Origin: a virus | Virus genome (UHGV): UHGV-0293859 | Length of the DNA stretch: 33,868 bases | Reading direction: 5' to 3' (one strand) | Shown here: one piece after another, positions 1-33,868 of the stretch | How the letters are laid out: the number at the start of each line of letters is the position of its first letter | Numbering within the stretch: the first letter of the stretch is position 1 | Position numbers and translations under genes: made by a program | The notes under the pieces: generated by a model | The model's database searches: none | Told to the model about the DNA's origin: nothing | Seen by the model: only the letters and a program-made list of their open reading frames with translations

Positions 1-2
1 GT

Positions 3-12
3 GTCATGACAT
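3..12. repeat. 10-bp direct repeat GTCATGACAT, left copy (second copy at 33705-33714); candidate attL core
   Basis: Exact 10-mer seen at both window ends, adjacent to integrase on the left; chance expectation ~0.03 per strand for a given 10-mer in 34 kb. Confidence 0.3.
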
Positions 13-234
13 ATCGACCTTTACGTGAAGCTTCCGACGGAGTAATAAACGGTGCGGCTTTCCGGCAGGCTATACGGTATGCTGTACATGTGGCCCGCTA
101 AAAGTTTATGGACAAGACACTAAATCCCGTACGCGATGCCAATTCTCGTCAGCACGTGACGGAATGACCCTTGATTTTCCTACATTTTGCGCAGTTTTGA
201 GCGCACCTGAAAGCGCCTGACAGAAAAAAGCGCC

Positions 235-273
235 CTGTACATGCGACTGTACATTGTCTAAGGACTGTACAGC
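235..273. promoter_or_regulatory. Three closely spaced copies of palindromic CTGTACA(T/G) at 235, 247 and 265 immediately upstream of the integrase start (a fourth copy at 82-88); candidate integrase promoter/operator or arm-type sites
   Basis: Read directly; CTGTACAG is self-complementary; ends 4 bp before the int ATG at 277. Confidence 0.35.
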
Positions 274-276
274 ACT

Positions 277-1464
277 ATGGCAGGCATCATTAAACGCAAC
301 AACAAATGGGTGGCCGTCTTCCGCTCCCTGGACGGCAAAGAGCTTCGGAAAACCACCGGCATCGACGTGGTTCCCAAGGCGCTGCTTCCGGGAGCCAATA
401 AGAAATCGGTCATGTCCCAGAATGAAGCCCGGGCGCGGCTGGTGGCCCAAGAGATGGAGAAAGAAGCCCGTTACGGGGTTTTTGACCTGGACAAGGTGAA
501 GGCCATTGCCGGGGACCAGGCCGGCGTGCTGAAAGCCACCATGAACGGCATGACGGTGACGCGGTTCCTTTTTGACTGGCTGGACGGGAGGAAAAACAAG
601 AAGCGGGCCTATGAGCGGGACGGCATGGCCGTCCGCCGGCTTCTGGCGTTCCTGGGGGACCGGCGGAATATGCCGCTGGCCGCCCTGAATAAAGGGATGG
701 CGAAGGATTTTGTAGAAACGGAATTGGAGCGCGTTTCCGCCGGAACCGTCATCCGCTATGTGTCCACGCTGTCCACCGCGTTCAATGTCGCTGTAGACCG
801 CGAGATACTTCCCCGGAATCCGTTCCGGGGCGTCATGCCTTCCCGGGCGGACCACCAGGCGGAAAAGCAGCTGCGCGGCGCCTTCACCATGGAGGAAGTG
901 AACACCATCATTGAACGGTTCCCGGATGAATGGCCGGATCTGGTGCGGGTGTGCCTCTACACCGGAGGACAGCGCCTCGGAGACCTGGCGACGCTGAAAT
1001 GGGAGCAGATTGACCTGAAGAACTCCTTCCTGTTCATGACCACGCAGAAGAGCCGGCGCCGCATGAACAAGCCGATCATCCAGCCCTTGAAAGAGGTTCT
1101 GGAAAGGCGTCTGGTCAACCGGGTGAACGATTACGTGTTTCCCCTGGCCGCGCTTCGCCATGCCCATGCCGGCGGACGTTCCGACAAGCTTTCCACGGAG
1201 TTCACGACATTGTTGAAAACGTACGGAATCATCCGGGAGATGCCCGGGGAAGTGAGAGGCGACCGGCACCGGCTTTCGGAAAAGAGCTTCCACAGCCTGC
1301 GGGCGACCGCCGTGACCGTCCTGCGCCTGTCCGGGGTGTCCCCGGATTTGTGCCGCTTCATCGTCGGCCACGACTCCGAAGAGATTGAACGGGTGTATTT
1401 CCGCCCGGATTCGGCGGACGTCCAGGAGGCCATGAGCAAGATTGCCGTCGGACTGGCCCGTTAG
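277..1464 (+). CDS. int: Phage tyrosine integrase (site-specific recombinase)
   Basis: 395 aa; N-terminal arm-binding-like region, C-terminal catalytic region with HSLRATAVT...GHDSEEIERVYF (R..H..R..Y type motifs); ATG start; position at prophage edge. Confidence 0.9.
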   Translation: MAGIIKRNNKWVAVFRSLDGKELRKTTGIDVVPKALLPGANKKSVMSQNEARARLVAQEMEKEARYGVFDLDKVKAIAGDQAGVLKATMNGMTVTRFLFDWLDGRKNKKRAYERDGMAVRRLLAFLGDRRNMPLAALNKGMAKDFVETELERVSAGTVIRYVSTLSTAFNVAVDREILPRNPFRGVMPSRADHQAEKQLRGAFTMEEVNTIIERFPDEWPDLVRVCLYTGGQRLGDLATLKWEQIDLKNSFLFMTTQKSRRRMNKPIIQPLKEVLERRLVNRVNDYVFPLAALRHAHAGGRSDKLSTEFTTLLKTYGIIREMPGEVRGDRHRLSEKSFHSLRATAVTVLRLSGVSPDLCRFIVGHDSEEIERVYFRPDSADVQEAMSKIAVGLAR

Positions 1465-2204
1465 CCTCCTTCCCCGTGGAACCGGTAACGGTACAAGGCG
1501 TCCATGGCGCGGGCGCGCTCGGATTTGGGAATGTTCGTTGGGCGCGGGTTGCCGAAGGTGACCATCCAGAATTCGGCGTATTTTTTCGGCGTTACGGCGA
1601 TGCTGAACCAGTTCCATGCCGTCCACTTCCCTTCCCGGTTGAAGGGCGTCCAGGGTTCGTCAAGCCTGATCTGCTCCGGGGGAAAGAGACCCTGGATGGC
1701 CCGGCAGATGGTGAGGTCTTCCGGGGCGAGCGGGGGGATAGCGGCGCATTCCAGCGCTTCGGCGGCCATCCTGGCCGCCCGTCCGCTGATGGCGTAACAC
1801 GGCCCATAGGCGGAGCGTTCGGACGGGTGGCCGGGGTTCTGGTAGCCGGAGGCGTGCAACGCCAGCCCGTTGCGCTGCATGTCGAGGATCCAGCCGCCCG
1901 ACAACAGGAGCGTGTCGGAGTCGATTTTGACGATGACGTCTTCATCCTCCGCTTCCCCGGCCAGCGTGGAAATGATGCCCCGGACGCATTCCGGGCCGCG
2001 CAGGTTGCCGTTCCTTGTCCAGCCGGTTTGACAATACCTTGCCCCGGTTAACATAAGGACGGATCTGACGCGTTCAGGAAGCGGAGCGGCGCTGTCGTCC
2101 ACAACCGTAATGACAGCTTCAGGCAGAGCCGCGGCTGCGCATTGTACGCAAACTAGGGCTTCATCCGCGTCTCCGGCATAGGTGAATAGATAGATTCTGA
2201 TCAT
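1461..2204 (-). CDS. Putative GT-A fold glycosyltransferase (VVDDS and DSD/DxD motifs); possible lysogenic-conversion gene
   Basis: 247 aa; ITVVDDSAAP and VIVKIDSDTLLL resemble the DDxS and DxD motifs of GT2-like enzymes; lies between tail genes and int where gtr-type conversion genes sit in other prophages. Confidence 0.45.
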   Translation of the reverse strand: MIRIYLFTYAGDADEALVCVQCAAAALPEAVITVVDDSAAPLPERVRSVLMLTGARYCQTGWTRNGNLRGPECVRGIISTLAGEAEDEDVIVKIDSDTLLLSGGWILDMQRNGLALHASGYQNPGHPSERSAYGPCYAISGRAARMAAEALECAAIPPLAPEDLTICRAIQGLFPPEQIRLDEPWTPFNREGKWTAWNWFSIAVTPKKYAEFWMVTFGNPRPTNIPKSERARAMDALYRYRFHGEGG

Positions 2205-2212
2205 GGTGTTTG

Positions 2213-4357
2213 TTAAGCTGGTCCGTAGGGGTAGAAGGTTCCTCCGAAGACGGGTATCTGGATCATTCCCAGCGCGTATTGTGTCACCTGGTCGTCTTCG
2301 ATGTCGGCTATCTGGAAAGAATAGTCGAAATTGACGTCAGGCTTTTTCTCTCCGAGCCTGATCGGATAGACCGGTCCGGGAATGCCCGAGACGTCAACGC
2401 CCGTCAATTTGGCGTTCTTGTCAAAGTGGACGTTGAGCCATACTTCCCCGCTGGTTTGGGGGATCGTTACCCACGAGGAACCGGAGCCGCCCCCCTGCGG
2501 GTATTTGCCGAGCAGCGATCCGTTCAGGTAGAGCGCGCCGGGCTTCATCTGCGCCCCGGTGATGGCGCCCTCCGTATCTTTCTGCAAGCGCACTTGGAAA
2601 CCGTATTCCGGCGCGGGCGTGGATTCTCCCGTGGATTTGGTGATGTGCTGGCTGATGGTGGGGGATTCCGGCTTGGGGTCAAAGCCGTATTCCGTCGATT
2701 CCGGCGCGCCTTGCATGTTTTCCAGCGTGGAAGATGTGCGCGAGGTGGCATTCACGCGCTTCAATTCTACCCATTCTTCAATCCCTAGTTGTTCCGGCGC
2801 GCCGTAGGAAAGGGAAATCACGTTGGTTTGCAGGTCGCGGCTCACCGTCTGAATCATGGTGTTGATGTTCTGCCAAGCGGGGTTTCCTCCCAGCAGCGAG
2901 ACGCGCCGGCCAATGTATTGGCGCGTCTGCGCTTCGCCAAGCGCGACAAAGGAAATAGAGCCGTCCCAGGGCAATTCCTGCATGGATTCCCATACCGTTT
3001 TGGCAATGTCCCCATAGGGCACGCCTTCCGAGGGTTGGGGCGATTCCCCTTCTTCCGGCCCGTTGGAGGGCTGTTCCCCGTTGTAGATGCCGTCAATGGG
3101 GTAGCTTGAGGATTTTCGATCCATGGTGACGAGATCTACCGAGAATTCTTCCCAAAAGCAGGGCACGCCTTCCAGCGTTCCCACATTTTTGAATTTCTCC
3201 CTCCACTTCGGAGCCGCTCCTTCTGGGATGGCAAGACGCTGTTTTATCGTAGTATTACACCATTTTGGATGATAAGATTTAGTGTGAATTTGCCCGTCCG
3301 TCAATTCAAACTCGGTAGCGTCTTCTTTATAACCCTTCGGCTTGTCCTTCTCGTCCCCCTCCCAAGGCTTCCCCGTGATGGTCGGTTCTTTATCATAAGC
3401 CGCTATGGCTCCTACCTCTTTCATCCAGGGGAAGTGGTTGGACCAGAATTTTTCAATCATGTTGTTCTTATCAATTTTCCTCCCCGTCACTTTCATGCGC
3501 TGGTAGGACAGGCTGCCGGCCCGGGTGCCCTGCACCGGCTGCGGATCTTCTACCGGCTCCCCCGTAGAACTGTATTTAGAATAGTAGAAGTCTACTGACG
3601 TCCGGTAAACAATGGAGTGCGGCAAGGTCGGGTCCCCGTCCTCCGGGTATTTGGACAGGTAGGAGACGCGGTAGCCGTTGCTTCCGGTCGTTTCCGCGAC
3701 GATAGCCACGCAGGGCGGCACGAGGTCGCCCCGGGGGACCAGGGAAACATCCATGGACTTGACCGTTTCCGTCGGCTGCAAGGGAAGCGCAATGGGCGTC
3801 AGGGCGTCATAGTCCGTGATGATGAGCTTGGGGCGCGTTCCGCTGTAGTCGTAGTACGAGACCATCCGGGGCGACCAGCGGCGGATGGATTGAAGGAGGC
3901 TGCCCAGCGTATCGCAGGAGGCGTTCCACGGAATCAGCATCTTGTTGTCGCTGATACGCAGCTCGTAGTCCGCCGGGTGGTGTTTGGCGAGGTTCAGCAC
4001 CCGGGAGAGTGCGGAGGCAATGCTTATCTTGGGAATGATGCCGCCCCCTCCGCTGACTTTATTCCACATGGAAAAGACCGGCTTCCATTCGGAATCCAGC
4101 GCAAAGCAGTTGTCCAGCCAATACCAGGGATCGGAAAAGACGATTTTCCAGGCACGGGAAGAGCCGCTGTAGGTCTTTTCGATGCTGGAAACGAGGCCGG
4201 ATAGAATGGTGTTCCCGTTTTGGGAAATGGTGACAGTATCGAACTGTTGGAAGGGCAAGACCTCGCCCAAGGTGCGGACGGGATAAACCGCGGTGATGGC
4301 GGAGGAGGAAAAGCTTTGCTGGTCGTGGGTCAGGCTCGACGGCTTGAGGCCCAGCAA
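2213..4357 (-). CDS. Phage tail protein (distal tail/tip or fibre component), 714 aa, TTG start
   Basis: Large ORF downstream of tape measure in the late operon; no recognisable catalytic motif; start is TTG 15 codons after the upstream stop. Confidence 0.5.
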   Translation of the reverse strand: MLGLKPSSLTHDQQSFSSSAITAVYPVRTLGEVLPFQQFDTVTISQNGNTILSGLVSSIEKTYSGSSRAWKIVFSDPWYWLDNCFALDSEWKPVFSMWNKVSGGGGIIPKISIASALSRVLNLAKHHPADYELRISDNKMLIPWNASCDTLGSLLQSIRRWSPRMVSYYDYSGTRPKLIITDYDALTPIALPLQPTETVKSMDVSLVPRGDLVPPCVAIVAETTGSNGYRVSYLSKYPEDGDPTLPHSIVYRTSVDFYYSKYSSTGEPVEDPQPVQGTRAGSLSYQRMKVTGRKIDKNNMIEKFWSNHFPWMKEVGAIAAYDKEPTITGKPWEGDEKDKPKGYKEDATEFELTDGQIHTKSYHPKWCNTTIKQRLAIPEGAAPKWREKFKNVGTLEGVPCFWEEFSVDLVTMDRKSSSYPIDGIYNGEQPSNGPEEGESPQPSEGVPYGDIAKTVWESMQELPWDGSISFVALGEAQTRQYIGRRVSLLGGNPAWQNINTMIQTVSRDLQTNVISLSYGAPEQLGIEEWVELKRVNATSRTSSTLENMQGAPESTEYGFDPKPESPTISQHITKSTGESTPAPEYGFQVRLQKDTEGAITGAQMKPGALYLNGSLLGKYPQGGGSGSSWVTIPQTSGEVWLNVHFDKNAKLTGVDVSGIPGPVYPIRLGEKKPDVNFDYSFQIADIEDDQVTQYALGMIQIPVFGGTFYPYGPA

Positions 4358-4408
4358 GTCATTGATGGTGATGTCGTGGTTCCTGCTGCTTGTAAAATGG
4401 TTAGTGGT

Positions 4409-4897
4409 TTATTTCTTATCGGCGATCTTTTGGAGCAACGTCAGAACCTTCGCGAACCAGAAGCAGACGAGGCAGGAGAAAGCGCCTGATAACAAATAGA
4501 TGAAGGCTAGTGGAAACTGATGATGATAAAAATTGCTTAAAAATAATACAATACCAGCAATAATCGTCATTGCTCCCACTACTTGAAACATCCCCTCTAC
4601 TTTAATTTTTAGAGGCTCTTGCTCATTCGCCCAAGCAGGTTTTTCTTCTCTCTCATCTAAAATAAATTCAACAAAGCGTTTCTTTGATCTGCTCTCCGAT
4701 TCTTGTTCTTCTGCTTTTCTATTGGTGTTTTTGGTCAGATGATAAATCCTTCCAAAGGATAGCCACTCCTGACCTCCTTCAGGGCAAACAAGAGTTTCTG
4801 ACAAGATTTTCCCTTCCTTGTACAAGGCTTCAAGTTCTTCAAAAGAGTAGGGGCCCTCAGCATTGTTTGAGTTGGAAGCGACGTAATAATTAGCCAT
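4409..4897 (-). CDS. Low-GC moron: GYF-like (DUF4339-type) N-terminal domain plus two C-terminal transmembrane helices
   Basis: 162 aa; GPYSFEELEALYKEGKILSETLVCPEGGQEWLSF resembles the DUF4339/GYF_2 motif; two hydrophobic helices at C-terminus; strongly AT-rich relative to neighbours; sits immediately after the tape measure gene. Confidence 0.55.
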   Translation of the reverse strand: MANYYVASNSNNAEGPYSFEELEALYKEGKILSETLVCPEGGQEWLSFGRIYHLTKNTNRKAEEQESESRSKKRFVEFILDEREEKPAWANEQEPLKIKVEGMFQVVGAMTIIAGIVLFLSNFYHHQFPLAFIYLLSGAFSCLVCFWFAKVLTLLQKIADKK

Positions 4898-4943
4898 AGT
4901 GGTATGGTGCTATAAACCGGCGTTAGTGCAAGCCTAAAAGCTG

Positions 4944-7163
4944 TTAAAAGCCTCCGGCAAGCCTGTTTATCCCTGTTTGCAATCTTCCGTTGCCCTTCTG
5001 CACTATCTTCAAGATTTCCTCGAATTTAGCATCTACATATTTTTTCGTATCTGCTTGAATGGCATTTACATTGGCGGTCTGTGCTGTTGCTATGGTTTTC
5101 AAGAAATCCATCAATTTTTTCGTGTATTGTCCGCTTTCTATCAATGAGTTTTTCATAACGTCAAACACTTCCTGAAGCTCGCTGGGGTCGATTTCCGTAT
5201 CTTTGTCCGAAATGCTTTCCGCAAGGCGTTTCTTCCCTGCATTCAAAGCTTCGCGGGCAGCCGCAATCCGGGCGCGTTGCTGGGCGGTAGGATGCTCGGG
5301 TACGCCTTCAAGAGTAATGCCGCGGATCATCGCCTGCTGCCTCTCGGCGGTCTGCTTTTGAGCCTCCCTTTCGGTCCGTTCACGAGCCTTCTTTATTTTC
5401 TCTTCATTTCTTCGGGCTTCCTCTGCTTCTTCCCTGTCTCTTTGCATGTTAAATGATTTAACCTTTCCGGCGTCTATTTGATTTTGAATAGCGTCGATTT
5501 GTTCCATGTTTTTAATAGACGCTTCGGTCGAAGCCATCGCATCACCCAAAGATCCGGCTTTCTCCGTTAAATCATCAAACTGTTTTTTCGCGGCGTCCGT
5601 ATTCTTCTTAAATTCTTCTACTGCATCTGATGCTTGTTTGAAGCGACTATTGACATCTGTCCCTTGGCTATAGTCTAATTCAAGATTTACGCCGCCGGAT
5701 CTCAATGACTCCTGAAATTCCTTCAATTTCAATTGAAGAGCATTACCTTCTTCTTGGGCCAAATTACGTGATTCAACAAGCTGTTGCTCTCTTATTACTC
5801 TCCCTTCATACTCTTCAACTTCTGACGGAGTAAGCCAAGTTCTATTTTTTCGTAATTCCTCTATTCTTGATAAGTCGCTACTAATGCTATCAATAGTACG
5901 TTGAGCACGTTCCTGCTGCTGTAAAAGGCCAAGAATATTTTGAAGAGAAGGAAGGTTCCCCTGCTTGAACTGCATATCAAAAGCATGAGCTTCCGCAGCA
6001 TCTCGGGCTTTGACTGCCTCTGCAAGCTGTTTGCCAATATCCATATAATTAGCCTGCTCCACGCCTAAATCACGCTGTCTGATTTTCTGGTCCAGATTCT
6101 GATCAACCATCATCAAGCCGTAATCTCGCTGTCTCTTGGTGATTCTTCCTGCCTGGTAGTCATTCTCCAAGTTGACGCGGTCAAGTTCTGCCTGGCGTGT
6201 ATCAACGCCTTTCTGGCGGGCCGCTTCCTCACGTCTCAAGCGAATTTGTTTTTCAAGCTCTTCCGTCTGATATTCAAATTCCCGGGTAATGCCCTTTACA
6301 TAGTTTTGATACTCTTCATTAACGGTCTTGGTGCGTTCTTGCTGGTTGAATTCCTGCAAAGCCTGATAACTTGCCCGGATAGCCTGACGAGAAGATTCGG
6401 CAATCTCTTTGCTATGCTCCTTCATTTTTTTGGCGAGATCTGCCGACTTGTCTTCCGTTTTTCCCATCCATTCGTAAAGCTTCGCCCCGGCCAGAACGGC
6501 AAGCGACATCGCGCCGGCCAGACCTGCGCCGCCTCCGAAGCCCATCACCAGCCCCGGAATATTGTTCATGATGCCCCGGATGCCGTACTGCAAGTCATCG
6601 AAGAAGTAGGCAGCCTGCAAGGCCCCCTGACCCATGTTCTTCACGCTCCTGGTTGCCTGCTGGCTCCCCTTATCAAGTTGTTGAGCGGACTGGTTGAGAG
6701 CTCGGCTTTTTTCCGCCGCCTGCGCTTCCGCTCGCGCTGCTTTTTCCGCCGCCTGCGCTTCCCGTTCCTGCGCCCTGGTCAATGCGGAAATTCTTTTCTC
6801 CAGTTCCTGAATATTCTTCAGGGCTTTTAGACGGTCGGGGTGATTTTCCTGCTGCGTCGCCTTTTTCAGGGCTGCCTGATATTTTTCCAATTCAGACACA
6901 AGTTCATTTAAGGCCGCTTTTTCCCTTCGTCTGGATTGTTCGATGGCGTCCGCGGATTCCTGGGCTTTCTTCTGCCTCCGTTCTTCCGCCTGGGCTTCTT
7001 TTTCCAACGCCTTGGACTGGTCATCGGCATTGGTATTGGTATTTTGCCCCGAAGATGGCTTCCCGGCGTTCCTAAGGGATTCAATTTGCTTGCGGGCCTC
7101 TTCCACGCCCTTCGAGTCAAAGGATGATTTAAGGGTGATTTCGATTTCTTTCTTGGTGGCCAT
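4944..7163 (-). CDS. Tail tape measure protein
   Basis: 739 aa, long coiled-coil/charged segments, internal AEAQAAEK-type 33-bp tandem repeat (6711-6762), Gly-rich membrane-like segment; preceded by a small chaperone-like gene. Confidence 0.8.
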   Translation of the reverse strand: MATKKEIEITLKSSFDSKGVEEARKQIESLRNAGKPSSGQNTNTNADDQSKALEKEAQAEERRQKKAQESADAIEQSRRREKAALNELVSELEKYQAALKKATQQENHPDRLKALKNIQELEKRISALTRAQEREAQAAEKAARAEAQAAEKSRALNQSAQQLDKGSQQATRSVKNMGQGALQAAYFFDDLQYGIRGIMNNIPGLVMGFGGGAGLAGAMSLAVLAGAKLYEWMGKTEDKSADLAKKMKEHSKEIAESSRQAIRASYQALQEFNQQERTKTVNEEYQNYVKGITREFEYQTEELEKQIRLRREEAARQKGVDTRQAELDRVNLENDYQAGRITKRQRDYGLMMVDQNLDQKIRQRDLGVEQANYMDIGKQLAEAVKARDAAEAHAFDMQFKQGNLPSLQNILGLLQQQERAQRTIDSISSDLSRIEELRKNRTWLTPSEVEEYEGRVIREQQLVESRNLAQEEGNALQLKLKEFQESLRSGGVNLELDYSQGTDVNSRFKQASDAVEEFKKNTDAAKKQFDDLTEKAGSLGDAMASTEASIKNMEQIDAIQNQIDAGKVKSFNMQRDREEAEEARRNEEKIKKARERTEREAQKQTAERQQAMIRGITLEGVPEHPTAQQRARIAAAREALNAGKKRLAESISDKDTEIDPSELQEVFDVMKNSLIESGQYTKKLMDFLKTIATAQTANVNAIQADTKKYVDAKFEEILKIVQKGNGRLQTGINRLAGGF

Positions 7164-7181
7164 GGTGGTAGATGTGGAGGG

Positions 7182-7463
7182 TTATCGTTGAGGGCGGGCT
7201 TCTTCGATGACGAAAGCGGGCAGTTTCCCGGCGGTGAGGGCGTTGCGGGATTCTTCCACGCGTTTCTGCAAGGATTCCAGGAGCATCATATCCCGGATGA
7301 TGACGCCGAAGGCATGGGAGGGATCAACGCCGGCGGCTTGAGAGGCAGCAAAGACGCTTTCCTTCAATTCCTGCGCCGCCTGGTTCAGGTTCGGGTTCTT
7401 GCCGCACTCTTCGGCGAATTCAATGAAAAGCCGTTCTATTCCGTTTTGTTGTTGTTCGTTCAT
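7182..7463 (-). CDS. Putative tail assembly chaperone (position-based)
   Basis: 93 aa acidic protein immediately upstream of tape measure; no G-T frameshift extension detectable. Confidence 0.35.
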   Translation of the reverse strand: MNEQQQNGIERLFIEFAEECGKNPNLNQAAQELKESVFAASQAAGVDPSHAFGVIIRDMMLLESLQKRVEESRNALTAGKLPAFVIEEARPQR

Positions 7464-7477
7464 GATGGATTATTCTG

Positions 7478-8992
7478 TTAAGATGGGTATTCGGTGGAAG
7501 TGTAGCGGATGACGAGGGATAATCCGAACGTGCGCCCGGGAGCGTCCGCCGGCATGGGGTAGATGGCATTTCCGAGGCCGTCAAACGCCTGCGGATTGGC
7601 CAGCATGGCATGCTGCTCATAAATGCCGTTCTGGTTTTCCACGACCAGCTGCCAGTCCGAACGGATTTCCACGCCGGGAGAAAACGTCCATTTCGCGTTT
7701 CCGCCCTCTCCGGTGAAAACCGCCTCGCTGCTGGTCGCCAGAAGAGAGGCAGACCCGTTTTCCACCCGGTAAAGCGTTAACGTGCCGGAATTGGCGCTGG
7801 TGGGTTTCGTCGTGATGATTTCCTGCAGCGTCAGTCCCTTTCCTTCGGGGTTGCCTTCCGGGAAGTCCGGATAAACGTCCGAGGGAATAAACCTCCATGA
7901 GGAATAACTCATCGGATTATCCGAGTATTCCCCTCCGGGCGGGGGAAGCTGATGATTTCGGGTGACCAGTCCTGCCCTCAATACGCGGATTGTCTGTTTT
8001 AACCCGGAATCCGCCTGTGTCGCGGAAACGACGACGGAGCCGGCCGCTCCTTCATTGGGGGCCGCGGTTAACGTGAAGGACCCGTTATTTCCGTTCGTGA
8101 TATCGGAGATGACAACGGAAGAGCTGGGAGAATTGGGCGTCCAGTCAACGCTGACTTCCCCCGGGTCATAATAGGAAGTCACCTGGACCTGGTAGCTTCC
8201 GCCAATAACGGGAACCTGTACCTGGGTTGGAGCAAGGCTGAATGAGTAAGAGGGTTGAAGCTGACGAAATTCAACCTCAACAGCCTGTCCTGTTCCGTCC
8301 TGAATGACCTGGAGCGACATGGTCCTGTCCTGGTCTCCTTCATTGGCCGCGACGATAACCTTGAATGTCCCGTTGTTGCCGTTGACGATATCGGAAACGG
8401 TTAATCCTTCGGAAACGTCGGCAATCTGCCACCCCTGCCCTACCGGTCCAGGGCTGAACGACGATTCCACATTAATGGTGTATTCGCCTCCCTTGACGGG
8501 TACGTCGAAAGAAGAGGGCGTCACGCTGAATATCCAGTTGGAATTGTCCGGGGTCCGGTCGGTGACCGTCATGGTCAGCGTGACCAGCAGGCACAGATAG
8601 CCGTCTTCGGGAGACGGCGGAGGAACAAAGTTCTCCGTCTCAAACTGGTAGCCGGTGATGACGGCGGCAAAACGCCATTGAGGCTGGTCGGCGAATTGCA
8701 GGTACAGATACCCGTTCTGGTTGCTGGACAGCCACAACGCCAGGTTCTCCTGCCAGGAGGCCATATCCTGATAATCCGTGAACCAGCGGTAAAACGCGAT
8801 GGTGCGCTGCTCCACGGCGCTTCCCAGCCCCTGCGCGAACGCTCGGGGACCGTCTACCAGCGAAGTTTCAAATGCCTCCATGGATCCGCCGAAGCGGGGA
8901 GGCTCCGGCGTATCGTCCCAGAGGTTGAGCAGCAGTATCTGGTTGCCGGCGGCGGAAACGTAGCGCGCCGCGTAGGGGGCCTGGTAAGTCAT
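7478..8992 (-). CDS. Tail protein with two tandem Ig-like/BACON-like domains (putative major tail protein)
   Basis: 504 aa; two ~90-aa internal repeats (..GGEYTINVESSFSPGP..VSDIVNGNNGTFKVIVAANEGD.. and ..GGSYQVQVTSYYDPGE..ISDITNGNNGSFTLTAAPNEGA..); canonical position upstream of chaperone and tape measure. Confidence 0.5.
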   Translation of the reverse strand: MTYQAPYAARYVSAAGNQILLLNLWDDTPEPPRFGGSMEAFETSLVDGPRAFAQGLGSAVEQRTIAFYRWFTDYQDMASWQENLALWLSSNQNGYLYLQFADQPQWRFAAVITGYQFETENFVPPPSPEDGYLCLLVTLTMTVTDRTPDNSNWIFSVTPSSFDVPVKGGEYTINVESSFSPGPVGQGWQIADVSEGLTVSDIVNGNNGTFKVIVAANEGDQDRTMSLQVIQDGTGQAVEVEFRQLQPSYSFSLAPTQVQVPVIGGSYQVQVTSYYDPGEVSVDWTPNSPSSSVVISDITNGNNGSFTLTAAPNEGAAGSVVVSATQADSGLKQTIRVLRAGLVTRNHQLPPPGGEYSDNPMSYSSWRFIPSDVYPDFPEGNPEGKGLTLQEIITTKPTSANSGTLTLYRVENGSASLLATSSEAVFTGEGGNAKWTFSPGVEIRSDWQLVVENQNGIYEQHAMLANPQAFDGLGNAIYPMPADAPGRTFGLSLVIRYTSTEYPS

Positions 8993-8998
8993 GGGCGG

Positions 8999-9529
8999 TT
9001 ACTGGTTGATATAGTCCTTCACCCCTTCCGCAATGGCTTCGGCAATGCGGCCGGGATGGTCCTTCAAAATAGAGGCGTTTTCAGGATTGGTGATGAAGCC
9101 GCATTCGCACAGCACCCACGGGCAGCGGGTCTTTTTCAGGACGGCGAGGCCCGGGCGCGACTGCACGGTGTTGGCCCGTCCGGGCAGCAACCGGGAAAGA
9201 GGTTCGGCAATACAGGCGGCCAGACGGCTTCCCTGAACAGACCCAGGATAAAAGCATACATGAGCGCCACGAGCCTGGGGATTGTCGGCCGAATCGCAAT
9301 GCAATGAAATTCCGAAGTCGTATCCGTCCGCATTGGCAACCTTGATGGTGGCGTTCAGGTCTTCCGTATTGCCTTTGTCCGGAAAGTCAAGAACATGGAC
9401 GGTATGTCCCATATCCTTCAACTGCGCAAAAAGATGGCGTGCTATCACACATGCCACGTCGTGCTCTTCCAGCCCGTTTCCACGAGCTCCGGTTCCTTTG
9501 GCGTGTCCGATGTCTAAAGCGATATTCAT
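8999..9529 (-). CDS. N-acetylmuramoyl-L-alanine amidase (Amidase_3-type endolysin)
   Basis: 176 aa; MNIALDIGHAKG...GISLHCDSADN...CECGFITN pattern typical of MurNAc-LAA zinc amidases. Confidence 0.85.
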   Translation of the reverse strand: MNIALDIGHAKGTGARGNGLEEHDVACVIARHLFAQLKDMGHTVHVLDFPDKGNTEDLNATIKVANADGYDFGISLHCDSADNPQARGAHVCFYPGSVQGSRLAACIAEPLSRLLPGRANTVQSRPGLAVLKKTRCPWVLCECGFITNPENASILKDHPGRIAEAIAEGVKDYINQ

Positions 9530-9711
9530 TTGTTCAGGTATTGGTTAATAAGATGTTCCGGCAAGTCATACTCCACGTAGGTGCTGTTGAGATGCCATTC
9601 CGCGTGTTGGGCTTTGTAGGCTGTACGCTGCTTCCTGCTGTGCAGCATGTGCATCTCCTGCTTGCGTCCGGGAGTTTCAATGACGAGTAAATAAAGGTAT
9701 CGTTCCGGCAT
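9526..9711 (-). CDS. Hypothetical small protein in lysis cassette
   Basis: 61-aa ORF only. Confidence 0.25.
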   Translation of the reverse strand: MPERYLYLLVIETPGRKQEMHMLHSRKQRTAYKAQHAEWHLNSTYVEYDLPEHLINQYLNK

Positions 9712-9778
9712 GGTTAATTAAGTTATAAACTATTGGCTATGAGATAAAGGGAACTTGTAAGAAAAACTTTACAGTTGG

Positions 9779-9892
9779 TCAGCGTTCCGCACATCGGAGG
9801 AACACAAGGCTAGCAATGGGGAAGCAGAACGCGGCAATGCCCGCCGCCGTGTCTCCGCAAGCGGCAAAAACGCCGGCCATCACGCACCCCAT
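9779..9892 (-). CDS. Unannotated small hydrophobic peptide, candidate o-spanin-like lipoprotein (MGCVMAGVFAAC-G...), alternative GTG start at 9931 overlapping previous stop
   Basis: Manually translated; signal-peptide-like hydrophobic stretch followed by Cys; directly follows the TM plus coiled-coil gene; short and not Pro-rich, so weak. Confidence 0.2.
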   Translation of the reverse strand: MGCVMAGVFAACGDTAAGIAAFCFPIASLVFLRCAER

Positions 9893-9927
9893 CAGCGGCA
9901 AAAGAACGGAAGGATTCAGCAGCTTAT

Positions 9928-10179
9928 TCACTTTTCCAGTTTCTTTTCTATGTTTTCGATTCGGACGGCAAGCAGTTGAATCGCCTTGGCCGTCTCGACC
10001 TGCGCCTGCGTCTGCATGGACATCAAGTCAAGAATCCTGTCATTATGGTGTCCCATCACCTCCCCGATGTACCAGCAGGCAGCACCACACGTGACCAGCG
10101 ACAGCATGACGCAGGCCACGAGGGGCGACGTTTTCGCAAAATCCAGGAAATGAGCCGGCACTTCAGAGAGTTTGCACAT
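9928..10179 (-). CDS. Single-TM protein with C-terminal coiled coil (holin or i-spanin candidate)
   Basis: Start taken at MCKLSEV (10179); TM PLVACVMLSLVTCGAACWYIG followed by QAQVETAKAIQLLAVRIENIEKKLEK. Confidence 0.4.
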   Translation of the reverse strand: MCKLSEVPAHFLDFAKTSPLVACVMLSLVTCGAACWYIGEVMGHHNDRILDLMSMQTQAQVETAKAIQLLAVRIENIEKKLEK

Positions 10180-10183
10180 GGCC

Positions 10184-10507
10184 TTATTTCTTGGAGGGGA
10201 TGACCTGCACGACGGGCGGAACATCCGTAACAGGCTGGGCCTGACTGTAGGAGATATGTCCCGGTTCCAGCACCAGGCAGGATCCGTCCTTGCATACCAC
10301 CGTCTTTTCCGGCGTCACGTCCACGGAATGACCGCAGCCACCCAGCAGAGCGGAAGCCGCATAGGCAGCACCTGCTAGGACTACCCACAAAAGGCGTTCC
10401 CACCACTTCAGGCCGGTTTTAGTTTTGCTTTTTTCGTAGGCATCTTTCATGCCCTGCTTCCCCGCCTCAAGGGCGGCCTGCTTTTGCTCGTCACTTAATT
10501 TACTCAT
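10184..10507 (-). CDS. Membrane protein, N-in single TM plus Cys-containing periplasmic tail (holin/antiholin/spanin candidate)
   Basis: Start taken at MSKLSDEQ (10507, 8-nt overlap with upstream gene); TM LLWVVLAGAAYAASALLGGCG. Confidence 0.4.
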   Translation of the reverse strand: MSKLSDEQKQAALEAGKQGMKDAYEKSKTKTGLKWWERLLWVVLAGAAYAASALLGGCGHSVDVTPEKTVVCKDGSCLVLEPGHISYSQAQPVTDVPPVVQVIPSKK

Positions 10508-10907
10508 GGTTTTGTTTTGTGAAGTATTTGAAAAAATCCACGGCGGCAGGGTCGGTAACAATGAACTCCGGGTAATCACGGGAAGTGAACACCCTCCGCC
10601 CGCCCTGCGGATTGACGGCCTCAACGGTCAGTTCCACGGCTTCCTCCGTCCGCATCGGGTCATCCTCCTCCGGAGCGTAAAACTCTTTCAGCCGTGCCCA
10701 CACCTGCACCGCCTGCCAGTCCTCACCCATGCCCACCAGCGCGGCAACTACGGCGGCCATTGCCGGGGCATGGTCCGCTGGTATCTCGTCCTGCGTATAG
10801 CGCGCCGGAGGTCTATATCCGCCCTTGTCCTGATAAATGGGCGTCAGAGTGAATTCCTGCCAGTTGCCGGGCCGGGGGAACTGAATCTGTATTTCTGCGT
10901 TGTTCAT
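10500..10907 (-). CDS. Hypothetical phage protein
   Basis: 135-aa ORF, acidic, between fibre and lysis genes. Confidence 0.35.
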
Positions 10908-12850
10908 TCTATAGGTACGTTAATATCTTCAAAATCAGCTGTTTCTTCGGTTTTAACAGCATTGACAGCCAAAGCTTCCAGAGCGTAATAAACCGGATTG
11001 ACGTTGCCGGGCTGGTAGTTGGTGCGCTCCGCCGCCCCAACAAACACGCTGACAGATCCACCGGAAATTCCCGGAATGTCTGTTACAATCGTGGAAAATC
11101 CCGTGCCCGTTTCAAAGTTGGTCACGCCGCGCACCGCGGCAATCTTCCAAAGTTGCTGACTGCTTCCCCCGCCTGTCAGCAAATACAATGAGCCATAGGC
11201 GTCCCCATAATCCCCGGCATTGTACGATCGGGGGGCATATTGATGATAAATGACTTTATTGACAATATAGGGAATTGGCTCGTTTTGCGTCGCCGGGATA
11301 AAGCTGGTTGTGGTCTTTACCATCCACTTCCGCGCGGTCTCGGCTGCGTATATTTCCCGTACGCGGACGACATACCCGCCGCGCGCCGCATCGCGCTCAT
11401 TGTCAAACGTAATATCCAGAATTTCGCCGGTATTATAGGCCAGTTCATTACCGGGAATGATGCTGTAAGAATCCAGCGTTAAATCTTTCCGCACCGTCCT
11501 TGACCCCCGCCCAATGCCCACGGTCAATTTTCCCGCGGACGTTAATTGCCAGGGGACGGCAAAACCTGCGAAACTGGAATAATTCCACTGGCCTTTAGGA
11601 CCTTCAAAGTAATGAACAATCGTGCTGTGCGTATTCGCAGGAACGCTCACCCGCGCGTACAGCCCAGCGACAAGAACAGAAGTTTGCGCCGTCCCGGTGG
11701 CTGTAATACTGCCCGTATTAAGGTAAAAATGGAGGGAAAAAATGTCTGTCACTCCGGCCATGCCCGCCGCGTACAGGCGATTAACCACCCCCGTGGCTGT
11801 CGGTGCCCCCACGGCAAGCGGGATGTTGATCCCGCCATTGGCGTTGACGGTGCTTGAAAACGTGGACGCCCCCGCGCAGTTGAAGCTGGCGCCCTGGGAA
11901 ATATTCAGGATGCCGGATTCTACCATGAATGTCCCTCGCAGCCAGCCGCCCGATTGGAGATCAACGGACTGATAAAACCGGGTGATTCCGTAAATCTGGT
12001 TCAGGGTCCCGGCGCTTCCGCTTCCGTCCGGGTTGTTGACGACCAGAGGCCCGTTGATAGTAGCCGATTCAGCGGTCAGGGCTCCCCCGATGTTGACGTC
12101 GCCGACGTTGGACGTCAGCGTCCCGGGCTCTCCCTTTTCCCCTTGTAGTCCCTGGGGTCCTGCCGGACCTTCCGGGCCCTGGGGGCCCTCCGGGCCTTGA
12201 GGCCCCGCCGGTCCTGTATCTCCCTTCGGTCCCTGCTCCCCGGTTTCGCCCTGCGGCCCGCGTTCCCCGGTTTCGCCGCGTGGACCTTGCGGCCCTTCGG
12301 GGCCGGTTTCTCCACGTTCACCCTGCGGGCCTGACGGTCCCTGAGGACCAACATCCCCGCGGGGAATCGTGAAATTGAGCAGATAGGATCCCACTTCGGA
12401 CCCCTTGACGGCTTCCGCGTTGGCGGGCGTCCCCGGTTCCCCGGTGGTGACCTGACCCACGGACAGATTAAAATTCTCGGCGTACTTTTTGGCCTGCTCC
12501 GCGTACCAGGCGGCGCTGGACGCGTTGTCAAGCATGACCTGCACGCAGCCGCTTCCTTCCGGCAGCTGCACGACGACCGCGCCCGCCACGGCCTGCTGTT
12601 CGTCCGGCAAGTCAGGCGTTACACGACCCGCAGAAACAAAGCATCCGTAGAGCAGCGGTCTTTCCTCGTTTCCGTCGTCCATGAAGACGTCGTAGGACCA
12701 CCTGCCCGCAGGCACCGAAGCCCAGGAAAGCACGCCGTTACCCTCATCGTCGCGGGAAAAGCCGAACTCGGCGACGCCTGTCTTGAGACGGACAGCGCCG
12801 CGGAGGGTGACGCCGCTCATATCGACGGGATCCCCCTGAAAATCTACCAC
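10904..12850 (-). CDS. Collagen-like (Gly-X-Y)n repeat tail fibre/receptor-binding protein
   Basis: 648 aa; ~80 residues of uninterrupted [28 protein letters not shown]... at 12115-12360; typical of prophage tail fibres. Confidence 0.7.
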
Positions 12851-12964
12851 ACGGACGACCAGCGACTGGTTCAGCCCCGTGACGGTCCGGATATCGTATT
12901 TGCCTGCCTGCTGCCTGGGAAAAAAGAGGATGCGGGGGCGCAGCGCGCCCCCTGGTGAAACGCG

Positions 12965-13522
12965 TCAGGAACCCGGAGTCGGCGTCTCGTCCTGCACATT
13001 GGAGGGCGTGAACTGGTACTTGCCGCGATAATCCATCTCGAACTCGAACTGGGGTGAAGCAATCGCCGTGGTGTGTTCGGGGTCCTGCAGGAGGCGCAAG
13101 GCGCCATGCGCCGTTCCGACCAGATAGATAGTACCCACGTCGTTCTGATACCAGAAGTGAAGATACCCCTCAATCTTGTTGTCGCCGCCATGTCCGACGG
13201 TAGTCGATTCCTCTCCATTGGAGGGAGGCGCTCCCAGAGCGAAAGACAGCTGGAACCATTCGGGGGACATGTCCGGCGTGGTGAAGGTCATCCGCTTGCC
13301 GGTCGTCGTGTTCTTGCGCTGCTGGCGGTAGCCCAGCGCGCCGCCGTAAAAGCGCGTCACTTCTCCTTCGACCTGGGTTGCGACGGATTGGAAAGCCCCC
13401 AAAAGCCCGAAACTCACCCAGGGCTGTTCAGGCCCGGCTGTCGGATCGGCGGGCGGAGCCGTGGGAGGCGTCGGAAACTGGTCCGGCCCGGTGACGTAGG
13501 AAACTCCCCCGTCTTCGGTCAC
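12965..13522 (-). CDS. Hypothetical phage structural (tail-associated) protein
   Basis: 185-aa ORF in structural operon. Confidence 0.35.
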   Translation of the reverse strand: MTEDGGVSYVTGPDQFPTPPTAPPADPTAGPEQPWVSFGLLGAFQSVATQVEGEVTRFYGGALGYRQQRKNTTTGKRMTFTTPDMSPEWFQLSFALGAPPSNGEESTTVGHGGDNKIEGYLHFWYQNDVGTIYLVGTAHGALRLLQDPEHTTAIASPQFEFEMDYRGKYQFTPSNVQDETPTPGS

Positions 13523-13629
13523 CTTGATGCCGTCGGGGAGGAAAATCGCCAGAACGCCGGTAATCTGCGGCGTAACATTGCGGTTTGTGAATGTGGGATC
13601 GTATGTAGTAGCCCTGGTGCTGGAAATGG

Positions 13630-13827
13630 TTAGTAGATGATGGATGCCTTGCCGTCGGCTTCCAGTTTATCGGCGAGTTCTTTTGTAGCACGGATGCGCG
13701 CCCCTTTCAAGAAGGTTGAGCGCCCTATCCTCACTTCTTTGGCGAGAATGAGAATGTTCGTGTCGATGACGGCGGCCTGCTCCGTCTTCTTCTCCGGTTC
13801 GGTGTTTGATGCAGTTGCTTTGCTCAT
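13630..13827 (-). CDS. Hypothetical small protein
   Basis: 65-aa ORF. Confidence 0.3.
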   Translation of the reverse strand: MSKATASNTEPEKKTEQAAVIDTNILILAKEVRIGRSTFLKGARIRATKELADKLEADGKASIIY

Positions 13828-14087
13828 TTGATGTCAACGAGGTTGAGGGTGGACAGAGCTTCCGCGACGGGCGCGGGAAGTTCCGGGGTGTCGGTTTTCA
13901 TGGAGAGGCTGAGAACCAGCCCTCCGTCCAGTTCGGTGCGAGTGCGAATGACCCGCACGGCCTTCTTGTCAGTTGTTTTCTTCTTTTCGTCCGGTGCGGA
14001 CGGCGTTTTGCCGGCGGTTTCGGAAGATTCGTCCGGCTTCGGGGCGCTCTTCCGCACGGCCTTCTTGTCAGTTGTTGATGTGTTCAT
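13824..14087 (-). CDS. Hypothetical basic protein with internal repeat (TTDKKAVR x2)
   Basis: 87 aa; 25-bp perfect direct repeat CCGCACGGCCTTCTTGTCAGTTGTT at 13953-13977 and 14052-14076 (99-bp period, in frame). Confidence 0.35.
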   Translation of the reverse strand: MNTSTTDKKAVRKSAPKPDESSETAGKTPSAPDEKKKTTDKKAVRVIRTRTELDGGLVLSLSMKTDTPELPAPVAEALSTLNLVDIK

Positions 14088-14595
14088 TGAATTGCGGATG
14101 GTTTCTCATGTTAATATTAACCGGGACACGGTAATCCACGGTCAAAACGTTCATTTGCCTCTTCTCGCCGTCAATGATGGCGGAGGAGGAAAAACGGCCT
14201 TTGATTTTGGGTTTCATCATCGCCGGTGCGGAAAAGGGAAGAGGATTCCAGTCCCACAGGGCTTCTTCAATCACGTCCCCCACCGCCCGAAGATAATAAT
14301 CAGGCGTCAGGCATGCCGCCGGGAACAGGGATGCGTTGTGATAAATGGAGGCGATGATGAAATACTGACGCCACATCGTCGGCGCTTCCGTTTGTCCGTG
14401 CCCGTCCTGGTATTCTGCCGCGTCCCCGGGGCACACCAAAACGACGCCGTTGTTGCCCATCGCCGACATGATGATGTCATTGGCGGCGTACTGTGGGTCG
14501 AAGGGCCGTTCGAAGATGTGACAGTTCAGCGCTCCCAGGTTCTTCAGGCGCTCAATGATGCGCCGGCACATGGTCTGGTCGATGGAGGGGATCAT
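14068..14595 (-). CDS. Phage head-tail joining/neck protein (hypothetical)
   Basis: Start taken at MIPSIDQ (14595, ATGA overlap with upstream stop). Confidence 0.4.
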   Translation of the reverse strand: MIPSIDQTMCRRIIERLKNLGALNCHIFERPFDPQYAANDIIMSAMGNNGVVLVCPGDAAEYQDGHGQTEAPTMWRQYFIIASIYHNASLFPAACLTPDYYLRAVGDVIEEALWDWNPLPFSAPAMMKPKIKGRFSSSAIIDGEKRQMNVLTVDYRVPVNINMRNHPQFNEHINN

Positions 14596-15257
14596 GGTTC
14601 GTTTCCGATGTTGGCAAGGTAGGTTTCCGCGGCGCGCTGCGCCATCCGGTCCATCGTCGGGAGAATTCCCGGCGTGGGCGGGATCGTGACTTCGCGGCAC
14701 AGCACGTAGAGCACGTCGCCCGTTCTGGCTCCCTGGCGGAACAGTTTGCGGGCCGCTTTCTTTCCGGTGGCTGATTGCGCCGTCTTGAGGATGAGGACGC
14801 CGGTCACATTGCCGTTGCGTCCTCCGTTCTTGGAGGGGATGAATTGCAAGTCCTCTTTGCGGAAGCCGGCGCTGTAAATGCTTCGGGCCCCGCCATGGCC
14901 GCGGGGGGCGTTGATGGTGGGGATAGCCAGGTTCCGGATCGGGTTCCCGGTGATTTCCGAGGTGCGCCCCGTGGGGCGAAGCGGCCCGCCCAGATAACCC
15001 TGCGTGCCGATCCAGTGAAGACCGATGCCGCGCCAGGCGATGGAGACGCTGACGCCCTCGGCGGTTTCTTCCATGGTCGTGGCGTCCGCCGCGCCGTCGT
15101 AGTAGTCCTTGCCCTGCTGGCGCAGGGTTTCCTGGATAAGCAGGCTCAGGGCGACGCCGGCCTTGCGGATGGCGGTTTTGTGCCGGGCCGCGGACGGCTC
15201 CATGTCGGCAAACGCCCGGTCAATCTCGGACTGGTCGATGTGGACGGTTACAGCCAT
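14592..15257 (-). CDS. Phage structural protein (neck/virion morphogenesis, hypothetical)
   Basis: 221-aa ORF in head-tail region. Confidence 0.4.
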   Translation of the reverse strand: MAVTVHIDQSEIDRAFADMEPSAARHKTAIRKAGVALSLLIQETLRQQGKDYYDGAADATTMEETAEGVSVSIAWRGIGLHWIGTQGYLGGPLRPTGRTSEITGNPIRNLAIPTINAPRGHGGARSIYSAGFRKEDLQFIPSKNGGRNGNVTGVLILKTAQSATGKKAARKLFRQGARTGDVLYVLCREVTIPPTPGILPTMDRMAQRAAETYLANIGNEP

Positions 15258-16384
15258 TTGGAGGGTAAAACGTAAGGGGTGGGCAGTTCCACGCGGAGAG
15301 CTCCGGCAACGTCTTCCACTTTCTTGACGTGCCCGGAGGTAAGGCGCCAGGTGAATTCCCCCTCTTCCTTCCGGGATACGTGGATATACTGGCGGGAGGA
15401 CGCGGCGGCCACGTCTGCGGGCCGGGCGTACCAGACTCCTTCCGGCTCGGAGGACAGGCGGTCCAGCAGGCGGTCCTGGTAGAGGGCCGCCAGCGTTCCG
15501 GCCACGGCTCCCCCGGCTGCCGCCAGGCGGAAGGCCTGGGCCTGCCGCAAGGGGATCTCTTCCGGGAAATCCCCGGACAGGACTTCCGCCAGTTCCGCGT
15601 CCGTGTAAGGGCGCGTGCCGTTCGGGTCCGTGTAGGTAAAGGTGGTATCGCCGTCGTTCCCGGTCTTGACGCGCACGGCGTCTTTCAGGATGCGGCGGAT
15701 CTTGTTCCTGTTGGATTCCGTCACGCCTTTGGCGTTGCTTTCCAAGGTGGCGTTGAAGCTGGCGGGAGCGGGACGGACGCGCGACACGTCCAGACCGGCC
15801 GCGCGGGCTTCTTCGGCGCCCACGGGGGCAATGTTCATGCCGGACAGGTAGTCAAAGGGCGGGTAAGGCGTGCCGAACCGCGAGAGACGCACCCAAATAT
15901 CGGAGGCCGCCAGTGCATAGCCGACAGTTTCTCCGCGGATGAAGCCGGATGATACCGCTTCCGTGGCTTCTTCTTCCAGTCCGACCCGGGCACGGTTCCA
16001 GCGTTCGGCCCAATAGCGCGGGTCTTCCCGCCCCTGGGATCGGTAAAATTTGAAGGCGGCCGTGTCTTCGTCCTGAGTCCAGTTGTACCAGTTCCGGTAG
16101 CCGTGGGCCATGGCCGCGTTTGTTTCCATAACAACCTGGATGCGGACCCAGGAGGACAAATCCTGAATGCCTCCCTGCCCCGTCGCCGGGGGGCGGTAAC
16201 CCTGCTGGCGCAGGGTTTCGCGGATGGCCCGCTGCGCTTCCTCGTAGCTCAAGGCCCCCGAGGCGACCTGGGACGCCTTGTCCTCAAAATCGGACAGGAT
16301 GACGCCGGGTTCCACCCCGGACACGAAGAAGGCGCGTTCGGCGTAGTCGTTGGCAATCATCTCCATTTGGGCGGCGGTCATCAT
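15248..16384 (-). CDS. Phage structural protein (hypothetical)
   Basis: Start taken at MMTAAQ (16384, ATGA overlap with upstream stop) rather than the 451-aa track ORF that overlaps the upstream gene. Confidence 0.45.
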   Translation of the reverse strand: MMTAAQMEMIANDYAERAFFVSGVEPGVILSDFEDKASQVASGALSYEEAQRAIRETLRQQGYRPPATGQGGIQDLSSWVRIQVVMETNAAMAHGYRNWYNWTQDEDTAAFKFYRSQGREDPRYWAERWNRARVGLEEEATEAVSSGFIRGETVGYALAASDIWVRLSRFGTPYPPFDYLSGMNIAPVGAEEARAAGLDVSRVRPAPASFNATLESNAKGVTESNRNKIRRILKDAVRVKTGNDGDTTFTYTDPNGTRPYTDAELAEVLSGDFPEEIPLRQAQAFRLAAAGGAVAGTLAALYQDRLLDRLSSEPEGVWYARPADVAAASSRQYIHVSRKEEGEFTWRLTSGHVKKVEDVAGALRVELPTPYVLPSKWL

Positions 16385-16857
16385 CGGTAGGTGCTTCGCA
16401 TGGGGTTGAACCAGGGTCGGCGCGTGTAGCGCGGCATCATGTAGGCGGGATCCGCGGGCGCGGAGCCGTCCACGCTTTCCGGCAGCATGTCCCCTTTGGC
16501 GTAGAGCGCCAGCGTCGCGTCCGCCGATTCGGCGGCCTTCTGGCGCGTCTCGGTCAAGTTGAGCTGGTATCGCAGGTAGAGCTGCCGGATAATCAGCGGC
16601 CATGCCAGGGACCGCATGCTTTGCGGAATGTCATACATGCCGCTATTTTGTAGGGATTGCCGCAGGGCGAGGTTGTTGGCCAGCGCCCCGCGGATGGTCA
16701 TGCAGACATCGTTGACCGCCTCCATCATGACGTCCCTATAGTCCAGGCTGCGCTGCTCCCCGGCGGTCACCAGGGCGTCGCGTTCGGCGGTGTTGAGTCC
16801 AAGCAGCCGATCGGCTTCGTCGGTGGAAATCGTGGACCAGGCAGGAAAGGCGGACAT
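16381..16857 (-). CDS. Phage head completion/connector-like protein (hypothetical)
   Basis: 158-aa ORF directly downstream of capsid gene. Confidence 0.4.
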   Translation of the reverse strand: MSAFPAWSTISTDEADRLLGLNTAERDALVTAGEQRSLDYRDVMMEAVNDVCMTIRGALANNLALRQSLQNSGMYDIPQSMRSLAWPLIIRQLYLRYQLNLTETRQKAAESADATLALYAKGDMLPESVDGSAPADPAYMMPRYTRRPWFNPMRSTYR

Positions 16858-16877
16858 GATGGAGGCGGGCGTTAGAG

Positions 16878-17618
16878 TTAATCGCCGGTGGCCGTCGCGT
16901 CGATGCGGACGATGGCGCTGGGGTTCGTCAACTTGGTCAGCGAGTAGACGCGGTTGGTGACGAGCGTCAAGGCCGGCGTCGGCTTGTATTCGGTGATGAC
17001 TTCTCGGCGAAGCTTGCCGGAAAGCCCGAAGGTTTTGACGGCGGAGGCGTCGAACTGCGTCGGGGAGTCTTCCTTGTACAGGACGTAGACTTCGTTTTCC
17101 ATGATGGTTTTCGCGTCGCCGGAAGCGTCGCGGTACGGCATGGAGGCGATGTAAATATCCCGGATGGGCCGGATCAGAGCCATGCGAAGCAGGTCTTCAT
17201 TGAACAGGCCGACGCTGTTGAAGGAAACCACCTGACGCGCCAGCGGATTGGACCGAAGCAGCTGCCATGCGTTGACGCCGAAGACAATCGTGGTCGGGAA
17301 GTGTCCGGTTGCGGCGTTGATGGACAGGATTGCCTTGTCCAGCTGATCCAACGGGTTTTTCTGCGGGTTGGCCCAATCGCCCATGCCGGAAGCGGCCGGA
17401 AGCTGGCTCATCAGAAGCTTGGCGCGTTCGTATTCGTACGACGTCACAAACTGGGATTCGATGAGTTTGTATTCCGCCAGGGTGATGGCCTGCGCCTTTT
17501 CCCGGTTGACGCCCAGCAAGGCGTCAGGGATGGGCAGCGTCAAGCCGTAGCCCTGAAGGGTGTCTGTTTCGTTTCTTCCGCGCAGGACGGTCTGGCGGGG
17601 AGGTTCGCCCGGTCCCAC
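16878..17618 (-). CDS. Major capsid protein (start uncertain; GTG at 17618, frame open a further 71 codons upstream without ATG/GTG/TTG)
   Basis: Position after protease/scaffold; composition typical of capsid; 246 aa is short for an HK97/Mu-T-like capsid, and the upstream open frame (to stop at 17832) suggests a longer product. Confidence 0.55.
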   Translation of the reverse strand: MGPGEPPRQTVLRGRNETDTLQGYGLTLPIPDALLGVNREKAQAITLAEYKLIESQFVTSYEYERAKLLMSQLPAASGMGDWANPQKNPLDQLDKAILSINAATGHFPTTIVFGVNAWQLLRSNPLARQVVSFNSVGLFNEDLLRMALIRPIRDIYIASMPYRDASGDAKTIMENEVYVLYKEDSPTQFDASAVKTFGLSGKLRREVITEYKPTPALTLVTNRVYSLTKLTNPSAIVRIDATATGD

Positions 17619-17838
17619 CTGGATGGGCTGGACGGTGAAGGCCGATTCCGTGTCCCAGACCTTGTACTGGAAATTCAGGTCATAGACCGGGACGATCGGA
17701 GCGATGCGGCTGATGATGGAGTTCTCTTCGGTGTTGCCGGACCCCGCGGAATAGGAGGTCAGGACATCGGTGAACTGAACGGCGGAGCAAAATGGAGTAG
17801 CCCTTGTTCTTGGTCTTTCTGTTGGTTGGGGTTAATAG

Positions 17839-18270
17839 TTAGGCTGCGGCGACCTGGTAGGACGGGACGAATCCGATTTCCACAAGGCCCTGTTCCCACT
17901 GGGCATGAATAACGCGGGCATAGACGGTGTCGCCGCTGGCGGCGGCCTTCCATGTCCCGTTGGCCGTGATGGTGACGGGCGTTCCGGCGTTGATGGTTCC
18001 GGGCGTGTCGGATAGAGCCGCCTTGATGAGGCCGGCATACATGCCGACGAGCGCGGCGACGCAGGTTCCCTTGTTGGGCTGTCCCTGCAGGACGACGCCT
18101 AGCAGCTGCTCCTGCGTGGGAATAGCGGACAACGGAGTTCCGACAAATTCAGGGATGTCGGGATTCGCGGTCAGCGCCACGACGGTTCCTTCCTGTCCGC
18201 ACAGGTCAACGCCTTCCGGGGCGTTGAAATAGACGATGGCGCTTTTCTGGGTTACGTTGAGTGATGGCAT
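17839..18270 (-). CDS. Small protein between scaffold and capsid genes (head decoration / DUF2190-like candidate)
   Basis: 143 aa, Gly/Ala/Thr-rich, location typical of decoration-like proteins. Confidence 0.3.
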   Translation of the reverse strand: MPSLNVTQKSAIVYFNAPEGVDLCGQEGTVVALTANPDIPEFVGTPLSAIPTQEQLLGVVLQGQPNKGTCVAALVGMYAGLIKAALSDTPGTINAGTPVTITANGTWKAAASGDTVYARVIHAQWEQGLVEIGFVPSYQVAAA

Positions 18271-18292
18271 TGGGTTTGATCAGGTTGAATAA

Positions 18293-19405
18293 TTAACGTT
18301 GGGCGGAGACGATGAAGCCCTCTTCGGTCGCCTTCTGGTAGGCGTCATAGCGCTTCATGCCGTCCTTGATGAGTTCGTTCACGCGGTTGTTGAATCCGTC
18401 AATGGATTCCTTCTTGCGGAATGGGTCAGGAGGATTCAGAGTCGCGCGGCGGTTCAGAGGCGTCCTTTGCGGAAGCTTCTTCTGCTCCGGCTGCTCCTGT
18501 TTCTGTGGGGGCGCCTGGCGGTTGAGGGCGCGGATAAAGGCATCCAGCGCGGAGGGGCTTTTCCGGAGCGAGTTTTTCAGCTCTTCCCGGCGTTCTTCCT
18601 TGAATTCCTCGCGTTCTTCCTCGTCCAGCGCGTTTTCGTACATGCTGACGGCGTCGTCCACTTCGGCGTTCACGCGGTCTTTCTCACGCTTTTCCAAATC
18701 GAAAAGGTGATCAACACGTTCCAGGATCTCCTTGAGCATTTTATCAGTTCCATCGAATTCGATGTCCGCTTTGTCAAGGATGCTATCAAGCAAAATATCT
18801 CTTTGCCTGCTTAGTTCCTCGGACGGATGGTATCTATCGTCGTTTTCCATATTGGTGTTCTGGGTTGTTTCCCCCTCTTCGGGGCTTTTGGGTTCGCCCC
18901 CGGCCTCGTCGGAGGCGGGGGAAGTCTGTCGGTTAACCAGAGGCCGCTTTCCCTTGATGCGTGGACGGTTGGTCAGGGCAAAGCCGGTCAGGCGCGAAGG
19001 ACGGTAGACCCCGTCCGACAAGGTCATCCCTTCGCCATATTCGGTGGATGATTGCGTGTATTCCTTGTCCTGCAGCATCTTTAGGCCGCGCGGCGTCCAT
19101 TCGATGAAGCCGTAGAGTTCCAGCGTGCCGGAAGGGTCGCGGTAGGTGTCCAGCCTCTTGAGCCATCCGAGGGCCCGAGTATCGCGGGAAAGGTCGTGGC
19201 TCAGGTGGTCGCCGTCGATGAGCATGCCCGGGCCGTCAAAGGTGCGGGCGTTGAAGTCGTCCACCATGTCCTGGATCGCCTGCTCGTCGACGCGCAGCAC
19301 GGCGGGTCCTTCGCCGTAGTCGACGTCATGATCCCCGCTCTTCTCGACGTGGAACCAGCCGTTGGCGGGTTGGGAGAGGTCATTGATTTGTTTCGTACTG
19401 ATCAT
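18293..19405 (-). CDS. Prohead protease / scaffold fusion (Mu gpI-like arrangement)
   Basis: 370 aa; N-terminal globular region followed by highly charged coiled-coil C-terminus (EEEREEFKEERREELKNSLRK...) typical of scaffolding domains. Confidence 0.55.
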   Translation of the reverse strand: MISTKQINDLSQPANGWFHVEKSGDHDVDYGEGPAVLRVDEQAIQDMVDDFNARTFDGPGMLIDGDHLSHDLSRDTRALGWLKRLDTYRDPSGTLELYGFIEWTPRGLKMLQDKEYTQSSTEYGEGMTLSDGVYRPSRLTGFALTNRPRIKGKRPLVNRQTSPASDEAGGEPKSPEEGETTQNTNMENDDRYHPSEELSRQRDILLDSILDKADIEFDGTDKMLKEILERVDHLFDLEKREKDRVNAEVDDAVSMYENALDEEEREEFKEERREELKNSLRKSPSALDAFIRALNRQAPPQKQEQPEQKKLPQRTPLNRRATLNPPDPFRKKESIDGFNNRVNELIKDGMKRYDAYQKATEEGFIVSAQR

Positions 19406-20831
19406 CGGTAAATCCTTTCATGAGTCCGGCGTAAATCATTTGCTGAAGCTGCTCGTAGGCGTCGGGCGGAATGAGCGCTTTTTCCGGTTCCCTGTTGGAC
19501 GCCGTCACCGGAACGGGTTCCTGCGTGTCCTCGATGGACATGCCGATCTTTTCTTCGATTTCGGTTTTCTCGGGGCGGACGCCTCCGTCCGCAAGCGCGG
19601 CGATTTCCTCGGCCTTCTGCAGCGGCGTCTGGACGGTGTCAAAGGTGATGTGGAGGCGGGCCAGCGGTTCGCCGTCTCCCAGGACTAGCGGGCTGATGGC
19701 GGCGTTAAAAGCTTCGGCGACTTTGGAGCAGACCGCGGAGACGACCGAATTCCAGCTGTCCGTGTGCGCTCCCCCGGCCAGCGTGCCGGAGCCTGATTCA
19801 TTCAGGACGGTCAGAGTGCCGGCCATTACAAACCGCACCTGGTCCTTGTCGGACATGTTGATTCGGGATAGGAAATAGTTTTCGTTGATGTTGGAGGCTT
19901 TCAACGGTTCGGCGGTGCAGCCGGGAGGAAGCACAATGGAGGCTCCCGATTTGAGTTCCTCACAGGCCCGTTCCAGCGCGTCCATGACGGCGGCGCTCGC
20001 GTCCTTGGGCGCCGTGATGATGACCGGGGCGCTCCCGTAGCGGTCCATATGGTTGTCCCACGTAACTTTGGCGTGATTCCGCTCAAAAGAGGCGCGGGTT
20101 GCCGGAAAAAGAATGGGGTTCCGGTGCTCCATGACCACGAGCGTTTCTTCCTCTACGCTCTCGCCCGTGTCGACCCCGATGTAGCACTGGGGATTAAACT
20201 GCCATTCGTTCAGCTCTCCGGGCCGCACCCAATATCGCTGCGGGATGAATTCAAAGCGGCGGCCCCAGGAATCTTCGATGTATTGGAGGTGGGCGTAACC
20301 GTAAAACATAGCGGAGGCCAACTGCCCAAAGGCCTGTTGAAGTCCGGTGACGGAGTGATAGAATTCTTCCAGCGCGTTCTGCTGACGCTGGGCTTCCGGG
20401 CTGTCGTCCGCGGCGTCAATCTTCCAGCCCTGCATGGAAACGCTTTCAATGAGCCGGGAATAGAGCATGCCCAGCAAGCCGTCCGAGTAGATGACCTCGT
20501 CCCAAATGAGCATTTGGCGGGCAAAGGCTCCACGCCGCGCTTCGTTCCTGGCGTCAATCAGGGTTTGCAGGTCGGCTCCCTGTAACGGATCCCAATATTC
20601 AAACCATTGGGGCTGGTTAGGCTTCCTGCTCTGTTCCGTCAAGGCTCGCCGGGTGAGTTCCGTTTCAAGCTCCTTGATTCTGGTCTCCTGTTGGGCGACC
20701 AGCTTCGGAGCATTGAGGATATTTTTGACGGCGTTAAACCTGCAGCGGAAGAAAAGAAAATGGTGGTTGCAGGGGAAGGAGTTGGACCTTCGATTCGGGG
20801 ACAGGAACCCCGCGTGATACCGTTTCACCAC
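19380..20831 (-). CDS. Portal protein
   Basis: 483 aa, immediately downstream of TerL; size and position; Mu-gp29/DUF935-like by recall only. Confidence 0.65.
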   Translation of the reverse strand: MVKRYHAGFLSPNRRSNSFPCNHHFLFFRCRFNAVKNILNAPKLVAQQETRIKELETELTRRALTEQSRKPNQPQWFEYWDPLQGADLQTLIDARNEARRGAFARQMLIWDEVIYSDGLLGMLYSRLIESVSMQGWKIDAADDSPEAQRQQNALEEFYHSVTGLQQAFGQLASAMFYGYAHLQYIEDSWGRRFEFIPQRYWVRPGELNEWQFNPQCYIGVDTGESVEEETLVVMEHRNPILFPATRASFERNHAKVTWDNHMDRYGSAPVIITAPKDASAAVMDALERACEELKSGASIVLPPGCTAEPLKASNINENYFLSRINMSDKDQVRFVMAGTLTVLNESGSGTLAGGAHTDSWNSVVSAVCSKVAEAFNAAISPLVLGDGEPLARLHITFDTVQTPLQKAEEIAALADGGVRPEKTEIEEKIGMSIEDTQEPVPVTASNREPEKALIPPDAYEQLQQMIYAGLMKGFTDDQYETNQ

Positions 20832-20884
20832 CCTGCGATTGTTTACATATCGTCATATATTGATATCTTGATATGTTGTCAACC

Positions 20885-22174
20885 CTAATATCTCCCGTAA
20901 GCGCGTTTTGATGACACGGGCCGGGCGTACCAGGCTCCCAGCGTCCGCTCCAGTCCGCTGTTACGGCGCGCGTGCCAGGCCATCACGAGAGCGTCGGCGC
21001 GGTCGGGGGAGCGCACGCCTCGTTTCGCCATATCTTCCTTGCTCTCAATGCGGACGCGGCCTATTGCGTCGGTTTGGAGTCGTGGAGCAACCAGCTGCTC
21101 AATCGTATCCTCGTCAATGTCGAGGATGAGTTCTTTTTCTTCGATGGCGCGGGCGAGAGCCCGCCATGCCTGGGCTCGCAGATTGACAAAGGCTTGTGTG
21201 TCATCCGCCGGAAACCCGCCGCGGTAGGAGTGCACCGGAAAGCCCTCGGCGCGGAAGTCATCAATGATGGGGAGCCCTAGGCCGTCGCCGTCGGCAAAGA
21301 TGCGGTCGGCAGAGATGCCGAGTTCGGCGGCCTTCCGGCGGAAACGTCCGCGCGCTCCTACGGTGTCCGGGTCGGACCAGTGGTCGGCGATGAAAAAACG
21401 GTTGCCCTGCCCGGCCGCAAAGACGTTTTCATCGCCTCCCGCGGCAAAGTCGAAGCCGCCGCAGGTCTCTCCGGTGTCCAGGAAGGGAGGCGGGTTGTTG
21501 ACCAGCTCCATGAGAGCGCGGCGGGAAATGACGGATTGTCCGTCAAGGTCGGTGAATTCACCAAGGATGGCCGAGCGGTAGAAGGAGGACTGCTCACCAT
21601 ATTCTTTTTTCAGGCGTTCGGCCTTGCCCGGGTCGTTGATTTCAATGTGCGGGCAATCCTCGTATTTGACGCGGATTTTGTAGTAGAGCGATGAATTTTT
21701 GTGAAAGCAGTCGTAGAAGGTGCCGGAATCGGCGCCCGGCGACGAGGTGATGAACGCGTGAAAGAGCGTGCAGCGGGAAACGGCGGTGAAGATGGAGTCC
21801 GGAATGGTTTTGGCCTCGTCCAGGACGTAAAAGACAGGATCCACGTCGGGCGAGATTTTTGGATGCCATCCTTCCGCACGTCCCGCGTTGTCGGTGGAGA
21901 AACCCACGGCAAAGCCTCCCTCCGGCGTGCGGATCTCCGTCTTGTTGAAGGTCCAGCCGGAAAAGAAAGGATTGTCCATGTAGCGGCGGAGCGCGGGAAA
22001 GAGCTGCTTTTCCACCTGCATCCACGATGAGGACGTAACGGGGACCTGTCCCCGCGGAAAACAGGTGAGAAAGTACAGGATGGCGGGAGCGATGCAGTTG
22101 CTCGTCTTGCCGGAGCCGTTAGGAGCGACCAGGGCCACGCTTTTCCCTCCCAGGGTCAGCTTGCCGAGAGACAA
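20885..22174 (-). CDS. terL: Terminase large subunit
   Basis: 429 aa; Walker A VALVAPNGSGKT near N-terminus, downstream acidic nuclease-like region. Confidence 0.85.
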   Translation of the reverse strand: MSLGKLTLGGKSVALVAPNGSGKTSNCIAPAILYFLTCFPRGQVPVTSSSWMQVEKQLFPALRRYMDNPFFSGWTFNKTEIRTPEGGFAVGFSTDNAGRAEGWHPKISPDVDPVFYVLDEAKTIPDSIFTAVSRCTLFHAFITSSPGADSGTFYDCFHKNSSLYYKIRVKYEDCPHIEINDPGKAERLKKEYGEQSSFYRSAILGEFTDLDGQSVISRRALMELVNNPPPFLDTGETCGGFDFAAGGDENVFAAGQGNRFFIADHWSDPDTVGARGRFRRKAAELGISADRIFADGDGLGLPIIDDFRAEGFPVHSYRGGFPADDTQAFVNLRAQAWRALARAIEEKELILDIDEDTIEQLVAPRLQTDAIGRVRIESKEDMAKRGVRSPDRADALVMAWHARRNSGLERTLGAWYARPVSSKRAYGRY

Positions 22175-22263
22175 CGCCTTGATGGCCTCAACCTGCCAGG
22201 GATAGGGGTCGAGGCGAAGGATATGGCGCAGAAAGAAGCTGACGGGTAACCGTGTCCTGCGGG

Positions 22264-22786
22264 TTAGGGATGGAGTTTGCCGGCGATGGTTTCCAGCGCG
22301 GTTTTCTCGTCTTCCTGCAGCTGGGCGAGCTGCTCAGGGTCCAGCGTGATTTTCCGTTCCAGCGGCGCCCCGGGAACGCCGGCGACGTCCTGACGGACCC
22401 GGTCTCCGAATTTATCAGGAGCGAAGCGGGCGGCGACTTTCAGCCGGGTTTCAATGGCGAGCTTCTTCGCGGCGACGGAGGCGGAGCCGCATTCCGGGTC
22501 AAGGGCGACTTTCGCGGCTTCGTCGGCCAGCTCCTGGCAGGCGTCAATCATAGCTTCCGACTGCGCTTCCCGCGCGCGTTGAATGAGTTTGGAAAACTCC
22601 GGCTTTGTTTCACGCCAGTTCCAGACCGTCCAGACCTCCGGCATGTGGTCATCGGAGCAGATGGATTTCATGGTTTCACCGTCGGCCAGGCGGGAGGCTA
22701 TCTCGGCAGCCAGTTCCTCTGTGTAGAGGCTCGGCCGCCCCGGTTTTCTTTTGGTGGTAGGTTTCTTTTTCCTGCGGTTCCATCAT
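22264..22786 (-). CDS. terS: Terminase small subunit with apparent frame disruption at a C4 run (22738-22741)
   Basis: Track ORF 22264-22671 carries ...RPSLYTEELAAEIASRLADGETMKSICSDDHMPEVWTVWNW (classic small-terminase HTH motif) but has no canonical start; the ATGATG at 22781-22786 opens a different frame (MMEPQEKETYHQKKTG...); removing one base of the G4/C4 run yields KKTGRPSLYTEEL. Confidence 0.55.
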
Positions 22787-22863
22787 AGGAGATAACGGAT
22801 ATTCAAATCAAGCGCGTTGTTTGTTCTTGATTCGGGGCGCGTGTGTCCCAAACTTTGGTCGAG

Positions 22864-23379
22864 ATGAAACAATGTCCCATCTGCGGAAAGGATGTTCCTC
22901 CGCGCGCGGGCAAGCGCGACAGCGTGTACTGTTCCCGGGCCTGCCTCCAGGCTCACTATGCGGAGGCCTGGGAAACGCTCACATGCCCTGTGTGCGGGAA
23001 CGTATTCCGGGCCCAAAAACTGTGGCGCCGTCAATACTGCTCTGCGGAGTGCGCCAACCGCGCCCAGCGAGGGAGGAAAATCACGTCCGCAGCGTTTTTG
23101 GAGGCCTGCCGTCATCGTGGCGTTTGGGGACCTCGCAAGCATCCGAGGACCGGGAAATTTGAGACGAATTGCCACGCCAAAGTCTGGCGGGTGGAGTCGC
23201 CGGAAGGAGAAGAGGTAACGGCACGCAATCTCAAGCTGTACATGGTCACCCGTTTTGGCGAAACCGAAGGCAAAAAGATTTATAAACTCTTGACCTGCGC
23301 CGCCTCCCGTTTCCGCAAATCTGGGAGAGGCACGGGGGCCGGATGGCGGATTCTGGAAGCTCCATCCGTCCCGGAATAA
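22864..23379 (+). CDS. Zinc-ribbon protein (two CxxC...CxxxC units) with a basic C-terminal domain; hypothetical
   Basis: ATG at 22864 (track ORF starts at GTG 22843); CPICGKD...CSRAC and CPVCGNV...CSAEC. Confidence 0.45.
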   Translation: MKQCPICGKDVPPRAGKRDSVYCSRACLQAHYAEAWETLTCPVCGNVFRAQKLWRRQYCSAECANRAQRGRKITSAAFLEACRHRGVWGPRKHPRTGKFETNCHAKVWRVESPEGEEVTARNLKLYMVTRFGETEGKKIYKLLTCAASRFRKSGRGTGAGWRILEAPSVPE

Positions 23380-23383
23380 AAAA

Positions 23384-23415
23384 GGGGCGGCTTCGAAAAA
23401 AACCGCCCCTTTTTA
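23384..23415. terminator. Rho-independent terminator, bidirectional (A-run / GGGGCGG-loop-CCGCCCC / T-run)
   Basis: AAAAAAGGGGCGGCTTCGAAAAAAACCGCCCCTTTTTAA directly after stop of 22864-23379. Confidence 0.7.
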
Positions 23416-23563
23416 AGGGAAATGGGCGTTGCCGCCCGGATGATCTTGCGATCGTTTTAATCCACAGCCCCGAAGGGCTGAACGTTCAGAAAGAACGCCT
23501 CCTCCTATCATTTTTTGATGGAGGACGACAACGAAAAAAATCTTCTTTTTTCATTTTTTCTCT

Positions 23564-23592
23564 TGCAATACTAAACAATGTTTAGTATATTG
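23564..23592 (+). promoter_or_regulatory. Sigma70-like promoter (-35 TTGCAA 23564-23569, -10 TATATT 23587-23592) with a 19-bp palindromic operator TACTAAACA-A-TGTTTAGTA (23570-23588) filling the spacer
   Basis: Read directly; 9-bp perfect inverted arms; preceded by T-rich UP-like tract. Confidence 0.5.
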
Positions 23593-23661
23593 ACCTTGTT
23601 GACGGGAGGTAAGGGACCGAACGAAGACACAATCCAAAACCAAATCAGAAAGAACAAGACA

Positions 23662-23985
23662 ATGAACGACAACAAAATCATCACCACGGAAGACGGCGAA
23701 GAAATCAATCTGAGCGCGCTTGAACGCGAATTCGGTAGCTATGATTTTGAAGGACACACCTACTATGCTGCTCGCCAAATGGAATTAACCAATCGTCTTT
23801 TTGCCGGATGCTACAACGACGCGGAAGACGGGGACGAATACACCGAGGAATACTCCGCGCCCGGATACGACGAAAACGGAAACCCCGTGGAAATCTTCAT
23901 GACTTTCACGCAGGTGAAAGGTGAAGAGATAGACCCGGAAAACCTTAACTGGTTCCAGGACTCCGACCGCGTTGAAGCCCTCTAA
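23662..23985 (+). CDS. Small highly acidic protein (108 aa from ATG 23662); anti-defence (Acr-like) candidate
   Basis: D/E-rich (EDGEEINLSALEREF...DAEDGDEYTEEYSAPGYDENGNPVE...); first gene of operon under the palindromic operator. Confidence 0.5.
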   Translation: MNDNKIITTEDGEEINLSALEREFGSYDFEGHTYYAARQMELTNRLFAGCYNDAEDGDEYTEEYSAPGYDENGNPVEIFMTFTQVKGEEIDPENLNWFQDSDRVEAL

Positions 23986-24024
23986 CCATGATTCCAGGGC
24001 GGTGCATGCCGCCCTGGCACAGCT

Positions 24025-24234
24025 ATGACTATTCAAGAATTTGTTGATTGGGTGCAGTCCAGATACCATTTGCGATCCAAAACTTCTGCGGTCAAAAAGG
24101 CTGCGCAAATGTTGCGTGTGACGGAAATGGCGGTGTGGCAATGGTTGGGCGGGTCCAGAAAAACGAGTCCGTCGATGGATCTTCTGATGAATTTAATCAT
24201 GGAACGAGGGACGACCAAAAATCTCCCCCGCTGA
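24025..24234 (+). CDS. Cro/YdaS-like helix-turn-helix DNA-binding protein (Aca-like position)
   Basis: 69 aa; SAVKKAAQMLRVTEMAVWQWLGG matches the ..KLAxxLGVSQQAVSQWL.G.. HTH pattern of Cro/YdaS family. Confidence 0.55.
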   Translation: MTIQEFVDWVQSRYHLRSKTSAVKKAAQMLRVTEMAVWQWLGGSRKTSPSMDLLMNLIMERGTTKNLPR

Positions 24235-24241
24235 TTTTCCT

Positions 24242-24979
24242 TCATCCTCCCTGTTCCGCTTCTTCTCTCAATTCCCGGAAAGAAGACCATTCGCAGGTGA
24301 TGACGCCTCCAGCTTCATGCATCCGGCTGACAATGGCGGGACCCAACGCAGGTTCAACCTCTTCCGCCCGGAGGTTGGATATGATGCAAGTGGGTTTCCC
24401 TGACTGGAAGCGGGCATCTACCAGCCGATCGATTGAGTAGGCCGCGAAGTCTGAACGCTTCAGCTCGTGGAACTCGTCAAGAACGAGAAAGTAGGGCCGC
24501 TTGAAACGGGACATCACGCCCTTTTCGCGAGCTTTTTCGTCCTGACGCAGGGCAAGGCAAAAATCATAAGCCTTGCTGTACCGGCAAGACCTTCCAAGGC
24601 GCGTCAGCCCACGGGCAATGGATGAAGCCATGACGGTTTTCCCTGTGCCGCATGGGCCATGCAGCGCTACAATCGCGCCGGGCGTTTTCACCAGCGCGCT
24701 TACGCGACGCCTGGCGGCTTTCCACGGCGTTTCACCGTCCGGCAACGTATCCAGGGCATGAAGGGCCCGGCGCGGGAATCCGGAAGATGACAGAAGGCAG
24801 AACTCGTCCTCCCGGCGCTGCAGTTCTTCCCTCATGGCTGCCTCCAGGGCGGCGCGTTCCTCCGTTTCCGGGTCGTCCGTTACCAAGGCTTCCAGGCGGT
24901 TCAGGATCCCGGCTATTTCCTGGTCGTCGCACAGGGCGGCGGCGGAATGTACATTGTTCATGTTAATGTTAATAGCCAT
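24242..24979 (-). CDS. DnaC/IstB-like AAA+ helicase loader
   Basis: Walker A ALHGPCGTGKT, Walker B FLVLDEF. Confidence 0.8.
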   Translation of the reverse strand: MAININMNNVHSAAALCDDQEIAGILNRLEALVTDDPETEERAALEAAMREELQRREDEFCLLSSSGFPRRALHALDTLPDGETPWKAARRRVSALVKTPGAIVALHGPCGTGKTVMASSIARGLTRLGRSCRYSKAYDFCLALRQDEKAREKGVMSRFKRPYFLVLDEFHELKRSDFAAYSIDRLVDARFQSGKPTCIISNLRAEEVEPALGPAIVSRMHEAGGVITCEWSSFRELREEAEQGG

Positions 24980-25724
24980 AAGTTTTTGATTGTTGAGTAG
25001 TTTGTTGTGGTTCCGGAGTGTTTCTTTTCCGGATGTTGTCGAGGTATCGCAAAGCGAACGCCCTCACAGCGGCCCGCCAATTGGCTACCGGCACCCCCTG
25101 CCTGTCTACCCATCCGGAAGCTTCCCGGTCGTTGAAGAAAAGCAAGGCAATTTGTTTAACATCGGAATGTTGAAGAGGAAGAGCCCCTTTGAAGGCCTCT
25201 GCTGTCAGGAAATCCTCCACCTCTTCGGACGTCTCCGGCAACGGAATGGCGCGTTTTTCTTTTTCATTGGCCCTCGTTAGAGGGACAATGTTTTCTTTCT
25301 TCTCTTCTCTTCTCTGGTCCGCATGTTGTCCGCATGTTGTCCGCTTCCTGTGCGGACGTTTGTCCGCATTATCGTCGTAACCCATTCTTTCCAGGCGTTT
25401 TCTTTCTGCTTCCATTGCGCGGCGTTTCGCGGATTGGCCGTTGTGCCGTCCAAAGTTGGGGAACTCAAGGGAGGCAGCGCGTCCCTTGAGCCAGCCCACC
25501 TGGCGAAGCGCATCGGCGAAACCGTTCAGGTCCGCAATGTCGTCAATGTCTTCTTCCGAGATGTCCATCCCGGAACCTGTGAAAGAGTGAGTGTCCGCCC
25601 AGGACCATACGGAAACAAGACGTCCTACAATGTCGAACCTGGATAAATGAAGAGCGCGGGCCATGCGGCGCACTTCCGGCTTATCGTTCAGTTCTTTTTC
25701 CACTTTGATCCAGTCTCCGGCCAT
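24969..25724 (-). CDS. Phage replisome organiser / replication initiator (O-like), contains iterons
   Basis: N-terminus GDWIKVEKELNDKPEVRRMARALHLSRFDIVGRLVSVWSWAD resembles phage replisome-organiser N-domain; adjacent to DnaC-like gene. Confidence 0.5.
   Translation of the reverse strand: MAGDWIKVEKELNDKPEVRRMARALHLSRFDIVGRLVSVWSWADTHSFTGSGMDISEEDIDDIADLNGFADALRQVGWLKGRAASLEFPNFGRHNGQSAKRRAMEAERKRLERMGYDDNADKRPHRKRTTCGQHADQRREEKKENIVPLTRANEKEKRAIPLPETSEEVEDFLTAEAFKGALPLQHSDVKQIALLFFNDREASGWVDRQGVPVANWRAAVRAFALRYLDNIRKRNTPEPQQTTQQSKTYGY
25317..25370. repeat. Iteron cluster: GTCCGCATGTT x2 tandem, plus GTCCGC, inverted TGCGGAC, and TGTCCGCAT; candidate replication origin inside initiator gene
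   Basis: Read directly at 25317-25370. Confidence 0.5.
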
Positions 25725-25736
25725 ATCAAAAAAGCG

Positions 25737-26207
25737 TCAGTTGGGGGTTGTAGATTTCATAAAGACCAGGAAGACGGTCTTCCCGCGGCGGTGTCCGAAC
25801 AAAGGTTCATGGCTGGCCAGCTTCAACACTTCTGCCGTGCTGACCTGATCCTCACACCATTTGAACACCAGAACGCCGCCCGGTTCCAAAACCCGGAAAC
25901 ACTCCCGGAATCCGGCCTTCAAATCATCCCTCCATGTCTTCCGATCCAGTTTTCCGTATTTCTTGGCCAGCCAGGACGATTCCCCGGCGTGAATCAGGTG
26001 CGGAGGGTCGAACACGACAAGGCGAAACGCCCCGTCACTGAAAGGCATGGCCCGGAAGTCCCCGACGACGTCCGGCTTGATTTCCAAGGTTCGCCCGTCG
26101 CAAAGCATGTGCGTTTCCTCCCGACGGTCCATGAACACCACATCGGGATGGCGGCGGTTAAACCAGAACATGCGGGAGCCGCAGCAGGCGTCAAGAATGG
26201 CTTTCAT
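25737..26207 (-). CDS. Small orphan DNA methyltransferase (SAM-binding ILDACCGSRMF, catalytic DPPH)
   Basis: 156 aa; motif I-like then VVFDPPH (D/N/S-PP-Y/F/H motif IV); no cognate restriction gene nearby. Confidence 0.5.
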   Translation of the reverse strand: MKAILDACCGSRMFWFNRRHPDVVFMDRREETHMLCDGRTLEIKPDVVGDFRAMPFSDGAFRLVVFDPPHLIHAGESSWLAKKYGKLDRKTWRDDLKAGFRECFRVLEPGGVLVFKWCEDQVSTAEVLKLASHEPLFGHRRGKTVFLVFMKSTTPN

Positions 26208-26596
26208 TCCCCCTCCTTTCCGTCCGCCGCCATATCCACGCCAAACGCCGCGACGTATTTCTTGGCCTCTTGCGGGTCTTGCAAATAGCCCAGCAGGAAA
26301 CGCAAGGCATCTTCCACCGTGGCTTTTCGCATTTGGAGATTGTTGTAAAGCTGCTGAACGGCAGCGCCCTTGGTGTTGCCGTAGGCAATAAACCCATAGT
26401 CATCATACAGGTTGCACAATTCCTGGAGCATATCGACATTCCCGATAAAAACGGAATATTGCGGCCTGCACCAAGATCGATAGGTTCCGATACGGTGCTT
26501 GTTGGCCTTGGCCCAGGCATCCACCTCCGGGGGCAATCCCACGGCGTAGGGTTTCTGTGCAAGGTCACGGGGCGGCAGGTCAAAGAGGTATTTCAT
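26204..26596 (-). CDS. Hypothetical protein
   Basis: Start taken at MKYLFDL (26596). Confidence 0.3.
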   Translation of the reverse strand: MKYLFDLPPRDLAQKPYAVGLPPEVDAWAKANKHRIGTYRSWCRPQYSVFIGNVDMLQELCNLYDDYGFIAYGNTKGAAVQQLYNNLQMRKATVEDALRFLLGYLQDPQEAKKYVAAFGVDMAADGKEGE

Positions 26597-26934
26597 GATT
26601 CTCCCTCCTTTCTCGGCTCCCAGTTGTCGGAAACATAATGGCTTCGTGAGCACGTATCGCATATGTATGGAAACTCGTAATCCCCATTCAGGCAGGTTTC
26701 GCAACGGCGGCGTTGCCACGCCCGACATGCGGTCCGCTTTTCTCGGAGTCGTTCAACTAAGAGGCCAAGGGCATGTTGATCACATATGATTCTTCTTTCG
26801 GACTTGGACATATCATCATAATATTTACGCCAAGCAAGTATTGTATATTCACGAATACTATCTATTCTAAGTTGGAGTGCCAGTTTTGCGCGTCCATATT
26901 CGTAAAAAGCTTGTTGTTCAGACGTCAGTTTCAT
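26593..26934 (-). CDS. Hypothetical protein with C-terminal Cys cluster (CETCLNGD...CDTC)
   Basis: 113-aa ORF following an extremely AT-rich upstream tract. Confidence 0.3.
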   Translation of the reverse strand: MKLTSEQQAFYEYGRAKLALQLRIDSIREYTILAWRKYYDDMSKSERRIICDQHALGLLVERLREKRTACRAWQRRRCETCLNGDYEFPYICDTCSRSHYVSDNWEPRKEGES

Positions 26935-27028
26935 TTTTTTATTTTGTATATAATATATTGAATGATAAGAATAACTAATAATATAACTAAAATTGAAAAT
27001 ATTAAAATATCGAATAAATCAATAATTA
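26935..27028. other. ~95-bp tract of ~10% GC (TTTTTTATTTTGTATATAATATATTGAATGATAAGAATAACTAATAATATAACTAAAATTGAAAATATTAAAATATCGAATAAATCAATAATTATCATT)
   Basis: Read directly; contrasts with ~58% GC surroundings. Confidence 0.6.
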
Positions 27029-27400
27029 TCATTGCTGGACTCCTTTCTGCTCAATCTCCCAGGGCCATTGTTTAATCTCGTCCACATCGTAGGGAAGTGC
27101 ATTCCCATATACATCCTGAAGATATATTTTCCCCCGGTCTACGTTTGTATAAAGTACTGTATGTGTATCATCACTAAAACGAACCATGACGTTATCACCC
27201 TGCCCTAACCGCATGATGGGGGGAAACTTGGCTACCAGTTCAGACCAATCCTCCCAACACTGGGTTTTTCCTAATAGGCCCGATATAGGAGAGGTGCATA
27301 ACCCACACGTGCAACAAATATGGTCGCACTCTTCCTCTCCTACCATGAACCTTACATACTCCGGCATTTTCCCGCATAGCGGGCATTTAGGCGTTTTCAT
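27029..27400 (-). CDS. Zinc-finger-like hypothetical protein (CPLCG...CDHICCTCGLC)
   Basis: Start taken at MKTPKCPLCG (27400). Confidence 0.3.
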   Translation of the reverse strand: MKTPKCPLCGKMPEYVRFMVGEEECDHICCTCGLCTSPISGLLGKTQCWEDWSELVAKFPPIMRLGQGDNVMVRFSDDTHTVLYTNVDRGKIYLQDVYGNALPYDVDEIKQWPWEIEQKGVQQ

Positions 27401-27782
27401 CGTCCCTCCTTTCAAACACGATTTCCACCTTGCCGGCGCGTCCCAGGTCGTGAATCCGCTCAATCCCGGCGCAATCCAGCGTCCGGTCGTCAATCCCCAG
27501 GGCCTTGCAAGCTCCATCCAGATACGCCTTGCAGCGCGCCAGGCAATTATCCGCGTCCGGCTTCGGCCCCTTGAAAAACCAGACCACCCGGTAATGCGTC
27601 GGTTGCATCCTCCGTCCATTCAGGGCTTCATAAGTCCTGCCCCAGGCTATATTCCGGGCGCGGCTCTTGGCAGCCGTCTTTTTGTACCCGGCCACAATGG
27701 CCCCCCTCTGCGTGAGAGGGGCCTTGGCATTCGGAGACAGGCAGCGCGGCGTGTGGGGCAAAGTAATGGTCAGCGTGGTCAT
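27387..27782 (-). CDS. rusA: RusA-like Holliday junction resolvase
   Basis: Start at MTTLTITLPHTP (27782); LPHTPRCLSPNAKAP...GYKKTAAKS and C-terminal DADNCLARCKAYLDGACKALGIDDRTLD resemble RusA PPS.N and DxxN...K..lDal...DD motifs. Confidence 0.6.
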   Translation of the reverse strand: MTTLTITLPHTPRCLSPNAKAPLTQRGAIVAGYKKTAAKSRARNIAWGRTYEALNGRRMQPTHYRVVWFFKGPKPDADNCLARCKAYLDGACKALGIDDRTLDCAGIERIHDLGRAGKVEIVFERRDDENA

Positions 27783-28915
27783 CACTTCGCACCTCCTTCT
27801 ATCTCCTTCACGGATCCTTCGGAAACCTTCGTAGAAGCACACCCGGCAAGAGTCTTCCGCAGCCATTTCTTCGATTCGTCCACAGTGGTCTGGATTCCTT
27901 GAAGCTTCCTGACGGAATGCACCAGTTTATCCAATTCTGTAATCCCCACTTTGCAAACTGCGGTAAACTCTGCCGCTCCGATTCTATCGGGGAACAGCTC
28001 ATGCAAAACATTGAAAGCGGCTGCCGGGTCTGTTACCGTAAATGCCTTCTTCCCGGAAGTAAGACACAACCCTGGAATTTCCAGTTCGGCCTTCAAATCG
28101 GCTTTTACCTTCGCCTCCACAGAAGCGGCCCATTTCTTGGCGAGTTGAGCGAGGTCGTAGGCTTCCCTACGTTTTTCCGGGGACCACTGTTCCCATGAGG
28201 CCGTCAAATCCCCGGACGTCACCTGCACCAAAGCCAGCTTCACCGCCGGGCAGGAAGACTGGGCCCGGCAATACCGGCAAGCCTTCTCGCTGGGCTTCAA
28301 CGGGGCGTGCTCATCCTGCGCCTGCTCAATGCAGGCCCGGAAAAACGCCCGCGCCTGATCCACGCTCTCGCGGGTGTACCGGCAAACGGCAGGCTCCTTC
28401 CGGCTCGCGTAAGGCTGCAAAATGCACACAAACACCTCGTCCACAGCCCCATCCTCAAACATATCCATCACCAGCACGGCCAGGGCGCTCAACTGCAAAT
28501 TGCACTCGGCAGCCGCCACAGGCAGGCGGCCGAACTTATAATCCACCACCAAAGCCCTGCGGGCGCCCACGGCGACCATATCCGGCTTCCCGGAAAACAG
28601 GCGGTCGCCGCGCTCAAACAACCGGACTTCCCGATAACGGCTGACATCCGTACTTCCCAGGTATTTGTTGCACAGAAAATCTTCCATCTCGCGGCACCAG
28701 GCAACGGCCTCGGCGTCCTCCGGGTCTTCCGGCGTTGTCCCCTGTTCCATGCAGGCATGCAGCATGGTTCCCATGGCGGCGTCCTCGCTCTCTTCGTCGT
28801 GAGGGCATTTCCTTTCTGCATTCCAGCTTCCGGGGCAGAGGAAAAGCCGCTGCATCCCGCTCGCGCTGGGCAGCCCCTGACGTTCATCCTTGATCATTTC
28901 CATTGCGTCCATCAT
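27782..28915 (-). CDS. PD-(D/E)XK nuclease with C-terminal Cys cluster (Cas4/DUF2800-like phage exonuclease)
   Basis: Start taken at MMDAMEM (28915); ..DMVAVGARRALVVDYKFG.. (D...EVDYK-like core) and CRYCRAQSSCPA Fe-S-type cysteines. Confidence 0.55.
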   Translation of the reverse strand: MMDAMEMIKDERQGLPSASGMQRLFLCPGSWNAERKCPHDEESEDAAMGTMLHACMEQGTTPEDPEDAEAVAWCREMEDFLCNKYLGSTDVSRYREVRLFERGDRLFSGKPDMVAVGARRALVVDYKFGRLPVAAAECNLQLSALAVLVMDMFEDGAVDEVFVCILQPYASRKEPAVCRYTRESVDQARAFFRACIEQAQDEHAPLKPSEKACRYCRAQSSCPAVKLALVQVTSGDLTASWEQWSPEKRREAYDLAQLAKKWAASVEAKVKADLKAELEIPGLCLTSGKKAFTVTDPAAAFNVLHELFPDRIGAAEFTAVCKVGITELDKLVHSVRKLQGIQTTVDESKKWLRKTLAGCASTKVSEGSVKEIEGGAK

Positions 28916-28931
28916 CGTCAACAAGTCAGGG

Positions 28932-29951
28932 TTAATGCTCAAAAGAACCAAAGGAAGGCACATCCTCCGGCACATCCAGGCCGGGAATACCGTCTTCCGG
29001 CATCGGTGCGGTTACAGACGGCGGGGCCTGCGTCGTCCTGGGAGCTGCCTTTGGAGCGGGGGCAGATGCAGGAATCTTCGGCAGGGAGGGGTCACTGGCG
29101 GGCTGGTCGTCTGCGGGGAACTCGTCTCTAACCTTCCTTACCCCCTCAACAATGCCGTTATAAACATTGCTCAAATCCCGCAATTCATTTACGGACATTT
29201 CTTCCAGCTTGTGACCCAACCTGGCTTCAAGCCGGGAACGCGTCACTCCATAGACTAAAAAATTAGCTTCCAGAGAGCGGAGAATATCATCCTTACTCCG
29301 CTTGAATCCGTTCTCCTGCGTAATCTTCACAGCTTCCATCGCTTCATCCGTCAGCCACCCGGGAAGCACCTGCAAAATGCAGGCGCGGATTCGGCGGGAA
29401 GCCATATTCGCGCAGAGTTCGTAAATATCCCGTTCGCTGTCCAAAGCAACACGTTTCATCACCTTCTTACCGTCCTCATACTCGTTCTTGTCGCGGGTGT
29501 GAGGAACTGAAAAAGCAATTTCCCTCCTGACATTGGTCTCTTTGTCGAAACAATAGGCAAGACATTCGGACACATTGCAGCCGCTTCCATCCGCGCCCTT
29601 GGGATCCCAATGCCGGGCAACCTCCTTCCATCCGGCTTCCGCATTCCCCCAGGCCCCGATCAGCGCCTCCGCCAGACGGATGCTGGGGCCCGTCACGGTC
29701 GTATTTCCGCGAGGGTAGGAATAAGTGGCGGACTGCGCCAATTTCGATTGATCGCAAGCCTGCTTCATCCTCAAGGTCACTTCGGCCAAATTCCGCGGAA
29801 ACTGCTTGGCAATCCAGATCGACGCAAGCACGGAAGTAACGGCTGCATTGCTCGTCATGGCAGCCAGGGCCCCGCCTCCGGCGGAAGCCTGAACGGCAAA
29901 CGGATTGCCCGGCGCTTGATTGGAAAGTTCGTTTGTTGTATTGGTATTCAC
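28932..29951 (-). CDS. Putative single-strand annealing/ssDNA-binding recombination protein (family not resolved)
   Basis: 339 aa, acidic Pro-rich C-terminal tail ending ..EDVPSFGSFEH; immediately upstream of the PD-(D/E)XK nuclease as in exo/annealase pairs. Confidence 0.35.
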   Translation of the reverse strand: MNTNTTNELSNQAPGNPFAVQASAGGGALAAMTSNAAVTSVLASIWIAKQFPRNLAEVTLRMKQACDQSKLAQSATYSYPRGNTTVTGPSIRLAEALIGAWGNAEAGWKEVARHWDPKGADGSGCNVSECLAYCFDKETNVRREIAFSVPHTRDKNEYEDGKKVMKRVALDSERDIYELCANMASRRIRACILQVLPGWLTDEAMEAVKITQENGFKRSKDDILRSLEANFLVYGVTRSRLEARLGHKLEEMSVNELRDLSNVYNGIVEGVRKVRDEFPADDQPASDPSLPKIPASAPAPKAAPRTTQAPPSVTAPMPEDGIPGLDVPEDVPSFGSFEH

Positions 29952-30022
29952 GTTATTAGTATTCTATTGGTTAGTATTGATAACAGGCCGGGGACCAGTT
30001 GGCGCTGGCCCCGGCCAACTCA

Positions 30023-30847
30023 CTATCGGTCGATTTCTCCGGTGAAGGAGGATTTCGTACACAGGCACACGGCGCCGCGGTGAATCCGGTTCTCCGGCAG
30101 ATCCTTTGCCAGCTTGTCGGCAATATCCTTAATAGCATTGCGTTCCGGAATATCTGCCCGGATAAGCTGATAGATGAAGAACAGTTTTCCATCAGTCAAC
30201 CGGACGCGAAGGCGAACTTTGATTTCATAGGTGGTATCTCCTTCGGCCCCCCGGATAACCGGAATCGCAATCGTGAACTCCGTGGGCACATTCAGTTCGC
30301 CGCTCTTGGAATCCACCGTTTCGTTGTAAGTCAGCTTCGTTTCGCCGTCGGATGCCCGGTAGGCAGACTTAAACTCCACCTTGCGGTGCATGTCGAACTT
30401 GCTCGCCAGCGTCAGCATTGCAGACGGGGTGGGCTTCATCACGTCCTTGCTGTTCTCTTCGAGGAATTCTACAAAATCCTTCTGGCTCATGCCCTGTCCG
30501 TCGTATTTGGTCCAATTCTCCCACTCCACCGTCTTGTTGAGCTGCATGGTGGCTTGGTGGTCCCCCCATCCATTACCATCGGGGGAATAATAATTGAGCA
30601 CGGCGCATACTTCTCTGTCGCTCACGTAAATCACGCTCTTGACGCCATTTTCGGCATCTTCCGCCTTCACGAAATCTGCCAGCGTTTCCAGGTCCAGCAG
30701 CTGAACACTGCCGGCCTTGCGAGGGGGCGTATTGCCCAGGCAATCCAGATGATAAAGGGTATATCCATTCGGCACGACGGCGGCATGACCATGCGCCACT
30801 TCCTGCACGCGTACGGCTGCCAGAGTTTCTTCGTTCAAGTTATCCAT
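30023..30847 (-). CDS. Conserved-looking hypothetical phage early protein (274 aa)
   Basis: Protein-like composition; the antisense 285-aa + ORF 29999-30856 is R/H/G-rich shadow. Confidence 0.4.
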
Positions 30848-30894
30848 ATAATTTAATTCTATAATGTTTATGTTGTTATGTGGTTGTTGGGAAC

Positions 30895-31290
30895 TTAGGC
30901 GCGCTTAGCTACCTTGGCGGGGACTCCGGCATCAACATCGGCAGCAGCCGGGAATGTCACCTTCACAGGAGCATCCAGGTCCAGTTTCCCCTGGGCGGGG
31001 TCGTCCGTATGCAGGGCGCCGGAGGTATCGGCAAACATAATGCGCGGGGCAATCGTCGGATCCGGGATGCTGGCCGTAACCTTCGGCTCAATCACCACCT
31101 GATTCACGCCGCCCTTGCGCTTCACATTCAGCTTAAGAGTCAGGGACCCATTATTCCCGGTTGCCAGCACGGCGGAAACAAGGTTAGCTAGCTTGGTATC
31201 CAGGGCTTCCAAAAGAGCCCCTTCGTTAATCTCGGAAAGTCCTCCGAAAAAGACATCTCCGGGTACCTGTCGTTTAGTTACTTCACTCAT
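30895..31290 (-). CDS. Hypothetical protein
   Basis: 131-aa ORF. Confidence 0.3.
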
Positions 31291-31368
31291 GATGCTATCT
31301 ATTGGTTATTGCTTTCCACGATCCGCGTGGAGCGGGACGGTTTTTCCAAACCGTCAAAAGCTTTTCAG

Positions 31369-31749
31369 TTAAAAAAGGTTTTTGAGCAGGAGGAAAATTA
31401 AGAAGAGGAATGTTCCTCCGGCAGTAACCAGTCCACACCAGAAAATCAGGTAAGCGAGGATTTTGGTAATCCGGGGCCCTGATTGGGCGGCTTGGGTATA
31501 GTTCCAGCATCGCTCCGCTTCGTCCGGGATGCCGTTGAGGCGTTCCCTGGCGCATAACGGGCACAGAAAGCGCACGGTGAAGACGCCGTCCTGATGGTCC
31601 CCTACCAGGGACATCCATGAAGACGAGGCTTTCAGCGGCGCCGCGCACATGTAGCAGCGCGTCGTCTTTGCGGGGTGCGGGTTGTTGGTGATCGTTTCCA
31701 CCATCCCCTTGAAGGGGCCCCGGTCAATGATGTGTTGATGTGTGGTCAT
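31369..31749 (-). CDS. Hypothetical CxxC...CxxC protein with C-terminal TM helix
   Basis: 126 aa; CYMC...CPLC; hydrophobic ILAYLIFWCGLVTAGGTFLFLIFLLL. Confidence 0.3.
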   Translation of the reverse strand: MTTHQHIIDRGPFKGMVETITNNPHPAKTTRCYMCAAPLKASSSWMSLVGDHQDGVFTVRFLCPLCARERLNGIPDEAERCWNYTQAAQSGPRITKILAYLIFWCGLVTAGGTFLFLIFLLLKNLF

Positions 31750-32057
31750 TTTCTTTTGTTAGTTAAGTATTTTTCCACGTCTTCCATGTTATAAAGGGTT
31801 CCTTTTCCGACTCCTTCCAGCCTTCTTACATTCTTGCCCGCCCGTGCCAGGATGTTGTCCATCTGACGGGATGAAATGTCATAATAAGTGGCTAAGGTGG
31901 AGCTTTTAGCGTATTTCTTTTCGATTGCTCCGAAAATGGAAACGGAAGACGATTCAGGCGTAGAAGGAACAGGCGTTGTTGCCAGCTCCCGCAATACTCC
32001 GGCCAACGTTTCCAGCGCGGTCGCAAGGGTGGTCATGGTTGTGTCGTTTTCGCTCAT
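31746..32057 (-). CDS. HTH_17/AlpA-excisionase-like DNA-binding protein
   Basis: ..LATYYDISSRQMDNILARAGKNVRRLEGVGKGTLYNMEDVEKYL matches MerR-like excisionase fold pattern. Confidence 0.45.
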   Translation of the reverse strand: MSENDTTMTTLATALETLAGVLRELATTPVPSTPESSSVSIFGAIEKKYAKSSTLATYYDISSRQMDNILARAGKNVRRLEGVGKGTLYNMEDVEKYLTNKRK

Positions 32058-32186
32058 GTTCGTTCTTCTGAATTGGCCGCCCGGACGGGTATGCCCCGCG
32101 CCTGCCAGACCGTATTATTCTTATCTACCGATTTGTGTATTTTGGTTTTAGGCCCCACCTGGGCCGGGCGATTGGTTAAAAGTCAG

Positions 32187-32354
32187 TTAGTCGTCGTAGT
32201 GTCCGTCCGGGTTGTAGCATTGGGGGGCGTGGTCAAAATCCCACTCGTCGATAGCCTGCTCTATCTGCTCCAGGAGTCCAACCGCGACGCCGTAGGAAAT
32301 AGGTTCGCCGTCCACCCGGATGCACCGGTCTTCGTCGTCGTATTCAATGATCAT
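32187..32354 (-). CDS. Small acidic hypothetical protein (55 aa, below track cutoff)
   Basis: Manual translation MIIEYDDEDRCIRVDGEPISYGVAVGLLEQIEQAIDEWDFDHAPQCYNPDGHYDD. Confidence 0.2.
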   Translation of the reverse strand: MIIEYDDEDRCIRVDGEPISYGVAVGLLEQIEQAIDEWDFDHAPQCYNPDGHYDD

Positions 32355-32437
32355 TGTTCAACGTCCATCTAAATTTGATATGATAAGCATCAAAAATACG
32401 ATAATGCCGCCTATAAGAATTAGAAACACGCCATCAT

Positions 32438-32770
32438 TCATAACTCGTTATTATTTTTAACTTTTGTCCTGGTGATTCTCGTCGTTCCTGACACGATGAT
32501 TTGTCCTCCGTCCGGTTTATAAATCACATACCCATATATTGGAATATCTCCCCTCGATCCCATCCTGAACGCCTCAACACAGTTTGCATATCCCGTTGTA
32601 AAAACAACATCGGGAATGCCGTTCTGTTCAATTTTAAATTCCCATGTTGGTGTCTCTTTTTTTAGGGGTTTTTCCTGATTATCGGCTTGTTTAACAGGTT
32701 GAGGCTCGGAACCCTGATCGCAACCTGAAAGAACAAGCCCGGACAAGACGAGGGCGAACAGAGCTTTCAC
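32438..32770 (-). CDS. Lipoprotein (signal peptide plus lipobox LSGC) in low-GC accessory island; superinfection-exclusion candidate
   Basis: MKALFALVLSGLVLSGC...; AT-rich codon usage unlike the rest of the prophage. Confidence 0.55.
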   Translation of the reverse strand: MKALFALVLSGLVLSGCDQGSEPQPVKQADNQEKPLKKETPTWEFKIEQNGIPDVVFTTGYANCVEAFRMGSRGDIPIYGYVIYKPDGGQIIVSGTTRITRTKVKNNNEL

Positions 32771-33009
32771 TTCTTCACCTCCTTCTGTTCGGTTTTCTTA
32801 AAAGGTGGTTCACCACCTACAGGCAAAAAAACTCGCTTCTTAACAATGCGTTTTGTTTTAGGTGGTTCACCACCTGCGAGCAAAAAAACTACTTGCCCAG
32901 AAACAGATCTTTGTTCTTTTCGTGCAATCAGTTTTATCTGTTCAAATAAGTCAATAGGGAGGTTAATTGTTATTTGCTTTTTCTCGTATTTCTCTGGCGA
33001 TGTTCTCAT
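32767..33009 (-). CDS. Ribbon-helix-helix (Arc/CopG-like) DNA-binding protein with repeat-encoded C-terminal tail
   Basis: KKQITINLPIDLFEQIKLIARKEQRSVSGQVVFLL (beta-alpha-alpha); tail AGGEPPKTK...VGGEPPFKK encoded by the 57-bp-period DNA repeat. Confidence 0.45.
   Translation of the reverse strand: MRTSPEKYEKKQITINLPIDLFEQIKLIARKEQRSVSGQVVFLLAGGEPPKTKRIVKKRVFLPVGGEPPFKKTEQKEVKK
32802..32874. repeat. Two copies of AGGTGGTTCACCACCT-N-GCAAAAAAACT (57-bp period); third related perfect palindrome GGTGGTTAACCACC at 33194-33207
   Basis: Read directly: 32802-32817, 32859-32874, 33194-33207. Confidence 0.6.
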
Positions 33010-33454
33010 AATCTTCGGGTGTAAGAATTACATTTTGAGTTTGTTGAACCAAATAAGCGGTAATGATTTCAGTCATGGTCATATTCAGCTCTTTTGCTCT
33101 CTTTTGAAATTTTCGGAAGAGGACGATTGGTATCCATACTGAAATCTGTTTTTTGTCTATCTTCCGTTGACTTGGCATGTGCTCACCATAATCGGTGGTT
33201 AACCACCAGTCAATACTATTTTTCATTTTTCTACATTTTTTTTCATCATAAATCATACCTGAGCTCTTCACAATTTTTTTCCCTTCATTAGTATTAAGGG
33301 TGTAATGAAGATAATTAGGTATACAGATCTCGACATGGATTCCTAAGTCATCTTTGATGGAGGAACGGGAAAACGAAGAGATTGACGAGTTCATTTCTTT
33401 TTCTCCTCCTTTTGAGTGATGTTCCTCAAGATCCTTTTCGTGGTTCTCCGGCAA
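32963..33454 (-). CDS. Protein with C-terminal RHH domain paralogous to the adjacent RHH (KKQISVWIPIVLFRKFQKRAKE vs KKQITINLPIDLFEQIKLIARKE)
   Basis: 163-aa ORF (ATG at 33394 also plausible); low GC. Confidence 0.4.
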   Translation of the reverse strand: MPENHEKDLEEHHSKGGEKEMNSSISSFSRSSIKDDLGIHVEICIPNYLHYTLNTNEGKKIVKSSGMIYDEKKCRKMKNSIDWWLTTDYGEHMPSQRKIDKKQISVWIPIVLFRKFQKRAKELNMTMTEIITAYLVQQTQNVILTPEDYENIAREIREKANNN

Positions 33455-33603
33455 CCTTCAATAATGCCGAGTCGGAAACAAGTGAACCCGAACAGAACGG
33501 CCAGCAAGAAAAACACAAGCATTACGTTACCTGACATTGCCGTAACCCTTTCTTGCTGAAAATTTAGTTACTAATACGCTAATATTTAAAGCGTTATAAA
33601 TGC

Positions 33604-33618
33604 GGGGGGGGGGGGGGG
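33604..33618. repeat. Homopolymeric G15 tract
   Basis: TGC-G15-TAGG read directly; lies ~150 bp upstream of the - strand RHH/lipoprotein gene cluster. Confidence 0.8.
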
Positions 33619-33704
33619 TAGGATTTCCAGTTTTTCATGAGATTTGATGTCTTGTGACCCCGTTAAGACGTTTTGTCATCAATTTCCCGTTCACCGGATG
33701 ACAA

Positions 33705-33714
33705 GTCATGACAT
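33705..33714. repeat. Right copy of GTCATGACAT direct repeat (candidate attR core), embedded in inverted repeat TTGTCATC...GATGACAA
   Basis: Read directly. Confidence 0.3.
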
Positions 33715-33814
33715 TGCCTAAAACGCTGAAAAAAGGGTTGCCTAACGGGTAAAATGTGATATAAAAGGCACGTATTCAGATTCCTGACTACGTCCTTTCT
33801 ATTTATTCTTTTCC

Positions 33815-33845
33815 GTCCGCGTCGGGAGACGCGGGCGGTTTTTTA
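33815..33845 (+). terminator. Rho-independent terminator (CCGCGTC-GGGA-GACGCGG followed by T6)
   Basis: Read directly; preceded by a possible promoter TTGCCT-16-TATAAA at 33738-33765. Confidence 0.55.
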
Positions 33846-33868
33846 TCCTCGCAGGGTTCATTTTTTCT

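Follow-up and report, generated by a model that had tools for sequence, protein, structure and literature searches.

The small gene that separates a tape-measure-like gene from a baseplate-hub-like gene in an Akkermansia prophage (the window, i.e. the whole stretch of 33,868 nucleotides analysed here) is old and conserved and not a recent insertion, and it looks like a self-contained accessory unit rather than a part of the tail. The gene encodes a GYF-2TM protein, in which an N-terminal GYF domain is followed by a charged linker and two transmembrane (TM) helices. Our best guess, which we put forward tentatively, is that this protein functions in superinfection exclusion or defence at the inner membrane.

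The stretch singled out by the first-pass annotation (4358-4940) consists of a single ORF with an ATG start (ORF list) and two short spacers, 51 bp downstream and 46 bp upstream (Table 1). That the ORF is a real gene is indicated by the pN/pS values, which are 0.24 for the GYF domain and 0.09 for TM helix 2 (TM2) and the C-terminus. Its position between tail genes was as claimed: the upstream gene is tape-measure-like based on a weak match to PHROG 167 (E~1e-3) and on the Chambord homologue, which is annotated 'tail length tape measure protein', and its N-terminal part contains a Gly-rich hydrophobic segment and a 126-aa coiled-coil insertion (6702-7079). The assignment of the downstream 714-aa protein as a baseplate hub is tentative in that its AlphaFold2 (AF2) model is weak (pLDDT 54); nonetheless, the top Foldseek matches are all tail hub proteins (Mu gp44 1wru/9ki1_G, MuSo2 3cdd, Neisseria 3d37 and CIS/VgrG).

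Table 1. The GYF-2TM gene, its predicted parts and its surroundings in window coordinates
Feature	Position	Strand	Evidence
CDS, GYF-2TM protein, 162 aa	4409..4897	-	ORF list, Pfam GYF_2, homologues, purifying selection
GYF_2 domain, aa 4-51, predicted cytoplasmic	4745..4888	-	Pfam, AF2, Foldseek
Charged K/E-rich linker, aa 56-100, disordered, length varies in family	4598..4732	-	pLDDT 39-50
TM helix 1, aa 102-123, variable and mosaic	4529..4594	-	Hydropathy 2.17
Short periplasmic loop (predicted), aa 124-129, YHHQFP, hypervariable	4511..4528	-	
TM helix 2, aa 130-155, best-conserved part, FIYLLSGAFSCLxCFWxAKV	4433..4510	-	
Tape-measure-like gene, 739 aa, upstream	4944..7163	-	PHROG 167, Chambord homologue annotation
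Low-GC variable C-terminal two-thirds of tape-measure-like gene, aa 246-739	4944..6428	-	Cassette with GYF gene
Conserved N-terminal part of tape-measure-like gene, 55% GC	6429..7163	-	Alignment to L015 and DTMo-2021a proteins
Baseplate-hub-like gene (tentative), 714 aa, directly downstream	2213..4357	-	Foldseek, low-confidence model
Conserved upstream motif TTTTAGGCTTGCAC, candidate promoter/regulatory element, in 46-bp spacer	4926..4939	-	Sole window match
Downstream spacer before hub-like gene, within conserved hub-gene block	4358..4408	-	Conserved with DTMo-2021a

The first-pass annotation had also read a GYF-like domain and two TM helices from the sequence, and both are borne out. The protein matches Pfam GYF_2/DUF4339 (PF14237) with E=1.1e-10 and 41.6 bits, the curated gathering cut-off being 25.8 bits, and so do 27 of the 27 family members tested. 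In the AF2 model, residues 1-55 (pLDDT 81-91) adopt a GYF fold with strands at 3-7, 13-18 and 36-39 and a helix at 19-28; the top PDB matches in Foldseek are GYF domains at a probability of 1.00 (Smy2 3k3v, GIGYF2 7rup and Myxococcus GltJ 7z3c), and residues Y5, G15, P16, Y17, W45 and F48 of the domain are invariant across the family. The two TM helices appear as Kyte-Doolittle peaks (2.17 for aa 102-120 and 2.08 for aa 130-148) and as model helices (100-123 and 128-161). Because the family-wide K+R count is 3.6 in the C-terminal flank versus 0.3 in the loop, and because the protein has no N-terminal signal sequence, it is predicted to form an N-in/C-in hairpin in the inner membrane with the GYF domain on the cytoplasmic side and with only 5-9 residues exposed to the periplasm.

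Searches with the 162-aa protein gave chance-level matches only in a sequence search of the PDB, nothing informative in PHROGs and NCBIfam (phrog_16400 at E=0.011, function not known), and a single real match in the BFVD fold search, to an uncharacterised member of the same family and not to a characterised viral structural relative. An attempt to place the TM hairpins of 27 members in Pfam yielded weak matches over unrelated TM families, which we judged to be compositional. In the literature on DUF4339/GYF_2, a phage or defence role is not reported. The single Akkermansia-related DUF4339 paper deals with the neighbouring gene stlA (PMC3861447); the stlA fosmid carries many Akkermansia-like genes and a PhiSpy-predicted prophage region.

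All 68 homologues come from Akkermansia or gut Caudoviricetes, and their lengths range from 139 to 232 aa as a result of indels in the linker; a scan of a one-genome-per-species contig collection returned only two loci. Selection acts unevenly along the protein, with pN/pS of about 0.4 in TM helix 1 (TM1), 0.8-1.0 in the loop and 0.09-0.2 in TM2, of which columns I133 to L155 are invariant or near-invariant and which contains the small-residue-rich stretch SGAFSC. Among the loop variants are HHQFP, TADDGQQA, MSESFNQPS, NNVEEKQTE and NTGPGHAA, TM1 exists in at least four sequence variants that are exchanged through intragenic recombination, and recombination within the gene reshuffles the linker and the TM1-loop region. 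Positive selection on the loop was considered and rejected, as a pN/pS of 0.8-1.0, calculated over 7 codons only, is neutral-like and not above 1. Three loci (L034, L035 and L036) contain two copies as tandem paralogues.

The AT-rich composition, which had been taken as a sign of recent acquisition, is real: the gene has a GC content of 40.7% (GC3 42%), as opposed to 55.7% for the window and 57-62% for the flanking genes (GC3 69-75%), with the lowest value, 35.6%, in the linker, and in this it resembles clear cargo such as Hachiman in locus L004 (30-32% GC). The deviating block is not, however, the gene alone but the gene together with the C-terminal two-thirds of the tape-measure gene, of which it spans 1.5 kb (codons 246-739; 45.2% GC, GC3 45%), and since the relatives show the same pattern, low GC is a lineage-wide property of this cassette. 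The cassette is also exchanged as a unit. Positions 4402-6430 of the window have no nucleotide similarity to DTMo-2021a whereas both flanks are 82-84% identical, and in DTMo-2021a this 2-kb block is replaced by another low-GC tape-measure end and another GYF-2TM gene. The two cassette types are about 18% identical; across the swap the hub gene remains 86% identical and the downstream spacer is conserved, the similarity breakpoint lying at window position 4402.

In about 35 related loci the GYF-2TM gene adjoins the 3' end of the tape-measure gene, and this distribution is the reason for considering the gene as old. Four arrangements occur, one of them convergent and at a prophage end. The adjacency holds for every relative that has the set of hub, 247-aa and tape-measure genes (window type, DTMo-2021a, Chambord and Chantilly; all such loci examined), and the slot is filled even in lineages in which the hub proteins are only 27% identical. 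In the window and Chantilly types, the gene is co-oriented with the late genes; in the Chambord type, it is convergent with the tape-measure gene and is the last prophage gene, at the end opposite the integrase. The only absence seen is in Moulinsart, which has a tape-measure gene in an unrelated tail module and no GYF gene.

These data speak strongly against the original proposal of a recently acquired AT-rich moron that was inserted into an intact tail module and acts like HK97 gp15. A low GC content, a membrane protein and a position in the tail region all fit that proposal, and the GC content does differ from that of the surrounding genes as is typical of morons. However, the gene is not absent from otherwise similar phage genomes; instead, homologues are invariably found in the related tail modules, the low-GC block includes tape-measure sequence throughout the lineage, the protein is unrelated in sequence to gp15/YebO, and a sigma-70-type scan picked up neither a promoter nor a terminator beside the gene. 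With the synteny data already contradicting it, we regard a recent moron as extremely improbable.

The upstream spacer contains a signal that is specific to this gene. Each of 27 loci has a single copy of a 14-nt motif, TTTT-N4-TTGCA(C/G), which precedes the start codon of the GYF gene by 18-31 nt throughout, in co-oriented and convergent arrangements alike; it is kept between lineages in which the proteins are only about 40% identical and is found nowhere else across about 40 loci. In convergent loci, an AT-rich -10-like hexamer follows the TTGCA motif after 16-17 nt, and hairpin terminators are located between the convergent genes. A sigma-54 reading of the motif was ruled out by inspection based on the wrong GG-to-GC spacing. 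As for the flanking promoter and terminator that a moron would lead one to look for, a sigma-70-type scan of positions 2000-10000, with rules that do not cover Verrucomicrobiota, detected neither in either window spacer; the only three promoter-like sites all fall within the AT-rich ORF, and shuffled sequence yields more. An Rfam search of positions 4200-5100 returned nothing.

The upstream motif is one of several lines of evidence for behaviour as an accessory unit: (i) the gene has its own upstream motif, (ii) it has been inverted and duplicated in tandem, (iii) it has toxin-antitoxin genes as neighbours, HicAB/MqsA-like genes lying beside some relatives, with HicB/MqsA-like antitoxin genes adjoining it in L025 and L037, and (iv) it is carried by a satellite-like element without tail genes (L044), which encodes an integrase and a Toprim-primase and in which the gene has an Sf6-like small terminase gene on one side and regulator genes on the other. 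The same observations bear on the possibility that the gene encodes a late membrane protein that the phage itself needs during the lytic cycle, possibly to dock the hydrophobic tape-measure protein or the tail tip at the membrane or chaperone it there, or else to tune the timing of lysis in a holin/antiholin-like manner. Such a role would fit the orientation with the late genes, the short spacers and the lack of a terminator in the window and Chantilly types, the presence of the gene in all members of three lineages, always beside the tape-measure gene, and its inheritance along with the tape-measure C-terminal cassette; moreover, a small protein with two TM helices is formally holin-like. It would not account for the opposite strand in Chambord-type prophages, for the copy on the satellite-like element, for the L037 copy, which belongs to an accessory region and has its closest tape-measure-sized gene about 5 kb away, for the tandem duplicates or for Moulinsart, which manages without a GYF gene. 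Also, a better-placed lysis cassette adjoins the endolysin gene (8999..9529), 4 kb away from the GYF gene: the candidate lysis genes directly upstream of the endolysin gene (9779..9931, 9928..10224 and 10184..10624) encode a 50-aa protein with two TM helices, a protein with a TM helix and a coiled coil, and a lipobox protein, whereas the 162-aa protein has no PHROG lysis match. Holin function was therefore rejected as the main reading, and we consider a lytic-cycle role as a whole unlikely.

Membrane-disrupting defence effectors commonly consist of a sensor domain joined by a flexible tether to a small TM module, and the GYF-2TM protein could by analogy be a single-protein abortive-infection system in which the GYF domain senses a proline-rich segment of an invading phage protein and the hairpin oligomerises via the conserved TM2 and depolarises the membrane. 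TM2, with its many small residues, is under the tightest constraint in the protein, the gene has toxin-antitoxin and defence genes nearby, a bacterial GYF domain is known to bind a proline-rich sequence (PMC11135422), and the phages concerned encode collagen-like, Pro-rich tail fibres. In 8 of 27 members, Pfam additionally reported a weak, sub-threshold similarity (E=0.002) to a TRADD-N-associated 2-TM module, although the TM matches are scattered over unrelated families and probably compositional. Against such a system, no defence model in PADLOC (PADLOC-DB v2) was matched by the window protein or the DTMo-type paralogue, and the collagen-like fibre of the resident prophage itself would be expected to set it off. 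Overall, abortive infection by this route appears quite unlikely to us.

Alternatively, the protein could be a lysogenic-conversion factor that has nothing to do with phages, a tethered GYF adaptor that recruits a host cytoplasmic protein and alters envelope or stress physiology in the gut. Proteins with a GYF domain and a membrane module are widespread in bacteria, where they are used for recruitment to the membrane (PMC11135422), a similar protein (P0184) is encoded in ordinary chromosomal surroundings, the conservation of the GYF core and TM2 suggests a conserved host partner, and on the stlA fosmid the membrane salt-tolerance gene stlA itself is two genes away from a DUF4339 gene (PMC3861447). 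This alternative, which we see as a minor possibility, leaves the adjacency to the tape-measure gene, the joint cassette swap and the tandem paralogues unexplained.

Combining these observations, we suggest that Akkermansia temperate phages and satellite-like elements have long carried this gene as a self-contained accessory unit, that its product would keep a protein-binding GYF domain close to the cytoplasmic side of the membrane by means of a flexible charged tether, and that the gene is probably transcribed from its own upstream element, which would allow expression from a repressed prophage. The Chambord-type placement on the opposite strand at the prophage end, like the conserved motif, hints indirectly at such expression. 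The protein would most likely act at the inner membrane in the exclusion or abortion of infecting phages. In the version of this model that we favor, the conserved TM2 would dock on itself or on a conserved host inner-membrane component for DNA entry and thereby disturb the conduit built by the incoming tape-measure protein, while the GYF domain would hold a cytoplasmic partner. The model draws on the architecture of the protein, the autonomy of the gene, its accessory and defence neighbours, the linkage to the tape-measure gene, the separate lysis cassette, and a conflict-like mode of evolution as seen in the tandem paralogues, the within-gene recombination and the near-neutral loop beside a tightly constrained TM2.

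Several findings argue against exclusion. Three phage lineages carry the gene in all of their members, unlike the presence/absence pattern of a typical moron; in the window it runs in the same direction as the late genes, has short spacers without a recognisable sigma-70 promoter or terminator, and may simply be a late gene; and so little of the protein is predicted to face the periplasm that an incoming tail would find almost nothing to contact there. Nor does it match PADLOC, NCBIfam or any known exclusion family. Between lineages, identity is 40-45% for the best-conserved parts, the GYF core and TM2, but about 34% for the tape-measure proteins, which argues against direct recognition of the fast-evolving tape-measure end. 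The linkage to the variable tape-measure C-terminus is consistent with cognate pairing but may just as well go back to the chance that the gene came to lie where the late operon ends. Fine-scale co-variation between TM1-loop variants and the tape-measure C-terminus was not found, and within the window-type cassette L022 and L023 combine an L011-type hairpin with a window-type tape-measure end; given this uncoupling, the idea of a cognate pair rests on the coarse cassette swap and adjacency. Moulinsart, moreover, has a tape-measure gene but lacks the GYF gene.

A bolder form of exclusion is that GYF-2TM proteins constitute an unrecognised inner-membrane immunity family of phages and satellites, paired with tape-measure C-terminal variants in the way that polymorphic toxin tips come with their immunity genes. 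Cognate membrane-inserting conduits would be neutralised by the hairpin, the GYF domain would bind either the tape-measure tip as it emerges or a proline-rich protein of the phage, and lysogens would be protected from related phages with the producing cell shielded too. We consider this scenario very unlikely as it stands.

Akkermansia muciniphila is an important gut symbiont, and knowledge of its phages is very scant. Few accessory genes of Akkermansia temperate phages are retained as consistently as the GYF-2TM family, which provides a concrete candidate for how lysogens resist related phages; if this is true, the combination of a GYF domain with a membrane module would for the first time have a function assigned in the context of mobile elements. 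It is unusual for a tape-measure C-terminus and a membrane protein gene to be exchanged together in one low-GC cassette, and if the pairing is functional, it would have a direct bearing on how phages with long tails get across the inner membrane. Should the gene prove to be an ordinary late gene, these observations matter only locally.

Among known systems, the inner-membrane exclusion proteins HK97 gp15, TP-J34 Ltp and P22 SieA block DNA entry, and escape from them maps to tape-measure or ejection proteins (PMC3594210, PMC10883804). The analogy to gp15 made in the first-pass annotation is one of position only. Both are small prophage-encoded proteins of the inner membrane (by prediction in the case of GYF-2TM) with genes among the tail genes beside the tape-measure gene, and gp15 excludes an incoming phage depending on its tail region (PMC3594210, PMC10883804). 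However, gp15 belongs to the YebO family, its gene is upstream of the tape-measure gene, and it is absent from the sister phage HK022 (PMC3594210); the Akkermansia gene is downstream, is present in all relatives and adds a bulky cytoplasmic domain. Moreover, gp15 has no GYF domain and its gene has a recognised promoter and terminator, and the 162-aa protein shows no YebO/gp15 similarity in Pfam, PHROGs or NCBIfam. [quoted passage not shown] SieA differs in having three predicted TM helices, no soluble domain and no homology to GYF-2TM, and it targets the ejection proteins of short-tailed phages, to whose genes sieA is unlinked.

The linkage itself has a counterpart in T5 llp, an exclusion gene next to the receptor-binding gene pb5 with which it is exchanged and whose function it counteracts; llp is transcribed independently and in the opposite direction, and Llp is an outer-membrane lipoprotein that blocks the receptor FhuA. 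The opposite direction resembles the convergent Chambord-type arrangement, whereas here the protein is a predicted inner-membrane hairpin and the linked gene is that for the tape measure. With respect to architecture, bacterial GYF domains are typically N-terminal, cytoplasmic and followed by a membrane module, a combination enriched in Planctomycetes-Verrucomicrobia, and the GYF domain of Myxococcus GltJ binds a proline-rich sequence of a coiled-coil partner (PMC11135422). GltJ, one of the best structural matches, likewise has a cytoplasmic GYF domain tethered to an inner-membrane anchor. It is, however, a large protein of the motility machine that also contains a zinc ribbon and a periplasmic domain, whereas the phage protein is minimal, with a GYF domain, a linker and a hairpin, and is carried on mobile elements.

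The low-GC block around the GYF gene, which encodes a 162-aa GYF-linker-2TM protein, is a cassette comprising the C-terminal part of the tape-measure gene and the GYF gene, and not a single gene. As the first-pass annotation had remarked, the GYF gene is AT-rich (40.7% GC, GC3 42%; window 55.7% GC, flanking genes GC3 69-75%), but the low-GC stretch runs from the GYF stop codon and takes in codons 246-739 of the tape-measure gene (45.2% GC, GC3 45%), codons 1-245 being of normal composition. Exactly the stretch 4402-6430 lacks nucleotide similarity to the Akkermansia phage DTMo-2021a; its flanks are 82-84% identical, and the hub proteins are 86% identical despite the cassette change. In this slot DTMo-2021a carries a different, AT-richer tape-measure C-terminus (35.5% GC, GC3 20%) and a different 135-aa GYF-2TM gene (same layout), with a protein ~18% identical to that of the window. 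Because the pattern recurs in every relative examined, including the prophage Chambord, low GC is a lineage-wide property of the cassette and not a mark of recent insertion.

Comparison of synteny over about 35 loci revealed four arrangements: (i) in arrangement A with the window-type cassette (window, L004-7 and L011-23), the order is tape-measure, GYF, hub and 247-aa gene; (ii) in arrangement A with the DTMo-type cassette (DTMo-2021a and L034-36), the order is the same, with a tandem GYF-2TM pair in some loci; (iii) in arrangement B (Chambord, L008, L024-31 and L043), hub, 247-aa gene and tape-measure are followed by a convergent GYF gene, the last gene of the prophage at the end opposite the integrase; and (iv) arrangement C (Chantilly and L040) is like B except that the GYF gene is co-oriented. 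Since hub and tape-measure proteins are only ~27% and ~34% identical between A and B/C, the association of GYF and tape-measure genes is old. That the GYF gene is a recent moron, as the first-pass annotation held, is thus very improbable: GYF-2TM genes occupy the same slot at the tape-measure gene in ~35 loci and across diverged lineages, as a recurrent part of related tail modules, which by that annotation's own test refutes recent acquisition, and the AT-richness read as a sign of recent arrival is cassette-wide and lineage-wide. In phage Moulinsart, where the tail module is of another kind, the GYF gene is absent.

The hub-like and 247-aa genes invariably keep together: in the window type both lie downstream of the tape-measure gene, and in the Chambord and Chantilly types both precede it; judged by gene order, this relocation is a module transposition inside the tail region. 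The 247-aa protein matched no family. Beyond its gene, the prophage end of relatives is occupied by defence cargo of very low GC, namely Hachiman (HamA and DEAD helicase, 30-32% GC), GAPS4, AbiH or Vsr/HNH/cytosine methylase; in the window this slot is empty, and the 247-aa gene directly borders that of the integrase (1461-1464). The tandem GYF-2TM genes of L034, L035 and L036 differ, one being DTMo-type and the other only 28-30% identical to the window protein.

By its sequence the window is an Akkermansia prophage, with ~84% nucleotide identity to DTMo-2021a across most of its length. All morphogenesis genes, including terminase, portal, protease and major head, lie on the minus strand, and the series ends with genes for 504-aa, 93-aa, 739-aa tape-measure-like, GYF, 714-aa and 247-aa proteins. 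The tape-measure assignment is weak by profile (PHROG 167, E~1e-3); the Chambord homologue is annotated as tape-measure from HHpred, and the 739-aa protein has the long coiled coil and Gly-rich hydrophobic segment expected of one, in agreement with the position after the tape measure first given to the GYF gene. The label of distal tail gene for the 714-aa neighbour is fair: the model is of low confidence (pLDDT 54), and the structures that match it best are all hubs of tails or baseplates (among them Mu gp44, MuSo2, CIS or VgrG hubs). The 126-aa insertion in the tape-measure protein is missing from DTMo-2021a and from the 98%-identical L015 relative (613 aa). Lengths of 613-887 aa occur among the tape-measure-like proteins of the group, and would mean that near-identical phages differ in tail length. 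The predicted tRNA-Arg lies between the large terminase and portal genes and overlaps the GTG start of the portal ORF, itself mechanically called. Two further low-GC islands (35-44% GC) possibly serve accessory or regulatory functions within the early or lysogeny portion of the prophage.

Coordinates of features in the window and in related loci (L numbers)
Feature	Position	Strand	Remark
Integrase gene	277..1464	plus	
247-aa gene	1461-2204	minus	
Hub-like gene	2213-4357	minus	714 aa
GYF-2TM gene	4409..4897	minus	ORF list; ATG start, 162 aa
Tape-measure insertion	6702-7079	minus	codons 29-154; coiled coil
Endolysin gene	8999..9529	minus	
Candidate lysis set	9779-10624	minus	
50-aa 2-TM protein	9779..9931	minus	candidate lysis gene
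TM + coiled-coil protein	9928..10224	minus	candidate lysis gene
TM/lipobox protein	within 10184..10624	minus	LLGGC; candidate lysis gene
Collagen-like tail fibre gene	10904..12850	minus	
tRNA-Arg	20764-20837	minus	anticodon CCT; ARAGORN
Low-GC islands	26500-27000; 32200-33400		
Island ORFs	26593..26934; 27029..27619; 32438..32770; 32963..33454		no Pfam match
Tandem GYF-2TM genes	L034 2554-3446; L035 4734-5626; L036 1637-2490		after tape-measure
Defence cargo slots	L004-L007 about 11950-15110; L006 11794-14912; L036 6931-7950; L034 6578-9066		
L044 integrative element	2932-9362		layout resembles phage satellite
L044 GTTTACA repeats	about 4866-4918		four, direct

The GYF gene is the sole ORF in 4358-4940, the remainder being its two spacers. 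A profile search matched residues 4-51 to Pfam GYF_2 (PF14237 = DUF4339; E=1.1e-10, 41.6 bits, curated cut-off 25.8 bits), and on this basis the protein is a bona fide member of the family. An AlphaFold2 model from an alignment of 27 homologues shows a domain of high confidence at the N-terminus (pLDDT 81-91), disorder in the linker (residues 66-97) and two long helices at 100-123 and 128-161; its closest PDB structures are the GYF domains of yeast Smy2, human GIGYF1/2 and bacterial GltJ. Hydropathy gives two clear TM segments, so that the GYF-like domain and two TM helices originally proposed are both borne out. Given the charge bias (mean K+R of 3.6 in the C-terminal flank vs 0.3 in the inter-helix loop, 64 family members) and the lack of a signal peptide, the predicted topology is N-in/C-in, with a cytoplasmic GYF domain and 5-9 periplasmic residues. 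Homology searches yielded 68 window-type and 23 DTMo-type proteins, all from Akkermansia or gut Caudoviricetes assemblies, the window-type ones being of 139-232 aa, depending on linker length. TM1 and loop variants are shuffled among members, tandem paralogues occur, and the periplasmic loop evolves nearly neutrally; conservation is highest in the GYF core and in TM2 (FIYLLSGAFSCLxCFWxAKV). Purifying selection acts on the gene (pN/pS 0.24 in the GYF domain, 0.09 in TM2 and the C-terminus).

Several features point to autonomy. A 14-nt motif, TTTT-N4-TTGCA(C/G), lies 18-31 nt upstream of the GYF start codon in arrangement B and in A with the window-type cassette, once per locus in its 27 loci and nowhere else there; the DTMo-type cassette is without it. 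Unconstrained non-coding DNA should not retain such a motif at ~40% protein identity. Arrangement B and L044 also show, 16-17 nt past the motif, an AT-rich -10-like hexamer that ends ~6 nt before the ATG, pointing to a promoter whose transcript has a very short leader or none; scored by E. coli rules it is a weak sigma-70 match. In L044 direct repeats lie just upstream of this element. L044 is a small Akkermansia element with integrase, Sf6-like small terminase, HTH regulators, Toprim primase and GYF gene, without tail genes. Past the endolysin gene of L037, two GYF genes adjoin a HicA/MqsA-like toxin-antitoxin pair, and the outer neighbour of the GYF gene in L025 encodes a HicB/MqsA-like antitoxin. 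A single-protein abortive-infection sensor and effector is quite unlikely. We consider it probable that the gene is conserved, autonomous and accessory and that it encodes a cytoplasmic GYF adaptor tethered to the membrane.

Only adjacency and one clear joint cassette swap support a coupling of the GYF gene to the tape-measure gene. That the protein is a late-expressed helper, either in handling the tape-measure protein or tail or in timing lysis, is an unlikely alternative: in arrangement B the GYF gene is inverted relative to the late operon, and since the endolysin gene is immediately preceded by candidate lysis genes, the GYF protein is not needed to complete a lysis cassette. This set looks like holin and spanin-like genes amid tail genes. 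Because similarity between lineages is higher for the GYF core and TM2 than for tape-measure proteins, and within the window-type cassette the TM1-loop type and the type of tape-measure C-terminus are uncoupled, action via a conserved partner (itself, or a membrane or cytoplasmic protein of the host) appears more likely than direct reading of the variable tape-measure end. We tentatively suggest, by analogy, that the self-contained accessory gene product may act at the inner membrane, excluding or aborting infecting phages; the bare statement of an accessory gene is much safer.

Bacterial GYF domains are usually N-terminal and cytoplasmic, followed by a membrane module, and the GltJ domain has as its ligand a coiled-coil protein, which it binds at a proline-rich segment (PMC11135422); in the window, stretches rich in proline are located in the collagen-like fibre and a 339-aa early protein. 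Fosmid SMG 25, on which numerous genes are Akkermansia-like and PhiSpy predicts a prophage region, has a 201-aa DUF4339 gene two genes away from stlA, a gene for membrane salt tolerance (PMC3861447, Table 1), by its context a further example of GYF_2 genes in mobile accessory DNA of Akkermansia. A host-physiology adaptor unrelated to phages is, in our estimate, improbable. HK97 gp15, TP-J34 Ltp and P22 SieA are inner-membrane exclusion proteins with escape mutants in tape-measure or ejection proteins (PMC3594210, PMC10883804). Pfam, PHROG and NCBIfam searches did not place the GYF protein in the HK97 gp15/YebO family or detect similarity to SieA, and with PADLOC and BFVD fold searches included, no known exclusion or defence family matched; likeness to prophage membrane exclusion proteins is by analogy only. 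Within the DUF4339/GYF_2 literature searched, we found undescribed the combination of a minimal GYF-linker-hairpin, carriage by phages and a satellite-like element, and a persistent link to a swappable tape-measure C-terminus, in this putative prophage accessory membrane protein.

Follow-up and report, generated by a model that had tools for sequence, protein, structure and literature searches.

The phage genome analysed here carries a compact operon, in which a sigma-70-type promoter with a palindrome in its spacer is followed by a gene for a small acidic protein and a gene for a small helix-turn-helix (HTH)-like regulator. We give a probability of about 50% to the reading that it is a horizontally exchanged, self-contained accessory operon of Akkermansia muciniphila phages that works like an acr-aca (anti-defence) locus. 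The parts of this reading differ in strength. The sequence comparisons support well that the operon is an autoregulated, mobile accessory cassette; as for what it may do, counter-defence is the best inference, and an anti-CRISPR role specifically would be speculative. The initial annotation had described an acr-like, independently regulated accessory cassette with an HTH protein repressing through an inverted repeat. Its architecture is strongly supported by the comparative data (paired changes in the two operator arms, co-variation with the recognition helix, exchange of cargo, and occurrence in two unrelated phage backbones), whereas the acidic protein is unlike known Acr, Ocr or ArdA proteins and the HTH protein has no detectable relation to Aca proteins of solved structure.

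The cassette is phage-borne, with A. muciniphila as host, and all genes of the window are phage genes. Its features within the window, which is the whole stretch of 33,868 nucleotides that was analysed, are as follows.

22843-23379, plus strand: HNH/zinc-ribbon-like gene, separating the cassette from the packaging module
23379-23414, both strands: bidirectional intrinsic terminator-like hairpin, AAAAAGGGGCGGCTT-cgaaaa-AAACCGCCCCTTTTT (inverted repeat I2), the left boundary of the cassette
23424-23437, minus strand: second short GC hairpin, GGGCGGCAACGCCC, a terminator-like site
23466-23481, no strand assigned: hairpin CAGCCC-cgaa-GGGCTG, about 80 nt 5' of the -35
23486-23496 (left copy) and 23645-23655 (right copy), plus strand: 11-bp direct repeat TCAGAAAGAAC (D7), 100% identical
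23563-23568, plus strand: -35 hexamer TTGCAA, from the promoter scan
23568-23588, no strand assigned: operator palindrome ATACTAAACA-A-TGTTTAGTAT (inverted repeat I6), with perfect arms of 10 nt
23586-23591, plus strand: -10 hexamer TATATT, from the promoter scan, 17 bp from the -35
23599-23661, plus strand: conserved 5' leader, TTGACGGGAGGTAAGGGACCGAACGAAGACACAATCC...AGAAAGAACAAGACA, holding the right copy of the direct repeat
23662-23985, plus strand: acidic cargo gene, 107 aa
23994-24017, plus strand: intercistronic GC-rich stem-loop, CCAGGGCGG-tgcatg-CCGCCCTGG (inverted repeat I10), -20.9 kcal/mol
24025-24234, plus strand: terminal regulator gene, 69 aa, basic
24033-24245, minus strand: antisense ORF of 70 aa, overlapping the DnaC-like gene by ATGA and not accepted as a gene

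The acidic gene is followed by a 39-nt gap and the HTH gene, with no internal promoter between them. This co-oriented order of small gene(s) and then HTH gene was kept in all 72 complete related cassettes, and the HTH gene was the last gene in each. At the 3' end, the HTH gene is convergent with a DnaC-like gene. At the 5' end, the strong bidirectional terminator that had been described was found as the hairpin at 23379-23414, which has arms of 15 nt (93% complementary), A and T runs at its two sides and a terminator-like match on the minus strand. A homologous hairpin lies 5' of the cassette in an unrelated Mu-like element (L001), which also has a counterpart of the second short GC hairpin. 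The hairpin at 23466-23481 was found in all cassette types, L001 included, and is kept by compensatory substitutions in L003 (AACCC/GGGTT) and L017 (CACGCC/GGCGTG); it may be an insulator. The cassette had been said to oppose both flanking modules. It does run opposite to the lytic modules, but the HNH/zinc-ribbon-like gene on the plus strand intervenes before the packaging module. The two copies of the 11-bp direct repeat bracket a module of promoter, operator and leader. In L001 and L002, a single copy of the repeat was found, the intervening 159 bp was missing, and the acidic-HTH pair stood without promoter and operator.

The promoter scan gave two sigma-70-like matches in total within 22700-25000, one of them being TTGCAA-17-TATATT at 23563-23591, and this promoter is as previously annotated. 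Its spacer is filled by the palindrome, which had been given as 19 bp with perfect arms; the core at 23569-23587 is correct and the full extent is 23568-23588. It is the sole perfect palindrome with arms of at least 9 nt and a loop of at most 1 nt in the window, and further operator copies, which would point to co-regulated operons, were not found in the 33.9-kb window with up to 3 mismatches allowed. The inverted repeat thus lies inside the core promoter, as it does in every Aca family tested, in which the promoter is repressed (PMC9410906). The palindrome is a putative binding site for a dimer of the downstream HTH protein.

About 80 related Akkermansia phage cassettes (83 counted) with a common promoter frame and leader were gathered by an exact IMG/VR search with the conserved leader. 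The TTG of the -35 was invariant and in register across 19 distinct promoter variants, and the -10 variants TATATT, TAACTT and TAAATT all read T-A-n-n-n-T. The operator was present in five palindromic versions at one fixed position. Paired changes in the two arms were observed at five of the nine pairs, with 91% complementary cells as opposed to 32-42% when slid, and the covariation score was reached in none of 500 shuffles. The dyad symmetry of the operator is under selection.

The operator version also matched the W-x-W variant of the recognition helix of the terminal regulator, with a single exception among 72, the recombinant L074; this association is confounded by the physical linkage and common ancestry of the cassettes. 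The operator TACTAAACA was paired with the helix TEMAVWQW (34/34), and TACTATAAA with W-K-W (29/29), the latter pairing spanning three helix variants and four protein architectures. The operator ATCATT-g-AATGAT was paired with KEITVWEW, and TACTGCTCA with GERTVWQWRNG. The pairing was also seen in multi-domain regulators of 311 aa, in which the operator and the HTH domain have about 0.7 kb of additional coding sequence between them.

The terminal regulator has a pI of 10.6 and the recognition helix TEMAVWQWLGG. Its description as a 69-aa Cro/YdaS-like HTH protein was right in length and in a similarity that is real, but the Pfam gathering thresholds were missed by YdaS_toxin (PF15943; E 0.03, 14.6 bits vs a cutoff of 30) and P22_Cro (PF14549; E 0.047, 13.9 vs 30.2), and HTH_23 (E 0.044) was sub-threshold as well. 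Sub-threshold matches to YdaS/P22_Cro recurred in 8-10 of 12 members of the regulator family (best E 0.001-0.005) and those to HTH_23 in 11 of the 12, and tandem-domain paralogues (L035 with 311 aa and L023 with 434 aa) pass the cutoffs of HTH_17, HTH_23 and HTH_3. The AF2 model (pLDDT 79) shows three helices, with residues 19-40 forming one continuous helix and no clear helix-turn-helix. A search of the family profile against all PDB chains (E<=10) returned N15 Cro alone (E 0.97), with no Aca1, Aca2, Aca10 or AcrIIA1; homology to Aca proteins with solved structures was not detected. The regulator is a putative Aca-like autorepressor. The antisense ORF at 24033-24245 was rejected since it has in-frame stops in L001, L003, L015, L017 and L018, and substitutions favour the plus frame (517, 307 and 730 differences at the three plus-strand codon positions); the regulator protein is conserved where the antisense frame has stops. 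Gene callers often pick this spurious ORF over the HTH gene, and it was called in L006, L007 and L009.

The leader was near-invariant among cassettes with different operators, cargo and HTH genes. Its predicted RNA structure showed no excess over chance (z -0.09) and it matched no Rfam family, and with neither signal the leader was rejected as an RNA element. A further possibility is that it might be an RNA-level operator for the HTH protein, and such an operator has been shown for Aca2 and Aca1. The stem-loop at 23994-24017 was located 3' of the acidic gene in every variant, its loop varying and its stem showing some compensatory changes; in L010, L015 and L017, a T-rich tail comes next. It could be an attenuator or leaky terminator, lowering the HTH protein relative to the cargo.

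The cargo protein is strongly acidic, as had been claimed, with 27 D/E vs 6 K/R, a net charge of -21 and a pI of 4.05, but its length is 107 aa and not 108. Its N-terminus (MNDNK...) is conserved in relatives. A longer acidic ORF of 135 aa was rejected, as its ATG (23578) is the operator centre, lies 5' of the expected transcription start and is replaced by TTG in most relatives. The family is widespread and unannotated, with 167 clusters at 50% identity (E<=1e-3) and a pI of about 4.1-4.5 throughout. Sequence profiles gave no match for the protein in Pfam, PHROG, NCBIfam, PADLOC or the PDB, the best Pfam match being a sub-threshold one to FlgE_D2 (E 0.007). A comparison of the predicted structure with Acr, Ocr and ArdA mimics had been proposed as a check. 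The AF2 model is confident (pLDDT 87, pTM 0.76) and has a beta-rich predicted fold, which found no fold match and resembles none of these proteins. Of the suggestion of a possible DNA mimic, the strong negative charge holds, whereas neither a relation to Ocr/ArdA in sequence or fold nor an elongated B-DNA-like shape was seen; the basis for the label is the charge alone. An acr-aca locus would hold at least one known or inhibitory anti-defence protein, and none of the cargo was related to a known Acr.

Among 50,697 phage records, the only annotated relative of the acidic protein was gp31 of Paenibacillus phage BN12, a 'hypothetical protein'; hardly any member of the family comes from a cultured phage, and with the probes used no relative was found among 72,556 plasmids. 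The BN12 homologue is encoded on the strand of the repressor and integrase, in a moron-rich region with the lysis genes on one side and the integrase on the other. In some distant members, an N-terminal ribbon-helix-helix (RHH) domain is fused to the acidic protein (profile match to RHH antitoxins, E 3e-5). This is also the layout of self-regulating Acr fusions and antitoxins. Another distant member opens a small-gene cluster that is closed by an XRE/Cro-like gene.

Cargo was swapped between cassettes, and the cassette was mobile between phage backbones. The acidic gene was missing from the set pentapeptide-102aa-HTH; the other sets were acidic-HTH, 85aa-acidic-HTH, 85aa-pentapeptide-102aa-HTH and one with a pentapeptide::acidic fusion. 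Small size and acidity are common to all cargo proteins, and the assignment of the pentapeptide-repeat protein is solid (PF00805, E 9e-22). No toxin, membrane or enzymatic domain was found in any cassette protein and no toxin gene was adjacent; PADLOC defence models matched no cassette protein except for generic HTH matches in long regulators. In the siphovirus-like backbone, the cassette lies between terS and the DnaC-like gene, and in the Mu-like backbone, it lies at the end of the element beside an orphan N6/N4 DNA methyltransferase. The acidic protein is 86% identical between these two backbones, which have unrelated regulatory and replication genes. L001 is a prophage that adjoins host genes and has an integrase.

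These data suggest how the cassette may work. Binding of the HTH protein to the operator, repression, attenuation and all cargo functions are what we infer in the following. The sigma-70-type promoter would drive one or more small acidic cargo proteins and then the small basic HTH protein. A dimer of the latter would sit on the 9-1-9 palindrome in the -35/-10 spacer, where the half-site centres are 10 bp apart, corresponding to one helical turn. The bound protein would occlude RNA polymerase, resulting in a burst of cargo expression followed by self-shutoff. The GC-rich hairpin between cargo and HTH gene probably attenuates read-through, and the repressor would therefore accumulate more slowly than the cargo. 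The acidic protein might be a stoichiometric inhibitor that occupies a positively charged surface of a nucleic-acid-targeting host protein; the likeliest target would be a nuclease or effector of a defence system, for example RM, BREX or type I-C/II-C CRISPR-Cas. Most A. muciniphila isolates have type I-C and/or II-C CRISPR-Cas (PMC9241678), and BREX/RM loci have been reported in this species (PMC10799925). Many unannotated candidate anti-defence genes are found in Aca-regulated operons, and an RHH Aca exists (PMC13551039). Our literature search found nothing specific on anti-defence loci of Akkermansia phages.

Guilt by association with an Aca-like regulator generates hypotheses and proves nothing. 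Antirepressor modules and early host-takeover genes could be laid out in this way too. Against the acr-aca-like reading stand the sub-threshold HTH matches and the continuous helix of the regulator model, the confounding of the operator-helix association, and the acidic-HTH pairs of L001 and L002 that lack promoter and operator. If the cassette served early host takeover, the regulatory logic would be unchanged and the cargo would inhibit housekeeping machinery such as DNA gyrase/topoisomerase, RecBCD/AddAB, RNA polymerase or replication. Pentapeptide-repeat proteins, which are classically gyrase-interacting DNA mimics (Qnr, MfpA), occur in such cassettes and can be fused with the acidic protein itself; the distant acidic-family member heads an early-looking small-gene cluster on a podovirus-like contig; and anti-defence homology was not found. 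However, the cassette is optional, exchangeable and carried on temperate elements, as one would sooner expect of an accessory counter-defence locus than of essential takeover functions, and tight autorepression is a hallmark described for acr operons (PMC9410906). The border with anti-defence is also blurred, as RecBCD inhibitors are often counted as anti-defence. We consider takeover unlikely but deserving of attention. The chances are smaller for an immI-like antirepressor module, in which the acidic protein would inactivate the lysogeny repressor of its own phage or of a competitor from an autoregulated promoter, as in P22 arc-ant. A small inhibitor with a small repressor whose operator overlaps the promoter, running opposite to the lytic operons in a temperate phage, would fit such a module, and the distant RHH-inhibitor fusions resemble Arc- and antitoxin-type regulators. 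However, the occurrence of the 86%-identical protein in backbones with unrelated regulatory and replication genes argues otherwise, as do relatives in the podovirus-like contig, where the 10-kb stretch examined contained no lysogeny genes, cassettes with other cargo instead of the acidic gene, and the lack of similarity to Ant/KilAC or Rha antirepressors.

Insulation by terminators, an own promoter, an orientation opposite to the lytic modules and the location of the BN12 homologue in a moron-rich region on the repressor/integrase strand would also be expected of a moron expressed in lysogeny that helps the host by superinfection exclusion, as a small defence system or as a toxin-antitoxin-like pair. 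We regard this as improbable, as defence models, generic HTH matches aside, and toxin-like, membrane or enzymatic domains were absent from the cassette, there is no partner toxin gene, and the cassette ends at the HTH gene. Finally, a chance palindrome next to unrelated small ORFs with no functional unit is hardly credible. Markov simulations give 0.09 palindromes with arms of at least 10 nt per window, a likelihood of about 0.09 for a perfect one with 10-nt arms, and promoter-like matches occur about once per 2.3 kb in shuffles, but this explanation is refuted by the fixed position in the spacer, the compensated dyad changes over about 80 loci and the conserved gene order.

If the cargo proteins are counter-defence factors, the cassette gives a direct experimental entry into the conflict between A. 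muciniphila and its phages, and a widespread family of 'dark matter' proteins would gain a function. A. muciniphila is a candidate next-generation probiotic for which, to our knowledge, no anti-defence proteins have been described and genetic and phage tools are scarce, and we know of no Acr described in Verrucomicrobiota, the host phylum. We tentatively entertain a bolder possibility, although we would not bet on it. The acidic protein might be the founding recognised member of a large phage family that inhibits bacterial immunity, and the cassette the first acr-aca-type counter-defence locus in Verrucomicrobiota, with at least four cargo families (acidic, pentapeptide-repeat, 85-aa and 102-aa) directed against type I-C/II-C CRISPR-Cas, RM or BREX of a gut bacterium with therapeutic relevance, and with five natural, orthogonal operator/helix pairs. 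Whatever the cargo does, the cassettes show in compact, natural form how repressor and operator co-evolve, and orthogonal repressor parts might be drawn from them: the promoter is otherwise fixed, its operator has five dyad-symmetric versions, and to each belongs a W-x-W variant of the helix. For mining more cargo genes by guilt by association, the HTH gene and the conserved leader would serve well as anchors.

Comparison with known systems showed partial likeness to several of them. As in P22 immI (arc-ant under Pant) and in type II antitoxin autoregulation, the operator of a small repressor overlaps the promoter of its own operon and a protein inhibitor is encoded alongside; in contrast to these, the regulator comes last, the cargo is exchangeable, and the cassette has neither Ant/KilAC homology nor a toxin partner. 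The acidic protein is very acidic (net -21 in 107 aa), like Ocr (T7 gp0.3), ArdA and Qnr/MfpA, and its gene neighbours, and is sometimes fused with, that of a pentapeptide-repeat protein, the class to which Qnr/MfpA belong, but it shares neither sequence nor fold with Ocr/ArdA. The distant acidic-family members join an RHH domain with a putative inhibitor, similar to the self-regulating Acr fusions (AcrIIA1; AcrIIA13-15, PMC10901769) and the RHH regulator Aca14 (PMC13551039), whereas the cassette here has separate genes and a regulator that is HTH-like and not RHH. Also among the closest known systems is the acr-aca operon (Aca1-Aca13; Aca1 of Pseudomonas phage JBD30 and Aca2 of Pectobacterium phage ZF40; PMC9410906, PMC6765145, PMC8633003). 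The cassette differs from it in an HTH protein without detectable relation to solved Aca proteins, in cargo unrelated to known Acr proteins, in a conserved hairpin between cargo and regulator, and, compared to several Aca families with two inverted repeats, in a single operator lying exactly in the spacer. It shares with acr-aca operons the small, fast-evolving, exchangeable genes that precede a small HTH gene within a single operon of a mobile element, the consensus-like promoter with an inverted repeat in its core, the small acidic cargo and the occurrence in unrelated phage backbones.

The initial annotation of the cassette at 23560-24234 described its sequence correctly apart from small corrections; for example, the acidic protein has 107 aa, not 108.

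Features of the cassette and its flanks (coordinates, strand, description)
Left flank, minus: terS (PF20901, E 6e-22) and terL
22843-23379, plus: HNH/zinc-ribbon-like ORF between the cassette and terS, 178 aa, two CxxC pairs
23379-23414: hairpin with an A run and a T run at its sides, upstream of the cassette
23486-23496 and 23645-23655: 11-bp direct repeat TCAGAAAGAAC, bracketing exactly the promoter-operator-leader module
23563-23568, plus: -35 TTGCAA, from a sigma-70-like promoter scan
23568-23588: operator palindrome ATACTAAACA-A-TGTTTAGTAT, perfect arms
23586-23591, plus: -10 TATATT, 17-bp spacer after the -35
23599-23661, plus: conserved 5' leader
23662-23985, plus: acidic ORF, 107 aa, 27 D/E versus 6 K/R, net charge -21, pI 4.05
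24025-24234, plus: HTH ORF, 69 aa, pI 10.6
Right flank, minus: DnaC-like loader (phrog_50, E 7e-27), replication initiator (phrog_2509, E 4e-47) and DNA methyltransferase

The cassette promoter was one of two sigma-70-like matches in 22700-25000, and its spacer was indeed filled by the palindrome. No other perfect palindrome with arms >=9 nt and loop <=1 nt occurred in the window; the chance expectation for 10-nt-arm palindromes was 0.09 sites per window in first-order Markov simulations. A second operator copy was not found in the window, with up to three mismatches allowed. The terminator claimed before the operon corresponds to the A/T-run-flanked hairpin. Another hairpin, CAGCCC-cgaa-GGGCTG (23466-23481), lay ~80 nt upstream of the -35. 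Every cassette type retained it, and two related loci showed compensatory changes (AACCC/GGGTT in L003, CACGCC/GGCGTG in L017). Together with the two preceding terminator-like hairpins, it may insulate the cassette.

The operon had been described as opposing both flanking modules. Both modules do lie on the minus strand; the plus-strand ORF at 22843-23379 separates the cassette from terS. This ORF showed weak matches to HNH-endonuclease PHROGs (phrog_1271, E 2e-11), opposes the adjoining terS/terL and is kept in related phages (171 aa in L018). At the other end, the HTH and DnaC-like genes are convergent, their stops only 7 nt apart (24234-24242), and a terminator is absent. Early transcripts from the minus strand would cross the cassette antisense up to the hairpins at 23437-23379, with transcriptional interference as a possible consequence. 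In place of the HTH gene, several metagenome records call an antisense 70-aa ORF (24033-24245, minus strand) that shares ATGA with the DnaC-like stop; we rejected it because five relatives have stop codons in its frame. These stops, the retention of the HTH protein even at loci lacking the downstream DnaC-like gene, and the rarity of substitutions at the second codon position of the plus frame indicate that the HTH ORF is a real gene. The antisense call is likely a mis-annotation hiding the regulator from protein databases, where only 6 HTH protein clusters were found. A 135-aa version of the acidic ORF was also discarded, its start ATG being the palindrome centre and not conserved. The low-GC right end of the window (32400-33500) contained two ribbon-helix-helix (RHH)-like ORFs, 32767-33009 and the C-terminus of 32963-33454, the latter matching the Arc-like repressor phrog_582 (E 7e-4). 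This is probably the main early regulatory region of the phage, separate from the cassette HTH.

Protein look-ups, together with searches of IMG/VR and metagenomes for exact copies of the leader's first 20 nt, gave 83 related cassettes, 72 of them complete. The GTDB species representatives gave a single match, an Akkermansia muciniphila MAG, which points to this species as the host. No published description of the cassette was found in the literature. The cassette backbones were siphovirus-like, as in the window, and a Mu-like element, where an orphan N6/N4 DNA methyltransferase comes after the cassette, at the element edge.

Cargo of the related cassettes
Acidic protein alone, including a variant that lacks 14 internal residues: 55 cassettes
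85-aa protein and acidic protein: 6 cassettes
Pentapeptide-repeat protein and 102-aa protein, acidic gene absent: 4 cassettes
Pentapeptide-repeat protein and acidic protein: 3 cassettes
85-aa, pentapeptide-repeat and 102-aa proteins: 1 cassette

All cargo proteins were small and acidic (pI 4.0-5.1), and the pentapeptide-repeat assignment is firm by profile match (PF00805, E 9e-22). The pentapeptide and acidic proteins were fused as one 239-aa ORF in L038 (706-1425, minus strand) and also in L044, L057, L060 and L062, a Rosetta-stone-type hint that they may share a target or pathway. Two loci outside the 83-cassette set, L018 and L019, carried an acidic variant with an N-terminal extension of ~95 aa and a slightly different leader. 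A GC-rich hairpin followed the acidic gene in all variants (23994-24017 in the window, -20.9 kcal/mol), with variable loops, some compensatory stem changes and a T-rich tail in three lineages; it probably reduces read-through to the regulator gene. Cassettes with the ATCATT-g-AATGAT operator (L014 6849-10324; L039) adjoin a cluster of sulfotransferase-like, PAPS reductase, CysN-like GTPase and APS kinase genes, possibly a DNA-modification or sulfur-activation module. Such modules have been noted in anti-defence hotspots.

The leader was nearly invariant, its conservation exceeding that of every coding part, although operator, cargo and regulator differed; this conservation is partly ascertainment, and loci from the protein search carry the leader too. 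It also preceded the pentapeptide or 85-aa gene wherever these came first. Its RNA folding signal did not exceed chance (z -0.09), and it matched no Rfam family. The leader may serve as an RNA site bound by the HTH, for which Aca2 and Aca1 offer precedent, as an enhancer of translation or as a second DNA site. The Mu-like elements L001 and L002 had one copy of the direct repeat (L001 5960-6000) and lacked the 159 bp between the repeats, which comprise promoter, operator and leader, indicating that the promoter module behaves as an indel.

All 83 cassettes shared one promoter frame, with the -35 TTG and -10 T-A-n-n-n-T in register, and five palindromes were found at the same 19 positions. Among 19 distinct promoter variants, the arms were complementary at 91% of positions, compared to 32-42% with one arm slid, and both arms had changed at 5 of the 9 operator pairs; the observed covariation score was reached in 0 of 500 shuffles. 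These observations show selection on dyad symmetry, the signature of a site bound by a dimeric protein on DNA. The operator is unlikely to act as an RNA hairpin: it is rich in A and T, would leave a loop of 1 nt and sits upstream of where transcription is expected to begin.

The terminal gene of every complete cassette encoded a homologue of the 69-aa protein. This homologue stood alone (62-80 aa), formed the C-terminal domain in proteins of 160-191 aa, was one of four paralogous domains arranged in tandem (311-314 aa) or made up the N-terminal domain in 434-aa proteins that carry additional HTH repeats.

Operator classes and regulator recognition segments
Class 1, TACTAAACA-n-TGTTTAGTA: RVTEMAVWQWL(G/R)G, 34/34
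Class 2, TACTATAAA-t-TTTATAGTA: W-K-W, three helix variants, 29/29
Class 3, TACTATTCA-n-TGAATAGTA: KV(R/E)EIT(I/V)WQWL(R/K)G, 2; TEMAVWQW helix, 1 (recombinant L074, the sole exception to the pairing)
Class 4, (a)ATCATT-g-AATGAT(a): KVKEITVWEWMKG, 4
Class 5, TACTGCTCA-a-TGAGCAtTA: RVGERTVWQWRNG, 1

Two forms of the 311-aa regulators had similar N-terminal domains (60-88% DNA identity per 100-nt window) and different C-terminal helices, each matching its own operator ~1.3 kb upstream. This association supports recognition of the operator by the HTH, short of proof because the loci are related and both features are linked. The similarity to Cro/YdaS was seen at a sub-threshold level: YdaS_toxin, HTH_23 and P22_Cro matches recurred in 8-11 of 12 regulator family members, all below threshold. 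The only PDB sequence match to the regulator was N15 Cro (E 0.97), aligned over helix 2-turn-helix 3, and the tandem-domain relatives passed the Pfam thresholds for HTH_17, HTH_23 and HTH_3. The AF2 model of the 69-aa protein (pLDDT 79) showed three helices, with the turn not resolved.

The AF2 model of the acidic protein showed a beta-rich domain and one helix (pLDDT 87, pTM 0.76). The initial annotation had looked to structural comparison to place it, but Foldseek gave no annotated fold match in PDB or BFVD; the top match, at TM 0.55, was a Salinivibrio phage protein that is itself uncharacterised. When 1.84 billion representatives were searched with a profile, 167 clusters were recovered at E<=1e-3, consisting of small proteins (pI ~4.1-4.5) with the conserved core TNRvFpGwwGDA-eGEeY...W-F..vKGeE. 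None of 67 diverse members matched PHROGs or NCBIfam, the family profile had no meaningful match in PDB, and the probes used matched none of 72,556 plasmids. The sole relative in 50,697 phage records was the 'hypothetical' gp31 of Paenibacillus phage BN12 (L011 4992-7322), in an accessory region between the lysis genes and integrase, beside a transposase and a TnpX-like recombinase. Its putative promoter is overlapped by three TTAAGTGT direct repeats. A 35%-identical member (L089 5001-6905) was the first of seven small ORFs in a podovirus-like contig with a P22-type portal; the cluster diverges from the packaging and replication modules, has a TTGCAA-17-TATACT promoter and ends in an XRE/Cro-like ORF (PDB 3mlf, E 0.004; 434 Cro, E 0.2). 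Distant members P0062, P0076, P0094, P0126, P0122, P0157, P0165 and P0092 had an RHH-like N-terminal extension, whose profile matched antitoxin Rv0298 (E 3e-5), CopG (0.04) and omega (0.04) in PDB. In other members the N-terminal extensions (50-280 aa) were unrelated, mostly acidic and matched nothing in Pfam.

The evidence best supports an autoregulated operon that gives a burst of expression and then shuts itself off. RNA polymerase would fire from the near-consensus promoter and the cargo would be made first, while the HTH would build up later, slowed by the intercistronic hairpin, until its dimer sat on the spacer operator and blocked further initiation. The operator half-site centres are 10 bp apart, on the same helix face.

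The cargo most plausibly comprises protein inhibitors of host nucleic-acid-targeting systems, judging from the locus logic, the exchange of cargo, the finding that every cargo protein is acidic, and the accompanying genes, namely those for pentapeptide-repeat (DNA-mimic-type) proteins and, in the Mu-like element, the orphan methyltransferase. The RHH fusions also point this way, as they resemble self-regulating Acrs (PMC10901769) and the RHH regulator Aca14 (PMC13551039). Plausible targets exist, since A. muciniphila commonly has type I-C and/or II-C CRISPR-Cas (PMC9241678) and has BREX/RM loci (PMC10799925).

A chance palindrome beside unrelated ORFs is excluded by the comparative data. That the cargo instead consists of early host-takeover genes is a lesser possibility, in keeping with the classical link of pentapeptide proteins to gyrase. 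An immI-like antirepressor module is unlikely, and a moron expressed in lysogeny or a toxin-antitoxin-like pair is more improbable still, with no supporting PADLOC model and no toxin domain.

The proposed autoregulation matches that of Aca loci, where such repression has been shown for Aca1-3, and for Aca4-10 it was inferred or tested (PMC9410906; PMC6765145). In the tested Aca families an inverted repeat always lies within the core promoter (PMC9410906), as it does here. Association of the Aca type is explicitly meant for prioritising candidates (PMC13551039). The acr-aca-like reading of the initial annotation held for the architecture of the cassette, whereas the regulator had no homologue among Aca proteins of solved structure and the cargo none among known anti-defence proteins. 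Because of this combination, the cassette should be described as one that 'works like an acr-aca locus' and not be called an anti-CRISPR locus, with the regulator as a candidate new Aca-like family and the cargo as candidate new anti-defence families.

What the first reader, a model, noticed from the sequence alone, without database searches (positions are those of the whole stretch)
32400..33620. Low-GC accessory island at the prophage right end: lipoprotein plus two paralogous RHH proteins and GGTGG(N4)CCACC palindromes
About 1.2 kb of markedly AT-rich DNA encodes a lipoprotein and two overlapping genes with paralogous ribbon-helix-helix modules (KKQI[ST].W/N.P..LF). The lipoprotein has a signal peptide and lipobox LSGC. 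Three copies of a GGTGGTT-N-AACCACC-type palindrome lie in the 3' parts of the RHH genes, and two of them carry a conserved GCAAAAAAACT flank with a 57-bp period. The same DNA repeat generates a repeated GGEPP peptide tail on the small RHH protein. This looks like a horizontally acquired, self-regulated cargo module. The lipoprotein could be a Cor/Llp-like superinfection-exclusion factor. A toxin-antitoxin-like arrangement is also possible.
Basis: partly seen in the sequence, partly recalled or inferred. Interest (0 to 1): 0.6.

Follow-up and report, generated by a model that had tools for sequence, protein, structure and literature searches.

The report
Akkermansia phage RHH control module
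The AT-rich end of this Akkermansia phage holds a conserved pair of small DNA-binding regulator genes with three binding-site-like palindromes inside them, followed by a swappable slot that here carries a membrane lipoprotein; it is an uncharacterised variant of a familiar kind of phage control region, not a foreign cargo island.

Summary
The window is an Akkermansia muciniphila temperate phage. It is circularly permuted, with the attachment site near position 145.

- **Core, not cargo.** The two ribbon-helix-helix (RHH) genes and the three palindromes occur in all 36 related loci. They sit at the start of the early operon, and next to the integrase in the loci closest to the window. Only the lipoprotein lies in a variable slot. 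In sibling phages that slot holds a Bro-N/KilAC antirepressor, SieB or other genes.
- **The palindrome is GGTGGT-NN-ACCACC.** It is selected as DNA. Synonymous sites vary at 0 of 11 positions inside it and at 80 of 114 outside (p = 5e-6). A distant relative has the symmetric change GGCGGT..ACCGCC, with one copy lying between genes.
- **A nested gene is likely.** Site 1 fills the 17-nt spacer of a promoter-like element whose predicted transcript would begin at invariant Met73 of the large gene. About 70-aa stand-alone homologues begin at that same Met.
- **Best reading.** This is an autoregulated immunity/early-control module resembling P22 immI, with a superinfection-exclusion-type cargo slot downstream.
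- **Not supported.** A toxin-antitoxin system and Cor/Llp family membership both failed their tests.

No binding or expression data exist for any of this.

The parts
33605..33619 (.). Homopolymer tract: 15 G on the + strand, poly-C in the operon sense. It lies about 15 nt upstream of the putative promoter of the operon.
   Evidence: Read directly from the sequence. Its length ranges from 6 to 19 across 16 relatives and differs between otherwise identical loci, for example L020 (15) against L021 (12).
33391..33537 (-). First gene of the operon. It encodes a 48-aa single-pass membrane peptide (MSGNVMLVFFLLAVLFGFTCF... with a basic tail). Its stop overlaps the large RHH gene's start as ATGA.
   Evidence: ORF. 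It is conserved at 70-100% in most relatives but absent from the group of relatives with 68-70% identity in the large RHH protein and from L038. It has no family match.
32963..33394 (-). Large RHH gene (143 aa from the ATG at 33394). It has a variable N-terminal half and a nearly invariant C-terminal RHH plus a third helix.
   Evidence: Alignment A1. dN/dS is 0.45-1.0 for the N-terminal part and 0.00-0.12 for the C-terminal part. The AF2 helices at 90-103, 107-120 and 126-141 are confident. PHROGs Arc-like repressor match at E = 5e-4.
33185..33213 (-). Promoter-like element inside the large RHH gene: TTGACT, a 17-nt spacer, then TATGGT. Dyad O1 (33194-33207, GGTGGTTAACCACC) fills the spacer.
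   Evidence: Found by the promoter scan. The geometry -35/17 nt/-10/6 nt/ATG is kept in all 13 sequence variants, including the distant L038 and L040. A at position 2 and T at position 6 of the -10 hexamer never change.
32963..33178 (-). Proposed nested gene: a 71-aa RHH protein starting at Met73 (ATG 33178-33176). This is exactly where a transcript from the internal promoter would begin, giving a leaderless mRNA.
   Evidence: M73 is invariant. An exhaustive HMM search finds 180 relatives, and many of the 150 listed are proteins of about 70 aa that begin at query position 73 or 74. Inferred, not shown.
32767..33009 (-). Small RHH gene (80 aa). The RHH core spans residues 9-45, followed by a tail carrying the duplicated VFLxxGGEPP.
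   Evidence: Pfam RHH_5 at 27.4 bits against a gathering score of 26. Alignment A2 shows that the linker between the two GGEPP copies swings from basic to acidic and that single-repeat variants exist. The last residues (QKEVKK) derive from a deleted antirepressor gene.
32861..32874 (.). Dyad O2, GGTGGTGAACCACC in the operon sense. A T7 run (window 32882-32888) precedes it by 7 nt.
   Evidence: It lies 333 nt from O1 in all 32 related loci that carry all three sites. Its synonymous sites are invariant.
32804..32817 (.). Dyad O3, GGTGGTGAACCACC in the operon sense. A T7 run (window 32825-32831) precedes it by 7 nt. It lies 34 nt upstream of the first gene of the variable slot.
   Evidence: The equivalent unit in L038 is intergenic and reads GGCGGTGAACCGCC.
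32438..32770 (-). Lipoprotein gene (110 aa; lipobox LSGC, Asp at +2). Its GTG start overlaps the small RHH gene's stop as GTGA. It occupies the variable cargo slot.
   Evidence: The family has 27 clusters, none with a name. In the AF2 model, residues 41-105 form a confident six-strand beta domain. There is no fold match. The slot's content varies between loci.
32358..32441 (-). 27-aa single-pass membrane peptide ORF (MNDGVFLILIGGIIVFLMLIISNLDGR), ATGA-coupled to the lipoprotein gene's stop.
   Evidence: A coupled hydrophobic peptide of 23-34 aa follows the lipoprotein gene in most loci, in four unrelated sequence versions.
33762..33846 (+). Candidate small RNA transcribed away from the operon. 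It has promoter TTGCCT-16-TGaTATAAA, a 5' hairpin, a U-rich linker and an intrinsic terminator. Whether it belongs to the module is not established.
   Evidence: Terminator. The fold is -37.9 kcal/mol with z = -6.3. Promoter and terminator are conserved while the 5' hairpin varies with a compensatory change. No target was found. The conserved module ends just beyond it, at 33843/33844.

Best explanation
This is the conserved immunity/early-control module of an Akkermansia temperate phage family, followed by a swappable accessory slot. It is not a cargo island.

**Proposed mechanism**
- Two paralogous RHH repressors are the first conserved genes of the long leftward early operon.
- They are proposed to bind a 14-bp dyad, GGTGGT-NN-ACCACC, as dimers or dimer pairs.
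- O1 lies in the spacer of a promoter inside the large RHH gene. That promoter would make a leaderless mRNA starting at Met73. The mRNA would encode a 71-aa RHH protein (the conserved C-terminal domain) and the small RHH protein. Occupancy of O1 would give autorepression.
- O2 and O3 are 57 bp apart in the tail-coding end of the small RHH gene. They lie just upstream of the first downstream gene and would gate expression of whatever follows. In sibling phages that gene is a Bro-N/KilAC antirepressor. In this window the antirepressor was lost by deletion between 12-nt repeats, so the gene that follows is a lipoprotein coupled to a membrane micro-peptide.
- The lipoprotein pair is most likely a lysogen-expressed envelope factor of the superinfection-exclusion type.

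**Shown**
- The module is conserved, and its position at the start of the early operon is constant.
- The dyads are under DNA-level selection and show symmetric covariation.
- The promoter geometry at O1 is conserved.
- The stand-alone homologues start at the same Met.
- The slot content varies between phages.

**Inferred**
- Which RHH protein binds which site.
- That the internal promoter fires.
- The direction of regulation.
- The function of the lipoprotein.
For: **The module is core**
- The RHH pair occurs in all 36 related loci. It sits beside two integrase types that share 58% identity and lie in opposite orientations, and also in backbones with no integrase nearby.
- It always precedes the early recombination and replication genes.

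**The dyads are selected as DNA**
- Degenerate third codon positions vary at 0 of 11 positions inside the dyads and at 80 of 114 elsewhere in the same genes (Fisher p = 5.5e-6, 24 unique sequences).
- The arms are fixed while the centre is free: TA, GA, TC, GT and GC all occur.
- In L040 the protein motif changes from DWWL to YRWC, yet the arms stay intact.
- In L038 both tail sites read GGCGGT..ACCGC(C/A), a symmetric T3-to-C and A12-to-G change. One of them lies after the stop codon.
- Positions 6 and 9 are conserved, although they could not pair in a hairpin with a 2-nt loop.

**The nested gene**
- The pattern -35/17 nt/-10/6 nt/ATG is kept in 13 variants, and A2 and T6 of the -10 hexamer are invariant across 7 different hexamers.
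- M73 is invariant.
- Many of the relatives listed by the exhaustive search are proteins of about 70 aa that start at position 73 or 74.
- dN/dS is 0.00-0.12 for the C-terminal part and 0.45-1.0 for the N-terminal part.

**The downstream slot**
- Sibling phages carry a Bro-N plus ANT antirepressor directly after the small RHH gene (97.3 and 95.4 bits). The deletion junction that removed it here is visible.
- SieB occupies the same slot in other relatives.
- The lipoprotein gene is translationally coupled to the small RHH gene.
Against: - There are no binding, transcript or phenotype data.
- The generic promoter scan is not enriched in this region (5 hits against 3.0 +/- 1.8 in shuffles), and the Akkermansia promoter consensus is not known to me.
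- The dyad is absent from the main upstream promoter region, which is where an autoregulatory operator would classically sit.
- The hexamer following O2 and O3 is not a conserved -10 element, so how these sites would control downstream genes is unclear.
- The compensatory change in L038 would equally fit an RNA hairpin.
- The invariant T7 run 7 nt upstream of O2 and O3 is not explained by a simple operator model.
- The full-length 143-aa ORF stays open in all variants, so the long form is probably also made, and its role is unknown.
- If an antirepressor is regulated here, the primary repressor it targets has not been identified.
Confidence: 0.5

Rival explanations
1. The T7-N6-hairpin units are recoding signals rather than, or as well as, protein-binding sites. 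Each unit has an in-frame slippery heptamer (U UUU UUG or U UUU UUA), a 6-nt spacer and a stem-loop. A -1 shift reaches a UGA inside the dyad. This would give a truncated, tail-less small RHH protein alongside the full-length form, as in dnaX tau/gamma.
For: - Both units carry the heptamer in the zero frame, and the wobble bases of GTT and TTT are invariant in 24 sequences.
- The spacer is 6 nt, followed by a stem of 5-6 pairs.
- L038 keeps U UUU UUA, 6 nt and a stem strengthened by the change to GGCGG/CCGCC.
- A natural T8 variant (L011, L030) is frameshifted at exactly this run.
- The dnaX comparison rests on my own knowledge.
Against: - The stems are weak: -8.5 to -9.1 kcal/mol, z = -1.3 to -1.6.
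- O1 has the same dyad but no slippery run.
- The second unit in L038 lies after the stop codon, so it cannot act on that ORF.
- The conservation of positions 6 and 9 and of the flanking A...T is not needed for a hairpin.
- Duplicating a frameshift signal has no obvious use.
Confidence: 0.1
2. The RHH proteins and repeated dyads serve episome maintenance. They would act either as a CopG/ORF56-like copy-number repressor of the replication operon or as a ParG/omega-like centromere-binding protein with a centromere-like repeat array. The family can live as a low-copy circular element.
For: - pJ30893 is a 32.8-kb circular replicon of this family, reported at about 3 copies per chromosome in A. muciniphila JCM 30893 (PMC7019068).
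- DTMo-2021a was also deposited as a separate complete sequence.
- The RHH genes head the operon that contains the replication initiator and a DnaC-like loader.
- Sub-threshold hits to ORF56 and CopG-type families occur among the relatives.
Against: - No ParA- or ParM-type NTPase was found among the early-region ORFs that were searched.
- The family clearly integrates: host thiS and mutL flank L020, and a tRNA-Ser lies next to the integrase in L013 and L034.
- About 3 copies could simply reflect spontaneous induction.
- The copy-control version is mechanistically almost the same as the best explanation, since both involve repression of the early operon.
Confidence: 0.15
3. This is a toxin-antitoxin-like addiction or abortive-infection module. 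An RHH antitoxin or antitoxins would neutralise a small toxin. The candidate toxin is the 48-aa membrane peptide, possibly controlled by the divergent small RNA as in a type I system. The palindromes would act as autoregulatory operators.
For: - RHH domains are common in antitoxins, and there is a weak BrnA-like hit at E = 0.022.
- The 48-aa peptide has the hydrophobic helix plus charged tail typical of type I toxins (my knowledge).
- A structured candidate sRNA lies divergently upstream.
- Genes in the module are tightly coupled.
Against: - PADLOC gave no hit, and NCBIfam gave only hits far below their cut-offs.
- No toxin fold is present, and both larger proteins are DNA binders.
- The membrane peptide is absent from the relatives with 68-70% identity and from L038, which keep the RHH pair and the dyads.
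- The candidate sRNA has no better-than-background complementarity to the peptide mRNA (-10.6 kcal/mol against a background of -8.7 +/- 2.9).
- A genuine TA cassette (SocA/Panacea) is found as a separate insertion in some relatives.
Confidence: 0.07
4. The dyads are recombination or module-boundary sequences. They would mark where accessory cassettes are exchanged, and would not be regulatory sites.
For: - Homology between relatives breaks within about 10-30 nt after O3, which is the start of the variable slot.
- In L011 and L030 an insertion of about 800 nt begins right after O2, and that site has an inverted centre (TC instead of GA).
Against: - O1 lies in the middle of a conserved gene, not at a boundary.
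- There is no matching dyad at the far end of the slot; each locus has only three copies.
- The one deletion junction that could be resolved uses a different 12-nt repeat, AAGAAAACCGAA.
- No dedicated recombinase is associated with the sites.
Confidence: 0.08

Closest known systems
Salmonella phage P22 immI region (mnt, arc, ant, sar RNA, with sieA nearby). The comparison rests on my own knowledge of P22.
   Same: - Two paralogous small RHH repressors lie beside an antirepressor gene. Bro-N/KilAC is present directly downstream in siblings L006 and L008.
- Superinfection-exclusion genes lie in the neighbourhood (SieB).
- A small structured RNA is encoded at the locus (candidate only).
- The region lies near the attachment site and integrase end of the genome.
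   Different: - The proteins do not pass the Pfam Arc model (12 bits against 20.4).
- The two RHH genes are co-directional and overlapping, not divergent.
- The dyads lie inside coding sequence and not at one shared promoter pair.
- One RHH domain is nested in a longer ORF.
- The module heads the whole early operon.
- In this window the antirepressor is deleted.
Autoregulated RHH repressors of mobile-element early or replication operons: Reg576 of plasmid p576 (PMC6294495) and CopG of pMV158 (PDB 1ea4)
   Same: - A small RHH protein is encoded in the operon it represses.
- Short symmetric or dual motifs are bound cooperatively by two dimers (Reg576 abstract).
- The CopG-DNA complex is among the best, though non-significant, fold matches (TM 0.71 on the target, rmsd 2.2 over 40 residues).
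   Different: - There is no significant sequence or fold match.
- The operators here are intragenic and 333 and 57 bp apart.
- Two different RHH proteins are involved, one with an extra third helix and an optional N-terminal extension.
Lambda cI expressed from PRM as a leaderless mRNA, and lambda ori iterons inside gene O (my knowledge)
   Same: - A repressor message would start at the A of its AUG, from a promoter controlled by the repressor's own operator.
- Binding sites for a DNA-binding protein are embedded in the gene of that same protein.
   Different: - The protein fold differs (RHH rather than helix-turn-helix).
- The promoter here lies inside a longer in-frame ORF.
- Nothing has been shown experimentally.
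Phage-encoded superinfection-exclusion envelope proteins: Cor (phi80, N15, T1), Llp (T5), Ltp (TP-J34) and SieB (P22, lambda). My knowledge for their functions.
   Same: - The protein is small and secreted, with a signal peptide and lipobox.
- It is encoded in the lysogeny/immunity region.
- It is positionally interchangeable with a bona fide SieB homologue.
   Different: - There is no sequence similarity beyond the signal peptide.
- There is no fold match.
- It is paired with a coupled micro-peptide of 23-34 aa.
- Asp at +2 would predict inner-membrane retention under the E. coli rule, unlike the outer-membrane lipoproteins Cor and Llp.

Membership tests
Ribbon-helix-helix (CopG/Arc/MetJ) DNA-binding superfamily | Small RHH protein: match to a curated RHH profile above its threshold | tested here: met
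   Pfam RHH_5 PF07878 at 27.4 bits against a gathering score of 26, residues 13-44. The database precomputes the same family for most homologues.
Ribbon-helix-helix (CopG/Arc/MetJ) DNA-binding superfamily | Large RHH protein: N-terminal beta strand with alternating polar residues, followed by two helices, supported by a profile or fold match | tested here: inconclusive
   - There is no Pfam hit.
- PHROGs Arc-like repressor matches at E = 5.2e-4.
- hhalign to the small RHH family gives 77.8% probability, E = 1.9e-5.
- AF2 gives helices at 90-103 and 107-120, but as a monomer it forms no strand.
- The Foldseek top hits are all RHH proteins, but with E > 0.6.
- The relatives give only sub-threshold RHH_1, RHH_3 and NikA hits.
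P22 immI-type Arc/Mnt-Ant system | The repressors belong to the Arc/Mnt sequence family | tested here: not met
   Pfam Arc PF03869 gives 12 bits against a cut-off of 20.4 for the small protein and nothing for the large one.
P22 immI-type Arc/Mnt-Ant system | An antirepressor gene lies immediately downstream of the RHH repressor in the same transcription unit | tested here: not met
   It is absent from this window. It is present in siblings L006 and L008 (Bro-N 97.3 bits, ANT 95.4 bits). The window shows a deletion junction at the 12-nt repeat.
P22 immI-type Arc/Mnt-Ant system | Operators overlap the promoter(s) that the repressors control | tested here: inconclusive
   O1 fills the spacer of a conserved promoter-like element. 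O2 and O3 show such a geometry only in the L006-type relatives, where TATAAA follows the dyad. No transcript data exist.
Cor/Llp-type superinfection-exclusion lipoproteins | Signal peptide with a lipobox cysteine | tested here: met
   The protein begins MKALFALVLSGLVLSG-C, and the cysteine is invariant in the 16-sequence alignment. No dedicated signal-peptide predictor was available.
Cor/Llp-type superinfection-exclusion lipoproteins | Sequence or fold similarity of the mature domain to Cor or Llp | tested here: not met
   PHROGs Cor family phrog_1119 matches at E = 0.013 over residues 1-34 only. Foldseek against PDB and BFVD gave no match at E <= 0.001.
Cor/Llp-type superinfection-exclusion lipoproteins | The protein blocks infection by the same or related phages when expressed | not testable with these tools
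   This needs plating assays on an Akkermansia host.
Type II toxin-antitoxin system with an RHH antitoxin | An adjacent toxin gene of a recognised toxin family | tested here: not met
   PADLOC gave no hit for six module proteins. NCBIfam gave only a BrnA-antitoxin-like hit at 14.9 bits against a cut-off of 60. No Pfam toxin domain was found.
dnaX-like programmed -1 frameshift cassette | A zero-frame X XXY YYZ heptamer, a 5-9 nt spacer and a downstream stem-loop | tested here: met
   U UUU UUG (or U UUU UUA) is followed by 6 nt and a GGUGG/CCACC stem at both units. The stems are weak, and one homologous unit lies outside any ORF.
dnaX-like programmed -1 frameshift cassette | Two protein products from one gene | not testable with these tools
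   This needs a reporter assay or proteomics.
ParG/omega-type partition system | An adjacent ParA- or ParM-type NTPase gene and a centromere repeat array upstream of the operon | tested here: not met
   No such ATPase was found among the early-region ORFs scanned. The repeats are intragenic.

The most novel reading that the evidence does not exclude
Akkermansia phages of this family may lack a classical CI/Cro switch. They would instead use a compact module in which the regulatory DNA is written into the regulators' own coding sequence. One element would be a repressor gene nested in-frame within a longer gene. It would be expressed as a leaderless mRNA from an intragenic promoter whose spacer is its own operator. 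Two further operators would be embedded in the tail codons of the second repressor. These may double as dnaX-like frameshift signals that set the ratio of tailed to tail-less protein. The whole unit would sit behind a hypervariable poly-C tract and a divergent small RNA, which could make prophage immunity or induction phase-variable within a gut population.
Probability: 0.15. Interest if true: 0.65.

Novelty: new variant of a known kind. Interest (0 to 1): 0.4.

Why it matters
Akkermansia muciniphila is a health-associated gut bacterium and is being developed as a probiotic. Its prophages are inducible, and one member of this family was reported as a 3-copy "plasmid", yet nothing is known about how they control lysogeny.

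This module is the best candidate for that control region. It gives a defined 14-bp site, three proteins and a predicted transcript start, all of which can be tested directly. The neighbouring slot is a natural place to look for phage-resistance determinants in Akkermansia strains. More generally, the module is a clean example of regulatory DNA under selection inside coding sequence, with a repeated peptide (GGEPP) arising as a by-product.

Tried and rejected
- **Palindrome formula.** The pattern GGTGGTT-N-AACCACC gave 0 matches, so the site was redefined.
- **Known RNA families.** Rfam gave only a tRNA at gathering threshold, plus two chance-level hits in the region.
- **Palindromes as terminators or strong RNA hairpins.** They fold at -8.5 to -9.1 kcal/mol with unremarkable z-scores, and the downstream T-runs are not conserved.
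- **Three operator-in-spacer promoters.** The hexamer after O2 and O3 is not a conserved -10 element. I kept the idea only for O1.
- **Target of the candidate sRNA.** No duplex was better than background.
- **Solved-structure relatives by sequence.** None was found for either RHH family.
- **Fold of the lipoprotein.** There was no significant match in PDB or BFVD. afdb50 was not searched.
- **N-terminal half of the large RHH protein.** The AF2 confidence is below 50, so no fold call was made.
- **DNA context of the stand-alone 70-aa homologues.**
  - The alignment was too divergent for a pattern scan.
  - Two single-protein scans of viral contigs found nothing.
  - The phage and plasmid collections hold only the Akkermansia elements.
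- **Defence-system and toxin-antitoxin profiles.** Nothing was found.
- **Window as a prophage bounded exactly by att sites.** Rejected. Its two ends are contiguous in L006, and the host junction maps to about position 145.


Full report
**What the window is.** The window matches Akkermansia phage DTMo-2021a at 85-87% nucleotide identity. It also matches the 32.8-kb circular element pJ30893 of A. muciniphila JCM 30893, which was reported as a plasmid at about 3 copies per chromosome (PMC7019068). Most of the long ORFs lie on the - strand. A tyrosine integrase sits at 277..1464 (+).

The two ends of the window are contiguous in a related contig, L006. In a 114-kb contig (L020), homology to the window runs through its right end and on to about position 147 of its left end. 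Beyond that point come host thiS and mutL. So the window is a circular permutation with the attachment site near position 145. In the integrated state, the region in question does lie at one prophage end, about 480 nt from the junction.

**Checking the observation.** Every element is present.
- GC is 39.7% over 32358-33620 against 56.4% elsewhere. This is the lowest such stretch in the window, and GC3 is 0.32-0.41 against 0.56-0.73.
- Four genes were found on the - strand and are translationally coupled:
  - a 48-aa membrane peptide (33537..33391), joined by an ATGA overlap to the next gene;
  - a 143-aa protein (33394..32963), overlapping the next gene by 47 nt;
  - an 80-aa protein (33009..32767), joined by a GTGA overlap to the next gene;
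  - a 110-aa lipoprotein with lipobox LSGC (32770..32438).
- A fifth, 27-aa membrane-peptide ORF (32441..32358) is again ATGA-coupled.
- The 80-aa protein passes Pfam RHH_5. The 143-aa protein carries an RHH-like C-terminal domain.
- The palindrome occurs three times against 0.05 expected. It is best written GGTGGT-NN-ACCACC.
- The site at 33194 lies mid-gene, not in a 3' part.

**Core or cargo?** I collected 36 related loci from viral, genome and metagenome collections, plus pJ30893 and two more distant loci.
- The large/small RHH pair is present in all of them. It lies next to either of two integrase types (58% identical, opposite orientations). In the relatives with 68-70% identity and in L038, it lies directly after the late genes with no integrase nearby.
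- It always heads the early genes: a PD-(D/E)XK exonuclease, a methyltransferase, a replication initiator and a DnaC-like loader here, and RecT, an exonuclease and RusA in L038.
- The GC trough sits on the module in every relative.
- By contrast, the stretch between the small RHH gene and the next conserved gene (p55) is variable. It carries different content in different loci:
  - this lipoprotein, or 42-45%-identical versions of it;
  - a SieB homologue on the opposite strand (Pfam 70.5 bits);
  - an HTH_17 protein;
  - a Bro-N plus KilAC antirepressor;
  - or no gene that I recognised.
- The window's arrangement derives from an antirepressor-bearing form by deletion between two copies of AAGAAAACCGAA. 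As a result, the last residues of the small RHH protein come from the antirepressor's 3' end.

So the RHH genes are core, and the lipoprotein is the accessory part.

**Are the palindromes functional DNA?**
- All three sites, with spacings of 333 and 57 nt, are present in 32 of the 36 loci. Two loci have two sites. The remaining two are a degenerate remnant that has lost the membrane peptide, the N-terminal part of the large gene and most of the small gene.
- Among 24 unique sequences, degenerate third codon positions vary at 0 of 11 positions inside the dyads and at 80 of 114 elsewhere in the same two genes (p = 5.5e-6). This test ignores shared ancestry.
- The arms never change, while the central dinucleotide is TA, GA, TC, GT or GC.
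- In L040 the encoded peptide at site 1 changes from DWWL to YRWC, yet the arms are intact.
- In the distant L038 the two tail sites read GGCGGTGAACCGC(C/A), a symmetric change of T3 to C and A12 to G. The second copy lies after the stop codon, still preceded by a T7 run at the same distance.
- The linker between the two GGEPP peptides swings from basic to acidic across relatives.

Together these results show that the repeated GGEPP peptide is a by-product of a DNA element, not the other way round. As RNA hairpins the sites are weak and statistically unremarkable. The conservation of positions 6 and 9, which could not pair across a 2-nt loop, fits recognition of a duplex dyad better.

**A nested gene.** The scan for sigma-70-like sites found TTGACT-17-TATGGT on the - strand at 33213-33185, with site 1 filling the spacer. 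The number of such hits in the region is not above chance, so this alone means little. Four further observations strengthen it.
- The arrangement -35, 17 nt, -10, 6 nt, ATG is kept in all 13 sequence variants. This includes L038 (TTGACG ... CACAAT) and L040 (TTTACA ... GAAGAT).
- The -10 hexamer differs among the variants (TATGGT, TATGTT, CATAGT, CATTAT, CATGAT, CACAAT, GAAGAT), but A at position 2 and T at position 6 are always kept.
- The ATG is Met73, which is invariant in the family. With six bases after the -10 hexamer, its A is the expected +1, giving a leaderless message.
- An exhaustive profile search found 180 relatives. Many of the 150 listed are proteins of about 70 aa that begin at query position 73 or 74, typically with MPNQR or MPSQR.

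The C-terminal 71 residues evolve under strong purifying selection (dN/dS 0.00-0.12). The N-terminal part is barely constrained (0.45-1.0), although its frame stays open. I therefore propose that the conserved unit is a 71-aa RHH protein made from an intragenic, self-repressed promoter. The 143-aa form would be a second product from the upstream promoter. This is inference; no transcript data were available.

**Likely mechanism.** The closest analogue I know is the immI region of phage P22. It has two paralogous RHH repressors (Mnt and Arc), an antirepressor gene directly downstream, a small RNA and an exclusion gene nearby (my knowledge). Here the RHH pair precedes an antirepressor in sibling phages and exclusion-type genes in others. 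O2 and O3 lie 34-100 nt upstream of whichever gene comes next.

A second analogue is Reg576. It is an RHH protein that represses its own promoter and the promoters of early 'establishment' genes of a plasmid, with two dimers per operator (PMC6294495).

I give the operator/autoregulation reading a probability of 0.5. Its weak points are these:
- No dyad lies at the upstream promoter.
- No conserved -10 element follows O2 or O3.
- The invariant T7 run is unexplained.
- There is no evidence about which protein binds which site.

**Rivals.**
- *Frameshift signal.* The T7 run, a 6-nt spacer and a stem form, in the zero frame, a textbook -1 frameshift cassette (U UUU UUG/A). A UGA in the -1 frame lies inside the dyad, as in dnaX. 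This would explain the T run. It fails for site 1 and for the intergenic copy in L038, and the stems are weak.
- *Episome maintenance.* The plasmid-like state of pJ30893 suggests a maintenance role. No partition ATPase was found, however, and integrated copies are common.
- *Toxin-antitoxin system.* This reading finds no toxin.
- *Recombination boundary.* This role fits the insertion after O2 in L011 and L030, but it does not fit site 1 or the resolved deletion junction.

**The lipoprotein.**
- Its family is small (27 clusters), unnamed and restricted to these elements.
- The mature domain is predicted with confidence as a six-strand beta domain. It has no significant structural neighbour.
- The match to the Cor family covers only the signal peptide, so it is not a Cor/Llp member.
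- Four things favour a lysogen-expressed envelope function such as superinfection exclusion:
  - its position in a slot shared with SieB and an antirepressor;
  - its translational coupling to the small RHH gene;
  - its coupled membrane micro-peptide, which is present in four unrelated sequence versions;
  - its Asp at +2.
- This remains an inference.

**Verdict.** This is an uncharacterised variant of a known kind of phage control region. Its unusual features are operators inside coding sequence and a probable nested, leaderless repressor gene. It is of moderate interest, mainly because it gives a concrete handle on lysogeny control in Akkermansia phages.

Noticed in passing
window 33605-33619: A homopolymer of 15 G (poly-C in the operon sense) lies just upstream of the putative operon promoter. 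Its length ranges from 6 to 19 in 16 relatives and differs between otherwise identical loci (L020 15 against L021 12; L005, L026 and L034 at 12, 19 and 12). It could be a slipped-strand, phase-variable element or an assembly artefact.
   Followed up: partly
window 33726-33846 (+): A candidate small RNA of about 80 nt is transcribed away from the operon. It has a conserved extended -10 promoter (TTGCCT-16-TGaTATAAA), a 5' hairpin that differs between phage types with a compensatory change, a U-rich linker and a strong terminator. It folds at -37.9 kcal/mol with z = -6.3. There is no Rfam match and no convincing target.
   Followed up: partly
window 32358-32441 (-): An unlisted 27-aa ORF encodes a single transmembrane helix, with its ATG overlapping the lipoprotein gene's stop (ATGA). 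A coupled peptide of 23-34 aa follows the lipoprotein gene in most relatives, in four unrelated sequences.
   Followed up: partly
window 1-150 and 33843-33868: The window is circularly permuted. Its ends are contiguous in L006, and the host junction (thiS, mutL) in L020, L018 and L022 maps to about window 141-147. Relatives with the other integrase type lie next to tRNA-Ser genes (L013, L034).
   Followed up: yes
L037 (NZ_AP021899.1, pJ30893): The element published as a plasmid of A. muciniphila JCM 30893 (about 3 copies per chromosome) is a member of this phage family. In the gene table of the plasmid collection, which is incomplete, the large RHH gene is listed as hypothetical. The small RHH gene and the 48-aa peptide are not listed. 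At the SieB position the listed ORF appears to be on the opposite strand.
   Followed up: partly
L037 3536-4346; L017 and L019, at the position of window ~33723-33730: Some relatives have an insertion of about 940 nt between the integrase and the operon. It carries a SocA/Panacea-domain antitoxin gene (68 bits) and a small membrane-protein partner. This is a genuine toxin-antitoxin-type cassette, separate from the RHH module.
   Followed up: partly
L006 4628-5419; window 32776-32797: Siblings carry a Bro-N plus KilAC antirepressor directly after the small RHH gene. The window lacks it because of a deletion between two copies of AAGAAAACCGAA, which fused the antirepressor's last codons to the small RHH gene.
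   Followed up: yes
L011 4400-5290; L030: In these variants the T7 run has become T8, which frameshifts the small RHH gene, and site 2 has an inverted centre (TTCA). An insert of about 800 nt follows. It carries an opposite-strand 141-aa YdaS-like HTH gene and a third, 65-aa RHH-like ORF that ends with the usual small-RHH C-terminus (PKKPAA).
   Followed up: partly
window 32825-32831 and 32882-32888, with the adjacent dyads: Each T7 run is, in the zero frame, a U UUU UUG slippery heptamer lying 6 nt before the stem. The -1 frame stops at a UGA formed by position 6 and the GA centre of the dyad. This resembles the dnaX frameshift cassette.
   Followed up: partly
window 33676-33715: In the integrase-operon intergenic region there is an inverted repeat, TTGTCATC-N16-GATGACAA, followed directly by the palindrome GTCATGAC. 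It is conserved in most relatives but not all (the second arm is lost in the L005 type). It may be a recombination-protein or regulator site.
   Followed up: no
window 33575-33595: A short dyad in the putative upstream promoter (ACGCT-N9-AGCGT here, CACTAA-N3-TTAGTG in DTMo-2021a) shows what looks like a paired change between phage types (CGC..GCG against CAC..GTG).
   Followed up: no
window 20764-20837 (-): A tRNA-Arg (CCT) gene lies inside the structural-gene region of the phage.
   Followed up: no
window 24025-24234 (+) and 23578-23985 (+): Two of the few plausible + strand ORFs lie here. One is a 69-aa protein that looks by eye like a small Cro/YdaS-type HTH, though it has no Pfam hit. The other is an acidic 135-aa protein. 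They lie between the replication genes and the small terminase gene, and the first could be a candidate for the missing primary repressor.
   Followed up: no
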